From Prorocentrum cordatum (Eukaryota), in the NCBI GenBank assembly GCA_963575745.1, contig CAUYUJ010000281.1, positions 186,001 to 250,000 on the forward strand: DNA of 64,000 bases, read 5' to 3'. The notes under the pieces were generated by a model that searched no databases, was not told the origin of the DNA, and worked only from the letters and a program-made list of their open reading frames with translations. Position 1 is the stretch's first letter, and each line of letters begins with the position of its first letter. This document shows, one piece after another, positions 1 to 64,000 of this stretch. The position numbers and the translations under genes were made by a program.

Positions 1-896
1 CCTCCTCCTCCTCCTGCTCCTCTCTCTTCTTCCTACTCCTCCTCCTCCCCCTCCTCGTGACCCCCCCCTCCCAAGGGGAGGAGGGAGCAGCCCGCGAGCG
101 AAAGGACGGCCCAGGCAGGAGGGGGGGTGGGGCGCGTCCTCTCGGGGTCGTGCGGCCCTCCGGGCTGCTGCAGAAGACCAGCCTGCACAACGAGGTCCTC
201 GGGTCGGGCGCGCCATTTGACCACACTCAAGGGGCCCAAGGAGACACACACACACACACACACACATAAATACATACAAATAGCGAAATCCCCAATATTT
301 TCCAATATTCTTTAATTTTTTTGTCTTTCCCCCACTTCCCATACTTTCCTATATTTTCTGGGGAATCGACGATTAATTGTGTCTGTATGTTTTTTCCCGT
401 CCTGACATACGTACGGGCGATAGTGACCTCTGGTGCGCGGCTTTTGGGGGCCGGCGGGGGGACAAAACGCGAGCGCGCAAGACGCTGCTGCCGCAGGGCG
501 TTCGGCGATTGGGGGGCCCCATTGCGGTCCGGCGAAAGTTCACTGGAACGTCTAGTCGAGCCATCACTGTGGTCGTGGTCGCGACCAGAGATCCAGCGTG
601 GTGAAAAGATCAAGACGGAGGTTCTTCGCCGATTCCGGCCTCTATAGGAGGCCCTCGCTGGGCCAAGGGGCCGTCAACAAAACCAGTCAGGATGAAAAAA
701 ACCGTTCCTGGGGAACGAGTCGAGACTTCCGGGGACTCCGTATCGAACAAATCATTCCATCGCATATCTGGGTGATCGTCGTGGTCGTGGTCGTGGTCGG
801 TTTCGTCGTCGTGGTCGTCGTCGTCGTCGTCGTCGTCGCCCTGCGCGCACCGAGCGCCCTTTTCTGCGCAGCGGAAGGCCCCACCAGCAGCGCCTC

Positions 897-1438
897 TCAC
901 GCTGCCGGCGCCCTCGGTTGGCGCGCGCCGAAGATCAGCGACCCGACGCGCACGGAGGTGGACCCTCGCTGGATGGCCTCAGGAGGACGACGAGCACCAC
1001 CACGACAACGAGGACGACGACGACAACGAGGGCGACGGCGACGGCAGCGTTGATGTTAACGACAGCGACGGCGTCGATGCCTACGATGCCCGTGACGAAG
1101 ACGAAGACAAGGACGACGGCAATTGGGCCGGCGACGCCCGTGACGACTCGGACGATGACGGCGAACATGACGACGACGACCACGACGACGAAGGCGGCGA
1201 CAGCGGCGGCGGCGGCGACATCGGCGGCCTCGGCATCGACGACGACGACGACGACGATGACAATGACGACGACGACGATGACGACGACGACGACGACGAC
1301 GACGGCGACGGCGACGACGATGACGGCATCGACGGCGCCGATGCCTCCTCGAAATCCCCGGACATGCCCATGCTCAGCTCCAGCGTGCCAGGCTGGACGC
1401 CGAGCTCACGCGACACCGCCTCCCGCGCCCGCGCCAGC
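897..1438 (-). CDS. PLPBP: PLPBP last two exons (1345-1438, 897-977)
   Basis: LARAREAV...[13 protein letters not shown] / [26 protein letters not shown]. The GC-AG intron 978-1344 is filled with (GAC)n-like repeats. Confidence 0.9.
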
Positions 1439-4400
1439 CTGCCGCGCGAGTCGGGGTCCCGATGGACGGCCAAGGGCCGCCGAGGGCCGCTGGGGGCCGT
1501 CGACCCTCAGATCCGACGCCACAGGCACATTACTGCACCACATCGCCAAACGAACTCGACCGGAGCCCCGGACCCCATCTCTCGGTCGCGCGCCTCTCAA
1601 GCTGGCTCGGTCCGAACAACACGCCCCAGCGAAACGACGCAAGGCAAACCCGGCCCTTCAGAGAAAAAAAAAAGCAGAGCAGCGCCAGGACCTCAGGCCA
1701 AGGCCAGCCTGCCGATCGCGCCGCGGCCGCCCTGCGCCTCGCGCCCGCCTGCCGAGCGCGCCGCGGGCCGCAGGAGGCCGCCGCGGGCCGCCGCCGAGGG
1801 CCGCCGGGAGCCGCCGAGGAGGGGGAGGAGGAGGAGGAGGAGGAGGAGGAGGAGGAGGAGGAGGAGGAGGAGGAGGAGGAGGAGGAGGAGGAGGAGGAGG
1901 AGGAGGAGGAGGAGGGGGAGGAGGAGGAGGAGGAGGAGGAGGAGGAGGAGGAGGAGGAGGAGGAGGAGGAGGAGGAGGAGGAGGAGGAGGAGGAGACCAG
2001 CGTAGGAGAGGTTCGTCACGCCTTCCTATCGCGGCGGCAGGCGGCCAATGCCGCGCCCAAGCCGCAGCGCGGGGGCATTCGCCGAGGACGCAGGCTGCGT
2101 GCGGGGAAGAGAGTCGGGGGAGACAGCAGCAGCAGCACCAGGGAGACTCACCCGAGGACGAGGGGAGCGAGGAGAGAGAGGACAGCGGCCCGCAGACTCC
2201 GTGACAGCGGGGACCGTGGGAGCACTACAGTCCCCAGAGGAGTCAAACACATATTGAGGGCGATCAGCAATCGGGGATGTGGCATTGGAGGAGGTGCAAG
2301 ACAAGTAACCAGGCGAGGGATGCGAGACGGGCAGAAGAGCAGGGCGGTCACGGTCAGATGAGGACTGCGAAGGCGACGAGCTCGACGAAATGGCAATCGA
2401 GATCGAACTGGTCCACCTCTGGATCTGAGATGGAAATACCTGCTCACGCGACTCAATATCCTCAGGGTCGGTAGCGATCTCAGTAGGGGGCGTCGACGGC
2501 GAGGAGACAGCAGGAGTGAGGCCACCGACAGGCGACGGCGGCTGTGGCGACGCAGATCGGCTAGACGAGACAGAGACAGGCGGGGTCAGCCTCGGCGAGC
2601 GACACGAAGATGAACTCGTAGAGGAAGCCGAGGAGGACGAAGGCGAGGGACACGTACGGCGCGGGCGAAGCCGCAAGCGATCACGGGCCGAGATCCCAAC
2701 TGGGCGAGCCAACGCCGCCGAGCGCACCCCAGCCAGGGCACATGAGAAGGCGGACTCGTCCGAAAGCGGCCATCCCTCCACACACTTGGCTGCGTTGTAG
2801 GCGGCGTACGCGACTGCGAGGAAGTGAAAGGCGGGCAGATTCGGCTCAAGCAGCCCCCATCGATGAAGCACAGGCAGAGGTAGAGGGCGAGCCAGGGCAC
2901 GACGAAGAGCGCGGTGAAAGGGGCGGCAACGGGCGTAATGTCGAAGAGCGTCGGGGCAGCCAGGACACCCGAAGGCACAGCGACGCTTGCCAAGGGGGTG
3001 CAGGATGCGGTACGACGTCATCCAGCCGTCAGCCCAGGTACGAAGCGCAGCCCAGGCCCAGGAGCAGGGGCAGGATGCCAACGTGCTCGCGATTGAGTCC
3101 CACGGGAGGGAGGTGACCAGGGAGGCGTGCCGTGGGAGCAGCTTGGCAAGGCGCGTCTGGAGCAGGGACACCAGCGGCGAGACGGCGGGGCCAAGAGCAC
3201 GCAGAGCAGCATGAGCAGCACGTTGAGGGCGAGGACGATGGGCTGTATCCTCGGCCAGCGCGGCACGCGCCGCGGCCGCAGCCACAGCAGGCCAGTCTGG
3301 AGACCAGCACGGTGACGGTGAGCCAGTGCGGGTACCAGCAGCAGCCCGCTGGAGGATCTCCACGAACGCCTCCGAGCGCCAGAAGTGCGGGTAGCATCTG
3401 CCAGAGCCAAGCATCTCCAGGGTGCACCAATCAGGATGAGTAGCCACATGATGTCGGAGCCGATTGTGGATGTCGTAGTACTGCGGGAACGTATGAAGAG
3501 CTGCACGGGCAAGCGCCGCACATCCCATGAAGGCCCAGCGCGTGATGCGAGGACCTCCCCAGGCGTGAAGTAGGGACCAGCAGGAAAGCGGGAACGTGCC
3601 CAAGGCTACCCGGAAGACCTGCGCCAAGATCATGAGCTCCAGGCGAAGAACAACCAGCGGCATGTGGCAGAACTGGGCGACATATGATAATGTCGGGACC
3701 GCACGTGTGCAATAGAGTATGGCCGATAGACTGGGCGGGGTTGTCCCACGGCCAATAGCTTGAGCCCGATGCTGTATCTTGGCCAACGGAGCACGCCATT
3801 GTCGTTCAACGGTCACAGAGGGACCAAGCCAGAGCCCCAGATATTGCAGCTCCTCCACGACGCCAAAGGAGGCCCACTCGGGGACCCATAGACGAAGTTG
3901 TTCGACCACAGCAGCAGCCAGCTCCTCAGAGAAGACGCCCGAGAGGGGGACCAGGAGGCACTTGGAGAGCTTCAGGGAGAGGTTAGCAAACGATTCCGCC
4001 AAGACCATCACCCGATGTACAGGGACGAGGTCCGCCACAGACCGAGTCGTACCACCAATATCGTCAGCGCAGGCCCGAACTATCCCACGACCAGAGGGCT
4101 CCAGGGAGAACATAAGGTCCTTGAGGAAGGCAGAGGTAGCGAGGGCGAAGAGAGAGCCCGAGAGCGCACAACCCTGAATAATCCCACTGCGAATCCAGAA
4201 TATCGGCACACATTCCCCATTCACCGAGGCCACGCCCTGAATGGCCGCATAGAGAAACGAAACGAAAGCCAAGAAGGATTCAGGGAGCCTCAGTACCTGA
4301 ATAACAAATGCCATAAACTCTTGGTTGAGTGAGGGGAACGCCTGGCCGAAATCGAGCGAGAAGAGAAGCGGGATGTCGGGCGACCCAGGGGGGCCCACTG

Positions 4401-7400
4401 AAAGCTCGCGAGCGTGTGCATCCAGCTCCAGAATGTTGCCTCCGAAGTTGCGACCACCGACGAACCCTCGTTGGCAAGGCGGAACGATATGATGGATGAG
4501 GGGTTGGAGAGCACGATTCATGACGGATGACAGCAACTTGACGTCTGTGTTCCGCAAGCCAAGGACGCGAACCTTGTCGGGCGAGCGAGTACATTCCCCA
4601 TCACGCAACTCAACGTCTGTGACGAGCTCCGGGAGAAAAGCCTGGATAGTGATGGAGGAGCAATCGAAGAGAGCCTGACCATCGCCAATCCAATCGAGGG
4701 CATCCATCAACACATGAAGACCAAAAGGTAACGCTTCCCAAGAGGCGTAGGGTAGACCGTCAATGCCAGGGGCGGAGTCCTGGGCCGCACGGAGGGCCCG
4801 TCGAAGCTGTGCCAAGTTCGGGGGCGGGAAATCGATGGTGTTCACGGGGGCGAGCCAGGAGGGGATATAAGCCCGAGCCGCATCGATATCCCAAGATTTC
4901 CGCGAAAAGACAGGTTTCCAGTAGGACGCCAGGGCCTCCACGCGCTCGACGGGGTCAGAAACCAGACAGTCATCCGAAACCCGCATCGACGACAAAGCCA
5001 AAGAGCGAGAGAATGGTGACCAGAGCCTCGCCTTCCTCTCCAACGCGCGCAACTGCAGACGGGTGGCCCGAACAGAAGGTTGGCGAGAAAGTTGGGATTC
5101 CAGAGCACGCCGACGCACCTCCGCAGCTTGCCGCTGGATGGATGATGCCCATTCTGAGAAAGACGAGGGGTGGATGAGTGCAACCTCGGAGGAGCGGACG
5201 GTGATGTGATCACGGACACGAGGGTGAGATTCCAGCATCCGAAGGGCCAGCTTGACGTCTTGCCTCCAGACCACGCGTGCAATCATTCGTGCCACCTGCA
5301 ACAAAGTGTCGAGACTGTCGGGATTGTCAATAAAGAGTGAGTCGCGCACCTCTGACGCAGCAAGGCGCATGAGATGTTTGTAATGCTCTAGCTTGAACGG
5401 TGGCGACATGCTATCCCACGAGGAAGAGGCCACCAAACCACGTAGACGTCGGACAAAGCGAGGGTCGCGACAGAGACGGCGTGGGATAGGGCGAGCAGCA
5501 GGCTGACGAGCGGAGCGGGACGCAAGAGAGACGATGACCGCAGTGTGATCCGAGATTTTCGCATCCGAGAGCGCCGCCGCCGACCCCATCGTGGCGGAAG
5601 TGAGATTCATCTGGCACACCTGCCAGCCCTGCAAGGAGAGAAAGACGCGGTCTATGATGTTGGCCTTGCCCGCCGCCCGCTCGTAGTGGGTCGGTTCGCT
5701 GCCCTGAATCTCCAGCATGTCATCGAAGATGGGCCTCCAGGCAGGTGCGGCAGCGTGGTGCCGACGGCCACCACGACGAGACGCCGCGACCGGTGCCAGC
5801 AGGGACATGGCGGACTCCTCCGATATGTTGAAGTCCCCATTCAGAATCACCAGGACACGCTGTGGATCGGCACGAGCCTCAGCGAGAGCAGTACGAATAG
5901 CATCACGCACTCTTGTGATGGCAGAGGCCCCCAGCTCGTGGTTGTGGACATTGAAGAGGTAGACGCAGGCACGAGCGGCGCGCAGGGTAACCATCAGCAC
6001 ACGCCCAGGAATCAGAGGACGGGACTCCACCTGCACAGGGTCCTCAGGAAGATGCGCGAGAGGAGGGATCAGGACTGCGACGCCACCACGCGCACGGTCA
6101 GCAGGTTCGGACCCACAGAAACTCGAAAGGACGGTGGATCGCGGGCACACCCGATGCACGAAGTGTTCCAGCTGGAGGGCGTCTTGGTGCACCTCCTGCA
6201 GAGAGACGATGGACTTGTCGAGGCCGAGCTTGGAGAGGTAGTTAAGCTTGATGGCTGCCTTGGCCCCAGCAGCCTGAAGGAGGGCCCTGCAGTTCCAAGA
6301 AACCACTCGCAAGGCAGTGGCCGAACCCGAGGAACAGGACCGCGAAGAAGAAAAGAGGGACAGCGCGTCAAAGACACCACACGGGCTCGTCCGCCGAGGC
6401 CGTGAGGAAAGAGGTGAGCTGCATGGCGCGAGCCTTGGTGATGTCGTGGCGCTCCAGCTTGGCGACGTCCCAGCGCAGAGTAGGAGGAGCACCCCCAGCC
6501 TCCACTTCAACCTTGAGGATCTTGTCCCAGCCGATGGAGAGGAACCCGCGGTCCCGATCAGTGAAGAAGCGCAGGGCCGAGAACTCGGCGGCGAAGGCAG
6601 CGCGGCACTTCCTGAGGACGTACTCCATCTTGACCTGCTTCGGGGACTTGTCGGGGCCCATGTGGACACGTGTGCGCTCGGACAGGCCGGGGAGATCGGC
6701 GAAGAAGGCCTTCCATCCGTTCTCATCTTTGAGGGCTGAGAGGGCGCGTAGGACTTTTCTAGATGCTGGTTGCACCATCCCTTTGAAGTGAACCGCGAAG
6801 CGTTTGCACGGGAGGGTACCCTTCGAGACAATCTCGTACTCGCTGGAGTCGAAGCCCGTCTCCGAGAGGAAGTTCTGAATGCAGGCGGACATGGCCTCGA
6901 GCGAAGTTGCACGCTGGGCCACTGCGATGAGGAGGGTGGAGTCGGCGTCCCTGTCGAAGCCAGCGGGGACCTGTGGCGGGGCCTGGGGGCGTTGTTCAGC
7001 GACGGCAAGATGGCGGCGTAGCTCAGCCAATTCAGCACGAAGAGCAGAGAGCTGGTCTTCGTGATCACCCAGTCGCCGTTCACATACGTCGATCTGCTTC
7101 TTGTGCTCATCGATCTGCGACTGGAGCCTGCGAGCCAGGGCGTCGACTTGAGGACGAACCACACTCTGAACCTGCTGGTCGATGGATGCGGTCTGACCAG
7201 AGACCTGCTCCCGAAGTTTGTCGATGGATCCCAGCAGCACCGAGTGGTTCTCAGCAACGGTGGCCCTGACGGACTCGGAGACGGATGAAGTGAGAGCGGC
7301 CCGCATGGAGTCGAACTCATCACGGCACAGCTGGCGGAGGTAGTCGTCGGATGACCAGGCGTCGTTACCGTCAGCTGCATCAGCAGCAGCGTGCTCATGA

Positions 7401-10400
7401 GCAGCGCGTTTGCGAGGAGGAGGCAAGGCGCCCTTGCCGCCCTTCCCACGGCCAGCGCCCGTCTCCTGCGAGGGGAAGGTCGCCACGAGATCGAACTGCT
7501 CGACCAGCGACGCGGGGACCTCCTCGCCGTGGGCATCATCGGCCATACCGCGGAAGCGAGAGGCAACTGGAAACTGCGGTGTGGGGGCCCAGCTCCCACG
7601 GTAGAGGCACACGAGAAAGACTGCCAGGCACAAGGGCCTTGCTCGCCGCGGGCCAGCGGTGTCCGTGGTTGCCAATGCGGGCTCGGCCCGCAGCAGCATG
7701 GGACTTGAGCCAAAATGGCTACGGAGGAGGAGGAGGAGGAGGAGGAGGAGGAGGAGGAGGAGGAGGAGGAGGAGGAGGAGGAGGAGGAGGAGGAGGAGGA
7801 GGAGGAGGAGGAGGAGGAGTAAGAAGGAGTAGTAAGGAGGATGAGGAGGAGGAGGAGGAGGAGGAGGAGGAGGAGGAGGACGCCGAGGGGCCCGCCTGTC
7901 GAACGCGCCGGGGTCGCCCGGCGCCCCGATGGTCATCAGGCCCCGCAGGCGCAGGCCGCCCGCACAGGCGCGGGCGACGTGCGCCGCGAGCGCCGGCGCC
8001 TCTTCGGGGGGGACGCCGTTCTTGGAGGCCTCGCCGCTGGTGTCCACCTGGCGGATGCCGGGAGCCCTGAGCCCCAGAGTGTGCGGCCGTCTCTCGGGGG
8101 CTCACTCCTCGCTTCCCCAGACATGATCGCGTCGTGACAGAAATCGGGACGGGATCTTGCCACCAGTTTTCGGCCTCGGGGAAGCCCTCGCCGGGCCCCC
8201 GGGACCGTCAACAAACGATTCAGGATGAAAAACCGGCCTCGGGGAAAGGGTCTGGACTTCCACAGACGCCGTCCTGAAAAAATCAGGACATCGCATGTCT
8301 GGGTCCGCAACCCTGCGCCGTCCCTCCGCCGCCTTGCCGCCAGCTGCCGCTGGCGGGGGCGGCCTCGTCCTACTTCCGCCGCCCTCCGCCGCTTCTCCCG
8401 CCGCCCTCCGCCGAGGAAGAGACGACGACTCCTTCGATCATCCTTGGCGAGGCCCTTTCTGGAACGCCTCACCTGAGCGACGAGCAGGGTCAGGGGAGAG
8501 CGCGCGCTCCGCTACTCGCGGAGCAGCTGCCCGCAGATGTCGGCGACTCCAAAGGGTGTGGCTTGCAAAGGGTGTGGTTGACAACCGGCACCCCGGGGAG
8601 CATCCTGGGGGGCATCCCGGGGGGCGGGCGGGGGCCTCGATGGAGTTCTCCCGCGCCCCGGGGAGGCCAAACCAGGGCAGCGTCGTGCCCCCCAAGCCCC
8701 AACGGTGCCGATCGCAAACCACACCCCGGCGTAACCATACCCTGTGCAGTCGCCGAAAACGGCCTGGGTCCGCCGCGGGGGGGGGCATACGATCTCCACT
8801 GCATCGGGGCAGACATGTGGTTTCCAGACGTCTGCGAGTAGGCACTTGACGTCTTGTGCTTCGAACGCGCCAGGACACGCTCGGTGTCCAACTGAGCGAC
8901 GCGCAATGATAGGGCACCCCCTGTCTTGGAGGCCTCGCCGCTGACCCCCCGCTTGCAGGGTCAGGCGAACGCATATGCGGCCAGTTTGCCACTCAGATGC
9001 CGATCTGAGCGACGAACCCGAAGATCCATCGCACCTAAAAGATCAGCACGGAAGTGTTCTGCAATTTTCGGCCTCTGGGGGCCTTCGCCGGGCCGCAGGA
9101 CAGACAGTCATAAGACGACTCTGGATGAAGAGCCGGTCCCTGGGAAAATGTGGGAACCTCTGGAGGCCACGTACGGAAACATGTCAAGACATCGGATCTC
9201 TGGAGAAGAGACGGGCCTCACGTGCGATGACATAGCGTCATTATGCCGCGGCTTGCGCGACCGCCAGCGTGGCGCGCCACATTGGAGATGAGGGCGCTGA
9301 CGCGCGGCCTCACGCGGACAGCTCAGGCGCGAATGCCGCCGCAATCGACCCCATTTTCTGCAGACGCCCACATGTTTTCCCCAACGATCGCCCACGTGCA
9401 TTGGAGGCCCTGTCGCTGGGGTCCGCCTGCTTTTTCTCCCCGCTCGCCCGCGGGCACATCTCGCCAGGGCGGCGAGGTCAGATTCCGAAGGCGGGCCCTG
9501 AGATCCGACGTCCCGAGGAGACACCTGCAGCATCGACAGAAACTATGCCAGAGCTCCCTGGAGCCCATCTCTCCGCAAAAACGCGACGCGGGGATCTCGG
9601 GGTCGGCGGCACGGCGAGAGGTCAGATCCGGAGGTGGAGTGGGGCGGAGGAAGGCGGTGGCAGCAGTGCAGCAGCGCGGGGGGGTGGGGAGGACGGGAGG
9701 GGGGGGGGGGCGTGCGGCGGGGCAGAGGGGATGTCATGGCGTCCACCTGCACGTAGGCGCCCAGGGGCTCCACGCCGTCGACCCCCCAGCCTGCGGGCGG
9801 CGCGGGCACCGGGGAGCGGCGCGAGGGGAGGAGGGCGGGCGGTCCTCCAGGAGGGCTCCCTGCCTCCGAGGAGCCCTCCCACCGTCTGAGAAGCCTCCCT
9901 TCAGAAGCGCCTACGGCGGGGCCTCCCAGATGGGCTCGGCCCCGCCGTAGAAGCTTCTGAAGGGGAGGCGGGGGGCCCTCCCGAAAGACCGCCCGACCCT
10001 GCTCCCCTCGCGCTGCTCCGTTGCCCGCACCCGCAGGCCTAGCTCCTGCGCCGCCGCGGCCAGCTTGTCCGCCAGCTTGACAGAGCTCACCGTCTCCACC
10101 GCTACCAGGTTTGGCACTCCAGCAAGCAAGGCGCGCACCTTGTTGGACTGCAGCTTGCCGATGAAGTGCCAGCGCACAGCCGCAGGAACCAGCGGCGCCT
10201 TGCCGAGCAGCTCCTGGACGTAGTTCTCCCCGAAGACCACCTGCCCCGCGGCATGAGCAGCGCCGATGGCCTCTGCCGATTTCGTCTTCGAGACCGCCAC
10301 CAGGCTCACCTCCCGGCCCGCGGCCGCGCCCTGGATGCGACCCAGCACTGCCCGCAGCCCCGACGCCACCTCGGGGACCTACTGACCCGGGTCAATCCAG

Positions 10401-10914
10401 ACCCGGGTCGGTCAGGCCTTGCGGGATCCTGCGAGATCCTGCAGCATCCTGCAGGATCCTGCGCGCGAGCCCGGGCCCAGGCACCGCAGGCCCTGCTGGA
10501 TCCTGCAAGATCCGGCGCTCCCACCCCCCGTCTGCCTGCGCCCCGACCGCCGCCGCGGCCTCGCCCTCCGGCCCGGCGCTCGCTGCACGCGCCGACCGCC
10601 TCCCCGCGCCCGCGCTCGGCCGCCCGCGCCTGCGCAGCGCGCGCCACGGCGCGGCACAGCGGCCCCCTCCGACGCCGCGGGGCGCCGGCGCGCCCGGCGC
10701 CGGCGCCGCGCGCGCGCCGCGCCCGCCGGCCGCGGCGAGGCCCGCCGCGGCGCCGCCGCGCCGCCGGGCCCCAGGCGGCCGCCGCGGCGGCCGCCGCGGC
10801 GCCCGCCGCGGCGCCCGCCGCGGCGCCGAGGCCCCGCCGCCCTGCGGCGAACGGGCGCGGGGCGCCCGGCCGGGCGCCCGCCCGCGGGCGGGCGTGGGGG
10901 CGCGCCGGCGCCAT
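897..10914 (-). CDS. PLPBP: Pyridoxal-phosphate homeostasis protein (YggS/PROSC/PLPBP family), multi-exon: 10600-10914 (tentative), 10039-10369, 9747-9790, 7896-8047, 1345-1438, 897-977
   Basis: Spliced translation gives family motifs in order: [79 protein letters not shown], then stop at 897-899. Junctions are phase-consistent GC-AG/GT-AG with AG|G acceptors. The Ala/Arg-rich first exon is uncertain. Confidence 0.92.
1817..1995 (+). repeat. (GGA)n microsatellite at the LINE 3' end
   Basis: Near-perfect trinucleotide run. Confidence 0.95.
2026..6370 (-). CDS. LINE ORF2: apurinic-like endonuclease, reverse transcriptase, C-terminal Cys/His motif, Ser/Pro-rich tail
   Basis: EN motifs SWNCRAL, LQEVH, RGGVAVL, GDFN, IDRVF, SDH. 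RT motifs APGIDG, QRGFVGGR, LDFGQAFPSL, GIIQGCALS, CADD, YLG. C-terminal CAFGCPGCPDALRHYARC. The start is not defined by a local ATG. Confidence 0.92.
6368..7699 (-). CDS. LINE ORF1 (coiled-coil protein); ATG at 7699, alternative ATG at 7546
   Basis: Open frame starting 4 nt after the SL. Long heptad-like region (IDKLREQV...LSALRAELAELRRHLA) followed by a globular C-terminus, as in ORF1p. Confidence 0.8.
   Translation of the reverse strand: MLLRAEPALATTDTAGPRRARPLCLAVFLVCLYRGSWAPTPQFPVASRFRGMADDAHGEEVPASLVEQFDLVATFPSQETGAGRGKGGKGALPPPRKRAAHEHAAADAADGNDAWSSDDYLRQLCRDEFDSMRAALTSSVSESVRATVAENHSVLLGSIDKLREQVSGQTASIDQQVQSVVRPQVDALARRLQSQIDEHKKQIDVCERRLGDHEDQLSALRAELAELRRHLAVAEQRPQAPPQVPAGFDRDADSTLLIAVAQRATSLEAMSACIQNFLSETGFDSSEYEIVSKGTLPCKRFAVHFKGMVQPASRKVLRALSALKDENGWKAFFADLPGLSERTRVHMGPDKSPKQVKMEYVLRKCRAAFAAEFSALRFFTDRDRGFLSIGWDKILKVEVEAGGAPPTLRWDVAKLERHDITKARAMQLTSFLTASADEPVWCL
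7704..7725 (-). other. Complete dinoflagellate spliced leader (DinoSL) relic
   Basis: Reverse complement is TCCGTAGCCATTTTGGCTCAAG, a 22/22 match to DCCGTAGCCATTTTGGCTCAAG. Confidence 0.97.
7726..7880 (+). repeat. (GGA)n microsatellite at the LINE 5' end
   Basis: Trinucleotide run with a short interruption. Confidence 0.95.
7896..8047 (-). CDS. PLPBP: PLPBP internal exon
   Basis: [53 protein letters not shown]|G acceptor and AG|GC donor. Confidence 0.9.
9893..9969. repeat. Imperfect ~30-bp inverted repeat inside a PLPBP intron
   Basis: CCTCCCTTCAGAAGCGCCTACGGCGGGGCC ... GGCCCCGCCGTAGAAGCTTCTGAAGGGGAGG. Confidence 0.75.
10039..10369 (-). CDS. PLPBP: PLPBP exon with the PLP-binding lysine (VSKTK)
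   Basis: VASGLRAVLGRI...LVAVSKTK...[13 protein letters not shown]...[12 protein letters not shown]. Acceptor AG at 10370-10371, GC donor at 10037-10038. Confidence 0.93.
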
Positions 10915-11559
10915 GGGGCTCTGGCGGGGAGGCTGGCGCGCTTGAGCGCGCGGGCGGAGGCGGTGCCCCCGAGGGCGCGGCGAGCTCGCGCTAAGGACGC
11001 GTGGTCGCGGAGGGATGGGGGGGGAGGGAGAGGAGGGGGCGGGGGGCGGGGGGAGGGAAGGCGGGGGCTGAGCTGGAGGTTGGGGCCAGGCGGTGAGAGG
11101 GGCCAGGTGGAGGGAGCGAGTGATGGAGGAGGAGGAGGAGGAGGAGGAGGAGGAGGAGGAGGAGGAGGAGGAGAAGAGGGCGGATGGGCGGAGGAAGGGG
11201 AGGAGGATCCGATAGAATGAGGATCAGGTCGAGGGTCGAGGATCGATGCGGTTCGGCGTTTTTTGCTGCTTGTTCTTGTTCTGGGAAGCAGGTCTTGCGA
11301 GACACGTCAGACTTTCTCCTCCCCCTGGCACTTACATAGTCGTCACCACCCGGACATGTAAGCCATACTACATACCGGCAGTGGCCGCGATAGTACACAA
11401 CCAGAACCGCGCGCGGGCCTCGCGCGCTGAGGTTCTAGCAAGCTCCAGGCCGTGACAAGTTCACATATCCTCTGATGTAGTTACCAACATACGGCTCGAA
11501 CATGGGGAGATTACACCGAATCGTCAGGATCGCGGGTCGAACATAGATCAATTACAGAC

Positions 11560-11850
11560 AATGGCACACCCACACAATGCAATGCGGACCAATGCAAAGC
11601 AGTGAAGATAATGGAGTGCTCACGCTGGTACTGCAATGCGACGCAGTGCCATGGAAACCAGATGCGAGCGCCATGCAGTGAGAAGCATTGCAAGTCAAAA
11701 CTTGCACAACAAATTAAAGGCAAGGCAACGCGATGCAACGCAACGAAACGAAGGCAAGACCAATGCTCACCAGAGCAATGCCGTGTGCGGAGCCATGCCA
11801 GTGCACATCCGTCTGGAAGCAGCCAAGCGGAATACAATGCAATACAATTC
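11560..11850 (+). repeat. Degenerate CAATG(C)-type short tandem repeat
   Basis: Repeated caatgc/cagtgc/caacgc units. Confidence 0.5.
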
Positions 11851-12599
11851 ACAATAACGCAAAAGGCCTTACGAACCCGAGGGTTCCGGAACCTCAGAGA
11901 TCCCAGGGATAAGGTGTGCAAGATAAGTGGTGGACGCCCCTAAAACGCTAGCACAACAGCTCGTCCTTCTCCTCGTCCCCCTCCTCCTCCTCCTCCTCCT
12001 TCTCCTCCTCCTCCTCCTCCTCCTCCTCCTCCTCCTCCTCCTCCTCCTCCCTCCTCCCTCCCCCAATGGATCCTCGGGCTGGTCGGCCAGCCCCGGCCGG
12101 CGACCGTTCAGATTGCCACGTAGATGTCTTACAGGGACAGGGAGAAATCACGCATTCCCCCCACCAGGCTGCTGGGCATCAACTGTCCATCGGCCACGCG
12201 GCCGGGACAAGCTACATGTTTTCTAAATTGGCCTCGGGGGGGCAGGATCTGTCCGCTACGCGGCGGCAGTCTGGGAGCCACGTCAGGCCCTAATCCCCTG
12301 AAGCCTGGAGCATTCCCCGTTGGATCTTCATATCCACCACCGGCTTTTCCTGATCCCACTTAGTGGGATTGTGTTGCAGCTATTTCAATGCGTTTCTCCC
12401 GGCACAGGGCCTGATCTGGCCTACTCTGGGCCTGGTGGCACTTTCAACTCTGGGCTATCGTCTGCTCCCGCATTGTCCCTTTCAACTCTGCGTTTGCGGT
12501 GCCTTTTGTCTCAACATCCCTGGGGTGCTAGCGGCAACGCCGCCTAAACCGTATAGGAAATAAATATTCGTTGCCTCTTGGTGCCTTCGGCCCATACCG

Positions 12600-15400
12600 C
12601 CACCGTTTCTGGGTTGTGGGTTAGGGCCTCTTGGAAATTCGTTAGGATATTTGGGTTATCGTGCAAGGCCTCTCGGGGGCCTTTTAGAAACAGTTTTGAA
12701 GCCTCCAGGGTGCCGGTTTGGAGCCTCTTGGGCCCTCTTTTGGGCCTGTTGGGGGCCTCTCTTGGGGCCTCCGGGGGGCCTCTTGGGGCGGAACGCCTGA
12801 ATTGTCGGTTCGTGTTCCCCCTCTCTCGGGCCCCTCTTGGGGCCGTCCTGAGGCCGTCCTGGGGCACTCTTGGGCCGTCTTGGGCGCCTCCTGGGCCGTT
12901 TGGGGGCCCTCTTGGGCCAGCTTTGGGGCCGTCTTGGTGGCCTCTCGGTCCCTCTGGGGGCGAGGTTCGAAGCGTCTTGTGCAATCTTGGAACGTGGGAC
13001 TCTCGAAAACGGGAGAACGCGACAAAAACGTTGAAAACCACACTGTCAATCCATGATTTCCGCCTTTTGGGGCGCTCTTGGAAGTCCCCTCGGAGCGCTC
13101 TTGGGGCCTCTTGGGGGCCTCTTGGGCCATCATGGGGCCATCTTGGGCGGCTTGGTGCGCTCTTGGGCCGTCTTGGCGGCCCGTGGGCGTCCGCTGCGGG
13201 CGCCGAGGAGGGCCCTGGAGGCGTAGGGAACGCCAAGTGGGAGGCCCAGGGCCCGGGGCCCCTGACGGCCGTTATATTGAAACGGTCTTGGAGGCCTTTC
13301 CGGCCGTCTTGGAGCGTCGGGACACCCAAAGGCTGAAACCTCGAAAATAAGTCAAAAAACGATGGCAAGACAATGATTGTTGCTTCTTGGGGCATTCTTG
13401 GGAGGCCTCTTGGAACCTCTTTGGCCCCCTGGGGCGCTTCTTGGGACCTCCTGGGGCCTGTTGGGGGTTTCTCGGGGCCTCCTGTGAGAGCCTCTCGGGA
13501 TGGAAGGCTTGGATTTTCGGTTCGTGTTACCCCTCTTGGCCCTCTCTTGGGGCTGTCTTGGGGCCCTCTCGGGCCGTCTTGGGCGGCCGTCTTGGAGCGT
13601 TGGAAGCTCGAGAACGCGAGAAAGCGGAAAACCTTGAAAAACAACAAAGGGAAATCAAGGATGTGGGCCTCTTCAGGCTCTCTCGGGACGTCTCTCGCTC
13701 TCTCGGGGCCTCTTTGAGGCCTCTTGGGCTGTGTGTTTTGGGCTGTGTGTTTGCCGTCTTGAGCTCATGTTGGGCCACGTTGGGGTCATATGGGCCGTCC
13801 TCGAGCGCCTTGAGGCCTCTTGCGTCTTGGGCTGCTCTTGGGCAATCTTCAGGCTCTCTGGGGCCGTTTTGGGGCTCTTTTGGGGGCTCTTCGGCGGTCT
13901 TGAGGCGATCTTCGGGGCGTCTTCGGGGCGTCTTCGGCCGTCCTTGAGCGTTGGAAGCTCGAGAACGCGGAAAACACGGAAAAACTGCGGGAAGACAGGG
14001 ATTGGGCCTCTTCGGGCTCTCTCGGGACGCCTCTCGGAGCTTTCTTAGGGCCTCTTAGAGGCTTCTTGGGCTGTGTACTTGCCGTGTTGGGCTCATCTGG
14101 AACCACGTTGGGGCCATCTGGGCCGTCTTGGAGCGCCTTGGGGCCTCCCGCTCCCGCTCTGTGGCCCATCTTGGGCCTGTCCTGAGGCTCTCTTGGGCCG
14201 TCTGGGGCTCCTTTTGGGCAATTTTCGAGCTCCCTGGGGCCGTCTTGGGGCTCTTTTGGGGGCCTCTTCGGTAGTGTTGGGGCGGCCTTGGGGGCGTCGT
14301 CGGCCGTCTTGGAGAGTTGGAAGCTCGAGAACGCGAGAAAGCGGAAAACATCAAAAACAACAAAAGGTAATCAAGGATTTGGGCCTCTTCGGACTCTCTC
14401 GGGACGTCTCTTGGAGCTCTCTTGAGGCCTCTTGGAGGCCTCTTGGGCTGTGTATTTGCCCTCTCGAGCCCATATTGGGCCATGTTGGGGCTATCTGGGC
14501 TGTCTTGGAGGGGCTTGTCGAAGTCCCCCCGGAGCTTCTGGGAGCGTCTTGGAGCACTCTGGGGCAGTCTGGGGGCTCCAGGGCCGCTCCAGGGTGCTCT
14601 GGAAGCGGTCTCGGAGGCCCCGGTCCTCCCATGCGCTGTCGGGGCCCGGCCCGCGGGCCTCTTGGGGCCTCTTGGGGGTTTCGTGGAGGCCTCTTGAGGC
14701 CTCTTGCTGGCGTCTTGAGGCGGAGAGCTTGGTTTTTCAGTTCGCGTTCCCTCTCTTGGGCCCCTCTTGGGGCCTTCTTGGGGCCCTCTTGCGCCGTCTT
14801 GGGCGGCCCTGGGGCCGTCTCGGGGCCCTCTTGGAACCTCTTTTGAACTTCTTGGGGGCCTCTTGGGGCTTCTTGGGGGCTTTCTGGGGGCCTCTTGGGG
14901 CCTCTTGGGAGCATCCTGGGGCGGAGAGCTTGACTCTTCAGTTCGCGTTCCCTCTCTTGGGCCCCTCTTGGGGCCTTCTTGGAACCCTCTTGCGCAGTTT
15001 TGGGCGGCCCTGGGGCCGTCTTCGAGCTCTCTTGGGCCGTCTTGGGGCCCTCTTGGGACGTCTTGGAGCGGTTTTTGGAGCCTCTGCGGTGCTTTAGCGC
15101 CCGAAACGCACAACAGCAAGAATGCAAAACAAATCAACGATTTTGCCCTCTCGGGGCGCTCTTGGGCAGCATTCGAAGGCCTCTTGGGGCGTCTTGGGGG
15201 CCTCCTGGGCAATATAGAACGCATCGTGCGTCGCCAGAGACCCCTCGACGGCGTCTGGGGTGTGTCTCGCTGGGATTGCTGTCTGAGGGCTCCCCAGGGC
15301 GATTTCAGGCCTCCCAGAGGCCGGCCCGGGCCGGACCCACATTTGCGGTCGAGGTTCCGGCCCTCGGTCCCTGGGCCCGGTGCGCCGTTATATGTGTACA
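12600..15400 (+). repeat. Cluster of degenerate CCTCTTGGG/GGCC-rich interspersed repeats with higher-order units
   Basis: Very dense tcttgg motifs. Recurrent block GTTGGAAGCTCGAGAACGCG at ~13599, 13950 and 14316. Confidence 0.8.
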
Positions 15401-16023
15401 TCGCGACAAGCATCATTGCATGAAGCAGCCACCCGAGCCAACCTGATGCGGGTGAGCCCAACCATTTGTATGTATGGCCATCGTGGAAGAGGAGAGTGCA
15501 GTGTCGGTGCAGTCACACCCTTGCACAGCTGTGGTCGCACCCTATCACGCAAAACGATTGGCAATCGACGCCAAAAGCGTGTTCCGAATACTTCTGTAGG
15601 GGGGTACGCGAACGGAACCACCTGGGAGAAAGTCTACGGCTCAGCGGGGTAACATGTCAGAGAAAAGTCATAAAGTGCCGCCGCAATAGGTAGGTGGGCC
15701 CGACCAGTGACGCGAGGCCTGGGATACACACCGAAGGCGGCCGAATCGAACCGCATGCATATATCCTTTTGGCCTCAACGGTCAGCGATGCCTAACTCAA
15801 GACCCAGGCGGACAACAAGAAGCTGCCGGCTTTCCGAGCCGGTGTGGCGCACTCCTGGGCCCACCCACCGCCAGGACTCCATTCTCGCCACGACCCTCGT
15901 TGCTTTCTGCTCCCACGGGCCCAGCGCGGGTCCCAGCGCAGGCGCCCCTGTGCCTCAAGAGGGTCGCAGCTGCGATCGCCTCTGCGGTCGCCAGCGCCAG
16001 CGACGGCCCAGACTCCCCGACGG

Positions 16024-19000
16024 TCACAGCTGCCAGCGCGCCTTCGCCGCCCCCAGGGGCGCCCAGCTCTCGGTCCCGCGGCCGCTGCCAGAGGGGGGCG
16101 CCACCTCTAGGGGGCCACATGCGAACCCTGCAGACGGCATTCATTCGCGGCTGCGCGTGCGTCGCCGTCCGAGCAGCATCAGCTGACGAGGCCCGGTCCT
16201 GCGCTTGCTCCTGGATCCCTGCGGACACTCTCTTCGGCCTCCTTCTCCCCCTCCTCCTCCCTCTCCTTCTCCTCCTCCTCGAGGATCCTCCTCCTCCTAC
16301 CCACCACGATTTCTGAGGGGAAGGATGGGGTTCACTGCTCCCGAACGAAGTGAACCCCACCCTCCCCTCAGCAATCGTGGGGGCTGGGGCTAGGGTTCGC
16401 ATGTGGCCCCCTAGGAGGACCTCCACGACCTCGTCGAGGTCCACGAAGACGTCGCACGGGTCGACATCTCGCCCCATGTCTTCGTCGGTGATCAGCAGCG
16501 TGCGGCGGTGGTTGCCGCGCCTCCAGGCGCTGGGCTCCGCGGAGCCCAGCCCGTCGGGCCTCAGCGGCAACGTCTCTTGGAGCGCCAGCTCCGGACCGAT
16601 GCTCGCCGTCACGTCGCCCGCGACCCTCAGCACGGCCCCAGCGCCGCCAGCTTGCCAGGCACGCAGCAGCCGCACGAGGTTGGCGCGAAAGCCCCGCAGC
16701 ACGTAGCTCAGCGGCCGCGAGGCCACCAGGACGTCGGGATCGCGCAGCAGGGCGCGCACGAGGGTCAGTGTCTGAAGCTCGCCAGGAGCCAGAGCCCTCG
16801 TGTCCAGGTCCGCGGCCAGGCACAATGCACGTGCCAAGTTCTCGGCGACTTCCTTCTTGGCGCCAGCCAGCATCAGCGCCTCAAGCACCGTGAGGTGGCT
16901 GGACCTCATCGGTGTCGTTGCCATCATGATGGCCCACACGTCGCCGGGGCAGACTACGCTGCCCCTGGTTGGCGGGACGACGCCCGATGCCAGCGCCATG
17001 AAGCTGTACCGCAGACCCTCCGAGCCGCCGCGGATGCGCACCACCCTGCCCAGCGGGATGCTCAGCGCCTCGTCCGACCGCAGCCGCAGCGCGCTCAGGG
17101 GCCCGAGGTCGTGGTCTCTGGGGAGGTCCAGCCGCACATCCCGGAACTCCAGCTGCCGCAGGTCCATGAGCTGAGTGTAGCTGCGCCGGGAGCGCCGACT
17201 CTCCTCGGGCGGCTCCCGCGCCTCCTTCCCGAGGGCCTCCTGCAGAGACTTGTGCTCTGGCAAGTTCATGAGCCTGCAGAGCCGCTTCAGGGAGACGCTG
17301 CCCCGCTGCAGATAGACCACGCTCTCGTAGGCTCTGCCGAGGTATTTGCTGTAGGAGCTGGCGATGTTCAAGAGCAGCACAAACTGGCCGGCGGTCATAT
17401 CCCCACGCAGCAGGGCGATGCCGCCGTGCCCGAGGATCAGGGCGTAGGAGGTCGCGGTGCCCCAGTGTATGATCCACGCTGTGTCGTTCATCTCGTCGCG
17501 TGCTTTCTGGTGCCAGCCCACAAAATCCTTGCTCTCCGCCGCGAAGCTGGCCTCCACCCGGGCCTTCTCCCTGGGCCCGAAGCTGAACAGCTGCGAGCCC
17601 GCGTTGGTGAGCCAGGCCCAAGTGTCCACCCACATGGCCTCGTCCTCCATGCGCCTCGTCAGCAGCACCTCCGTGCGCACCCGCCGGGCTATGCTCAGGC
17701 AGACGGCCACCGGCACGAGCAGGAACAGCATGGCGAACGTGATGGTGTGCCCAGGCGTGTACTGGGCGTGAAGACCCGCCTGGACGAGGATGACCGTGAT
17801 GGAGAGCAGCAGGGCGAAGACGCTCTGCAGGAACAGGAACCCCTGCCAGTAGCCGTCCATGGTGACCACGTCGACGTTCTGCAGGGCCACGTAGAACCAC
17901 TGCTCCGCGGGCACCCGGCAGTGCTCGACGTGCTCCAGCATCATCTTCTTGCAGAACAAGTCCCTGCGGTGTCCCATCCTTAGAGAGCAGAAAATCCACC
18001 CCCATACTAAGCACCCCGACAAGCGAAGCCGTTTAGTAAACGCACCCACGGAAGGAATCGAACAGGGCAGGGCTGTTTAGTAAACGCCCAGGGCTATTCA
18101 GTAAGCGCGAATTGTCGGGGTCGGGGTGGTTTTCCACCCTTGACTCCTGATGGCCCCGGTCCGACCGCGATTCTTCGTCTGGACCTGGTCTCCCCACCTG
18201 TTCAGGGCGGTGGACAAGATGTAGAGGCAGACGAGCAGCATGATCGAGTGGTAGTCCTTCGGCCCGTCCTCGTTCGCGGCCCAGTCCAGCATCCAGGTCT
18301 TCACGAAAGCCGTCACCACCACCGTGTGTATGGGGTCGTAGCACAGGCCAACCAACGTCTTGGTCCACTTCTCCCCGCGGGCGTGGCGCTGCATCCTGAG
18401 GTAGTGGAGCATCAGCCTGAAGCCGGTGCTGCTTTCGCTCCAAAGGTGCTCCGGCGCGCCAGGCGGGAAGTCGACATCCTGCAGGATGTAGACGCGGGCG
18501 ATCGGCCCCTGGTGGGCCTCTCTCTGCGGGACCGTGGGCCCCCCGAGGCGGGCAGTGCCGGAGACGACGGCCGCCAGCTCCACGCGGAACCACGCCGTCG
18601 GAGCCCACGACGCCCTGCTGCGCGGGAGCTCGATCTCGAAAGTCTGGCACGTCTGCCCCGCCGCGAAGTGGATGTCCCGCTCGAACGGCTGGAAGTCCCT
18701 GCCCGCCTTGGCGGCATAGTTGGACGCGGTGGGCTCGTACGCCTTCGTCCGCACGGTGAGCGGCTGCAGGACGCACCCCTTCCGGCGCACGTCGATGCGC
18801 GCGCAGCCGCCGACCCTGCCCGCGAAGTACTTCCTCGAGAAGAAGACCTCGTCGTGCTCCTCCTCGTCCTTCGGGGCGGAGCCGGGCACGGCCTCGAGGG
18901 CCGCCCAGAACTGGTCGATCTGCGGCCGGCCCCAGGCCGCGCGCTGCGCTGGCTGCTTTGCGTCGCGCCCGAGGGACGTGCCCATGTCGCCCGCGGCGGG

Positions 19001-22000
19001 GGGGTCCCGCCTCTTGAGGGGCGACGCTGGGGGGGAGAAGAGAGAAGGAGCCAAACTCTATATACACACCGACGCCATTTTCTGGCCCCGCACTGAAACT
19101 CGCATAGGAAACCAGATCCTGGTGTATACGGGATCCTGGTGTATACATTATTCCTTGTGCCCTCGGGAAATGGATAAGACAAGTATGCACCACACCGCCC
19201 CTACGTCGTCCCCGACCCACACAAAGTCCGGGGTTTGAAAAACATCCCGCCACGGGTAATGATTGTGGATTGGGACGCACATGGACATACCAGTACTATA
19301 TTTTCTCCTTGGAGACGTACTAGTACTATTTTCCTCTATAGTAGTCCGACCCGAACGTATAGTATAGCCATCTTGTAGTAGATCGTTTCCCGAGAGGTGT
19401 GACAATAAAGCGCCCGCCACGACGCGTATACTAAGATATTTCTCGGTGCGCGCGTCGCCCCTGGGGGGGGGGGGGGGGGCGACGCACATATAGTATAAGT
19501 ATGTTGGGGTGACGCCGATATACGGTGCCGTTTTTTTATACATGCTCCGCATGCAGATCATGTAAGATACATGCAGGGATTCAGTATTAAAAGCAACGAT
19601 GAGCTCATGCATACATTCATCCATAACTTACTCATGTATTCAGAATCATAGGCTTTCACATATCTCTATGTCTATATATATCATAACAAAACCTGCCCTG
19701 CATGTTCCAGCTTCCGAGGAGAGGCTCCGTAGGGGGGACAACCGGGTGGCACCGGCGACACGTCGCCGTCCAGGGGGCCTGCCGGCCCACCCCGCCCAGG
19801 AGGCGCGCGGACGCTCGCCGTCGGGGGCCTGCCGCCATTCGGTCGGGCGGAGGCGGGCTCTTGGAAGAGCAGGGTGCCCAGCGGCCACCCCAAGCTGCTC
19901 CAGGCACAGCAGACCCTGGAATTGTGTTGCTCCCATCCCACTTGAGGGCCACATCCCAGAAGCAATGTCGAGCACCCAGGGCAAGTGTCAAAAGAGTGTC
20001 GAGACAATGTCGAAACAGTGTCGGGCGAGTCTCCCAGGGCCCGACACGTGAAAACCCTAGGATTTCGGGGCTGTTTGTGGTGCTCGACATTCTTTCTGGT
20101 GATCAGGGCTAAAGTAGGCTGGAACATCATAACCCTGACGGAGTATCGGCAAAAGTCCTTCCTGTACCTGCCCGGGGAGGTGCAGGCGGAGCGTCTGCAG
20201 GCTGCCATCAACGCGGAGTGGAACAAGGTGAACCGCTTGAAGGCGGAACTCACCAAGATGTCAGACGAGATAGAGGCCAAGTGCGACGCCTACCAACAGC
20301 TGGCGATCAACATCAATGAGACACTTGATAAGCTCAAAGGGAAGATCCAGCAGCTTATGATTCTCGAGACCTCCCTCACACCGACAGAGCCGAAACCAGA
20401 ACCTTCACCTCAACAGATCAACGCGTACATGAAGGAGCACCCCGACGAGGTGAGCTACCTCTCAGAGCCCGAAATAGTCACCAAGGTCCAGGAGGCGCAT
20501 ATGGCCAAAGCTGCGACAGGCAGCGAGATGGCGATGGCCCACGACCCAGGGCTACGGGGGGCGCCCTTCAAGCAGAAGGCGCTATCCATCAACGACACCA
20601 GCAAGGCCCTTGAAAAGAAACAAGCGGAGCTGAAGGCGATGGACGAAGGGACTGAAGCGGAGGCGCAGTGGTTGGAGGAGCAGGCTGCAGCGGAAAAGGT
20701 GCGACTCGAGGCATGCAACCACAGGCTACCGGGCACGCTGGCCGCGGACGCTCAGGAGCGACCCAATGAAGACAAGCCAATAGGAGACGGCGGCGCGGCA
20801 GAGGGAGCAGAGAGGACAGGCGCAACGCCCGCCCCCCTGCCCACGGCCACCAGCCTGACCGCCCCCAAGGCCAGCGCGGCGGCGGCGTCGCAAGCACCGT
20901 CGCCTGGGTAGCAAGGCTGTGGAAGACAGGCCAGGTGTAGCGGGCCCGGCGCGCATGGTGACTTCCCTACTTGTCCCGTCGGCTATAAAGTCGGTTTTGG
21001 TAGCCACTTTTAACGGGAATTCGTGGACCGCCATGCGCCACAGACTTGATGACGGGCCCTTGGAGCCGTACGCAGGTCTGTTTCTCCTATGGGACGCTCT
21101 TGGATGACCCTCACGACATACACCTTGCAATCGAACGCTGCCGGAGCAAAGGATGGCTCCCGAGTTTCACCCCAGCCGAGTTTCACCCCAGCCGGGCAGT
21201 TGGCGGAGTGGCAATTTTGGTCAGAGCTGGCAAGGACACGGGAGTTTCCCTGTGCCCGCTGTCCGCGACACAGTGTGCAGAACCGGAGCGCCTAGCGCCT
21301 AGTGGCGGTAAGGCTCGAAAAACCAGGCTTTGCGCCCATTCTGCTGGTGTCTATATACTTACACCCTGCGGTGCAAATGAATGATGCCAACAGGGCACTG
21401 CTAGCACACCTGGGCATACTGCATCATGAAACCGGCCTGCCACTTTGGCGGGGGGTGATTTTAATATGGGCCCATCTCACATTTTAGGAACCGACTTTGA
21501 GAAACGAGGGCGTTTCAAGCTGGTCACGCCAAACCGGCCAACGATGTACACTAAGAAAGCCCAGTCCAAACTTGACTACTATATGGTGTCTGTTGCGCTG
21601 CATGCATTGATAAAGGACGCGCAGCCCTTGGTAGCGTTTAATCCCTCCCCGCACAGGCCAGTCAATCTCACCATGCTCCTTGACAGATCTGTTTTAATCC
21701 CAATGCTCAGGAAGCCCGCGCGCTTCCGGGCCGAAGCAATGATCGGACCGCAGCTGCCGCACGCAGACTGGAGGCATCTCAGCGCTGCGGCAGCTGCGCT
21801 ATTGAAGCAGTTGTCTGCAGGGAAATGCTTAGAGACTCACCAGCGGCTGATGGATACCTTTTTACACGATATGTGCCAAGGCCTTTGCGGCAGAGGTGGC
21901 GCGCATTACCCGCACGTCGACCACTTTGAGGCGTATCTCAAACAAGTTACAGGATGTGCAGTGCTGCCTGGCCACGGGTGCCCCGATGGGGGAAGCCTTA

Positions 22001-25000
22001 GTTCGAGCGGCCGAGGCACGTGCGGACGTGCCGCCCCCGTCAATAGATACGAGGGCGACGCTGTCTGAGATAGAGTTCTGCTGTCGCCAAATTGCCCCAC
22101 GCGGTAGTACCATCAGCAAACCAGCACAGCAAGCTTTGACGGCCCTGGCGGGCCCAGCGGAAGAAATCTCCGCCCAACTGGAAAAACAACTACAGCTAGA
22201 GACCCAAGACCGCACCAAAGCGTGGCGAGCATGGGTCAAACATGGCAATGACAAATCTGTAGGGTGGGCTCACATATGGTCGACAAATTCGCCGGCCCAA
22301 CGGGCCAGGGCGTGCTAAGATCTCCGGTAACTGGTTAACAGTATTAACAGTAACAGTATTTCTAGTTCGCGCGCGCGGGGCGGCCCCTGGGGGTCCCCCG
22401 GCGAAAAGGTACCCCGCCCCAAACGTCGCCGCCCGACCGCCGCCCGACCAAGTCTACTCAGAGATGGTTTTCCTTCTGGGTGCGGCCTCTCAGGCTCCCC
22501 AGAGCGCGCTCAGAGTGCCCCAAGAGGCCCCCAAGACTGCCCAAGAGGCCCCCGAGACGCCCAAAGAGCGCTCGAAGACGCCGAAGATGACCCCAAGACG
22601 GCCCAAAAGGCCCCCAAGACAGCCCAAGAGGCCTCCAAGACGCCCCAAGAGCCTTCCAAGAGGCCTCCGAAGAGAGCCCCAAGAGGCCAAAATCGTTGAT
22701 TTTCATTGGTTTTTTCGATGTTTTTTGTGTTCTGGCTTTTTCGGCTTCCGGACGCTCCAAGACGGCCCAAGAGGCCCCCAAGACCGCTCCAAGACGGCCC
22801 ACGAAGCTCCCAAGACGGCGCCGAAACGACCCAAGAGAGCCCTCAAGACGGCCCAAGACGGACCAAGAGGCCCCCCAGAGACAGGAGGGATACCGAGAAC
22901 TCAAAAATGGAGTGTCCCGCCCCAAGAGGCCTCCAAGAGGCCCCAAGATGTCGCCAAGAGGCCCCAGGAGACTCCCAGGAGGCCCAAAAGAAGCCCCAGA
23001 AGGCTTCAAACATGTCTCCCAGGCGCCCCCGAACGGCCTCTCAACAGACCCCAAGAGGCCCCCCAAAGAAGCATCTTGACGACGACTCTATTTCGCCCCA
23101 TCGAGAGACGACCCCCAGGGAACTGCTTCACCATCAAAACTCCCCACGCAACGCGTCCGAACGACACCCGCCCCCAAGAGCGCAACATGGGCAACGAACA
23201 CACAGACAAAAACCAGCGATGCCATATCACGGGCCGGCGGAATGAGCGAAGCGATTCAATAATCCACCAATGTGAACCCCCACGCAAATTAAGTGACATG
23301 AGGAAAGGTCGGGGCGACCTTCCAGCTTCCTGCAGGCGGAGGCCACCAGGCCAGCTGGACTGTGGGACGATTCGCTTCTGCCGCGCCCGCCGTTTAGACC
23401 GCCGCAGGGGGAAGCAGCTGCCTCCCTTACGGCCAGAAGCCATTCGAGAGGCTTCGTTCACCTTTTTCCAGGGACGCTGCCCAAACACTTGATGGGTTTC
23501 ACCCGAGGCGCACAACTACTGGGACCAACTGGGACCAACTGGGAGTGGTCGCACAAATGCTGCACGCGGTAGACAAGAATGGTAGATCCCCCACGGCAGT
23601 ACAAACCGTCATCGCCACGCTGATCCAAAAAGCAGCGGGGAAGCAGCCGGGGGGTCCGCATTTCGCAGTCAAAGGGCTCCCCCCAGCTTTATCCAGAGTC
23701 TGGGCAAAGTGCCGACCACCGCTAGCCAAAGCATGGGAGGCACCACGTCCGAGGCCCTTCCTGTGTCACCAGAAGGGGGGAGGAGCATCTCAGAAGTGGT
23801 GTTCCAGCAGGCGCTGGTACCCGAAGCGGCCGAGGCGGCCGGGCGCGAGGCCCACTCGGGGGCGATTCTTTGGGACATGTCAGACTACTATGAACACGTG
23901 CCGCCAAACCCTGTGGCAACGAGCGGGGTCGACCAGATTCCCGCTCACGGTTCTGTCAGTTGTGCTGAATCAGCACCAAGCACCAAGATTGGTCAGCCAC
24001 GAGGGATCCACTGTACTGGCAGGGCATCCAGGCCAGGGTCTAGCAGCTGGAGGCCTATTTGGCACATCTCTAGTGCAATTGTATACTGTAGAGCCGATTG
24101 GCACGTGGCAAGCCGAGCACAAGCTCCTCCCTTTGTCGCTCTTTATCGGTGATTTCCAAGTGGGCATCACGCATGCTGATCCGGATGCCGTAGTGGCGGC
24201 ACTCCGCGAAGCAGCAGAATCGCTCAACAAGGTGAGTGAAGTTGAATTGGGCTGCACGGTGGCGCATCGCAAATCAAGCACCTTGGCAAATTCCGAAGGC
24301 CTGCGGGGCAAACCAGCCAAAGCGCTAGGAGCCCGAGCAGGGCAAGTGGCAGCCTCAGGCAAGAATTTGGGCATAGACCTAGGTGTCGGCAATCGGCGCT
24401 GCAGGCGATTTAGCCGCCCAATGCTAAGCAGCGGCTCGGCAACCTTCCTACCCGCAAACGCAGGTTGGCGGCGCTCCGCAGAGCAGGGACCGACATGCGC
24501 AAACTTTTTGTCAGCGGGCTAGCCTCCTATGGAACGCACGGGCCGTACGGGGCGGATGTCACAGGTGCGGACCCAAAGGAACTGCATACATTGCAGAGTT
24601 TCTTTTTTTTTTGTCCACTGGTGGGATCGCGAGGGGACTCGCGCTCTCGCTCGCTCTCTCGAGCACTGCACGAAGACCCCGCCTGGCGGCAGGGGCTGGC
24701 GCCGGCACTCCTTTGGTCCAACTTGCATGGAGGAGGAGGAGGGAGGGAGGGAGGGAGGGAGGGAAGGAGGGAGTGAGGGAGGGAGGGAGGGAGGGAGGGA
24801 GGAGGAGGAGGAGGAGGAGGAGGGACCACCTTTGCCCGGCTGCTGGAGCTCGCGGCCCCAGTCTTGGCCTTGGCGAATCCGCCCAAGGATTGGGGGGCAG
24901 TGAGGGGGGCCGGCGGCGGCGGCGATCCTGTCACCGAGGCGCATTCGTTGGGAGCTTCATAATTGCACTGGGTTTTGAAGATGCTGAATTGGGCTGGCCG

Positions 25001-25345
25001 CTCACTGCTTTCTCACTGAAGTTCCTGGAGACTAAGATGAACACTGCCTGGCAAAGCGCACGTTTGGCAGCAGTGCCCAAGAAAATGGGGCTGGAAGCGG
25101 AGGCTCGCCTCGACATGTCGGTAGCCCACCGGATCATTAGAAGTCGCACTGACAAGAAAAAAGAGGACATACTTTTGTCCTTCCTCTGCCAAGCTATATC
25201 TGGACAGACAAGAGGCTCCAGCAGGCAGGGTACGAAGCCTCTACCAGATGCCCGTGCGGCTTTGAGTCAGATGATATTTCGCATAGGCCGCATCGCTGCC
25301 CAATCACAGCCCCCCTTCGGGAGAAAATGTTGCAGCCAATAGACG

Positions 25346-25420
<75 letters not shown>

Positions 25421-28400
25421 ATGACACTCACCGCAATTTCCAAATTGCCTGCGGATTGCCAGACTTGCCGGGCTCCTCGGTGCAACCTCCTATGGGGTAC
25501 GGGCACGGTGCCCTATCAATTTCGTTGCGCGGGCCCAGCGGTAAGCGTCCGAGACGCATTCAGGGGAGAGGTCTTCACCGACGGCTCGTGACTCAGGGAC
25601 GGGCCCGCCGAGCTCCACGTGGCAAGACGGGCGGTAATTAAGCTCACTGCCGGGGGGACCTATACGCGGCAATGTGGGGGTCGGTTGGAAACCAGTACCC
25701 CCCAGACATCGCCGGCAGCGGAACACGTGGCCGTCCCAGCTTGCATGGAACACTGTCCAGAGGCAAACCCCATCCAATCTGATTGTTTGGGGGTAGTTCA
25801 GCTAGCTTCGGCGCCTTGGGCGCAAGTGGTTTGCGGGCTTGCGGATCGAGATCAGATCTTGCCCAGGCTGGGATGGGAATTTAACATCCAAAAGGTAGCA
25901 GCGCACTCAGATGTAGACACGCCGAATCCGCAGACGCGGGAGTGGCATTTGGCCACGAGCAACGATTTCGCAGATGAGTACACCCTGCGAAATGCTTAAG
26001 AAATCATGGGTTAAGAAATTCATAGTCTCAGAACTTGAATAAAAACCAAACATTTCCATTAAAATCTTAAGATTTGCATTGAGACGTTAAGAATAATCGA
26101 GACTCTGGCCGAAAATTTAAGTTTTCTTAAGCATCGCCTAAGGTGTATGCGAAATCGGCCGCATCCCTGCTAGCACAGCCCTCGGTGGCGGAGCGACCGA
26201 GACGCAGTGAGAACGCAGCAACTTTGAAGCGATATCTCTGCTGCGCGGCGAACGGGTGACTCATGCACCCTAGGCTTATGTCGGGCGTGTTCCCCTACAG
26301 GGGGATCTTCGACGACAAATCGAAAATACCACAAACATACACCGAAAAGGTAAAACAAACTAAAAACATAGTCCCCAGGCTATGTTTGGACAGTGTTTTG
26401 ATTCTGTTTTGGAGTACTTTTGATTTTTCGTCGAAAATCCCCCCGTAGAGGGGACAGGCCCGACTGAACCCTAGGCAGGCGCCGTCGGAAAAACGACGGA
26501 AAGCATTCCACAAGGAAGGGATGAGCCCAAACTTCCAGTCGGGCGCCTCGGCGGCCATAGGGGCACTGCACCAGCGGCGGCCCAGCCGGCCCAAACGACC
26601 ACGGCGGGGAGGCACGCGAGTCGTGCGCAGCAGTCCCCACGCCTAAGGTGCCTCCGCCTCCCCCTCCAGTAGCAGCTCGGCCAGCGAACGCGGCCGAGAT
26701 CCAGGACTCGCGAAGGCGAGGGCCTCCATTCCCGCCGCTACCTCCGACCAGTGGGCACGATTTCGAATGGGCGCGCAGGAAGTGGGCGTGCCAGAAACGC
26801 CTCGGACGCACGCTACGCGATGCACCCTTTCTGTCTTGTCAGTGCCCGGGTCACAATCAAGTGCTCAGCGCAATTGCTGCAGATCTGAGAGGGCACGCGA
26901 TGATCGTGGCTGCCACGCCTGACGGCATTCTTTTTGTATGCATGAAGCGTGGCTGCATATCGGAAGGAGTGCGGATAAACAGTCTCGGTGCGGACTGCAA
27001 TAACAGCCCCGCCAGTGACCACACACGGTCTAGTTCGAACCGCATCCGCAGTTGGCAACAACCCGTCCCACAAGCGTGGAAGCGCGATCGTCCTAGACGA
27101 ACCAGTGCCCTTGAAAGGGTTTTTGTTGTAGGGCGAAGCGGGGCTAGCAACCGCATTGACCGGCGACATCAATGCACAGGGTGACAAACTCGGATTCACA
27201 AAGGTGAAGCAAAGTTGGACTCCCCGCGTCCCCCCCCTCGCATCTCAGCCGCGCGCGCGCCGCTCGCCTGCTGCCGTCTTGGGCTCAAGGGTGGGAGCGG
27301 CCTCGGAACCTTGGTGCTTGAGCCAATGAAAAAGGAAGGAAGGGAGCGGGAGCTACCAAAGATATCATCGTGCCCATCACCGTCTCCGGTCAACGCCCTC
27401 AAGGCAGGCATCGGAGAGGGGGGGGGGGGCACACCGCGCATGCCCCACAGTCGTGGGGCGGCCCTCCGCCGAGACGAGGCTCGGCAGTGGGCAAGCATCG
27501 TGCTTGGGCTGGCCTTTTGCTCTTTCATGTTGCATCTCAGGCGCAATGCACTCTTTCTTTCTTTCTTTCTTTCGAGAGGGACAAAGCTCCACGAAGCTAC
27601 CCTGGGACCCAAGTGCACAAGAAGAGGCATGCAACTAATTTGCGCGATACTCACTCACTCTCTTGAACCACCGGACTGCCTCGAGTGCCGCAATGCACTC
27701 TTCCTGCTGAAGATAACCGTGCTTCACAGTCGTGGGGCGGGCTCTGACCAGAGGGCAAATACGTGAATGTGTTGTGGGGGCAAGTGGAGATCTGTGACAT
27801 GATTCGAAGAGTTGAACTCAGTACACAGCTGCAGGGAGGATGACTCCGTCTCTCCCCGCTGTCGCTGTTTCGGCGACGAAAATCTATACCAATCGTTGCA
27901 AAACTTCTTTTGAGGCCGTCTCGGCTTCCTCGTGGGAGTTCGTTGGCTCGACGATGGTCGAAGACACCCCCAAGAGAAAATCGGTACCAATCGTTGCAAG
28001 CTTGGGTGGGTATTGGCGCGAGTGTCGCCTAGCATATGCGTGGTAGTAGACCTGGGTCGATATGCGACCTATGGGCCCTACGGGATCTACACAGACGTGT
28101 GAGTCCCACGAGCCCTAAATTAGCCCTACGGTGCACTATGAGCACTGCGGGGCCCTACTCCGGCCCCTATGGGACGTGAGGTAGGTAATTGTAGGTAACT
28201 GTGTTTCGGTCGTGGGGCAGCCCTCCTCCGGAAAGAGGCTGGGCAGTTATCGTTCTCATGTTTGATTTCCTCTAAGGGGGCTCTGTACCCCAGGGGGCCA
28301 AATAAAGGGGTGCTGTAACCTCAGAAGGCATACGGGAGGGGGTGCTGTACCCTCAGAGGGCCACTAGGGAAGGGGCTCCCCAACCCCCAGTTGGGACATG

Positions 28401-30607
28401 CGGGGGGAGATGCTGGGTGCTAAGCTCCTTCGTAAGGTCCTGCGAGGTTGCGGGCCAGCCCCCAGCCGAATAACCAGGCATCGGCGGATAATACCGAGTA
28501 GGGCAAAAGTGCACCGTCCTAAGAAGAAGCAGGGGGGGCACTGGGGCGGGCTTCTGCCTAGGGGTATATTCGTGATTGTTGTTGTGGGGCAAGTCCGAGT
28601 TACTCACTGTAACAGGTGGTGGGAAGTGAAGAGCGGGGTAGTACAGCTGATAGCAGCTGATTGGGAAATCTATGGGTCCGTGCGACTCCTGACAGGTCTT
28701 GCGTTATTTGGTCTCCTCCTCATACTGCTCATCTTCCTCCTCTTATTCCTCCTCCTCCTCCTTCTTCTGGCCCCGTCCCCCAGCCACGTCGTGGAGGAGT
28801 AATCAGGTAGGTTTATGCTTTGACATGTTGATAATTCGCAGACCATAGTAGGCCGTAACAGGCCTGAGGTGTGTGCAGTAGCACGCGGGCCATAGGTGGC
28901 CGTATCAGGCATGGGTGTGGGGGGCTTAGCAGCCACCGTACAAAGGGCCCGCGTGTAGGCCATGGGTGGCCATAGGCCGCGCATTGGAGGGTATTGGCGC
29001 GAGTGTTGCAAAGCATATGCGTGGTAGTAGGCGCATCTTAATAGATGTTGCATCCATGGGAGTACGGGTATTGGCACGGGGCAACTAATTGTGCTTCACA
29101 GTCCCACTTGAATTCGCATTGCATGTCAAACAGTTTGCACCACGCAGGGTATCATGATTTATGTTGCAGATAGTTCAGTGCCTTCTGATGTTTGAGTTGG
29201 AATTGGAATTGAACATAGCATGCCACCATTGTTAGGGCACGAAGCGGTAAAACATTACCCGTGCCTTGAACGACAGGCGTGACAATCCTCCCCTTCCTCC
29301 TCTTCTCCTCCTCCTCCTCCTCCTCCTCCTGGCTTTCCTGGACCACCGCAGGCGGCGGAAGCAGCCGCCGCCGAGGGCGAGGCTGCTCCCGAGCCACGCC
29401 GTCTCCCAGGCGGCCACGAGCAGCGCGATGCCGGCGAGCTCCAGGGCGAAGAGCGCGTAGGGGTAGCCGCGCTGCGGGTCGCAGTACCAGGGCGGCGCCG
29501 CGGGCCGCTCGGGCGGCGCGGCGCCCCGGACGGCCGCCTCGGCGGCCTGCCTCACCGCCCCGTCCGCGTGGCCCAGGAGCGCGCCGAGGGCGTCCCGCAG
29601 CTCGGGCTCCGAGAGGCCCTCGGTGGAAATCACGGCGGCGGGCCCCGGCTCGTCCTGGGCAGGACGCAGGTGCACACTCCAGCATGACTACCTACCAGAC
29701 CACCCCAACCCAACCCGAAGGCCCAAATTTCGGGTTGGGGGGGGTAAGGGTTCCACATGTGTGTTTTCGATGTTCCCGGACCCCCCCCCCACTGGAAATG
29801 GACGCCAAATTGAGGCCTTCGGGTTGGGTTGGGGTGGTTTGGTGGGTGGTGAACACTCCAGCAGGGCCCCTCCGTGCACATAAAGCCGTCCCCAGCCCAG
29901 GGCAGGGGACGCCGATCGAGATCCACCCGGGCCTCCCCCAGAGTGGGCCCGAGAGCTGTGGCGCACTGCCTCACTGCGGCGAGGAGGGGGGGGGCAAAAC
30001 GGTACTGATACCACCACTCCGCGGATCTCTCCCAGGGGTGCGTCCTGTGAACCGAGCTTCGAGGCGAACCCAGCCGTGGCGGCGGAGCCCCCCCAGGAGG
30101 CCCAGGGTGGCGACGCTGGGAACCCTCCCTCCTCCGAACAACGCGGCCAGCATTGGGCAAGCAAGCTCCTCCTCCTCCTCCTCCTCTCTTCCTCCTCCTC
30201 CTCCTCCCTCTCCCTCTCCTCCTCCCTCCTCCTCCTCCTCCTCTCCTCCTCCTCCACCTCCTCCTCCTTCTCCTCCTCCACCTCCTCCTCCTCTACCTCC
30301 TCCTCCTTCTCCTCCTCCTCCTCCTCCTCCTCCTCCTCCTCCTCCTCCTCCTCCAGAGGGAAGCGGATCCTGCACCCTGGGGCCTCACCCCAGGAGGAGC
30401 GCATCGTCCCGGACCGCTCTCTGACGGTCCGGGGGCCCGTGGAGGGCCCCGAGGGCCCGACAGCGGCGAGGGGCCTCGGGACTCGTCTCCCCCGAGTCCC
30501 CCCGCTTCCCCCGCGGCGGCGCGGCACTCCTGCGCCAGGCCCCGCAGCGGCCGGCCGCCCAGCAGCGCTGCCGCGAGGCACCACGGCGCCAGGGGCGGCG
30601 GGCGCAT
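16024..30607 (-). CDS. Calx-beta domain + ABC-transporter-like membrane protein with degenerate nucleotide-binding domain; exons 30389-30607 (tentative), 29338-29654, 18147-19010, 16421-17978, 16024-16104
   Basis: Signal-peptide-like start MRPPPLAPWCLAAALL. Calx-beta-like AKAGRDFQPFERDIHFAAGQTCQTFEIEL. Multiple TM helices with GDMTAGQFVLLL..SLKRLCRLM. NBD-like SIPLGRVVRIRG..PPTRGSV..LAPGELQTLTLVRALLRDPDVL. Phase-consistent GA-AG and GT-AG introns. Confidence 0.7.
16105..16420 (-). mobile_element. Introner-like intron with 23-bp perfect subterminal inverted repeats
   Basis: CTAGGGGGCCACATGCGAACCCT at 16107-16129 and its reverse complement at 16392-16414. GAG|GT at both splice sites. Confidence 0.8.
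16421..17978 (-). CDS. ABC transmembrane + degenerate NBD exon
   Basis: Core of the 750-aa ORF with strong G/C third-position bias. AG|G acceptor at 17979-17980, GT donor at 16419-16420. Confidence 0.85.
18147..19010 (-). CDS. Calx-beta-like + first TM helices exon
   Basis: Core of the 318-aa ORF. AG|G acceptor at 19011-19012, GA donor at 18145-18146. Confidence 0.8.
22458..23070 (-). repeat. CCAAGAGG-rich interspersed repeat (same family as 12.6-15.4 kb, opposite orientation) inserted in the decayed LINE
   Basis: Dense ccaaga motifs with the shared AT-rich GTTTTT core. Confidence 0.75.
25346..25421 (+). repeat. (ATC)n microsatellite
   Basis: Perfect run. Confidence 0.95.
25981..26145. mobile_element. 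165-bp MITE with TA target-site duplication (Tc1/mariner-like)
   Basis: TA|CACC...ATGCTTAAGAAA / TTTCTTAAGCAT...GGTG|TA. Removing it restores the RNase H motif NDFADEYAKSAA. Confidence 0.8.
26288..26456. mobile_element. MITE-like element with ~40-bp imperfect TIRs
   Basis: CCCCTACAGGGGGATCTTCGACGACAAATC vs reverse complement CTCTACGGGGGGATTTTCGACGAAAAATC. Confidence 0.65.
29338..29654 (-). CDS. Upstream exon with a TM helix, probably of the ABC-like gene
   Basis: DEPGPAAVISTEGL...YPYALFALELAGIALLVAAWE. CAG|G acceptor and a phase-2 AG|GA donor matching the 19010 acceptor. Confidence 0.65.
29685..29852. mobile_element. 168-bp MITE with ~45-bp TIRs and 11-bp TSD (Mutator-like)
   Basis: ACACTCCAGCA at 29674-29684 and 29853-29863. 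TIR core ACCACCCCAACCCAACCCGAAGGCC. Confidence 0.8.
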
Positions 30608-31519
30608 GGCGCCGCGCTCGGCGGCGGCTGGAAGGGCCGCTGGGCGGCTGCGCCAGCACCGCCGTCGCTGTCACCGTCGTCGTCGGCGGCGTCGTCCTCG
30701 TCATTGTCGTCGTCGTCGCCGTCGAACTGCGTCGCTGGGGTCGTGGTCATCGTCATTGTGGTCGTCGCCGTCGCCGTCGTCATCGGCGTCATCGTCGTCG
30801 TCGACCTCGTCTCCGCCGCCGGCGTCTCCGCCGTGGCCGTCGCCGTCGTTGTCGCCGTCGTCGTCGCCGTCGTTGTCGCCGTCGTCGTCGTCGTCGTCGT
30901 CATCGTCGTCGTCGTCGTGGTCACCGTCATCGTCGTCGTCGTTGGTGCCGTCGTCGGGGAGGGGATGAGGGCGGGGGGCAGGAGGTGGAGGAAGAGGGAG
31001 AACGAGCGGGGACTAGGGGCGAGGACGGGTAGCGGAGATGCGAGGGGGTAAAATGCTGGAACCGCCCCTTTTAAATGGACGAGCGTCCCATGTGCTTCAC
31101 ATTGAGGTCACATACCTCAAGGTTTAAAATTGTCCAAGCAATTGTCAATCGATGGACCCGTAGTTACAACAATGTGCCCTTCTTCTGCGTAGTTAGCTGT
31201 TGCGCAGTCCCAATTCTGCGACCATAACGCTTCAAGTTTAAAGCGGTAAGAACATTCACAAGTGAGCCACCCTTAATTTGTGAAGGTGTCGCACATGTTC
31301 GTACTTCTGTTCGTACCATGCCGAAGGGATCTCAAGCGAGGGCCCCAAGCTGAAACGGTGTCGCACTCCCTCTGTGGTGCTGTCGGGAACGTGTAAGACA
31401 TATCTACTGGGCGCAGGTGGTCTAGAGCGTTTCCTTTTGCAACCTCCTTCCTTTCCCTGCTCGGGAGGCTTACCTCCCCCCTCTCCCTGGGTCTGGACGG
31501 GCCTCCCCGGGAGGGCTTC

Positions 31520-32480
31520 GAGCGTCCAAGATGGACCAGCATAGCTTCAATAATGCATTAGCTAGCCCAAGATGGCCTCCAAGATCGCCCAGGATAGCCC
31601 AAGACGGCTCAATAGAGCCTCCAACACGCATCCAAGAGGCCCCAAGACGGCCCCAAGACGGTTTCAAGCGCCCTCCGAGCTCTCCAGGGAACCCCCCCCC
31701 CGAGAGGCCCAGACGCGTCCAAAACGCAGAGGGGGATCAGCCTGCTCTGCCTTTTTCGCTGCTTCGCTTCCGATGGGCCCTTGAGGCGCCAGGATGGCCC
31801 CAAGATGGCCCAACACAGCCCCAAGATGGCCCAAAACGCAAGGGGGATCAACCTGCTCTGCCTTTCTCGCTTGTTCGCTCCCGATGGGCCCTTGAGGCGC
31901 CAGGACGGCCCCAAGGTGGCCCAACATAGCCCCAGCAAAAGACCCAAGAGGACCCCAGGACGGGCCCCACGAGCGAGCGCCCCCAGAGCGGCCCAAGAGG
32001 GCCCCCATACGCCCCCCTTGGGCCTCCGACGGGGGGACCAGAAGTTACGACCCCCCTCTTTTCGAGCGGCCCCTCTTGGGCCTCCGACGGGGGGACCAGA
32101 AGTTACGACCCCCCTCTTTTCGCGCGAAGGGGTCCAAGACGGGCCCAAGAGGTCTCCCAGACCTCCCTTTACAAGACCCCCAAGAGGGCCCCAAGACCCC
32201 CCCAAAAGTGGAGGCTTAGAGATGGGCACCAACACCAATGCCGAGCGTTGCCTCTACCAGGGGAGGGTGATCTAGATTTTGGTGTTGGTGGCAATATTTC
32301 GGCCACCTTGGAAACCCGAATATTACCACCATCGCCGAGATCGGCATCACCTTTCCTCGGTGGAGGCACACCACCGATCTTGGTGCTGGTGTCAACTTCT
32401 AGGCCTGCGACGAAAGAGAGCCAAGAGAGCCTCAAGAGAGCCCCAAGAGACCCCCAAGAGAGCCCAAGAGGGCCCAAGAA
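31520..32480 (-). repeat. Further CCAAGA-rich repeat copies with internal duplications
   Basis: ~110-bp duplication at 31715-31930 and ~59-bp duplication at 32015-32122. Confidence 0.7.
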
Positions 32481-34854
32481 TAGAACATCCGACTCTACGA
32501 CGAGGTCCGCTGCGCCAGAGACGCTTACCAAAGGGAGTTCCCCGGCGCATCTAGCACCGGCTTCCATTTTAAATTTCGCTGCAGGAAGCTCTTTGTGATC
32601 CTTGCTTTCCAGAAGACGGCCGCGCAACTGCATGCTTCCAGCCGTCCCTGATTTACCAACTCCCCTGCTGATCGTTTTTCGATGGGTTGGTGGGGATAGT
32701 TTGGTTCGCGAGCGCAAGCGGAAGAGCCGCGCGCCGTCAAAAAGCCACAGCTAACAAGCAGGAGCCTAAATTGCACACGGGAGAAAGAAACGAGACAAGA
32801 AGAGAGCAGCGGGAGGAGAGCATAGCCGGGGCGGGCCGCGCGGCGCTCACGGAGAGGGTGCCAGCGGCAGCTAGCACCCGCCGCGGGGTGCACGCCAAAG
32901 TGGCGGGTAATTAGCTGGCACAATGGTGTCCCGTGGTGCCTGCGGCGTGGGGCAACCCTGCGGGAGATAGCGGAAGCCGCAAGCGCCTGCGCCTGCACGA
33001 CGGGCAGCACCCGGGGGTCTGAGCGCGGCAAGGGCTACGCATCCCTGCAAGGTGAGCAAGCCTTCTGCGCGTCGGGAGCCACGGTGGGTGGCGGCGGAAC
33101 GAACGAGTGGCGACGACCGAACAGCAATTCGCGCCGTGGGACAGGCATGTCTTAAGCAGACTGAAGGCAGTCAGCCGCGCGTCGACACCAGTGAAATTAC
33201 CAGCATGCAGGCGCCCGACGGACGGGAGTGCGGATCGCCCAAACCGGCAGGACGACAGATGTGTCGGAACCCGCCCAGGGAGCAGGGGGGAGGAGTGCAG
33301 CGGGGCGATGCCAAGGGTGGCAAAGCGGGCTAGCCGAAGAGAGAGGGCCCAGGGGCGGTCCTTTGTGCCGAGCAGCGGCGCGCCTGGACCAGGGGGCAGC
33401 TCGCCGTGGCGGCAAACCGCGGCAGCGGGAGGGGAAAGGGCCACCCTTCTGTGCCGACGCGGCGGCGGTCCAGGTGGGAAAAGCAGGAGCAAGGAAGCAG
33501 TGCGGCAGGGAGCGCGCCACCGAGGCCACGGCATCGAGGAAGAACGCCCTGCAGTAGTAGGCGCGAGCGCCACGCTGCAGTAGTAGCAGGGGGGCGCGGT
33601 TTGCGCTGGGAGGGGTGCCCTGAAAAAGGGCAACGGAAAGGCGGGGAGGGTGACGGGGGGGGGCCCTCGACCGTCGGTGACGCGACGGCCCCCAGGCGAG
33701 AGGGGGGGTGGCCGCGCCCAAGCGTGCTCAGCCGAGCGCGGGCCCCCTGCGGGCCCCTGGGGGCGCAGGACTTATAACCTCGAGCAGAGGTGGAGCCCTG
33801 TGGGAGGGGGCGGCGACCACCCCACGGTGAGGCTGCAGTGTTGGTGTGGCGAAGACAAGCAGGGGGAGCAATCAGCAAGCCCAGGGGGGATTGCACGGCG
33901 GGCCTCAGCGTTGATGGGGGGCGACTTGGAGCATTTGGAGCGGCACGCCTGACTAACAGGGAGCGCCCATAGGAACCTCGATGCCCAGGGAGGCGGGCAG
34001 TTCAGGAGGCCGTGGTGCTGAGCGAACCTGTGGTGGACGACGACACCGTGAGCAAGGCCGAAGCCGAAGACAGAGACGTGCCGTTGACCAGCGGCGCCTC
34101 TGGTTGCGCCCGTGCTCGAGCAGGTTGTGCAGCACGGGCCTAGCTGGTGCGAGCTGCACGAGTGTGGCGTAGAACGTGGTATTGTATGACGACACGCCGT
34201 GCGTGTAGCAATGAGCGCAGCCACCGACGTGCTGCGGTTGAACCCGCGAGCGGCCGCCAAGCGCGCCGCAAAGAGTGATGTGCCAGCGCTCGAGGCCGCG
34301 GCTTGGGGCGAGCATGGTGGCCTTCGACGCCCTCGTGGGCCGAGGGCGCTGTCAGCAACTTGGAGTTGGTCCCGCTGACCGCGCCGAGAGCGAGCTGAGG
34401 GCGCAGCCGCTGGAGCGGCCTGAACGACTTGCGACGAGCCTGGAGGGCCAGGAAGGATGCCTCCGTGAATGTCGCCCGCCCTCCCAGGGCGGCTGCTGCA
34501 GCTGCAGGGCCAGGGGTGGTTCCTGCTGCGCCAGAGGGGGGTGCCAGGGGCAGCTGCTGAAGCTGTTGCGCCAGGCGCGGAGACTGCTGCCGCTGCTCCT
34601 GCGCCAGGCATGCGCCTGGTGGCGCCAGAACCTCCCAGGGGCGCGGACAGGAGTCAAGGGCAGGGGTGCGTGCTGCTGCTGCTGCTGCTGCTGCCGTTGC
34701 TGCTCAAACTACTGCCGCAGCTTCGACAAGTGTGGACCGGCTGCAGAGGGGACAGGAAGGAAACCCGCCAAGGGGATGGGCGGATGTTGCTGCTCCTGCT
34801 GCTGCAACAATTACTGATGCGGTGAGTGGCGCCGCTGCGCTGCTGCTACTGTCC

Positions 34855-34949
34855 CGACCCCGGCGCCAACCCGGAGACATGCTCCAGCTCCAGCTCTGGC
34901 TCCGGCGCCCGCTCCCAGGGGCGACAGCTCCAGCTCCAACTCCAGCCCC

Positions 34950-35015
<66 letters not shown>

Positions 35016-36173
35016 CGCCTTCCCAGGGGCGGCCGAGGTCGTCGTTCGTCGTTTGTCGGTCGTGGTCGTCGGACGGCGTCGCCAGGGGCGCAGCTGACGG
35101 CTGCAAGTGCTGGTGTAAATGCAACGACGGTCGGCGGTAACAGTCGTCAGTCGGCATCGCCAGGGGCGCAGCCAGCGGCTGCGCGCCCCCCAGGGCCCCG
35201 GGGCGGCTGCTGCAGCGGCAGGGCCAGGGAAGAGGCAGAACTCGCACCCGACTGAACAGGCACCTGGCTGAACTCGCGCCCGTGCGGCCCAGACGGACGC
35301 GCACTAGCTGAACTCGCACCCGTCTGAAGTCGCACCGGCTGAATTCACACCCTTGTCCCAGGGGTGGCTTCTGCTGCACCAAAGGGGGGGTCAGGGGCAG
35401 CAGCTGAAGCTGTCGCGCCAGGTGCAGGGCTGCTGCCGCTGCTGCTGCGCCCAGTATGCACCTGGTGGTGCCCAGAACTCCCAGTGGCGCGGACAGGAAG
35501 AATGAGCAGGGGCGGTTGCTGCTGCAGCCGTTGACACGCACCAGCTGAAACCGCATCCGATTGAACGCACACCCGACAGAACTCGCACCAGCTCAACTCA
35601 CACCCTTGTCCCAGGAGTGGTTTCTCCTGCACCATGGGGGGTCCAGGGGCAACTGATGAAGCTGTAGCGCCAGGTGCGGGGATGCTGGCGCTGCTGCTGC
35701 TGCGCCTGGTGTGCACCTCGTGGCGCCCAGACCTCCCAGGGGAGCGGACAAGAGTGATGAGCAGGGGCGATTGCTGCTGCAACCGCTGATTCGCACCAGC
35801 GGAACTCGCCTCTGGCTGAACTCACACCCGACACAACTCGCACCAGCTGAACTCGCACCCTTGTGCCGAACGGTTACTGACGCAGGATACCTCATCACGT
35901 TGTCGTCGGCGTCTCCAGGGGGGGTTGGCCAACGGCCACAAACACTGGGGTAAAATGGTCGCCGATGCCGAATCGGGTCGTCACGTCGTCGTCGACGCTT
36001 CCAGGGGGGGTGGCTAACGGCCACAAGCACTGGTGCAAAAGAGTCGCCGATGTACAGCCCCGATCCCGGCGCCAACCCAGAGACATGCTCCAGCTCCAGC
36101 TCTGGCCCTGGCGCCCGCTCCGGCACGCAAAAGCCTTCCCAGGGGCGCCAGCTCCAGCTCCAGCTCCAGCCCC

Positions 36174-36236
<63 letters not shown>

Positions 36237-36540
36237 CGCCTTCCCAGGGGCGGCCGAGGTCGTCGCTCGTCGGTCGTAGTCGTCGGACGGCGTCGCCAAG
36301 GGCGCAGCTAACGGCTGCAAGTACTGGTGTAAGTGGAACGACCAGGGGCGCAGCTAACGGCTGCAATGAACCCACACCCTTGTCCCAGGGATGGCTTCTG
36401 CTGCACCAGGGGGGGTCTTGCTGCTGCTGCCGTTGACACGCACCAGCTGAACTCGCACCAGGTTGATCTCACACTGACAAAACTCGCACCAGCTGAGCTC
36501 ACACCCTTGTCCCAAGGGTGGCTTCTTCTGCGGCTGGTGG
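34855..36540. repeat. Local duplicated block with (CGT)n core (34855-35110, 36064-36330) plus GAACTCGCACC / ACACCCTTGTCCCAGG repeats
   Basis: Near-identical CCCGGCGCCAACCC(G/A)GAGACATGCTCCAGCTCCAGCTCTGGC...(CGT)n...CCGCCTTCCCAGGGGCGGCCGAGGTCGTCG. Confidence 0.8.
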
Positions 36541-37601
36541 GGATACTTTTTGGTCAACAGGCTCGCGAGGCGTGTCGAAAGCCGTCCAAACACTAGTCGG
36601 GCCGCGACTTGGCAGCAAAAAGAAAAAAAGGCAAACTGGTGGGGGTATTTTTTTGGGTCGAGGGCGGACGCGAAAACGCTGTCGCCGAAGGAGAGGTCCG
36701 GGCCACGGGCCTGCCAAATTGGCCACGCGCAAGCCTAAAAGCGAAGCGGCCGAGCCCGCACTCAGAAGCAGCCGCCGGTGGGGCCGCAGCTGAGCTGGTG
36801 GGGATATGCGAAGCGTCAAGAATTTGAATGCGTCGCTTGCCGCTCTGGATCTGTTTGCGGCTCATGAAGCCTCATCTAGCTTCGGCGCCAGTCGTGGAAA
36901 ATCTCTCCTTCGTCCTGAGGTCAATGTTCTAAACGAGGCCTGCTTGATATTACACTTTGACGTTCCAGCTTAGGGTACGTGTGTGGCCCAATCTGACTTT
37001 AGGCACCCCTTTCCCCCCTTCCAGGCATGCTACTTTGCCGCGTTCGGTGGTTGACGTGGCCTGTGTTGCCTCTAGGTCCACTTGTGCTAGTACTTGGGCG
37101 AACGGTGTCGCCAGACGGGAACGAGTGTCTCCGGTCGCTGATCCAGCCATAGTCTCGGCTGGGATCGTTCCAGCAAACGACCGATCTCAGATGGGGTCCG
37201 CTCTGGGAAATGACTCAGTGGGCCCGAGGGGGGGTGGAAGAAAGGAGGCAAAGCATGAGGAACATGCGGGAGCCCGAAACCTGCGGACACCTTCCTGAGC
37301 ACTAGGTCGGGCATGTCCTTCGACAGGCGGATTTTGGCAGAAACATGAAGCATAGCCCCAAGTAACGAAACAACGCCATAAAAAAGCGTGAAACATAGTC
37401 ACCAGACCATGCTTTCCTATTCTAGCACCTTTTCCTACTGTGGAGAGACATGCCGCCTTAACCCGAGCTGGAGAACATGCGCGGGCCCCAGACCTCCCCG
37501 AGCACCAGCGGACCGGCTCCTCACCCCGAGCAGCACCTGCTGACTGTTGGGGGGGGGGGCGGCGGTGGCCTCCAGAGGCAGAGCAGGCGAAAGACAAGCC
37601 G

Positions 37602-37890
37602 CCTCCTCCTCCTCCTCCTCCTCCTCCTGCTCCTCCTGCTCCTCCTCCTCCTCCTGCTCCTCCTGCTCCTCCTGCTCCTGCTCCTCCTGTTCCTCCTGCT
37701 CCTCCTGCTCCTCCTGCTCCTCCTGCTCCTCCTGCTCCTCCTGCTCCTCGTGCTCCTCCTGCTCCTCCTGCTCCTCCTGCTCCTCCTGCTCCTCCTGCTC
37801 CTGCTCCTGCTCCTGCTCCTCCTCCTCCTCCTCCTCCTTTTCGTCGTCCTCCTCCTCCTCCTCCTCCTCCTCCTCCTCCTCCTCCTCTTC
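37602..37890 (+). repeat. (CCT)n/(CCTCCTGCT)n compound microsatellite
   Basis: Direct reading. Confidence 0.9.
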
Positions 37891-37981
37891 CCCCTCCTTC
37901 GATCTTTCCATAAACGTACAGCCGACCCGTACCATAAGGATGCGCGGTGAGGATGCACTTGGATGGCCGCGGCGGTTGCTA

Positions 37982-38205
37982 AGTACTTAACATACTTACT
38001 ACGGTAAGTTAAGTACTTAGTAAGTAGTTAGCGGACTTAGCTAAGTGCTTACTCAGTCATTACTAAGTGGCCCACTTAGTAATGACTTAGTAAGTACTTA
38101 GCTATCCACTTATAACCAGTTAGCTAAGTGCTTAGCGCACTTAGCTAACCACTTATAACCGCTTATAGCTAGTTTGCTAAGTAGGTTATAAGTGACTTAG
38201 CGGTT
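37982..38205. repeat. Left subterminal repeat region (CTAAGT/ACTTAG units)
   Basis: Repeated (C/G)ACTTAG(T/C)AA and CTAAGTG units in both orientations. Confidence 0.85.
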
Positions 38206-38859
38206 ACATTGCACTTGTTATCCAAGGGCCATGCACAGGGAAAAAAGGTAAATCCACGTCTTGAAAGAGCTGAGTTTGTTCGTTGAGCGCTGCAGCGCTA
38301 CAAATTTTGCATTTTGATTTGGAGTCGGTGTCCTGGATTTTTGCTTTAAATATGAGAGGCGCTGCAGCGCTGCCTTCGGATTTATATGAACATGAAGCGC
38401 TGCGTGCGCTGAAGATGAAGCGCTGCAGCGCTGAATGTTGAGTTAAATGCATGTTTTCTAGTTGCACGTTGTTCGGATCTTCATTTTCGCCCAGCTCCGT
38501 TTGCAAGGAATTTGAATGCACATGTCAATTATGTTTTGTTGTATTCGTTCTTTTTCAATGGTCGCATTGAGCGCTGCAGCGCTCCAAATTTGATAGCACG
38601 TATGTTACTTTGCGCTGCAGCGCAAAAAAATGGTTGTCGTCGTGATGTCGCATCGCGCTGCAGCGCGTGCGCGCTCGTGCTTCATGGGCCTCGGGCTGCA
38701 GCCCAGATCAACATATTTGCTCGCAAGTTGCATGTCCATGCAAGTCGATGTTCACGCGCACGCCGCGCGACAGCTTGTCTCAAGCTGCGGCCGCGCGCCG
38801 CATCCGCCGTCGCGCCCGCGGGCTCGCACGTTGCATTCGGCGCTATATATAGCGCTGGC

Positions 38860-41770
38860 ATGGCGCTGCAGGCGCGTCAGGAGGAGCAGATCTTGCAGTA
38901 CATCGAGGAAAGCATTTCCTCGGGGAGGTTGGCATCGGGGTGGGATCAACTGAAGGAGTTCCTGCTGGCGGAGGGGCTAGCGTATTACCAGCAGGTCCCA
39001 CCGAACCAGATGGGCATCGACATTCGGAACCGCAGCGGTTCGTTAGTGAACCCTGCGCGGGCTCACAATTTAGGCGCGAAGATTTGCGCCCAGGGCTTCG
39101 TCTTGGCCAAGACGGCTGCAGCCACTGCCTTCGAGGCCCCGCAGGGGGCGCAGTTGGAAGAGACCGCGATGGCGAACGACCGCCTTTCGCGGCTCAGCGG
39201 GGGTCGGTGCCCCCCGCTGGACTCATTGCGGTATACGTCAGTGGGCGGCTCCCACACGAACGTCTTCCTCCGCTGCGTGCTGGCCAAGGCGCCGACCACA
39301 GTGAAGGCGCTGGCAGACTCTCGGGACAACATCGACTCCGAAAAGCTGTGCGCGTTGCATCCGCAACTTGCGACGGCAGTCAAAAAGGGCCCGACGTGGT
39401 TGATCATCAAGCACGCGGTGGCCAAAGTCAAGGGCCTCAAGAACTTCGTGCAGAGGGCTTTGAACGCCGACGTCAGGGAGGCGGTTCACGAGACCGAGAT
39501 CATTCGGTCAGGCTGCAGCCTATCCCCACTATAGTATATAGCGGTATGTAGTAAGGGCCAGGATGATGCACGAGGAGGGTGATGAGTGGGAGCGCGTTGG
39601 GGGGGAGGTGAGAACGAGGAGCGGGAGCATTATATCTTACAGTGCTGCAGCACTTGATCGGCTCGGCGCTTGCTGCAGGCAGGTGGGCGGATGCTCTTGG
39701 CACACAGCCTCGCTGAGGGTTCCAGCAAGCCCGATTGGCGCGACATCGCCGAGCAAGCGGGCCACGCGAACCCACCTTGCAAGGCGTGGATCGCTGACTT
39801 GTGCAAGTTTGTTGAGCTCGGGCCACAAAACGGAGAACTTCTCCGTGAAATAGATGAAGCCCTCAAGACCTTCACGAATGTGGACGTCTCGGGGCAAACT
39901 TTGATGTGCGGCTCTGAATTCTGGCGCAAGTTGAATTCGATTAAATGGGGGAAGCACCAGGAGTCGCACCCGCATGTCGTAGCGGCGCTCGTGAAGGCCA
40001 ACTATTCAGGCGAGCACGTGGTGGATAGCATGTGCAGGACCATCCATAAGCTTGTCGGCGCCCCCTTGTAGTGACATGCGCTGCAGCGCATCTATGCATT
40101 GCGCTGCATTGTTAGAACTGCGTGCCCACCCCTCCCCCCTCCCCCACACACACACGCACGCACCGTTACATTGCTTTATTCCCAAACGCAATCGCTGAAG
40201 CGATGTGCGGATCAAGGCAAACGAGATCGTCCACGTCGCGTCCCGCAAGGCGGACGTGGCTGCGGCCGACAATCTCATGGCCGACGCAAGGTCGCTCGTG
40301 AAGAGGTTGGATATCGGAGCGGAGCAGGGCTTCTTGCACATCACAAAGTTGGATGTCCGCTGTGCCATGTACCTGGTGAAGAAGCGAGCGCCAGGAGACC
40401 GCGCTTTCGGATGCGTAGCAGATATAGCACAGGTATCTTCTCACGCCACCTTTCGTGTGCTCCTTGTTTCCCCCCCTCCCTGCTTTTCGCCATTCAATGT
40501 CGCTGCAGCGACCCTCCAGAGAGGTCTTCCTCCATGAGCTCGGGGAGCCAGCCCAGCTGCAGATGAAGAGCTTGGGGATCGAGTTCGGCAAGGCGGTGCA
40601 GACCGACAAGCAAGGCGATGGCGCACCCGAGTTCCCAGCGAGCGCCGATGCAGACGCGCCGCGCGCGGCAGCGTCGTCGGCCGCTGAGTTGAAGAGCAAC
40701 GTCTTCCGCATGCGGCGTGCAGGGTTCGACGTGGGGAAGCACATCGTCCAGAAGAAGGAGGTGGATGACGTCTTCGAGGTGCTCTCCATCTCGGAGAATG
40801 GGATCACCGCTCAGAAGAAGTTGCACGGCGACCTGGTGGGCGAAGAGATCTCCATTGCGTGGCTGCAGCCACCCCGCCGCCCGTGCAGGGAGCAGGTAGG
40901 GGGGGGGAGGAGGTAGTAACTGCGATATTGTATTTCCTGTACTTAAGTTGCAATGGGTTGGTCGATGCGCTGCAGCGCACGGAGCAGTTAGCCGAGCGGG
41001 CGGATTGAAGTAAACATATTGCTCGAGAATTACAAGTTGACGTCCAGGGCGCAGGAGCAGTTGCCGTTCACGAAGGAGCACTTGCCGCCAGCCCACGAGG
41101 GTTGGGCGATGGACGCGTTCAAGGGGGCATGCAACATGGCGCTGCGGCTCCAAGCGCTGAAGTACCAGGCGAACATTTTGCACTTGGAGATCCTGCAGGA
41201 CCCACCTGCCGTGCGCTGCAAGCGAGCGTTCAAAGTGGGTGAGCTCGTCAGACTTGTGCTTCCGCAATCGTCCGCGCCCCCCTCCGACGACGCCGCGCTG
41301 CAGCGCTGCGCTGAGCACGAGGTAGCGAGGATTTCGGGGCACGTCAGGCCGTAGCGACGAGGTCAGTGACGTTACCGACTGCGCGCCATGTAGCTCCACG
41401 CGGTGGGAGTGGTCGCATTTCAGCCTCGTCCACGCGGGTCAGCACGGGCTGCGTTGCGGAGAGCATCTCGTTGGGGAAGGTTGGCCTCTACGAGTTCTTC
41501 GTGGGCCCGCAGTTCGCAGGGCCCCCCGCTGAGGGGTCGCGGGGCCCCGACGCCTTTGTCAGCCCCTTCTGGGTGGTGGCAAAGTCCGACTCAGAGCCCA
41601 ACATGGAGCTCCGAAAGGAGACCGTGACGTTCGGGACAGGCGTCAACAAGGTGCAGGTGGGGGTGCCCCAGATGCATAACACTTGCGCCCTGTCCGCGGG
41701 CGACTTCCTGGTGGTGAAGCCGTGGCCGCGGCTGCAGCCGCGGCCAGCCAAGAAGCTCAGGACGGCCTGA
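38860..41770 (+). CDS. Cargo gene 1: ParB/Srx-like N-terminus, SET-like C-terminus; exons ~38860-39501, 39691-40041, 40211-40432, 40524-40853, 41004-~41246, ~41400-41770
   Basis: Successive high-GC3 ORFs separated by palindrome-containing spacers. Motifs RNRSG..AHNLGAKICAQGF, VGGSHTNVFLR, and AVRCKRAFKVGEL..PFWVV..PNM..HNTCALSAGDFLV. The last junction is unresolved and domain names are tentative. Confidence 0.65.
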
Positions 41771-42267
41771 GCTGGCGATATAGAGGGACCACGCGGGAGG
41801 ATGAGGCAGGAGGGAGGGGTGATGCGGAGGAGGAGGAGGAGGAGGCAGGGTAAGGTTTGGCATAGGGAGGAGGATGAGGGGGCTTAAGGAGCGGCGAGCG
41901 CACATGACGGCACCGAGCGTGGCCCTCCGATTGGTGTAAACAGTGTGCGGGTTGGTGCGAAGTGCGATACTTGCCGCGGCGCTGCAGCGCGCGGAACGAT
42001 TCGTTGCGCCAGCATCGTCGCTGCAGCGACTGTACAATATTGGTGCTGACATCAGCCTTTCCCACAGACATGCCGCTGCAGCGGCTTCGTCATCACTGTT
42101 GTGCTCGATGTGATCGTTGCTCTTCGCTTCATCTTTCACATGCGCTGCAGCGCACCTCATCATGAGCACCTCGTCCGCGCACATGTTGCCTCATCACTCC
42201 ATCGCAGCAATTTTGGCGCTGAAGTGCGACCGCGCTCGGGCTGCAGCCTCGGCGCGCCGCGCGCGCG

Positions 42268-43032
42268 ATGACGACGATCAAGCGCGACTGCGTCGTGCTG
42301 CACGACAACCGTACGGGGCGCGAGCTGGTCGCGGCCGTCGAGGTCATCGGAGACCGCGAGTGTATCACCGTGACCACCGCAGGTTGGAGCAAGTGGGCGT
42401 GCGGCAAGGCTCAGGGCTTGCGAGGCACGATGTTCCCAACGTGGCTGAAAAATCAGCGCGCCGCGTCGTCGGGGCCAACGGCGCCGACGACGCTCTTCGC
42501 TGCAGCGGAGCCAGGCCGCCGCCCGACCACGCGGTCCGGCCGCGCCAGTCGCCAGGTTCCAGTGGACAAGTGCTTCAAGACAGTGCAGCTGCCGCCGTTT
42601 GGCGATGCTGAGGCAACAGAGCTGCAGATTGTCATTCCCCCACCTCATAGGGGGGGGAAGGATAAGCTGCAGGTGGTGCTGCACGAGAAGGGCGTAGAGT
42701 ACATCAAGGCCAAATTGCTTCAGGAGGCGGCGGAGGCGGCAGAGGCGAGCACGGTGCTGAAGCGCCCGCGGCGCCACGAGACCGACGTTCCTTGCGGCGC
42801 CCGCATCTATTGGGTGCAGCGGCTCCAAGCTTGGCGGGCCGTCCGCACAGACTGCGGTTGCAGCAGGACGGCCTTGTTCCGCACAAACCGCGGCTGCAGC
42901 AAGGATGACGCTGAAGCGGCCGCGGCGAAGTGGTGCACCGCCGAACTCAAGGATTGCGAAGCGGATGAGCTCCAGGAGATGGAAGCGGAGGCGGAGGGCG
43001 ATGCGGAGGAGGAGGAGGCCGACTCGGACTGA
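42268..43032 (+). CDS. Cargo gene 2: 254-aa protein with AP2-like C-terminal DNA-binding motif and acidic tail
   Basis: Clean ATG-to-stop ORF. IYWVQRLQAWRAV...ALFR...DAEAAAAKW resembles the AP2 three-strand + helix pattern. Confidence 0.65.
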   Translation: MTTIKRDCVVLHDNRTGRELVAAVEVIGDRECITVTTAGWSKWACGKAQGLRGTMFPTWLKNQRAASSGPTAPTTLFAAAEPGRRPTTRSGRASRQVPVDKCFKTVQLPPFGDAEATELQIVIPPPHRGGKDKLQVVLHEKGVEYIKAKLLQEAAEAAEASTVLKRPRRHETDVPCGARIYWVQRLQAWRAVRTDCGCSRTALFRTNRGCSKDDAEAAAAKWCTAELKDCEADELQEMEAEAEGDAEEEEADSD

Positions 43033-43515
43033 GCTGCGGCGCGCTCGGTCGACCGCATCGCTGGGGCGTGCGATCACGGTCGGCAGTGCGATTGAGAATG
43101 GCAGCGAGGAGGACGAGCACGAGGACGAGGAGAAGGAAGAGGAGGATTGGGATAATAATTGCGGATTGTTGGTGGATCCCCCCAATGTTCGCTACTGTTG
43201 GTGTCATTGCGAATCGTTGGTATGATCAAGCGTGCTGCAGCACGACGACACTACGATCAAGTGTGCCTCTCACGCGTTGCCGCCGTCGATGTGTGACCTC
43301 ACGGCGCTGCAGCGCTGACTTACGTGTGTTTCGTGCTGCAGCGCTGTCGTTCGGGTGTATGGCGTGCCGATATCAGATTTTTGCGTCGCGCTGCAGCGCT
43401 GACTTACATTTTGTGTGTCTGGCGTGTTGATGTAGCGCTTCGATCGCGCTTGCAGCCCGCATGTTCGCTTTATGTTATTGCATGTGGTTCGCAGCCACTT
43501 GTGATCAGAACATCA

Positions 43516-43869
43516 ATGGCTGCCAACATGAGTGCAGCGACGCCGCCATGGCGGCTTCCCTCGGAGCCAGTGCCGCCGCCGAAGGCGAAGTCCGCTGCAT
43601 CGGATGCGACATATGCGGCTACTCCCCCTCCTCCGCCGCCGCCGCCGCCACCGCCGCCTCCGACGTCGACGAGGACCGCGGCTGCAGCCGCCAGTGATGT
43701 GCCAGCCCCGCGCGCGGCTGCAGCCGCGCGCAAGCGCGATGCTGATACCAAGGTTGGCATGTGGAAGCTTGTGTGCGACATGATTCGGGAAGCGCTTCAG
43801 CGCGGGGACCGCGAGGCAGCGTTTGCGCTGGCAGTCCAATACCACGTCGCGAAGAAGCCGCGGAAGTGA
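43516..43869 (+). CDS. Cargo gene 3: small Pro/Ala-rich protein
   Basis: MAANMSAATPPWRLP...VGMWKLVCDMIREALQRGDREAAFALAVQYHVAKKPRK*. Confidence 0.5.
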   Translation: MAANMSAATPPWRLPSEPVPPPKAKSAASDATYAATPPPPPPPPPPPPPTSTRTAAAAASDVPAPRAAAAARKRDADTKVGMWKLVCDMIREALQRGDREAAFALAVQYHVAKKPRK

Positions 43870-44968
43870 CGGGCGCGCGGCGCGCGCGCGGTCAGTGCTG
43901 CAGCACCACTGTTTCAGTCGGATACAGCATCGCGACGGCGGCGACGGCGACAGAGACAACGACGACGGCGTTAAAGACGACGTAATTCAGAGCAGTACAT
44001 GCAGGAGAAGAAGGTGGAGGGAGGATGATGATGAGGAGGAGGAGGGTGATCAGGAGGACGACGACATTGAGGACGACGTTCTGGAACGCCCTCATTTTCA
44101 CAGGTTCCCACCGCTCGCTGCCAGCACCTCGGAGCAGGGGAAGGGGGGGCAGGATGATGATGATGATGAGGAGGAGGAGGAGGAGGAGGAGAAGGAGGCC
44201 GAGGACGAGGAGTATGACGAGGAGGAGGGGGAGGAAGACAACCAGTTGGCACCCATGCCCCGCCCCCCCGATCCTTCTGCCTATTCCTGCCTCCGCATAC
44301 TCCCTCTCCTCCTCCTCCTCCTCCTCCTCCTCCTCCTCCTCCTCCTCCTCATCCTCCCTCTCATTCTCCTACTCCTCCTTCTCCTCCTCCTTCTCCTCCT
44401 CCTCCCTCTCCTTCTTCTCCTCCTCATCAGTGTCCTCCTCCTCCTCCTCCTCCTCCTTCTCCTGCCCCCCCTCCTCCCCCCCCTCCTCCTCTCCCTCCAA
44501 TCCTCCTCCTCCCCCTCATCCTCCTCCCCCTCCTCCTCCTATCCTGAGGGGGCAGCCCTGGGGAGGTCAATCCAGTCGTTGGCCTTCGGAGGTTCAGTTG
44601 GGGGTGATGTTACTTTGCGGGGTGATGTTACTTTGGGGGGTCAGTCGATTGGTTAGCAGGGGTCCGTCGTCGTCAGCGTCGTCGCCATCGTATTCGTCGT
44701 TGGCGCCGCCGCTGTTTTTGTTCCGTGCAGCTGCAGCTGCAGCTTCGCGCGCTGCAGCGCCCGCGCGCCGCCCTGCGGCGCCCACGCGCCCGAGCTCAGC
44801 TTCAGCTGCAGTGATGGGACTGGTTTCCACCACCACTATACCATATGTTGGAGAAGGAGGAGGAGGAGAAAGAAGAGGAGGAGGAGGACCTCTCCCTCCA
44901 ACTTATGGTACTGGTGGTGAAAACCAAGCCCATCATGCAGCTTGGCGAGCTGCAGCCTCGCTGCAGCG

Positions 44969-45605
44969 ATGGCGCACCTCGACTACGACGAGGACTTCGA
45001 GGAGTTCGACAGCGACGACGGCGGCGCGCTGCTCGCGGCCGCGGCCACGGCGCGGCCGCGGCCTCCCTCGGCGCCGCCGCCAGGCGCGCTGCTGGCCAAG
45101 GCGCGGCCGCGGCCGTCGCCGTACGGCAGCGTCGGCCGCGCCTTGGCCAAGGGCAAGGACAAGGACAAGGAAGGACAAGGACAAGGGCGGCGGCCCACCT
45201 TGCGCCTCGGGCAAGGGCAAGGACAAGGACAAGGACGTCGGCGGCCCACCTTGCAAGGGCATGGGCAAGGGCAAGGACAAGGACAAGGACGTCGGCGGCC
45301 CACCTTGCAAGGGCAAGGGCAAGGACAAGGACAAGGACGACGGCGGCCCTTGCAAGGGCAAGGGCAAGGACAAGAGCAAGGGCGGCAAACTTGTCCAAGG
45401 GCAAGGGCAAGGGCAAGGGCGGCGGGGCGGCTGGTTCAACAGGGCGCAGCGGCTCTGCGAGCTGCTGCTGGCGGGCGAGTACGCCGCCGCCGCCGCCCTG
45501 GCCGAGGAGTACTACGCTGGCCCAGCAGAGGTCTGGGTCGGCCAGGGCGGCGGCGGCGGCGAGGAGGCCGCCGAGGAGGCGCTGCAGGCGCCGTGGGGCG
45601 CCTGA
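44969..45605 (+). CDS. Cargo gene 4: GK/DK-repeat protein with frameshifts in the repeat tract (assembly error or pseudogene)
   Basis: MAHLDYDEDFEEFDSDD..KGKDKDK..(KG)n..GGWFNRAQRLCELLLAGEYAAAAALAEEYY. Needs frame changes near 45170 and 45390. Confidence 0.5.
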
Positions 45606-46829
45606 GGAGGCGCAGGCGCCGAGGAGGGCGCGCGGGCGCCTGAGGAGGCGCTGCAGGCGCCGAGGGCTGCGCGCAGGCGCTGCAGGCGCCGAGGGCTGCG
45701 CGCAGGCGCTGCAGGCGCTGAGGAGAGGCGCTGCAGGCGCCTGAGGGAGGCGCCGCGCAGGCGCCAACATGAGAGCCGCGGCAGGCCGGGCCGCCGCGGA
45801 GCATCCAACTGTATGGGCGACGGAGAGGGTGGACTATAGTAGAGGTAGAGGTAGACAGGGGGAGAGGGTGGACTATAGTAGAGGTAGACAGGGGGGAGAC
45901 GTAATATACATAGGGAATGCGAGGGGGACGATGGAGACGCAGCGTGGGGGTGGAGTGAAGACACATTGGAGAGAGACGGTAGACAGGATGCCCGCTGCAG
46001 CGGGTATCCACTCTCCCGTGAGCGAGGGGGACAACGAACGCATAGTGATAGGATACATGCTGTAGCAACCCAACATGTAAGATCAATGGGAGCAATGGGG
46101 GGGGGGGTGGATTGGATCAGTTCGCGAGCATAGCCTGCCGACGCATGCATGTGTTTTAGGCCAGGTTATATTTCGTGCGCCAGATCGCGTGGTGCGCCCG
46201 CGCTGTCGCCCAGAAAGGCGCTCCGATATCCTCATCACATCTATCTGCCATCGTCGACGTTCACATCCTGATCCACTGACATTTTTTTTGTATGGACTGA
46301 TGTGCCAGGGGTCGGCCTTGGATTGGCCAGGAAAGTTTGGGGGCACTTGGGGGGGTCCTGGGGCACTTCAGATGGCAAACAGTCTCGCATCGCATCGCCC
46401 TTCGCCACTCTCCCTGCTCCCCTTCAGCACAGTTCGTTGCGCCGCCGAGTAGCTCCCCCCATGGCCTCCTGGCAGCCTCACCAGCTCCCATCAGCCTTGT
46501 CCTCAGCAGTCTCGAGCCATCGCGACGCTGCTGCAGCAGAGCCGTGAGCGTAAATCTTTGCAGTTGACAGCGGTGTCGGCATCGTCAACCTCGTCGCGAC
46601 GCTGCTGCAGCAGCGCCGCGTGATGTACTTCGCGCCTCTCTTAGTTTCACTCCCACCTCGAAATCAGCAGTGTGGACAGTGTTCTGGGACTGCGTGGGTG
46701 GGCGTTGGGGTGGGCTGGAGTGCTGGATGTTGGCATCAGGATGGCTGATCTGAGGTCGAACGGGAGCTTCGGGTGAAGCGATCTGAGAGCGTCGGTGCCC
46801 CTCTGCAGAGGTGATGCTGTCTGACAGCG

Positions 46830-46980
46830 GCGTGTCTGTTCAATAGCCCCCTCTATTGAACAGCCACGCCCGTGTCTGTTCAATAGCCCCCTCTATTGAA
46901 CATGCCATGTTCAATAGCCCCCTCTATTGAACAGCCACGCCCGTGTCTGTTCAATAGCCCCCTCTATTGAACAGACACGC
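46830..46980. repeat. Four tandem hairpin units GTTCAATAG-CCCCCT-CTATTGAAC (~40-bp period)
   Basis: Direct reading. Confidence 0.9.
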
Positions 46981-47802
46981 CTCTGTCGATGTCCCAGCTG
47001 CCTTCGAGGCTCCCAGATCGCTTCGGTATTTGCTCCTGATCACACTTCGCGCATCTCCTGAATCCGTCCCGCGCCCTCCTCGGACACCTTCCGTGTCCCT
47101 CCTGTGTCTGCCCGCCCGCCCGCTCCCGAGCTCCCGTGTATACCTATCCGTCTCCCGCGTCTCTCCCTCGTCTCTCCCGTGCCCCTTCCGTGTCTCCACA
47201 TGCTTTCCGTGCGCTCCCGCCCGTGTCCCTCCGCACCGCTTCCGCGTCCGTCCGCCCGCTCGCCCCCGAACTCCCGTGTCCCTCCCGTGTCTCTTCCGTG
47301 CCCCCCCCCCCCGTGTTTCTCCCATGTCCCTCCCACCCCTCCGTGTCTTTCGCACCGTCCCTTCCGTGTTCCTCAAATGATCATGCATCCCCCCCCGTGT
47401 CCTGCCCGCCCGCCCGCCCGCGCTCGTGTCCTTCCCTCCCGTGTCTCCTCGCATCTCCCCCCGCCCCCCCCCCCCCCCCGTGTCCCTCATTATCTCCCTC
47501 CTCTCCTTTCCATCACTCTATATCTCTCTCCCTATTGCCCACTACCATGCGTTCCATCATGGTGCGCATGCATAGCGCTGCAGCGCTTCATGTTACTTTG
47601 TGACGATGATTTCTGCTGAGCGCTGCAGCGCTCACGTGTGTTCCTTAATTGCATGCGATCGTTGCGCTGCAGCGCATCTGTACTGTTGTGGCCTCTCTTC
47701 CACCTCAGCAGCCGAGTGCTTCAGCTCTCGCAGTGTGGGAGGCCCTCCCTCGCGCTTCCCCTCGGAGCGTCCGCGCACCCCCTCGCCCTCGCGGAGGGCA
47801 TC

Positions 47803-49664
47803 ATGTCTGCCGCGGCTGCGGCCACACCCATCAACCACATCCTGGATAACCTGGACAGCTGCGACGCCTTCTTCGCATCGCAGATCGGCGTCATCGCCGC
47901 CGACGCGATGGCGCAGAGCCAGTCCGCCTTGTCCATGAGCGTGCAGCTGCAGCTTCACAACTTGGGGACGATCGGGGCTGCCCAAGCAGCTACCCTGCAT
48001 AATCGAATCACCGCGTCGGGCTTCGCGGACAGCCACAAGGCGCGCCTCAGCGCCGTGCTGGCCGCGCGCGTGGGCACGGCGACGCCCGCGCTCCAGATGC
48101 GCGTGCAGACGCTCGCGTCAGGGCGGCGCTATCCATCGTGCTGTGCACATCGGACCGCCGAAGTGTTATTCACATGTATGGTTTAATTGTTTGTTCTGTA
48201 CTTTATGTATGTTACCATGTTCATTTTTCAAATGTACTTATGTTAGCATGCTGCAGCATGCCTGCGTCGATTCGTAGGCTGGTGGGCTTTACCATGCAGG
48301 ACTGGGGTTTATTTCGCGACCCCAGCCAGAGCATCGTCGCGAAGGTGCGCGCGTTGATCAAACGTTGCGGTGCCATCGGCTTGACGGTTCCGAGCGAGAA
48401 CACGCTGAAAGAGTTGGCGGCGTTGATGGCATGCGCCCATCTTCCAGACGCAAACCCTGGGCAGCTCTACGGGATCGTGACGGAGATGAAGGTTTGGGAT
48501 TCGGCGGGAACGCCTAACGCAGACGCATCATATCGCACTGACTGCAGCCAATGCGATGCGGCGCGTCAGCGTTAGGGTTTCCCGACGAGTCGCCCTTTAC
48601 AGGGTCAGTTCTTGGCGAGCCGCAGGGGCGCGACGGGGCAAGCGGCGACAGTGACTTGGAATTTCCCAGCAGATCCTCGGCAGCTCCCTCAGCACATCTT
48701 CGACGCGGCGTACACCGATGCGGACCCGCCGATCGATGTGACGCGCGACCTCGCCAACGTGGTATCGCATCTACGAGGCTGCTGCCACCCCGTCATGCGC
48801 TGCAGCGCTGATTGTTCTGGATGTCTTGGGTGCTTCGGTGAGCTCGGTCCTTTAGGTCCACCTCGCATAGAGCATGATAGGTTTCATGCTACGCGTGCGC
48901 CGCTGAAGCGGCCTGCGGGTCTCAACGCCATCAAGGCTCGCGTGCCTCTCAGGCTGACCAACAAGGGCTTGCGGGCTGCCGCCCCACCGCATCAGCCGAG
49001 CACTGCCATTGTGCCATGGACACCATCGGGGTCACCCTCCGTGCCGCCTGCAGCGCCAATGCAACCCATGGACGCGATGGCCGTGATGCAGCAAATGCTG
49101 GCAGCGTTTGCGCCACCGCCATCGCCGCCCAACGAGCTGCAGCTGCAGCTCTTCCCGCGCCGCCCTGCGGCGCCCACGGCGAGCCCCCCCGCGAGTCCCC
49201 CCGCGATTGGTGATTCGCCAGCTGGGCCAGCATTGTCAGCGGCGGCGCCAGATGCTGCTGCAGCAGCGCCAACGCCGCCAAACGAAGATGCTGCTGCAGC
49301 AGCAGACGGAGACGAGGATGCTGTGCTGCAGGCGATCGAGACCTTGGCTGCGGGCAGCGCGAAAGGCGAGCTGCCTCGCAAGGGCAAGGGCAAGGGCAAG
49401 GGCAAGAAGGGCAAGGGCAAGAGCGCGATCAAGGGCAAGAGCAAGACAGGCGCTGGCAAGGGCAAGACGGCGGCCAAGGGCACGGCCAAACCGAAGGCCA
49501 AGGGCAAAGGGAAGGCCAAAGCCAAGGCCAAGGCCAAGCCCAAGGGCAAGGCGGCAGCCAAACGGGGCCAAATGGCACTCGGGTGCAGCAAATGCCGCTA
49601 CCTGCCGAATGGCTGCGGCACGTGCCGCGACCCGAACTTCACTGGCCGTCGCGGCAAGCCGTGA
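47803..49664 (+). CDS. Cargo gene 5: helical N-terminus, Pro/Ala linker, Lys-rich tract, C-terminal GCSKCR..GCGTC Zn-binding-like motif; exons 47803-48122, 48278-48491, 48603-49664 (possible extra in-frame intron ~48744-48911)
   Basis: Phase-consistent GC-AG and GT-AG introns with AG|G acceptors. Confidence 0.7.
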
Positions 49665-50406
49665 GCGCGCAACGGGCACTGTCGGCATATGGAGGTGAGG
49701 ATGAGGATTATGAGGGCGAGGAGGAGGATGGGTAGGATGATGAGGAGGATGAGCATGTGGAGGAGAAGGAATGAGGAGGATGGTGGGGATTAGTGCGAGG
49801 TTGGATGGAACGCTGGCCGATGATATGAACGGTAGTGGCGATGGTCTTGCCTGGCGGTCGCGCGGCTCGCACGGACGACGAGGAGGATGAAAGTCAAATA
49901 TGTTGACGGGTTCTCTTGGATGCGGGCGCTGCAGCGCTGGCGCCTTTGTGGTCAACGTTTACATCGCCATCATGATCACGATGCAGCGCTGCAGCGCTCG
50001 CTTTCCTGGATGGTGGCGTAGATAGTGCGCGCTGTTGTGTTCCGATGCAGCGCTGCAGCGCCTGTCAGACTTGTGGTGCCGTTGTAGCGTTGGCGCGTTT
50101 GTGAGTGTGCAGTTGCAGCCGCGGTGCCCATGTATTGCGTGACGTGCTCGTCTTGAGTGCCAGTCGTTCCTCGTCGATACGCGCTGCAGCGCCATCATTC
50201 GTGATGTCGAGCGTTGTCTCCCGCATGGTTGTTGCCAAGTCACGCGCTGCAGCGCTGTGATTCGCTCATGTTGCGCGTTGCCGATGGCATGCCCTCCTCC
50301 CCCCCTCCTCCTCCTCCTCCTCACTTGGCTCGCGCGTCGCAGTCGCCATCGTTCGCTGCAGCGGGTGCTGGCAACGGACCTCCTCCGCCTCCTCACTGGG
50401 CTCGCA

Positions 50407-50837
50407 ATGGCGGCGCGCCGCTGCGACAAGCCGTTCGAAGCGCAAGCGCGCGCCGACCGTCGCGACGAGTTGCGCGAGGCCCGCGCGAGAGCGACGGCGA
50501 CTGCTACAGCAGAGGTGAAGGAGGCGCGGAAGAACGCCAGGAAAGCGGAGAAGCAGGTGCAGATCCGCACCGCGGAGCTGCAGGTGGATGAGGAGGCGGA
50601 TGAGAAGGAGGACGGTGGGGTTCATGAGTGTGGCAGGCTACTCCCCCGCTGCAGCGGGGGAGAAGGACGACAGGGGGGATGATCAGGAGGAGGTGGAAGG
50701 CGATGATGTGGGAGGATGAGGAGTATGAGTAGCAGGGTCGGGGTCAGATGGACATCGCCGCTTCGGACGTGGCCAACCAGAAACTCAACGAGGCGTTGAC
50801 CTCGCTGCGGAACGCCAAGAAGATGAAGGTGACCTGA
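50407..50837 (+). CDS. Cargo gene 6: small basic coiled-coil protein; exons 50407-50583, 50736-50837
   Basis: MAARRCDKPFEAQARADRRDELREAR...AELQ|GRGQMDIAASDVANQKLNEALTSLRNAKKMKVT*. CAG|GT...CAG|G intron. Confidence 0.5.
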
Positions 50838-51518
50838 GTGAGGTCGGCCTCGGCGACCGCCTGCTGAAGCATGCTGGTTCGATTGATTGGTAAAGGCTGG
50901 AGGGAACGTGGTTGAGCGTGTTGTTTGAGTTGCGCTGCAGCGCTTCTCCGTGGACCACGGTTGAAAGTTTGCGCGCGGATCATGATGTGTTAATGTGTTG
51001 CGCTGCAGCGCAGTTTCGCTTGCAGTTTCTCGTTGGATGGTGATGTGGCGGATGATGAGGGCGAGTGATATTGATGCTGTTGACGATGAAGGTGATGGTG
51101 ACGGGGAGGATGAAGGGACGGGAGACGGATGATGAGGAGGATGGGTAGGTTGAGGAGGAGGATGGGGAGGATGAGGGGGCGCATGAGGCGGAGGAGGAGG
51201 AGGAGGAGGAGGAAGAGGAGGAGGAGGAGGTATAGGAGGGGGAGGAAGAGGAGGAGGACGAGGGGGATGGCGAGCAGGATGGAGGAGGAGGAGGACGTTC
51301 GCGCTGCAGCGCGTCAGATTGTCATCATTGAACGTTAGCGGCGCTGTAGCGCCATGTGCTCCCAGACTGTTGCTTGGCAGTTAGCGCTGCAGCGCGCATT
51401 TGGTTGCTCTCCACGCGGTGCAGCCTCATTTCCATCCGTAGTCGCCGTGGCCCATAGCGGAGGGGCCCCTCCGCGCGCGCGCAGCGACGGAGGCAAGCTT
51501 GCCTCGGGAACGCGCGCG

Positions 51519-52027
51519 ATGGCGGCAGAGGACGACCGCCCAGCGAAGCTGCGGCGGCTGTCCCGCCTTCGCGCGGAACTGCCATTCATGCATTGTAATG
51601 CGATGGCGCAATTCCTGGCGTCCGTTAAGCGAGACGGAACCCCCGAATTGGGATCCCGACGCCAGGATATCAGAGACGCTCGGGAGCTCATGGTCAGTGA
51701 GAACACGCCGCGCGGCAAGCTCCACCAGAACATGGTAGTCGGGCAGCACACGGTGGAGATCTGCAGTCCAGCAGCAATGCTGTGGTATTGCAGCGCCCTC
51801 CCCGCGATGCAGCCTCTGTGGCAGCGGGCGCTGGAGCTGCCACGCCCGTGGCACATCATCATTTACGGCGATGAAATAGGCGCTGGCAACGCGCTGGCGC
51901 ACGTGCAGAACCGCAAGTCGTGGGGCATCTACTGGACGATCGCGGAATTCGGCCCGCAGGCGCTTTCGTCGGAGGACTTTCGCGATAGCGTTGCTGCAGC
52001 AACGATATATGCGGGGGGGGAGGGGGG

Positions 52028-52105
<78 letters not shown>

Positions 52106-53989
52106 CTGCAGCGCCAGTTGTGCTGCGATTTGTTCGCAGGATGCGTGGTTCCAGCTCGCGACGATGCGGGCCAAGACCGCGAACGACATCCAGCCGCGCG
52201 GACTGACGATGCTACTGGACGCAATCCTCGCGCAGTTCTGGCCTGATCAGGGGCACAACTTCAGCGCAGGCATCAGCTTGCGGCTGCGCCCCGACGGCGC
52301 GACGGAGCTCATCCAGATGGACCTCGGAATTTACATTCAGCCGCTGCAGCGGTCGCCGCATAGCACCCAAGATTAGTTAGCATACATGTGCACATGTATA
52401 TATCCATTACGCCTTCTTGCGTCGCTGCAGCGGCTCTGTCGGATCGCGGACGAGGATGCAATGCACCGCTTGATCGGAATGAAAGGTTCGTCAGGAATCA
52501 AACCATGTTTTATGTGCCGCAACGTGTTCTTGAAGGGCGAAGTTCGGGATATAGTTGCTTCTGATGCGACGGGTGTCGCTGTTCACCACTCGGAACCAGA
52601 TGCGTCGCGGCTGCAGCCGATGACGGCGCCGTTGCTCGATGCCATCTGCAACAGATTGATCGAAGGGGTCAACATCATGAACAAGGGCGAGTTCCAGGAG
52701 TTGGAGCGCCGACTTGGCTGGAACTGGGACCCCCATTTGCCTGAGCGGGTTCGGAAACTCAAGCCGCTCGAGACAGTCATGTTTGATTGGATGCATTGTA
52801 TTTTCGTCAACGGTACATATAACATTCTGGTGTTCCAAATGTTTCGAAGGTTGAAGGGTTACTGGGCGCGCGCAGACGCATATTTCCAGGACTGGTCGTT
52901 TCCAGGGTGCCACTCCATCTCCCCCGACACGTGCGCGATCTTCGGCGAGAAGCGCGCGAGGTCCCACGTTGACAGCAAGCATTTCAAGTGTACCGCCAGC
53001 GAGGGGCTCACAACCATGCAAGTATCATTGCATGCTTCGCGCCCCCGCCAGACCAATAATACATGCGCTGCAGCGCACGTGAATTTCTGTAGGATATGTA
53101 CTGCACCCCTCTTGTTCGGACATGCGTTCGCGCGGGCGGATTGACGTGTTTCTTCAGGGAGGTGGCTAGCGACGCTGCAGCGCTTGCAGTCCGATCTGCT
53201 TGCGCAGTGTTCGAGGCGCACACGATCGTTGTGGAAGAAATCCTACGAGTATCCAGGCGTCAGGCAGACGCGGATAAGCTGCAGGCTGCGGTTAACATGT
53301 TTTTGCTGTCATACAGCAGCGTCTTTGGCAAGGAAACGATGTCGCAGAAGTTCCATTACCTGCGCCACTTCGCCAACTACGTGAGGCGTTGGGGCCATGT
53401 GGCGCTGCCGTCGTGCTGGGTTTTGGAGCGCAAGCACAAGACCAGCAAGCGCTTTGCGAACGCTCTTCAGGTGGGGGCTGCAGCCTCCAGCGGCTGGGAC
53501 GCCAATGTCCTGAAGAGCGTCACCGAGCGGCACCTGTGGCAGCTCATGGATGGCGGCACCTTTAAGGTTAACTGCCTGGTTAACGCCACCAGGCCGTCCA
53601 AGGCCATCTCGCGCGAACTGCTGCAGCAGTTCGGGCCTGCGGACTTTGTTACGTCCGCTGCAGCGCGGTGCCGCTACCACGACGTCAAATACGGCGACGT
53701 CGTGCTGTTGGAGGACGGAGGAGGGGAACACATTGCGGCCGAGGTGTTGAAACACCTCTCCTTCACCAAGAACGGCCACTACTATGGCTTGAGCTTGGTC
53801 CTGCCCTACTTCTTCAAGGAGAAGCTGCACCCGCGCGCCTCCGCGCACGTGCTTGGCGGCGATGCCGACGCCTTTTGGGCGCACACGGCGAGCATCGTGT
53901 GCTCGCTCGCGTGGGCGCCGCGCGAGGGCGGCGGCATCCGAGCGGCGCGCCCGATATGGTCGCAGCCGCGGTGGTGCGCTTTAGCCTAA
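51519..53989 (+). CDS. CMC-type (EnSpm/Mirage/Plavaka-like) DDE transposase; exons 51519-51974, 52140-52334, 52443-53023, 53140-53989 (693 aa)
   Basis: IIIYGDE; IADEDAMHRLIGMKGSSGIKPCFMC; FDWMHCIFVNG; KFHYLRHF..RRWG..SCWVLERKHK. This motif order is characteristic of CMC transposases. Confidence 0.82.
52029..52102 (+). repeat. (AG)n microsatellite in transposase intron 1 (GA-AG, 51975-52139)
   Basis: Direct reading. Confidence 0.9.
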
Positions 53990-55667
53990 AACGTGGATTC
54001 CTTACTGGCGCTGCAGCGCACTTTTTTACATTGCTAAATGCTTCGGTGCTGCAGCACCTGAACGTTGCATGGTCGACGACTCCTCTTCTCCGCCTTGAAA
54101 ACGTGGATTCCTTCTGCATAGCGCACCTTTTTCATTGACACTTCGGTGCTGCAGCACCTGAACAGTGCATGGTCGCCGATTCCTCTTCTCCGCCTCGTTC
54201 CTCCTCCTCCTCTTGCGCTGCAGCGCTAATGTCGTTGATCAGTGGTGCGGTCGTTCAAACTCCTCCTTCCCCGCATCCTCCCCCTTCTCCCCCTCCTCCT
54301 CCTGCTCCTACTGCTGCTCCTCCTCCTCATCTTGCTCCCCCTCCCCCTTCTCCTCTCCCCCCCCTCCTCTGACGAGGGGGGGGGGTGGGGGACGAGGGGG
54401 GGAGGGTGGAGGAGGGGGAGGGGGAGGAGGAGGAGGAGGAGGAGGAGGAGGAGGAGGAGGAGGAGGAGGAGCATGAGGAGGAGGAAAACGACGAGATAGC
54501 TCAGAGCGAGAGGAGGATGGGGAGGAGGAGGAAAACGACGAGATAGCTCAGAGCGAGAGGCGGCTGGGGAGGAGGGGGGGCGGGGGGGGGGAGGAGGAGG
54601 AGGAGGAGGACGAGGAGGAGGAGGAGGAGGAGGAGGAGGAGGGGAGGAGGAGGAGGAGGAGGAAGAGGGGAGGAGGAGGAGGAGGAGGAGGAGGAGAGAG
54701 AGAGTAGACTAGGAGGAGGAGGAGGAGGAGGAGGAGGATGAGGAGGGGATGGGGGGAGGAGGAGGACGATGGAGGAGCGGAGGGTTAGGAGGACGAGGAG
54801 GAGGATGAGGAGGAGGAGGACGAGGGAGGAGTATATGATGATGACGAGAGGAGGAGGGCGAGAGGAGGAGGCGGAGAGGAGGAGGAGGAGGAGGAGGAGG
54901 AGGAGGAGGAGGAGGAGGAGGAGGAGGAGGAGGAGGAGAGGGAGGAGGAGGAGGAGGAGGAGGATAGAAGGAGGGGGGAGGAGGAGACGCCGCCCGCGCG
55001 CGTGCGGCTTACAGGCCGCGCGGGGAGCGCGCCCTCCCTTTTCCCTTTGCTTCGCGGCTCGGGATCGCCATCGAAAAACATATCAAGACATGTTTTTCGA
55101 TGGCGACCCCGAGCCATGGGGCAGTCTCCTCTCGGAGGACCCCTCGGGGATGTCGGGGATCCTCCTCGACATCCCCGAGGGGTGGGACGGGCTCGGCAGC
55201 CATCGGCCCGTCGCACGTCGTCGTCCCCCAACCCTCTGGGTTGTGGACGACGGCTACGTGCGGTGGGCCGCTCTGGCTGCCGAGCGGCGCGCAGGGCCCC
55301 CCCCGCCGCCCGCGCCAGCGGCAATGCCGCTGGAGATGGCGGCGCAGAGCGCGGCGCAGGCGAACTTCGCCTGCGCCGCGCTCAGCCGCGCCAGGCTGCC
55401 GCTCGACGCGGCGGCCCTGCAGGGCCGCCGCGTCGAGCGGCCGTCTTGGGCTGAGGCGCGCCCGTCGCCGCCTCCGCCGCCGCCTCCCCCTTTCCTCCTC
55501 CTCCTCATCCTCCTCCCCGTCCTCCTCCTACTCCTCCTCCTCCTCGACATCTCCTCCTCCTTCTCCTCCTCCTCCTCCTCCTTCTCCTCCTCCTCCTCTC
55601 TCCCCCTCCTCTTCCTCCTCCTCCTCCTCCTCCTCTTCCTCCTCCTCCTTCTCCTTCTCAGAGTCCG

Positions 55668-57258
<1,591 letters not shown>

Positions 57259-57358
57259 NNNNNNNNNNNNNNNNNNNNNNNNNNNNNNNNNNNNNNNNNN
57301 NNNNNNNNNNNNNNNNNNNNNNNNNNNNNNNNNNNNNNNNNNNNNNNNNNNNNNNNNN
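57259..57358. other. Assembly gap (100 N)
   Basis: Run of N. Confidence 1.
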
Positions 57359-58149
57359 GGCCAGGCGGAAAGATCAAGCAGGGGCTCGACGACAGAACTG
57401 ATTCACCCCAGAATGGAGATTCCCTCGTCGACTCTATGAAAAGCCGTGGCAGTTTTCATGGGCTCGACGAAAAAAACTGTGCTAAGTCCAGTGGCAGGTG
57501 CGCAGAACTGATTTACCCCAGAATTGATTGCCAAGTCGAAACTACGAAACAATGCGAAGATTGTCCTGTAGACCTGCAAGCGGTCCACGTCATTTTTGTA
57601 GATCCGACGAGGGAATCAGTTTTGGGGTACATCGACTCTGTAGTCGATCCCCCACCCGAAATGGGGAGGATCGGGGATCACCGTGGCTGAGCCTCTTCGG
57701 CCCCGGCCCCGTGCGCTCCCTCACGGGGGGCGGTCCACTCCGAGGGGCGCAGAGAGGAGCACCTCCCGACACTCTTCGGGGCCCCAGGGGGGCTCCTTCC
57801 GGGCCCCTTTCCCGCAACCCTCGCCCCCCCCCAAAAAAGGTACCGCCCCCCAGTCGCGAGACGTCCGATCTCCGGGCCTCCGAAGGCCTCCGGAGGCCCT
57901 TCGGAGACCGCCCCCCAGGAAGTGGTCACGAGGCGGGCTATAATTAGGGGATAGCCCCGCTGCGGTCACGGCGCCTGGTCACACCCGCGGCACAACACCT
58001 CACTACTCCGTCTCGGTTTTCGTCGTCCTCCTCCTCCACCTCCTCCTCCTCCTCCTCCTCCTCCTCCTCCTCCACCTCCACCTCCTCCTCCCTCTCCTCC
58101 TCCTCCCTCGCCCTCCTCCCTCCTCGTCCTTCTTTTCCTCGTCCTCCCT

Positions 58150-61100
58150 CCACCCTTTTTCCTGGCGCTGCACGGGCTCTGGCCAGCAAGCGCCTGGACG
58201 AGTGATAGACCTGCTCAGGCAAAGCAGCCGCAGGCAGGGGCCGCCGCCGCCCACCACCCTCCCCCTGCGCTTGCTCCACCACTGCTGCGCTGCGGGTCGC
58301 GGCCTCCAGCCGCGCCCAGTCCATGTTCTCGTAGAAGAGCACGCGCTTCTTGTCGTCCTCGCTGAGCTCCGCCCCCTCTGCCGCGACGGGCATCTCCTGG
58401 GGACAGGCGTCGTCGCAGCCAGCCGCAGCATCGTGCTGCAAGGCGCATGGGCAGACGCCAGAAAAAGTCCAGCAAACCGCTCGAATAATGCTGTAGCGTG
58501 CAAACGTAAGACCCCTCGGCCGAGCAGCCAAGGACGGACAGACCAGGCAAGGGTGCGCCGAACCGGCTTGGCGGAGCATGCAAGCTTGCAACCTTGCTGC
58601 AGCATGGCGTCCATGACTCGCGCGGTTGCGTGCGAAGCGTGTCCGAAGCGCGAACCGCACGCGCCCCACACCTCTCCCCACCCCATACACGAACAAGTGC
58701 CTGTGCGCACGCATCCCCGGTAACCTCAAGCCCCTGAGGACCCCAATCCTCGCGGAAGGGGCATGCCGACAAGAGGCCCGACGCGAGGGGGGACCAGAGC
58801 GGCGAGGCTCGAAAGGGCAGAGATGGGGCCCGGGCGGGCCGGCATCGCCGGGGAGGTCTCCGTGGGCACGATCGAGAGCTGTGAGGGCACAAAGCTTCGG
58901 AGGCAACTCACGGGAGCCTCCCATCGCATCCTGTCGGCTCTGGCGAATCGACGCTGATCGACCCTAGATCGACGCTGACCAGCGCTAGATCGACGCTGGA
59001 TCGACGCTAGCCGGCGCTAAGTGGGCGCTACCTCATCGACTCCCAAACGCTAATCGACGCTAGTCGACGCTCAAGTCGGAATTCAGAGGCTATACCAGGC
59101 TCCCATGATCTGCTACCGAACGAAGATGCATTTGTCCGCCGGACAGCAGCCAATCTGGGCCAGATCAGGCAGGACCCGAGCGAGGCTAGCACGAAGGACA
59201 CACCAGGGCCGGGACGATGACCAATGCAGCCGCCCCGCATGAGGAAACCCAGAAAATACCGATACCGCTGCTCCCCGGACCTTTCCTGATTGACTCAGAA
59301 CAAGAATTTCGAGGCGAATCCCCGTCGAGACGAGGGCTGCCCAGGAGGCCCATAGAAGCGGGAAGCGCGGCGAGAACAGCAGCATCGGTACCCTTTCCGC
59401 CTCCGACAGCAAGTGCAGCCTGAGCTGATCGTGGGACGGCGCCGCCCAGCTGCGCGCCCACGGCCCCGCCCACTCCAGACGCGGCGATGGGCTGCGCGGG
59501 CAGCCGCGACGGGCCCAAGCAGTCCTGCTTCGCCGCCCCGCGCCCGCGGACCCCGGGACCGGCGGGGGACAGGGCGACCCAAATCCCCGGCGTCGGGGGG
59601 ATGTCGGCTGGACCGAAAAATCAGGGGCCCACCCCTGAGGTATGCGATGGGGGGCGTCCATCCTCGATAGGGGTGCGTCCAAATAGCCCCCTGGGGGCGT
59701 ATCCTAGAGTCCCCCCTCCCTTGTGAACGGCCAAACGTTTCTCGGGCGGAACTCGGGGATTGGGGGAGAAAAATCGCCTGCGAGGGGCCCATGTCCACCA
59801 CCACTACCATGGGTAGGAGAGGGAGAAGGAGAAGAAGGAGGAGGAGAAGGAGGAGGAGGAGGGGGAGTAGGAGGAGGAGGAGGGGGGGAGAGAAAGGAGG
59901 AGGGGAGAATGAGGAGGAGGAGTAGGATAAGAGGAGGAGGAGAGGGAGGAGGAGGAGGAGGAGGAGGAGGAGGAGGACCTCCGCATCCTCCCTCCTCCCC
60001 CGTTCTGCATCCGGTAGCGGTGGTGGAAAATGTGCCCATCAGCTCGCGCGCACTCGTGGCGCGAGCGTGTGCCCTCGCGAGCTGGCGCAGGGCCCTGCCC
60101 AGCCGTCCCGTGCGGCCAGCGCCTCAACGCCGCGCCCAGCTTGGACCAGGCGCGGGCCCGATCGAGAAAATGGTAGACGACGCTCTGGGCGGGATGTCAA
60201 TCGAGGGGTGGGCGACTAACCTTCCGATGGAGCTTGCCCATCCCCTCCATTCCCTCCTCCACCTCCTCCTCCTCCTCCTCCTCCTCCTCCTCCTCCTCCT
60301 CCTCCCCCTCCTCCTCCCTCTCCTCCTCTTCCGCCAACCCCCCCTCCACCCATTCCGACGGCATGAGCAGGAGGAGGACGCGGACCAGGCATTTCTGCAT
60401 CTGGCCGAGCTCGGCACTCGCGGCACGGCCCCGGGCCTCGCCTCGCCTCGGGTCGGGCACAGGGACGAGAAGGAAACGACCTGGGTCGAAGCACTCGTCC
60501 CCGGGAATGGGGTCGAGAACATCGCACCAGCCCATGGGCCCGAGGCGTGGGCGAACCACGACGGCGGCTGTCTGGATCCCCGCAGGTCACCTACATTCGT
60601 GCTTCGCCCTGCGGGGAGCGCTATTCGCTATTCTCTTCTATTCGCTTTACTCTTCCGCGCGCCCCCCCCCCCCCCCCCTGAGGAAGCTCAGCTCTCCGTC
60701 CAAGGCCCCAGGGCGTATTCTTCTTCGCGTCCCCTGTGTGTGGCTTTGTTGGTCGCCCTGTCGGGTGCCTGCCTGCTCGCGAGCATGTGAGCATGTTTGC
60801 ATGGATATGTGTGCACATACATATCTATATGTGTATATATACACATATAGACATACACATACATATACGCATTCTCGCTTGATCGCGGCCGCCTTCCTCC
60901 TCCTTGCGCCTCCCTCTGCGACCGGGACTGGTCGGGTGGATTTGTTAGTGGGCAGGCCTGTGGGCGGAGATGGTGGGTGGGCCGTGGTAGGATGCTGTGG
61001 AAGCGGCGGCGGGCACGGTGATGACGGCAGTGTTGCTGATAGTGGGCCGTGGCGGTTGCAGTACGCTGTTGACGCCACTGTGGCGGTGACGCCCGCAGTA

Positions 61101-61215
61101 GCAGGAACACGAGCAGGAGCGACAGCGAGCACGAGGACTCCTTCGGCTGGTACTGGTCGTCCATGCCGAAGCAGAAGCACTTCTTGCCGTCCAGGTGTAA
61201 CCTCCGCATAGCCGT
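58150..61215 (-). CDS. Probable short exons of an unidentified gene (e.g. ~58270-58397, ~59398-59450, ~60123-60190, ~61142-61203)
   Basis: Protein-like high-GC3 islands EMPVAAEGAELSEDDKKRVLFYENMDWARLEAA, PSHDQLRLHLLSE, VVYHFLDRARAWSKLGAAL and LHLDGKKCFCFGMDDQYQPK, several bounded by AG|G and GC/GA/GT. No family recognised. Confidence 0.35.
58945..59072 (+). repeat. ATCGACGCT(AG) short tandem repeats
   Basis: About 7 degenerate copies. Confidence 0.7.
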
Positions 61216-61804
61216 GTCTTCGGGCGACGCGTTTCGCTGGGGCGGGTTCGCGGGTGGGCACGCCGACAAGGGGGGGCGGGGAGGGGGCGGCCGGCCCCTT
61301 CCGCCCAGCCCCTTCCCCGCTCCCCTTGCCCCGTCTCCCTCTGCCCACTCTGCGCGCGGACTCTGCGTCTGCCCAAGAAGCCTCCTTCAACGGCATTGGG
61401 CCGATGCGAGCGGGGGGAAGCGGGGGGGGATGGGGAGGCGGGGAAAGATGAAGGTGGAACAGGCCCTTCGGCCAGCATACCCAGCAAGCGGCGGGAGGGC
61501 AAGAGAAGGAGGCCGGACGGAACTGCCTCGCTCAAGGCTGGCGGCGACGACATGGCTGGCGACAGAACACAGACAGGGTCCTTCGCTGTTTTTTCGACAG
61601 GCGGTGCCGAAAGCCCATGGCATGTCGAGTCATGCACGATCAGATGGGATGGTAGCAAGCTGTCCTAGGACACAAGGGCACATACCCCACAAGACGTCAG
61701 GAAAGGTGTTATGGGGGATTTTCCCACCTCAGATCCCAAGCAGTACGTTGGTGCAACGTGGGTGTGTGAGGACCCCAAGCAGTACGTTATCGCAACGTGG
61801 GTGT

Positions 61805-62165
61805 GCGACTATGTGGTGTAAGCTGTGTAGCGTTAAATGTAGTGGGAACTAGGAGGTGTAAGATATGTGGTGCAAGCTATGTGGTGCAAGCTATGCCACG
61901 TACTGTTCCACTATACGGTGCAATCTGGGTGCCGTAAAATATATGGTGCATGTGGTGAAGACTGTGTGCTGTAAGCTATGTGAGATATAAGCTATGTGGT
62001 GCAAACTACGGGTGCAGCATGCGTGGTGCAAAATACTGGGTAAGAGCTGCGTGGTGCAAGCTAAGTGGTGCAAGTTATGCAGTCAAATCTGTGGTGTAAG
62101 CTATGTGGTGGCAGCTGTATGTGTGAGCTCCGTGGTGTACGCTGCGTGCTGTAAGATATGCAGCC
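61805..62165 (+). repeat. Degenerate GGTGCAAGCTATGT tandem repeat
   Basis: Repeated ~17-nt units. Confidence 0.65.
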
Positions 62166-62239
62166 GCGCCGCACACGGCGCCCACGAGGCACCCACAGGC
62201 GGGCACCGGTCAACATCTCTGGGAGAAAGACAAAAACGC

Positions 62240-62405
62240 CATAAATGAAGGGGCCCTGGGACACACAAATGAATACACACAAATAAAAATATTCCCCACA
62301 TTTTCCTATCTTTTCTGGGTTTTGTCTTCCCCACCACTTCCCATATTTTCCCATATGTTCTGGGGGAGCGACGATTAATTGTGTCTGTGTGTTTTTTTCC
62401 CTCCT
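62240..62405 (+). repeat. Interspersed repeat, with copies also at ~230-400 and ~63230-63360
   Basis: Shared CCCCACTTCCCATA..TTCTGGGG..CGACGAT(T/G)AATTGTGTCTG. Confidence 0.75.
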
Positions 62406-63104
62406 GAATAAGGATAAACTTGTGGCGCTCCGAGCTGAATTCTGGGATATGCGCTGGCCCCCCATCCCTGAAGCGCGGAGCGCGCCAGGGGCGGCGCCGG
62501 AGGCGCCGCCGGGGGGGGGGGCCCCGCGCGGACCCAAGAAATCCGCGCGGAGCGCAAGACGTTATGTGTTGTGCCGTTCTCCCAGAGACCCGACGCCGTG
62601 TTTTTTTTTCAACGCGGGGTCCCCGGAAGTCTCGACCCATTCCCCAGGACCAGGGCTTCCTCCCGCGCCGTCTTTCGGCGGCCTCGAGGCCCGGCGGTGG
62701 GCCCCTGGGGGCCGAGCCTTGGGAAAAGCCTGCGCCCCGATTTTTCCAACACGCCGGACCTCAGGGCTCTCCTCTTCGATGGCCCGCCCGGGCGCCCGCG
62801 AGGCGCACCGCGCGAGGCGCACCGCGCGAGACGCCCCGCGGGAGGCGCCCCAGAGGAGGAGGAGGAGGAGGAGGAGGAGGAGGAGGAGGAGGAGGAGGAG
62901 GAGGAGGAGGAGGAGGAGGAGGACGAGGAGGACGAGGAGGACGAGGAGGACGGGAGGTGCCCACGGGCGGGCACCTCGGCCGACCCACGCCCGGAGCACG
63001 GGGCGCGCCGTGCCATAGAGGCGCCCACCAGTGGCGCCCACGGCGGGCGCTCGCGGCGAGGCCCTGCGGAGGGGCCCCAGGACACGCAGACAAATGCACT
63101 TTTC

Positions 63105-63215
63105 TGGTCGCGGGCGTAAGCGGAAGCGCAGGCGCCGAGCTGAGAGGTCCGGGCCACGGGCCTGTCAAATTAGCAGCACGCAAGCCTGAAAGCACAGCGG
63201 CCGAGCCCGCACTCA
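63105..63215 (+). repeat. Interspersed repeat, second copy at ~36655-36765
   Basis: Shared GAGAGGTCCGGGCCACGGGCCTG..AAATT..CGCAAGCCT.AAAGC..AGCGGCCGAGCCCGCACTCA. Confidence 0.75.
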
Positions 63216-63552
63216 CACAGACAAATACACGCAACAACAAAAAAGATTCCCCATCTTTTCCCATCTAGTTTCGGGGGTTTTCGTCTTCCCCCCCCCCCCG
63301 TGCCCATGCTTTCCCACATCTTCTGGGGGATCGACGATGAATTGTGTCTGTGTGCTCGTTCTTCTCCTGACCCTGGTGGGCCCATCCAGTTCCGTAGGGT
63401 GCAGGAGCAGGGGCCCCAAAGTGCACGCACTGCTCGGGGGAAGAGCACCATCGCTTTTTTTTGTATCCGGCGACGTCGTGGACGCCTCGCCTGCTGATGC
63501 TCGGGGTGCCAGCACTCCGGGGGGTTACGACGCCTGACAGCTAGGCGATCCA

Positions 63553-63800
63553 ACACACACACACACACAGACACACACACACACACGCGCGCGCACACAC
63601 GCAGGCACGCACGCACGCACGCACACACACAGACACACACACACACAGACACACACACACACAACACAACACAACACAACACAACACAACACAACACAAC
63701 ACAACACAACACAACACAACACAACACAACACAACACAACACAACACAGCACAGCACAACACAACACAACACAACACAACACAACACAATACACACACAC
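63553..63800 (+). repeat. (CA)n and (CAACA)n microsatellites
   Basis: Direct reading. Confidence 0.95.
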
Positions 63801-64000
63801 GCGCGCCAACATTGGCAGCTAGTCGAAGTTGGTGTGTGCAAGCACTGCCGCCGGAGCTTGCCCGAACCACAAAAACAGCTGTGCACGGCTTGACATGCTG
63901 TTCTGCGCGAGCTCAGAGTAGCCAGTCCTGCGGGGGGCGATCACAGGCCCCAACCCCCTCGCGCCGGACCACGGCGCGGCTGAATCAATACGTACGTCTG

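Follow-up and report, generated by a model that had tools for sequence, protein, structure and literature searches.

Candidate introns with AT and GG ends in two genes of a transposon-like region of Prorocentrum cordatum

In the red-tide alga Prorocentrum cordatum, a large DNA transposon carries two genes interrupted by five intervals with AT at their start and GG at their end, and these are probably real introns that are precisely removed from the transcript (we put this at roughly 60%). They lie in a stretch of 64,000 nucleotides, hereafter the window, whose assignment to P. cordatum follows from a protein of 97% identity. An earlier note on this DNA had proposed an unusual splice-site class; for gene B, one of the two genes, the proposal is backed by gapless homologues, by AT..GG ends in diverged relatives and by purifying selection. 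Homology and selection point to removal at the RNA level, and the introns of the other gene, gene A, presumably behave like the tested pair of gene B. We consider it possible, though tentatively so, that AT-GG is a second spliceosomal intron-end class genome-wide in Prorocentrum, perhaps also in other core dinoflagellates, with recognition resting on features other than GT and AG.

The interrupted genes and their public models

The features are as follows (^ marks an intron boundary, exon letters are in lower case).

38289-54224, + strand: palindrome-dense, multi-gene transposon-like region, approximate extent from GCTGCAGC density; genes A, C and B
38860-41770, + strand: gene A, from open frames and joins; stop at 41768-41770
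38860-39501, 39691-40041, 40211-40432, 40524-40853, 41004-41240 and a 3' part, + strand: gene A exons, from frames and joins
39502-39690, + strand: AT-GG intron 1 (gene A), 189 nt, phase 0, atc^ATTCGG..GGGCGG^atgc; 3' motif GKGCGGAT
40042-40210, + strand: AT-GG intron 2 (gene A), 169 nt, phase 0, acc^ATCCAT..GTGCGG^atca
40433-40523, + strand: canonical GT..AG^G intron of gene A, from sequence and frames
40854-41003, + strand: AT-GG intron 3 (gene A), 150 nt, phase 0, tcc^ATTGCG..GGGCGG^attg
47803-48761, + strand: 5' part of gene C, from sequence and exons conserved in relatives
48117-48277 and 48492-48602, + strand: canonical GT..AG^G introns of gene C, from sequence
51519-53989, + strand: gene B, RAG1/Transib-like DDE transposase with a BAH-like C-terminal domain, from homologues and fold
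51519-51974, 52140-52334, 52443-53023 and 53140-53989, + strand: gene B exons in the spliced model
51975-52139, + strand: canonical GA..AG^GA intron of gene B, positive control of the junction scan
52335-52442, + strand: AT-GG intron 4 (gene B), 108 nt, phase 0, tac^ATTCAG..TGTCGG^atcg
53024-53139, + strand: AT-GG intron 5 (gene B), 116 nt, phase 2, agt^ATCATT..GGGCGG^attg

Read in the window sequence, all five interruptions start with AT, end in CGG and are directly followed by AT. Joining their flanks gives the open frames ETEI^MLLAH, MCRT^IKANE, EEIS^IEVNI, DLGIY^IADEDA and TMQV^LTCF. The coordinates, ends and phases put forward in the earlier note thus all hold, and the four neighbouring introns fit its description as ordinary G(T/C/A)...AG^G introns (three GT..AG^G, one GA..AG^G). 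The AT-GG introns were found again in independent DNA contigs of run X1.

Their consensus reads Y^AT(Y)C ... G(G/T)GCGG^AT. On the plus strand of the element, GKGCGGAT has four matches, all coinciding with intron 3' ends (introns 1, 2, 3 and 5); the whole window holds 11 on both strands (6.6 expected). The boundary direct repeats of introns 1 to 5 are AT, ATC, ATTG, AT and AT, and reach at least 3 nt in two of the five. When three introns of relatives are added to those of the window, AT starts and GG ends are seen in 8/8, and the base 3' of the intron is A in seven and G in one. The start of the intron, AT(N)(N), is repeated over 2-4 nt at the next exon in 7/8. The rule that the first intron base equals the first base of the next exon stands for these seven and fails in the relative L002 (AT..GG^GT). 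Neither a polypyrimidine tract nor a branch-site motif was seen in the AT-GG introns. They have no sequence in common beyond palindromes of 12-17 nt, and the 64-kb window yielded no further copies of them.

No terminal inverted repeats of the element were found. Transib-type heptamers were not found either, the sole CAC[AT]GTG between 33 and 58.5 kb lying inside gene A exon 1. Gene A has no Pfam match and distant homologues were not found, while NCBI holds P. cordatum models of it at 96-99% identity. The exons of gene C are conserved upstream of the transposase in a series of relatives (L001, L005, L006, L008, L015, L020, L030, L031 and L039).

The P. cordatum genome is described as annotated with tools admitting only GT/GC/GA donors (PMC10666404). 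At intron 1 the NCBI models use GC at 39512 with AG^G at 39682, which adds IRSGGR and gives ETEIIRSGGRMLLAH. At intron 2 the models of paralogues are mutually inconsistent, and at intron 3 four of them offer three different solutions. The canonical-only models of near-identical paralogues contradict one another exactly at introns 1-3. One public model loses the ADE...KGSSG...C..C block, which holds an invariant Asp of the transposase. Judged from the relatives, the AT-GG introns need exact removal, and standard gene prediction would therefore be wrong for both genes.

Junctions of the RAG1/Transib-like gene

The spliced model of gene B is an open frame of 692 codons. It has 1020 relatives at E<=0.001, of environmental origin, and the family has no Pfam counterpart. 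The structure model of one homologue (P0018, pLDDT 92) matches RAG1 in Foldseek (E 2.6e-9). VIA-align of the same model gives Z 18.6 for RAG1 (439 residues, rmsd 5.0), 13.4 for BbRAGL and 13.1 for HzTransib. On this modelled structure the family is predicted to have the RAG1 core fold, an RNase-H-like catalytic core with an insertion domain, in agreement with the earlier description of transposon genes. D124, D225 and E517, which do not vary among 36 homologues, are candidates for the acidic triad. Transib transposons have CACTGTG-type terminal inverted repeats and a 5-bp target duplication, and inverted repeats of this kind were not found for the element. Intron 4 lies 3 residues ahead of the family-invariant Asp of the ADE motif, and its join DLGIY^IADEDA restores the strand that had been called catalytic.

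Junctions were scanned blind to splice motifs, by scoring in-frame, stop-free variants with a profile of 36 distant homologues. At intron 4, AT..GG^AT tops 1474 variants and the best canonical site scores 7.6 bits lower; other non-canonical shifts of the same length come within 0.6-1 bit, reflecting the limited resolution of the profile. At intron 5, AT..GG^AT tops 1605 variants, with the next class 3.9 bits and the best canonical site 11.1 bits lower. The scan does recover canonical sites where they are present: GA..AG^GA is in the top-scoring class among 1506 variants at the control intron 51975-52139, and of 21 further junctions in relatives (19 loci), 18 have a G(T/C/A)..AG site among those with the top score.

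Comparable interruptions occur in two metagenomic relatives. In L001 (72% identity) both intron positions are occupied, with AT..GG ends: tat^ATGCGG..TGGAGG^attg at intron 4, where the best canonical site is 4.6 bits lower, and tgt^ATCATG..GTGCGG^attg at intron 5, where it is 13.2 bits lower. In L002 (44% identity) the position of intron 4 is occupied by ttt^ATCCAT..CCGCGG^gtag; the best canonical site is 8.7 bits lower, and AT..GG ties with a T..G class in the scan. Homology-tested junctions are thus five (introns 4 and 5 of the window, both of L001, one of L002). Since they cover two intron positions, they represent two independent origins plus conservation. At all five, AT-GG is the sole pair of ends whose score stays within a margin of 1, 2, 3 or 5 bits from the top, and at none of them does a G(T/C/A)..AG pair reach the top score. 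Together with the first rank of AT..GG at introns 4 and 5 and the placement of the plus-strand GKGCGGAT sites, this sets the pattern apart from chance. By comparison, an intron bounded by G(T/C/A)..AG^G occupies the position of 51975-52139 in many relatives.

All 37 homologues of at least 600 aa are gapless across the three gene B junctions, including DLGIY^IADEDA and TMQV^LTCF; the contigs of three of them were looked up and are short ENA/Logan contigs (P0013, P0018, P0022). Relatives uninterrupted at the DNA level over profile positions 1-685 are also available (L022, L024, L029, L030, L031, L034). The comparison with intronless homologues suggested earlier thus gives, for gene B, no extra residues at either AT-GG junction.

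These results bear on the reading that nearby canonical G(T/C/A)..AG sites are used, with a few residues added, lost or replaced, and that AT..GG is an artefact of parsimony. As the earlier note had cautioned, in-frame and stop-free canonical pairs can be drawn near all five interruptions, and the NCBI models adopt one of them at intron 1. In gene A such alternatives stay plausible, the GC..AG^G pair at intron 1 among them. However, the caveat loses weight in gene B, where the best such pairs are the 7.6 and 11.1 bits lower given above, that of intron 4 ending in AG^C and not AG^G, and where length is unchanged at the junctions in the 37 homologues. A competitor is the in-frame GA..AG^G option at intron 4 of L001, just 4.6 bits worse, but it would delete two residues and has no counterpart in the window. 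In addition, the canonical-only paralogue models disagree and lose the ADE...KGSSG...C..C block. We therefore regard the use of canonical sites as unlikely.

The AT-GG introns also appear to be maintained. Between the window and L001 the ends of intron 4 are conserved. Intron 5 agrees in position, length and ends. In both introns the middle has diverged. The lengths (116 nt in both; 108 versus 103 nt for intron 4) are incompatible with read-through. dN/dS between the two elements is 0.24 in exon 1, 0.09 in exon 3 and 0.20 in exon 4, at a saturated dS of 1.2-2.2. Values of 0.09-0.24 in the flanking exons indicate that the split gene B has been kept functional. Could the intervals instead be small palindromic insertions, retained in dead gene copies? 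The element occurs in multiple copies, some of them damaged (L001 carries a frameshift near 4494), and the intervals share their palindromes with non-coding parts of the element. However, dN/dS is low on both sides of the intervals in two interval-bearing elements at dS above 1, the positions are occupied alike at 72% and 44% protein identity, and every exon frame is open in the window. Dead copies are thus a very improbable explanation.

Palindromes and possible modes of removal

GCTGCAGC occurs at 39512, 39644, 40080, 40862, 40969, 52343, 52424 and 53067, that is at least once in each AT-GG intron, as had been noticed from the sequence. However, 73 of the 78 copies in the window fall within 38.2-54.3 kb, mostly as palindromes of 12-14 nt. 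They are present in three of the four canonical introns (in that of gene A, 40433-40523, at 40502) and are likewise common between genes and in some exons. They characterise the element as a whole and are not specific to the AT-GG class.

Removal could in principle be non-spliceosomal, by hairpin-guided excision (a mode proposed for Amoebophrya introner elements and euglenid nonconventional introns) or by an element-encoded factor. Introns 1, 3 and 4 have GCTGCAGC-type palindromes near both ends that could pair. For intron 4, end pairing gives z = -3.1 with the window sequence and z = -2.8 with that of L001, and both palindromes are kept with their spacing to the intron ends. Introns 2 and 5, however, have a single central palindrome and no end pairing. 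End-pairing z-scores of the AT-GG introns range from -3.1 to +0.8, and their mean does not exceed that of the canonical introns of the family (-0.8 versus -1.6, Mann-Whitney p = 0.57). Because end pairing does not set the AT-GG introns apart from canonical ones and the palindromes are element-wide, the element-assisted splicing suggested in the earlier note finds no specific support, and we give either form of non-spliceosomal removal little credence.

RNA editing would offer another route, with AU becoming GU (or IU) where the intron starts and GG becoming AG where it ends. Editing of RNA, intronic sites included, is indeed reported for P. cordatum in the paper on its genome (PMC10666404). 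However, two different edits at fixed positions would be required in each intron and the sequence holds no pointer to them, which makes this route highly unlikely.

We thus favor excision from the transcript at 5' ^AT ... GG^ 3', which would restore the frames, including that of the strand with the invariant Asp. The joins formed in transcripts would link ...GGAATTTAC to ATCGCGGAC... and ...ATGCAAGT to ATTGACGTG... To our knowledge, AT at +1/+2 with GG at -2/-1 matches no known spliceosomal pairing of first and last nucleotides. The likeliest agent would nevertheless be the dinoflagellate spliceosome, which is tolerant of GT, GC and GA donors and would here accept an additional class of ends.

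Comparison with known intron systems

Standard dinoflagellate introns are described as G(T/C/A)...AG^G with identically repeated boundaries and an introner-like origin (PMC5032977; 10.1101/2020.10.14.339549). The AT-GG introns resemble them in being short, in lying beside canonical introns in the same genes, in carrying internal palindromes or inverted repeats and in their AT..^AT repeat of 2-4 nt (7/8), which parallels GH..AG^GH. They differ in having AT/GG instead of GH/AG ends, in an upstream exon that does not end in AG and, in one relative (L002), in the lack of the repeat. None of the eight has a GT/GC/GA 5' end or a 3' end of AG followed by G. The identically repeated boundary of Mendez et al. 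(2015) is a repeat of 2-9 bp containing GG or AGG (PMC5032977); the AT-GG repeats contain neither.

In Amoebophrya, non-GT-AG introns and introner elements are described with no preferred end dinucleotides (PMC7789003). Shared features are the dinoflagellate lineage, the non-GT-AG ends, hairpin-capable palindromes near the ends and short direct repeats at the boundary. The P. cordatum examples, however, have a recurrent AT-GG pair with an extended 3' motif, and they occur in transposon genes of a core dinoflagellate. Introners of Amoebophrya and P. cordatum are defined by inverted repeats of 8-20 nt at most 30 nt from each end and by direct repeats of 3-5 nt. Introns 1, 3 and 4 have palindromes close to both ends, whereas introns 2 and 5 do not; only 2/5 show direct repeats of 3-5 nt, and a search of the window found no near-identical copies among the AT-GG introns. 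Our literature search found no report of such introns in core dinoflagellates.

U12-type AT-AC introns, which share the AT start, have ATATCCTT at the 5' end, AC at the 3' end and a TCCTTAAC branch site near the 3' end. None of the eight AT-GG introns has ATATCC, an AC end or, within its final 45 nt, a TCCTTAAC-like branch site. Euglenid nonconventional introns have variable or non-canonical ends, and a role has been proposed for the pairing of their ends. The AT-GG ends are likewise non-canonical; however, the pair is fixed, and end pairing is significant in some introns without being specific to the class. A U12-type consensus is quoted in PMC5032977, and PMC7789003 reports the minor spliceosome as absent from alveolates and also names the euglenid introns.

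It is established that dinoflagellate splicing accepts several donors (GT, GC, GA), and an AT-GG class would widen this relaxation to both ends. P. cordatum is a core dinoflagellate with public genome and RNA data, and the class is therefore directly testable. The public protein models of the transposon would be wrong, and they are mutually contradictory, exactly at the AT-GG junctions. If the class holds genome-wide, annotations restricted to GT/GC/GA-AG would systematically mis-model the genes that bear it, and its presence in host genes would mean a systematic error in the gene catalogues of bloom-forming dinoflagellates. Gene B is of separate interest, as it belongs to a large family of RAG1/Transib-like proteins that have a BAH-like domain and no counterpart in Pfam.

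Five interruptions in the genes of the element

Prorocentrum cordatum is a bloom-forming dinoflagellate. The DNA of the window is eukaryotic and GC-rich, and its palindrome-dense, transposon-like region (38289-54224, plus strand; hereafter the element) carries genes A, C and B, with the following features (a vertical bar marks an exon-intron boundary):

38860-41770, plus strand: gene A, function unassigned
39502-39690, plus strand: AT-GG intron 1, gene A
40042-40210, plus strand: AT-GG intron 2, gene A
40433-40523, plus strand: canonical intron, GT..AG|G, gene A
40854-41003, plus strand: AT-GG intron 3, gene A
47803 onward, to about 49700, plus strand: gene C, exons of unassigned function
48117-48277, plus strand: canonical intron, GT..AG|G, gene C
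48492-48602, plus strand: canonical intron, GT..AG|G, gene C
51519-53989, plus strand: gene B, RAG1/Transib-like transposase
51975-52139, plus strand: canonical intron, GA..AG|G, gene B
52335-52442, plus strand: AT-GG intron 4, gene B
53024-53139, plus strand: AT-GG intron 5, gene B

All five AT-GG introns start with AT and finish with CGG, the next exon opens with AT, and their joined flanks give continuous open frames (ETEI|MLLAH, MCRT|IKANE, EEIS|IEVNI, DLGIY|IADEDA and TMQV|LTCF for introns 1 to 5). These ends and frames bear out the earlier note, which had described five in-phase AT...CGG|AT interruptions, each with a palindrome, among ordinary neighbours: at least one copy of GCTGCAGC was found in each of the five, and the neighbouring introns are GT..AG|G in genes A and C and GA..AG|G in gene B. 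The pattern AT..[GT]CGG|AT is not specific in itself because the DNA is GC-rich; a scan of the window gave 61 plus-strand and 59 minus-strand matches. DNA contigs of sequencing run X1 cover both AT-GG introns of gene B. On 38200-54300, runs X2 and X3 gave low-complexity matches only, and the single joint from the three runs (43144/49712) lies between low-complexity stretches.

Junctions of gene B and of its relatives

Alignment to intronless homologues had been proposed as a check. Spliced gene B, aligned by MAFFT with 37 homologues of at least 600 aa, has no gaps at any of its three junctions and hence no extra residues there. The junctions were also scored, irrespective of splice motifs, with a profile of 36 homologues over all in-frame, stop-free pairs of 5' and 3' cuts lying no more than 45 nt from the proposed sites. 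For the canonical gene B intron, used as control, the top class among 1506 variants includes GA..AG|GA, so the canonical pair belongs to the top class. For intron 4 (1474 variants) the top class consists of AT..GG|AT and its sequence-equivalent shifts, with limited resolution, since alternative cuts that also excise 108 nt fall no more than 0.6-1 bit short of it. For intron 5 (1605 variants) AT..GG|AT ranks first, 3.9 bits over the next class. Splicing at canonical sites instead is possible for intron 1, where GC..AG|G would add IRSGGR, but the best canonical pairs lie 7.6 bits (intron 4, ending AG|C) and 11.1 bits (intron 5) below AT..GG. The same scan placed G(T/C/A)..AG on top at 18 of 21 other junctions in 19 loci, once as a tie and with several of these loci being near-duplicates of each other; at the remaining three it scored 0.4, 1.5 and 1.8 bits below the top. 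The scan therefore finds canonical sites where they are present.

A metagenome scan returned 50 loci related to gene B, six of which (L022, L024, L029, L030, L031 and L034) are without interruption over profile positions 1-685. In locus L001 (72% identity, GC 0.60) all three intron positions of the window's gene B are occupied. The first intron reads gag|GACCCC..CCGCAG|gagg, that at the intron-4 position tat|ATGCGG..TGGAGG|attg (103 nt; best canonical pair 4.6 bits lower) and that at the intron-5 position tgt|ATCATG..GTGCGG|attg (116 nt; best canonical pair 13.2 bits lower). Locus L002 (44% identity, GC 0.64) has an intron at the intron-4 position only, ttt|ATCCAT..CCGCGG|gtag, tied with a T..G class and with its best canonical pair 8.7 bits lower. 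AT-GG is the only terminal dinucleotide pair that comes within 1, 2, 3 or 5 bits of the top score at all five tested junctions, which represent two intron positions in two or three lineages and not five independent events.

Compared with L001, gene B of the window gives dN/dS values of 0.24 (exon 1, 148 codons), 0.09 (exon 3, 162 codons) and 0.20 (exon 4, 270 codons); dS ranges over 1.2-2.2. Since both copies bear the introns, selection on the joined product acted with the introns in place. Read-through is excluded because intron 5 measures 116 nt in both copies and intron 4, of 108 versus 103 nt, contains in-frame stops. In the gene B AT-GG introns, conservation between the two covers the first ~18 nt and the final 10-20 nt, and the middles have diverged. 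We infer that the AT-GG introns are removed precisely and at the RNA level.

In intron 5 and its L001 counterpart (4592-4707), the 3' G(G/T)GCGG can pair with CCGCC or CCGCAC located ~40 nt into the intron; this pairing is kept by a paired change, C-G in the window and A-T in L001 (a single case, seen by eye). In loci L003-L028 (profile position 158 and others) the site that corresponds to window 51975-52139 holds a canonical intron. Their shared introns are nearly all AG|G(T/C/A)...AG|G, several with strong end pairing (z to -6.6).

Features and possible origin of the AT-GG class

The class comparison covers eight introns, the five of the window plus three from relatives, with lengths of 103-260 nt.

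Conserved positions in the eight AT-GG introns
C or T at -1 of the upstream exon: 8/8
A at +1, T at +2: 8/8
G at -4: 7/8
C at -3: 7/8
G at -2 and -1: 8/8
A as first base of the next exon: 7/8
T as second base of the next exon: 8/8

No polypyrimidine tract, U12-type 5' motif or U12-type branch site was found in these eight introns, and the palindromes are the only sequence common to them. The identity of the first intron base with the first base of the next exon, also claimed earlier, holds in seven of the eight and fails in L002 (AT..GG|GT).

Introns 1-3 of gene A appear to be tied to the tested class by their GKGCGGAT 3' ends and similar 5' ends. Inside the element this motif has four plus-strand matches, all being the 3' ends of introns 1, 2, 3 and 5 (whole window, both strands: 11 matches versus 6.6 expected), and the gene A 5' ends resemble tested introns, with ATTC.G and then a palindrome, like intron 4, or with ATCCAT, like L002. 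NCBI models of near-identical paralogues, which use canonical sites only, are mutually discordant at exactly the three gene A introns; intron 3 is rendered as EEISIACGRIEVN, EEISIAWLQPPLNILL and EEISIARLQAQEQ. In NCBI gene B models the ADE block is missing or garbled. According to the genome paper, the P. cordatum annotation tools were modified to take GT, GC and GA donors only (PMC10666404). The P. cordatum models of genes A and B that are discordant at AT-GG introns are P0001-P0004, P0155, P0156, P0184, P0186, P0187 and P0191, and some of the gene B models among them skip the conserved ADE...KGSSG...C..C block. For distant gene A homologues, two word-based searches gave P. cordatum paralogue models or nothing, a viral-contig scan gave no match and the ESM Atlas no usable one; gene A occurs in none of the 50 metagenome loci.

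Of the 78 copies of GCTGCAGC in the window, 73 lie within 38.2-54.3 kb, most of them forming perfect palindromes of 12-14 nt. Copies are concentrated upstream of each gene in the element; within the modelled genes their density is 9.5 per kb for introns, 8 of 9 of which contain them (canonical ones included), versus 1.5 per kb for exons. Among the relatives examined (L001 and L003-L026) palindromes are enriched (0.5-4 per kb) in those of about 50% GC. They are not specific to the AT-GG class. A literature search for GCTGCAGC in dinoflagellates gave no report, only primer sequences. Excision might instead be guided by RNA structure: the ends of intron 4 pair strongly (z -3.1 in the window, -2.8 in L001), but over the whole class end pairing does not exceed that of the family's canonical introns (p = 0.57), and the palindromes belong to the element as a whole. 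This leaves structure-guided removal, and the element-assisted splicing suggested earlier, without specific support. RNA editing of the intron ends is a further alternative. Compared by eye, the junction sequences fit Ire1-type and bulge-helix-bulge sites inconsistently.

The spliceosome would be the most economical agent for removing the AT-GG introns, its dinoflagellate version already taking three donors. Dinoflagellate introns are described in one study as having three donors and a weak extended 5' site, and their GH..AG|GH pattern is put down there to target-site duplications of introner-like elements (10.1101/2020.10.14.339549). AT-GG introns are alike in that their first bases are repeated at the start of the next exon. 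This boundary repeat is short and absent in L002; because it parallels GH..AG|GH, the introns could conceivably have arisen by inserting into an AT(NN) target. Among described cases, those nearest to it come from Amoebophrya, a parasitic dinoflagellate with non-canonical introns and introner elements (PMC7789003), and from Crypthecodinium, whose intron boundaries are repeated (PMC5032977). Unlike these, the AT-GG class has one fixed end pair and an extended 3' motif, occurs in a core dinoflagellate and resides in transposon genes beside canonical introns. A literature search found no report of AT-GG introns in dinoflagellates or among non-canonical splice sites. On sequence grounds we consider, with moderate confidence, that AT-GG introns represent a new form of the known non-canonical dinoflagellate introns.

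The transposase and the surroundings of the element

Neither the exons nor 36 gene B homologues match Pfam, and a profile search of PDB sequences gave no match for the gene B family. An exhaustive HMMER search with exon 3 of gene B retrieved 1020 relatives at E<=0.001; three long relatives that were looked up (P0013, P0018 and P0022) are on short ENA/Logan contigs. An AlphaFold model of one relative, P0018, built from 36 sequences (mean pLDDT 92), resembles the RAG1 core (Foldseek E 2.6e-9; VIA-align Z 18.6 over 439 residues, rmsd 5.0), the amphioxus RAG-like transposase (Z 13.4) and HzTransib (Z 13.1), and its C-terminal 125 residues resemble BAH domains (Z about 10). Three acidic residues, D124, D225 and E517, do not vary among 36 homologues of the family; three residues past the DLGIY|IADEDA junction comes the Asp of the ADE motif. 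The predicted RAG1-like fold and this invariant Asp near the junction make it reasonable to speak, as the earlier note did, of transposon genes and a catalytic strand. The gene B family is a large one without Pfam match, with a predicted RAG1/Transib-like fold and a BAH-like C-terminal domain. A literature search for Transib in dinoflagellates gave no relevant paper. A protein search identified an NCBI P. cordatum protein 97% identical to the last exon of gene B. The UniRef name "RNA-directed RNA polymerase" borne by some P. cordatum copies is unsupported by the predicted fold.

Gene C precedes the transposase gene and is oriented the same way, a position kept in L001 (289-743), L005, L006, L008, L015, L020, L030, L031 and L039; because relatives keep this arrangement, genes C and B form the conserved core of the element. 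An inverted-repeat search for the element ends gave low-complexity repeats only, and no Transib heptamer was found at the element edges. Directly left of the first palindrome cluster, AT-richer short repeats (ACTTAGTAAGT/TTAGCTAAGT-like) occupy 38000-38230 and could mark the left edge of the element or be a different repeat. Outside the element, Pfam searches of 24 long ORFs matched nothing beyond a reverse transcriptase and weak low-complexity hits, and gave no host gene. The reverse transcriptase domain (RVT_1, E 6e-9) belongs to a 1968-codon open frame on the minus strand (2029-7932), a retroelement beside the studied region. A tandem array with a unit of ~77 nt (56517-57258) precedes an assembly gap of 100 N (57259-57358). 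Just past the transposase stop codon, a direct tandem repeat of ~105 nt (53988-54195; 84% identity) bears one GGTGCTGCAGCACC palindrome in each unit.
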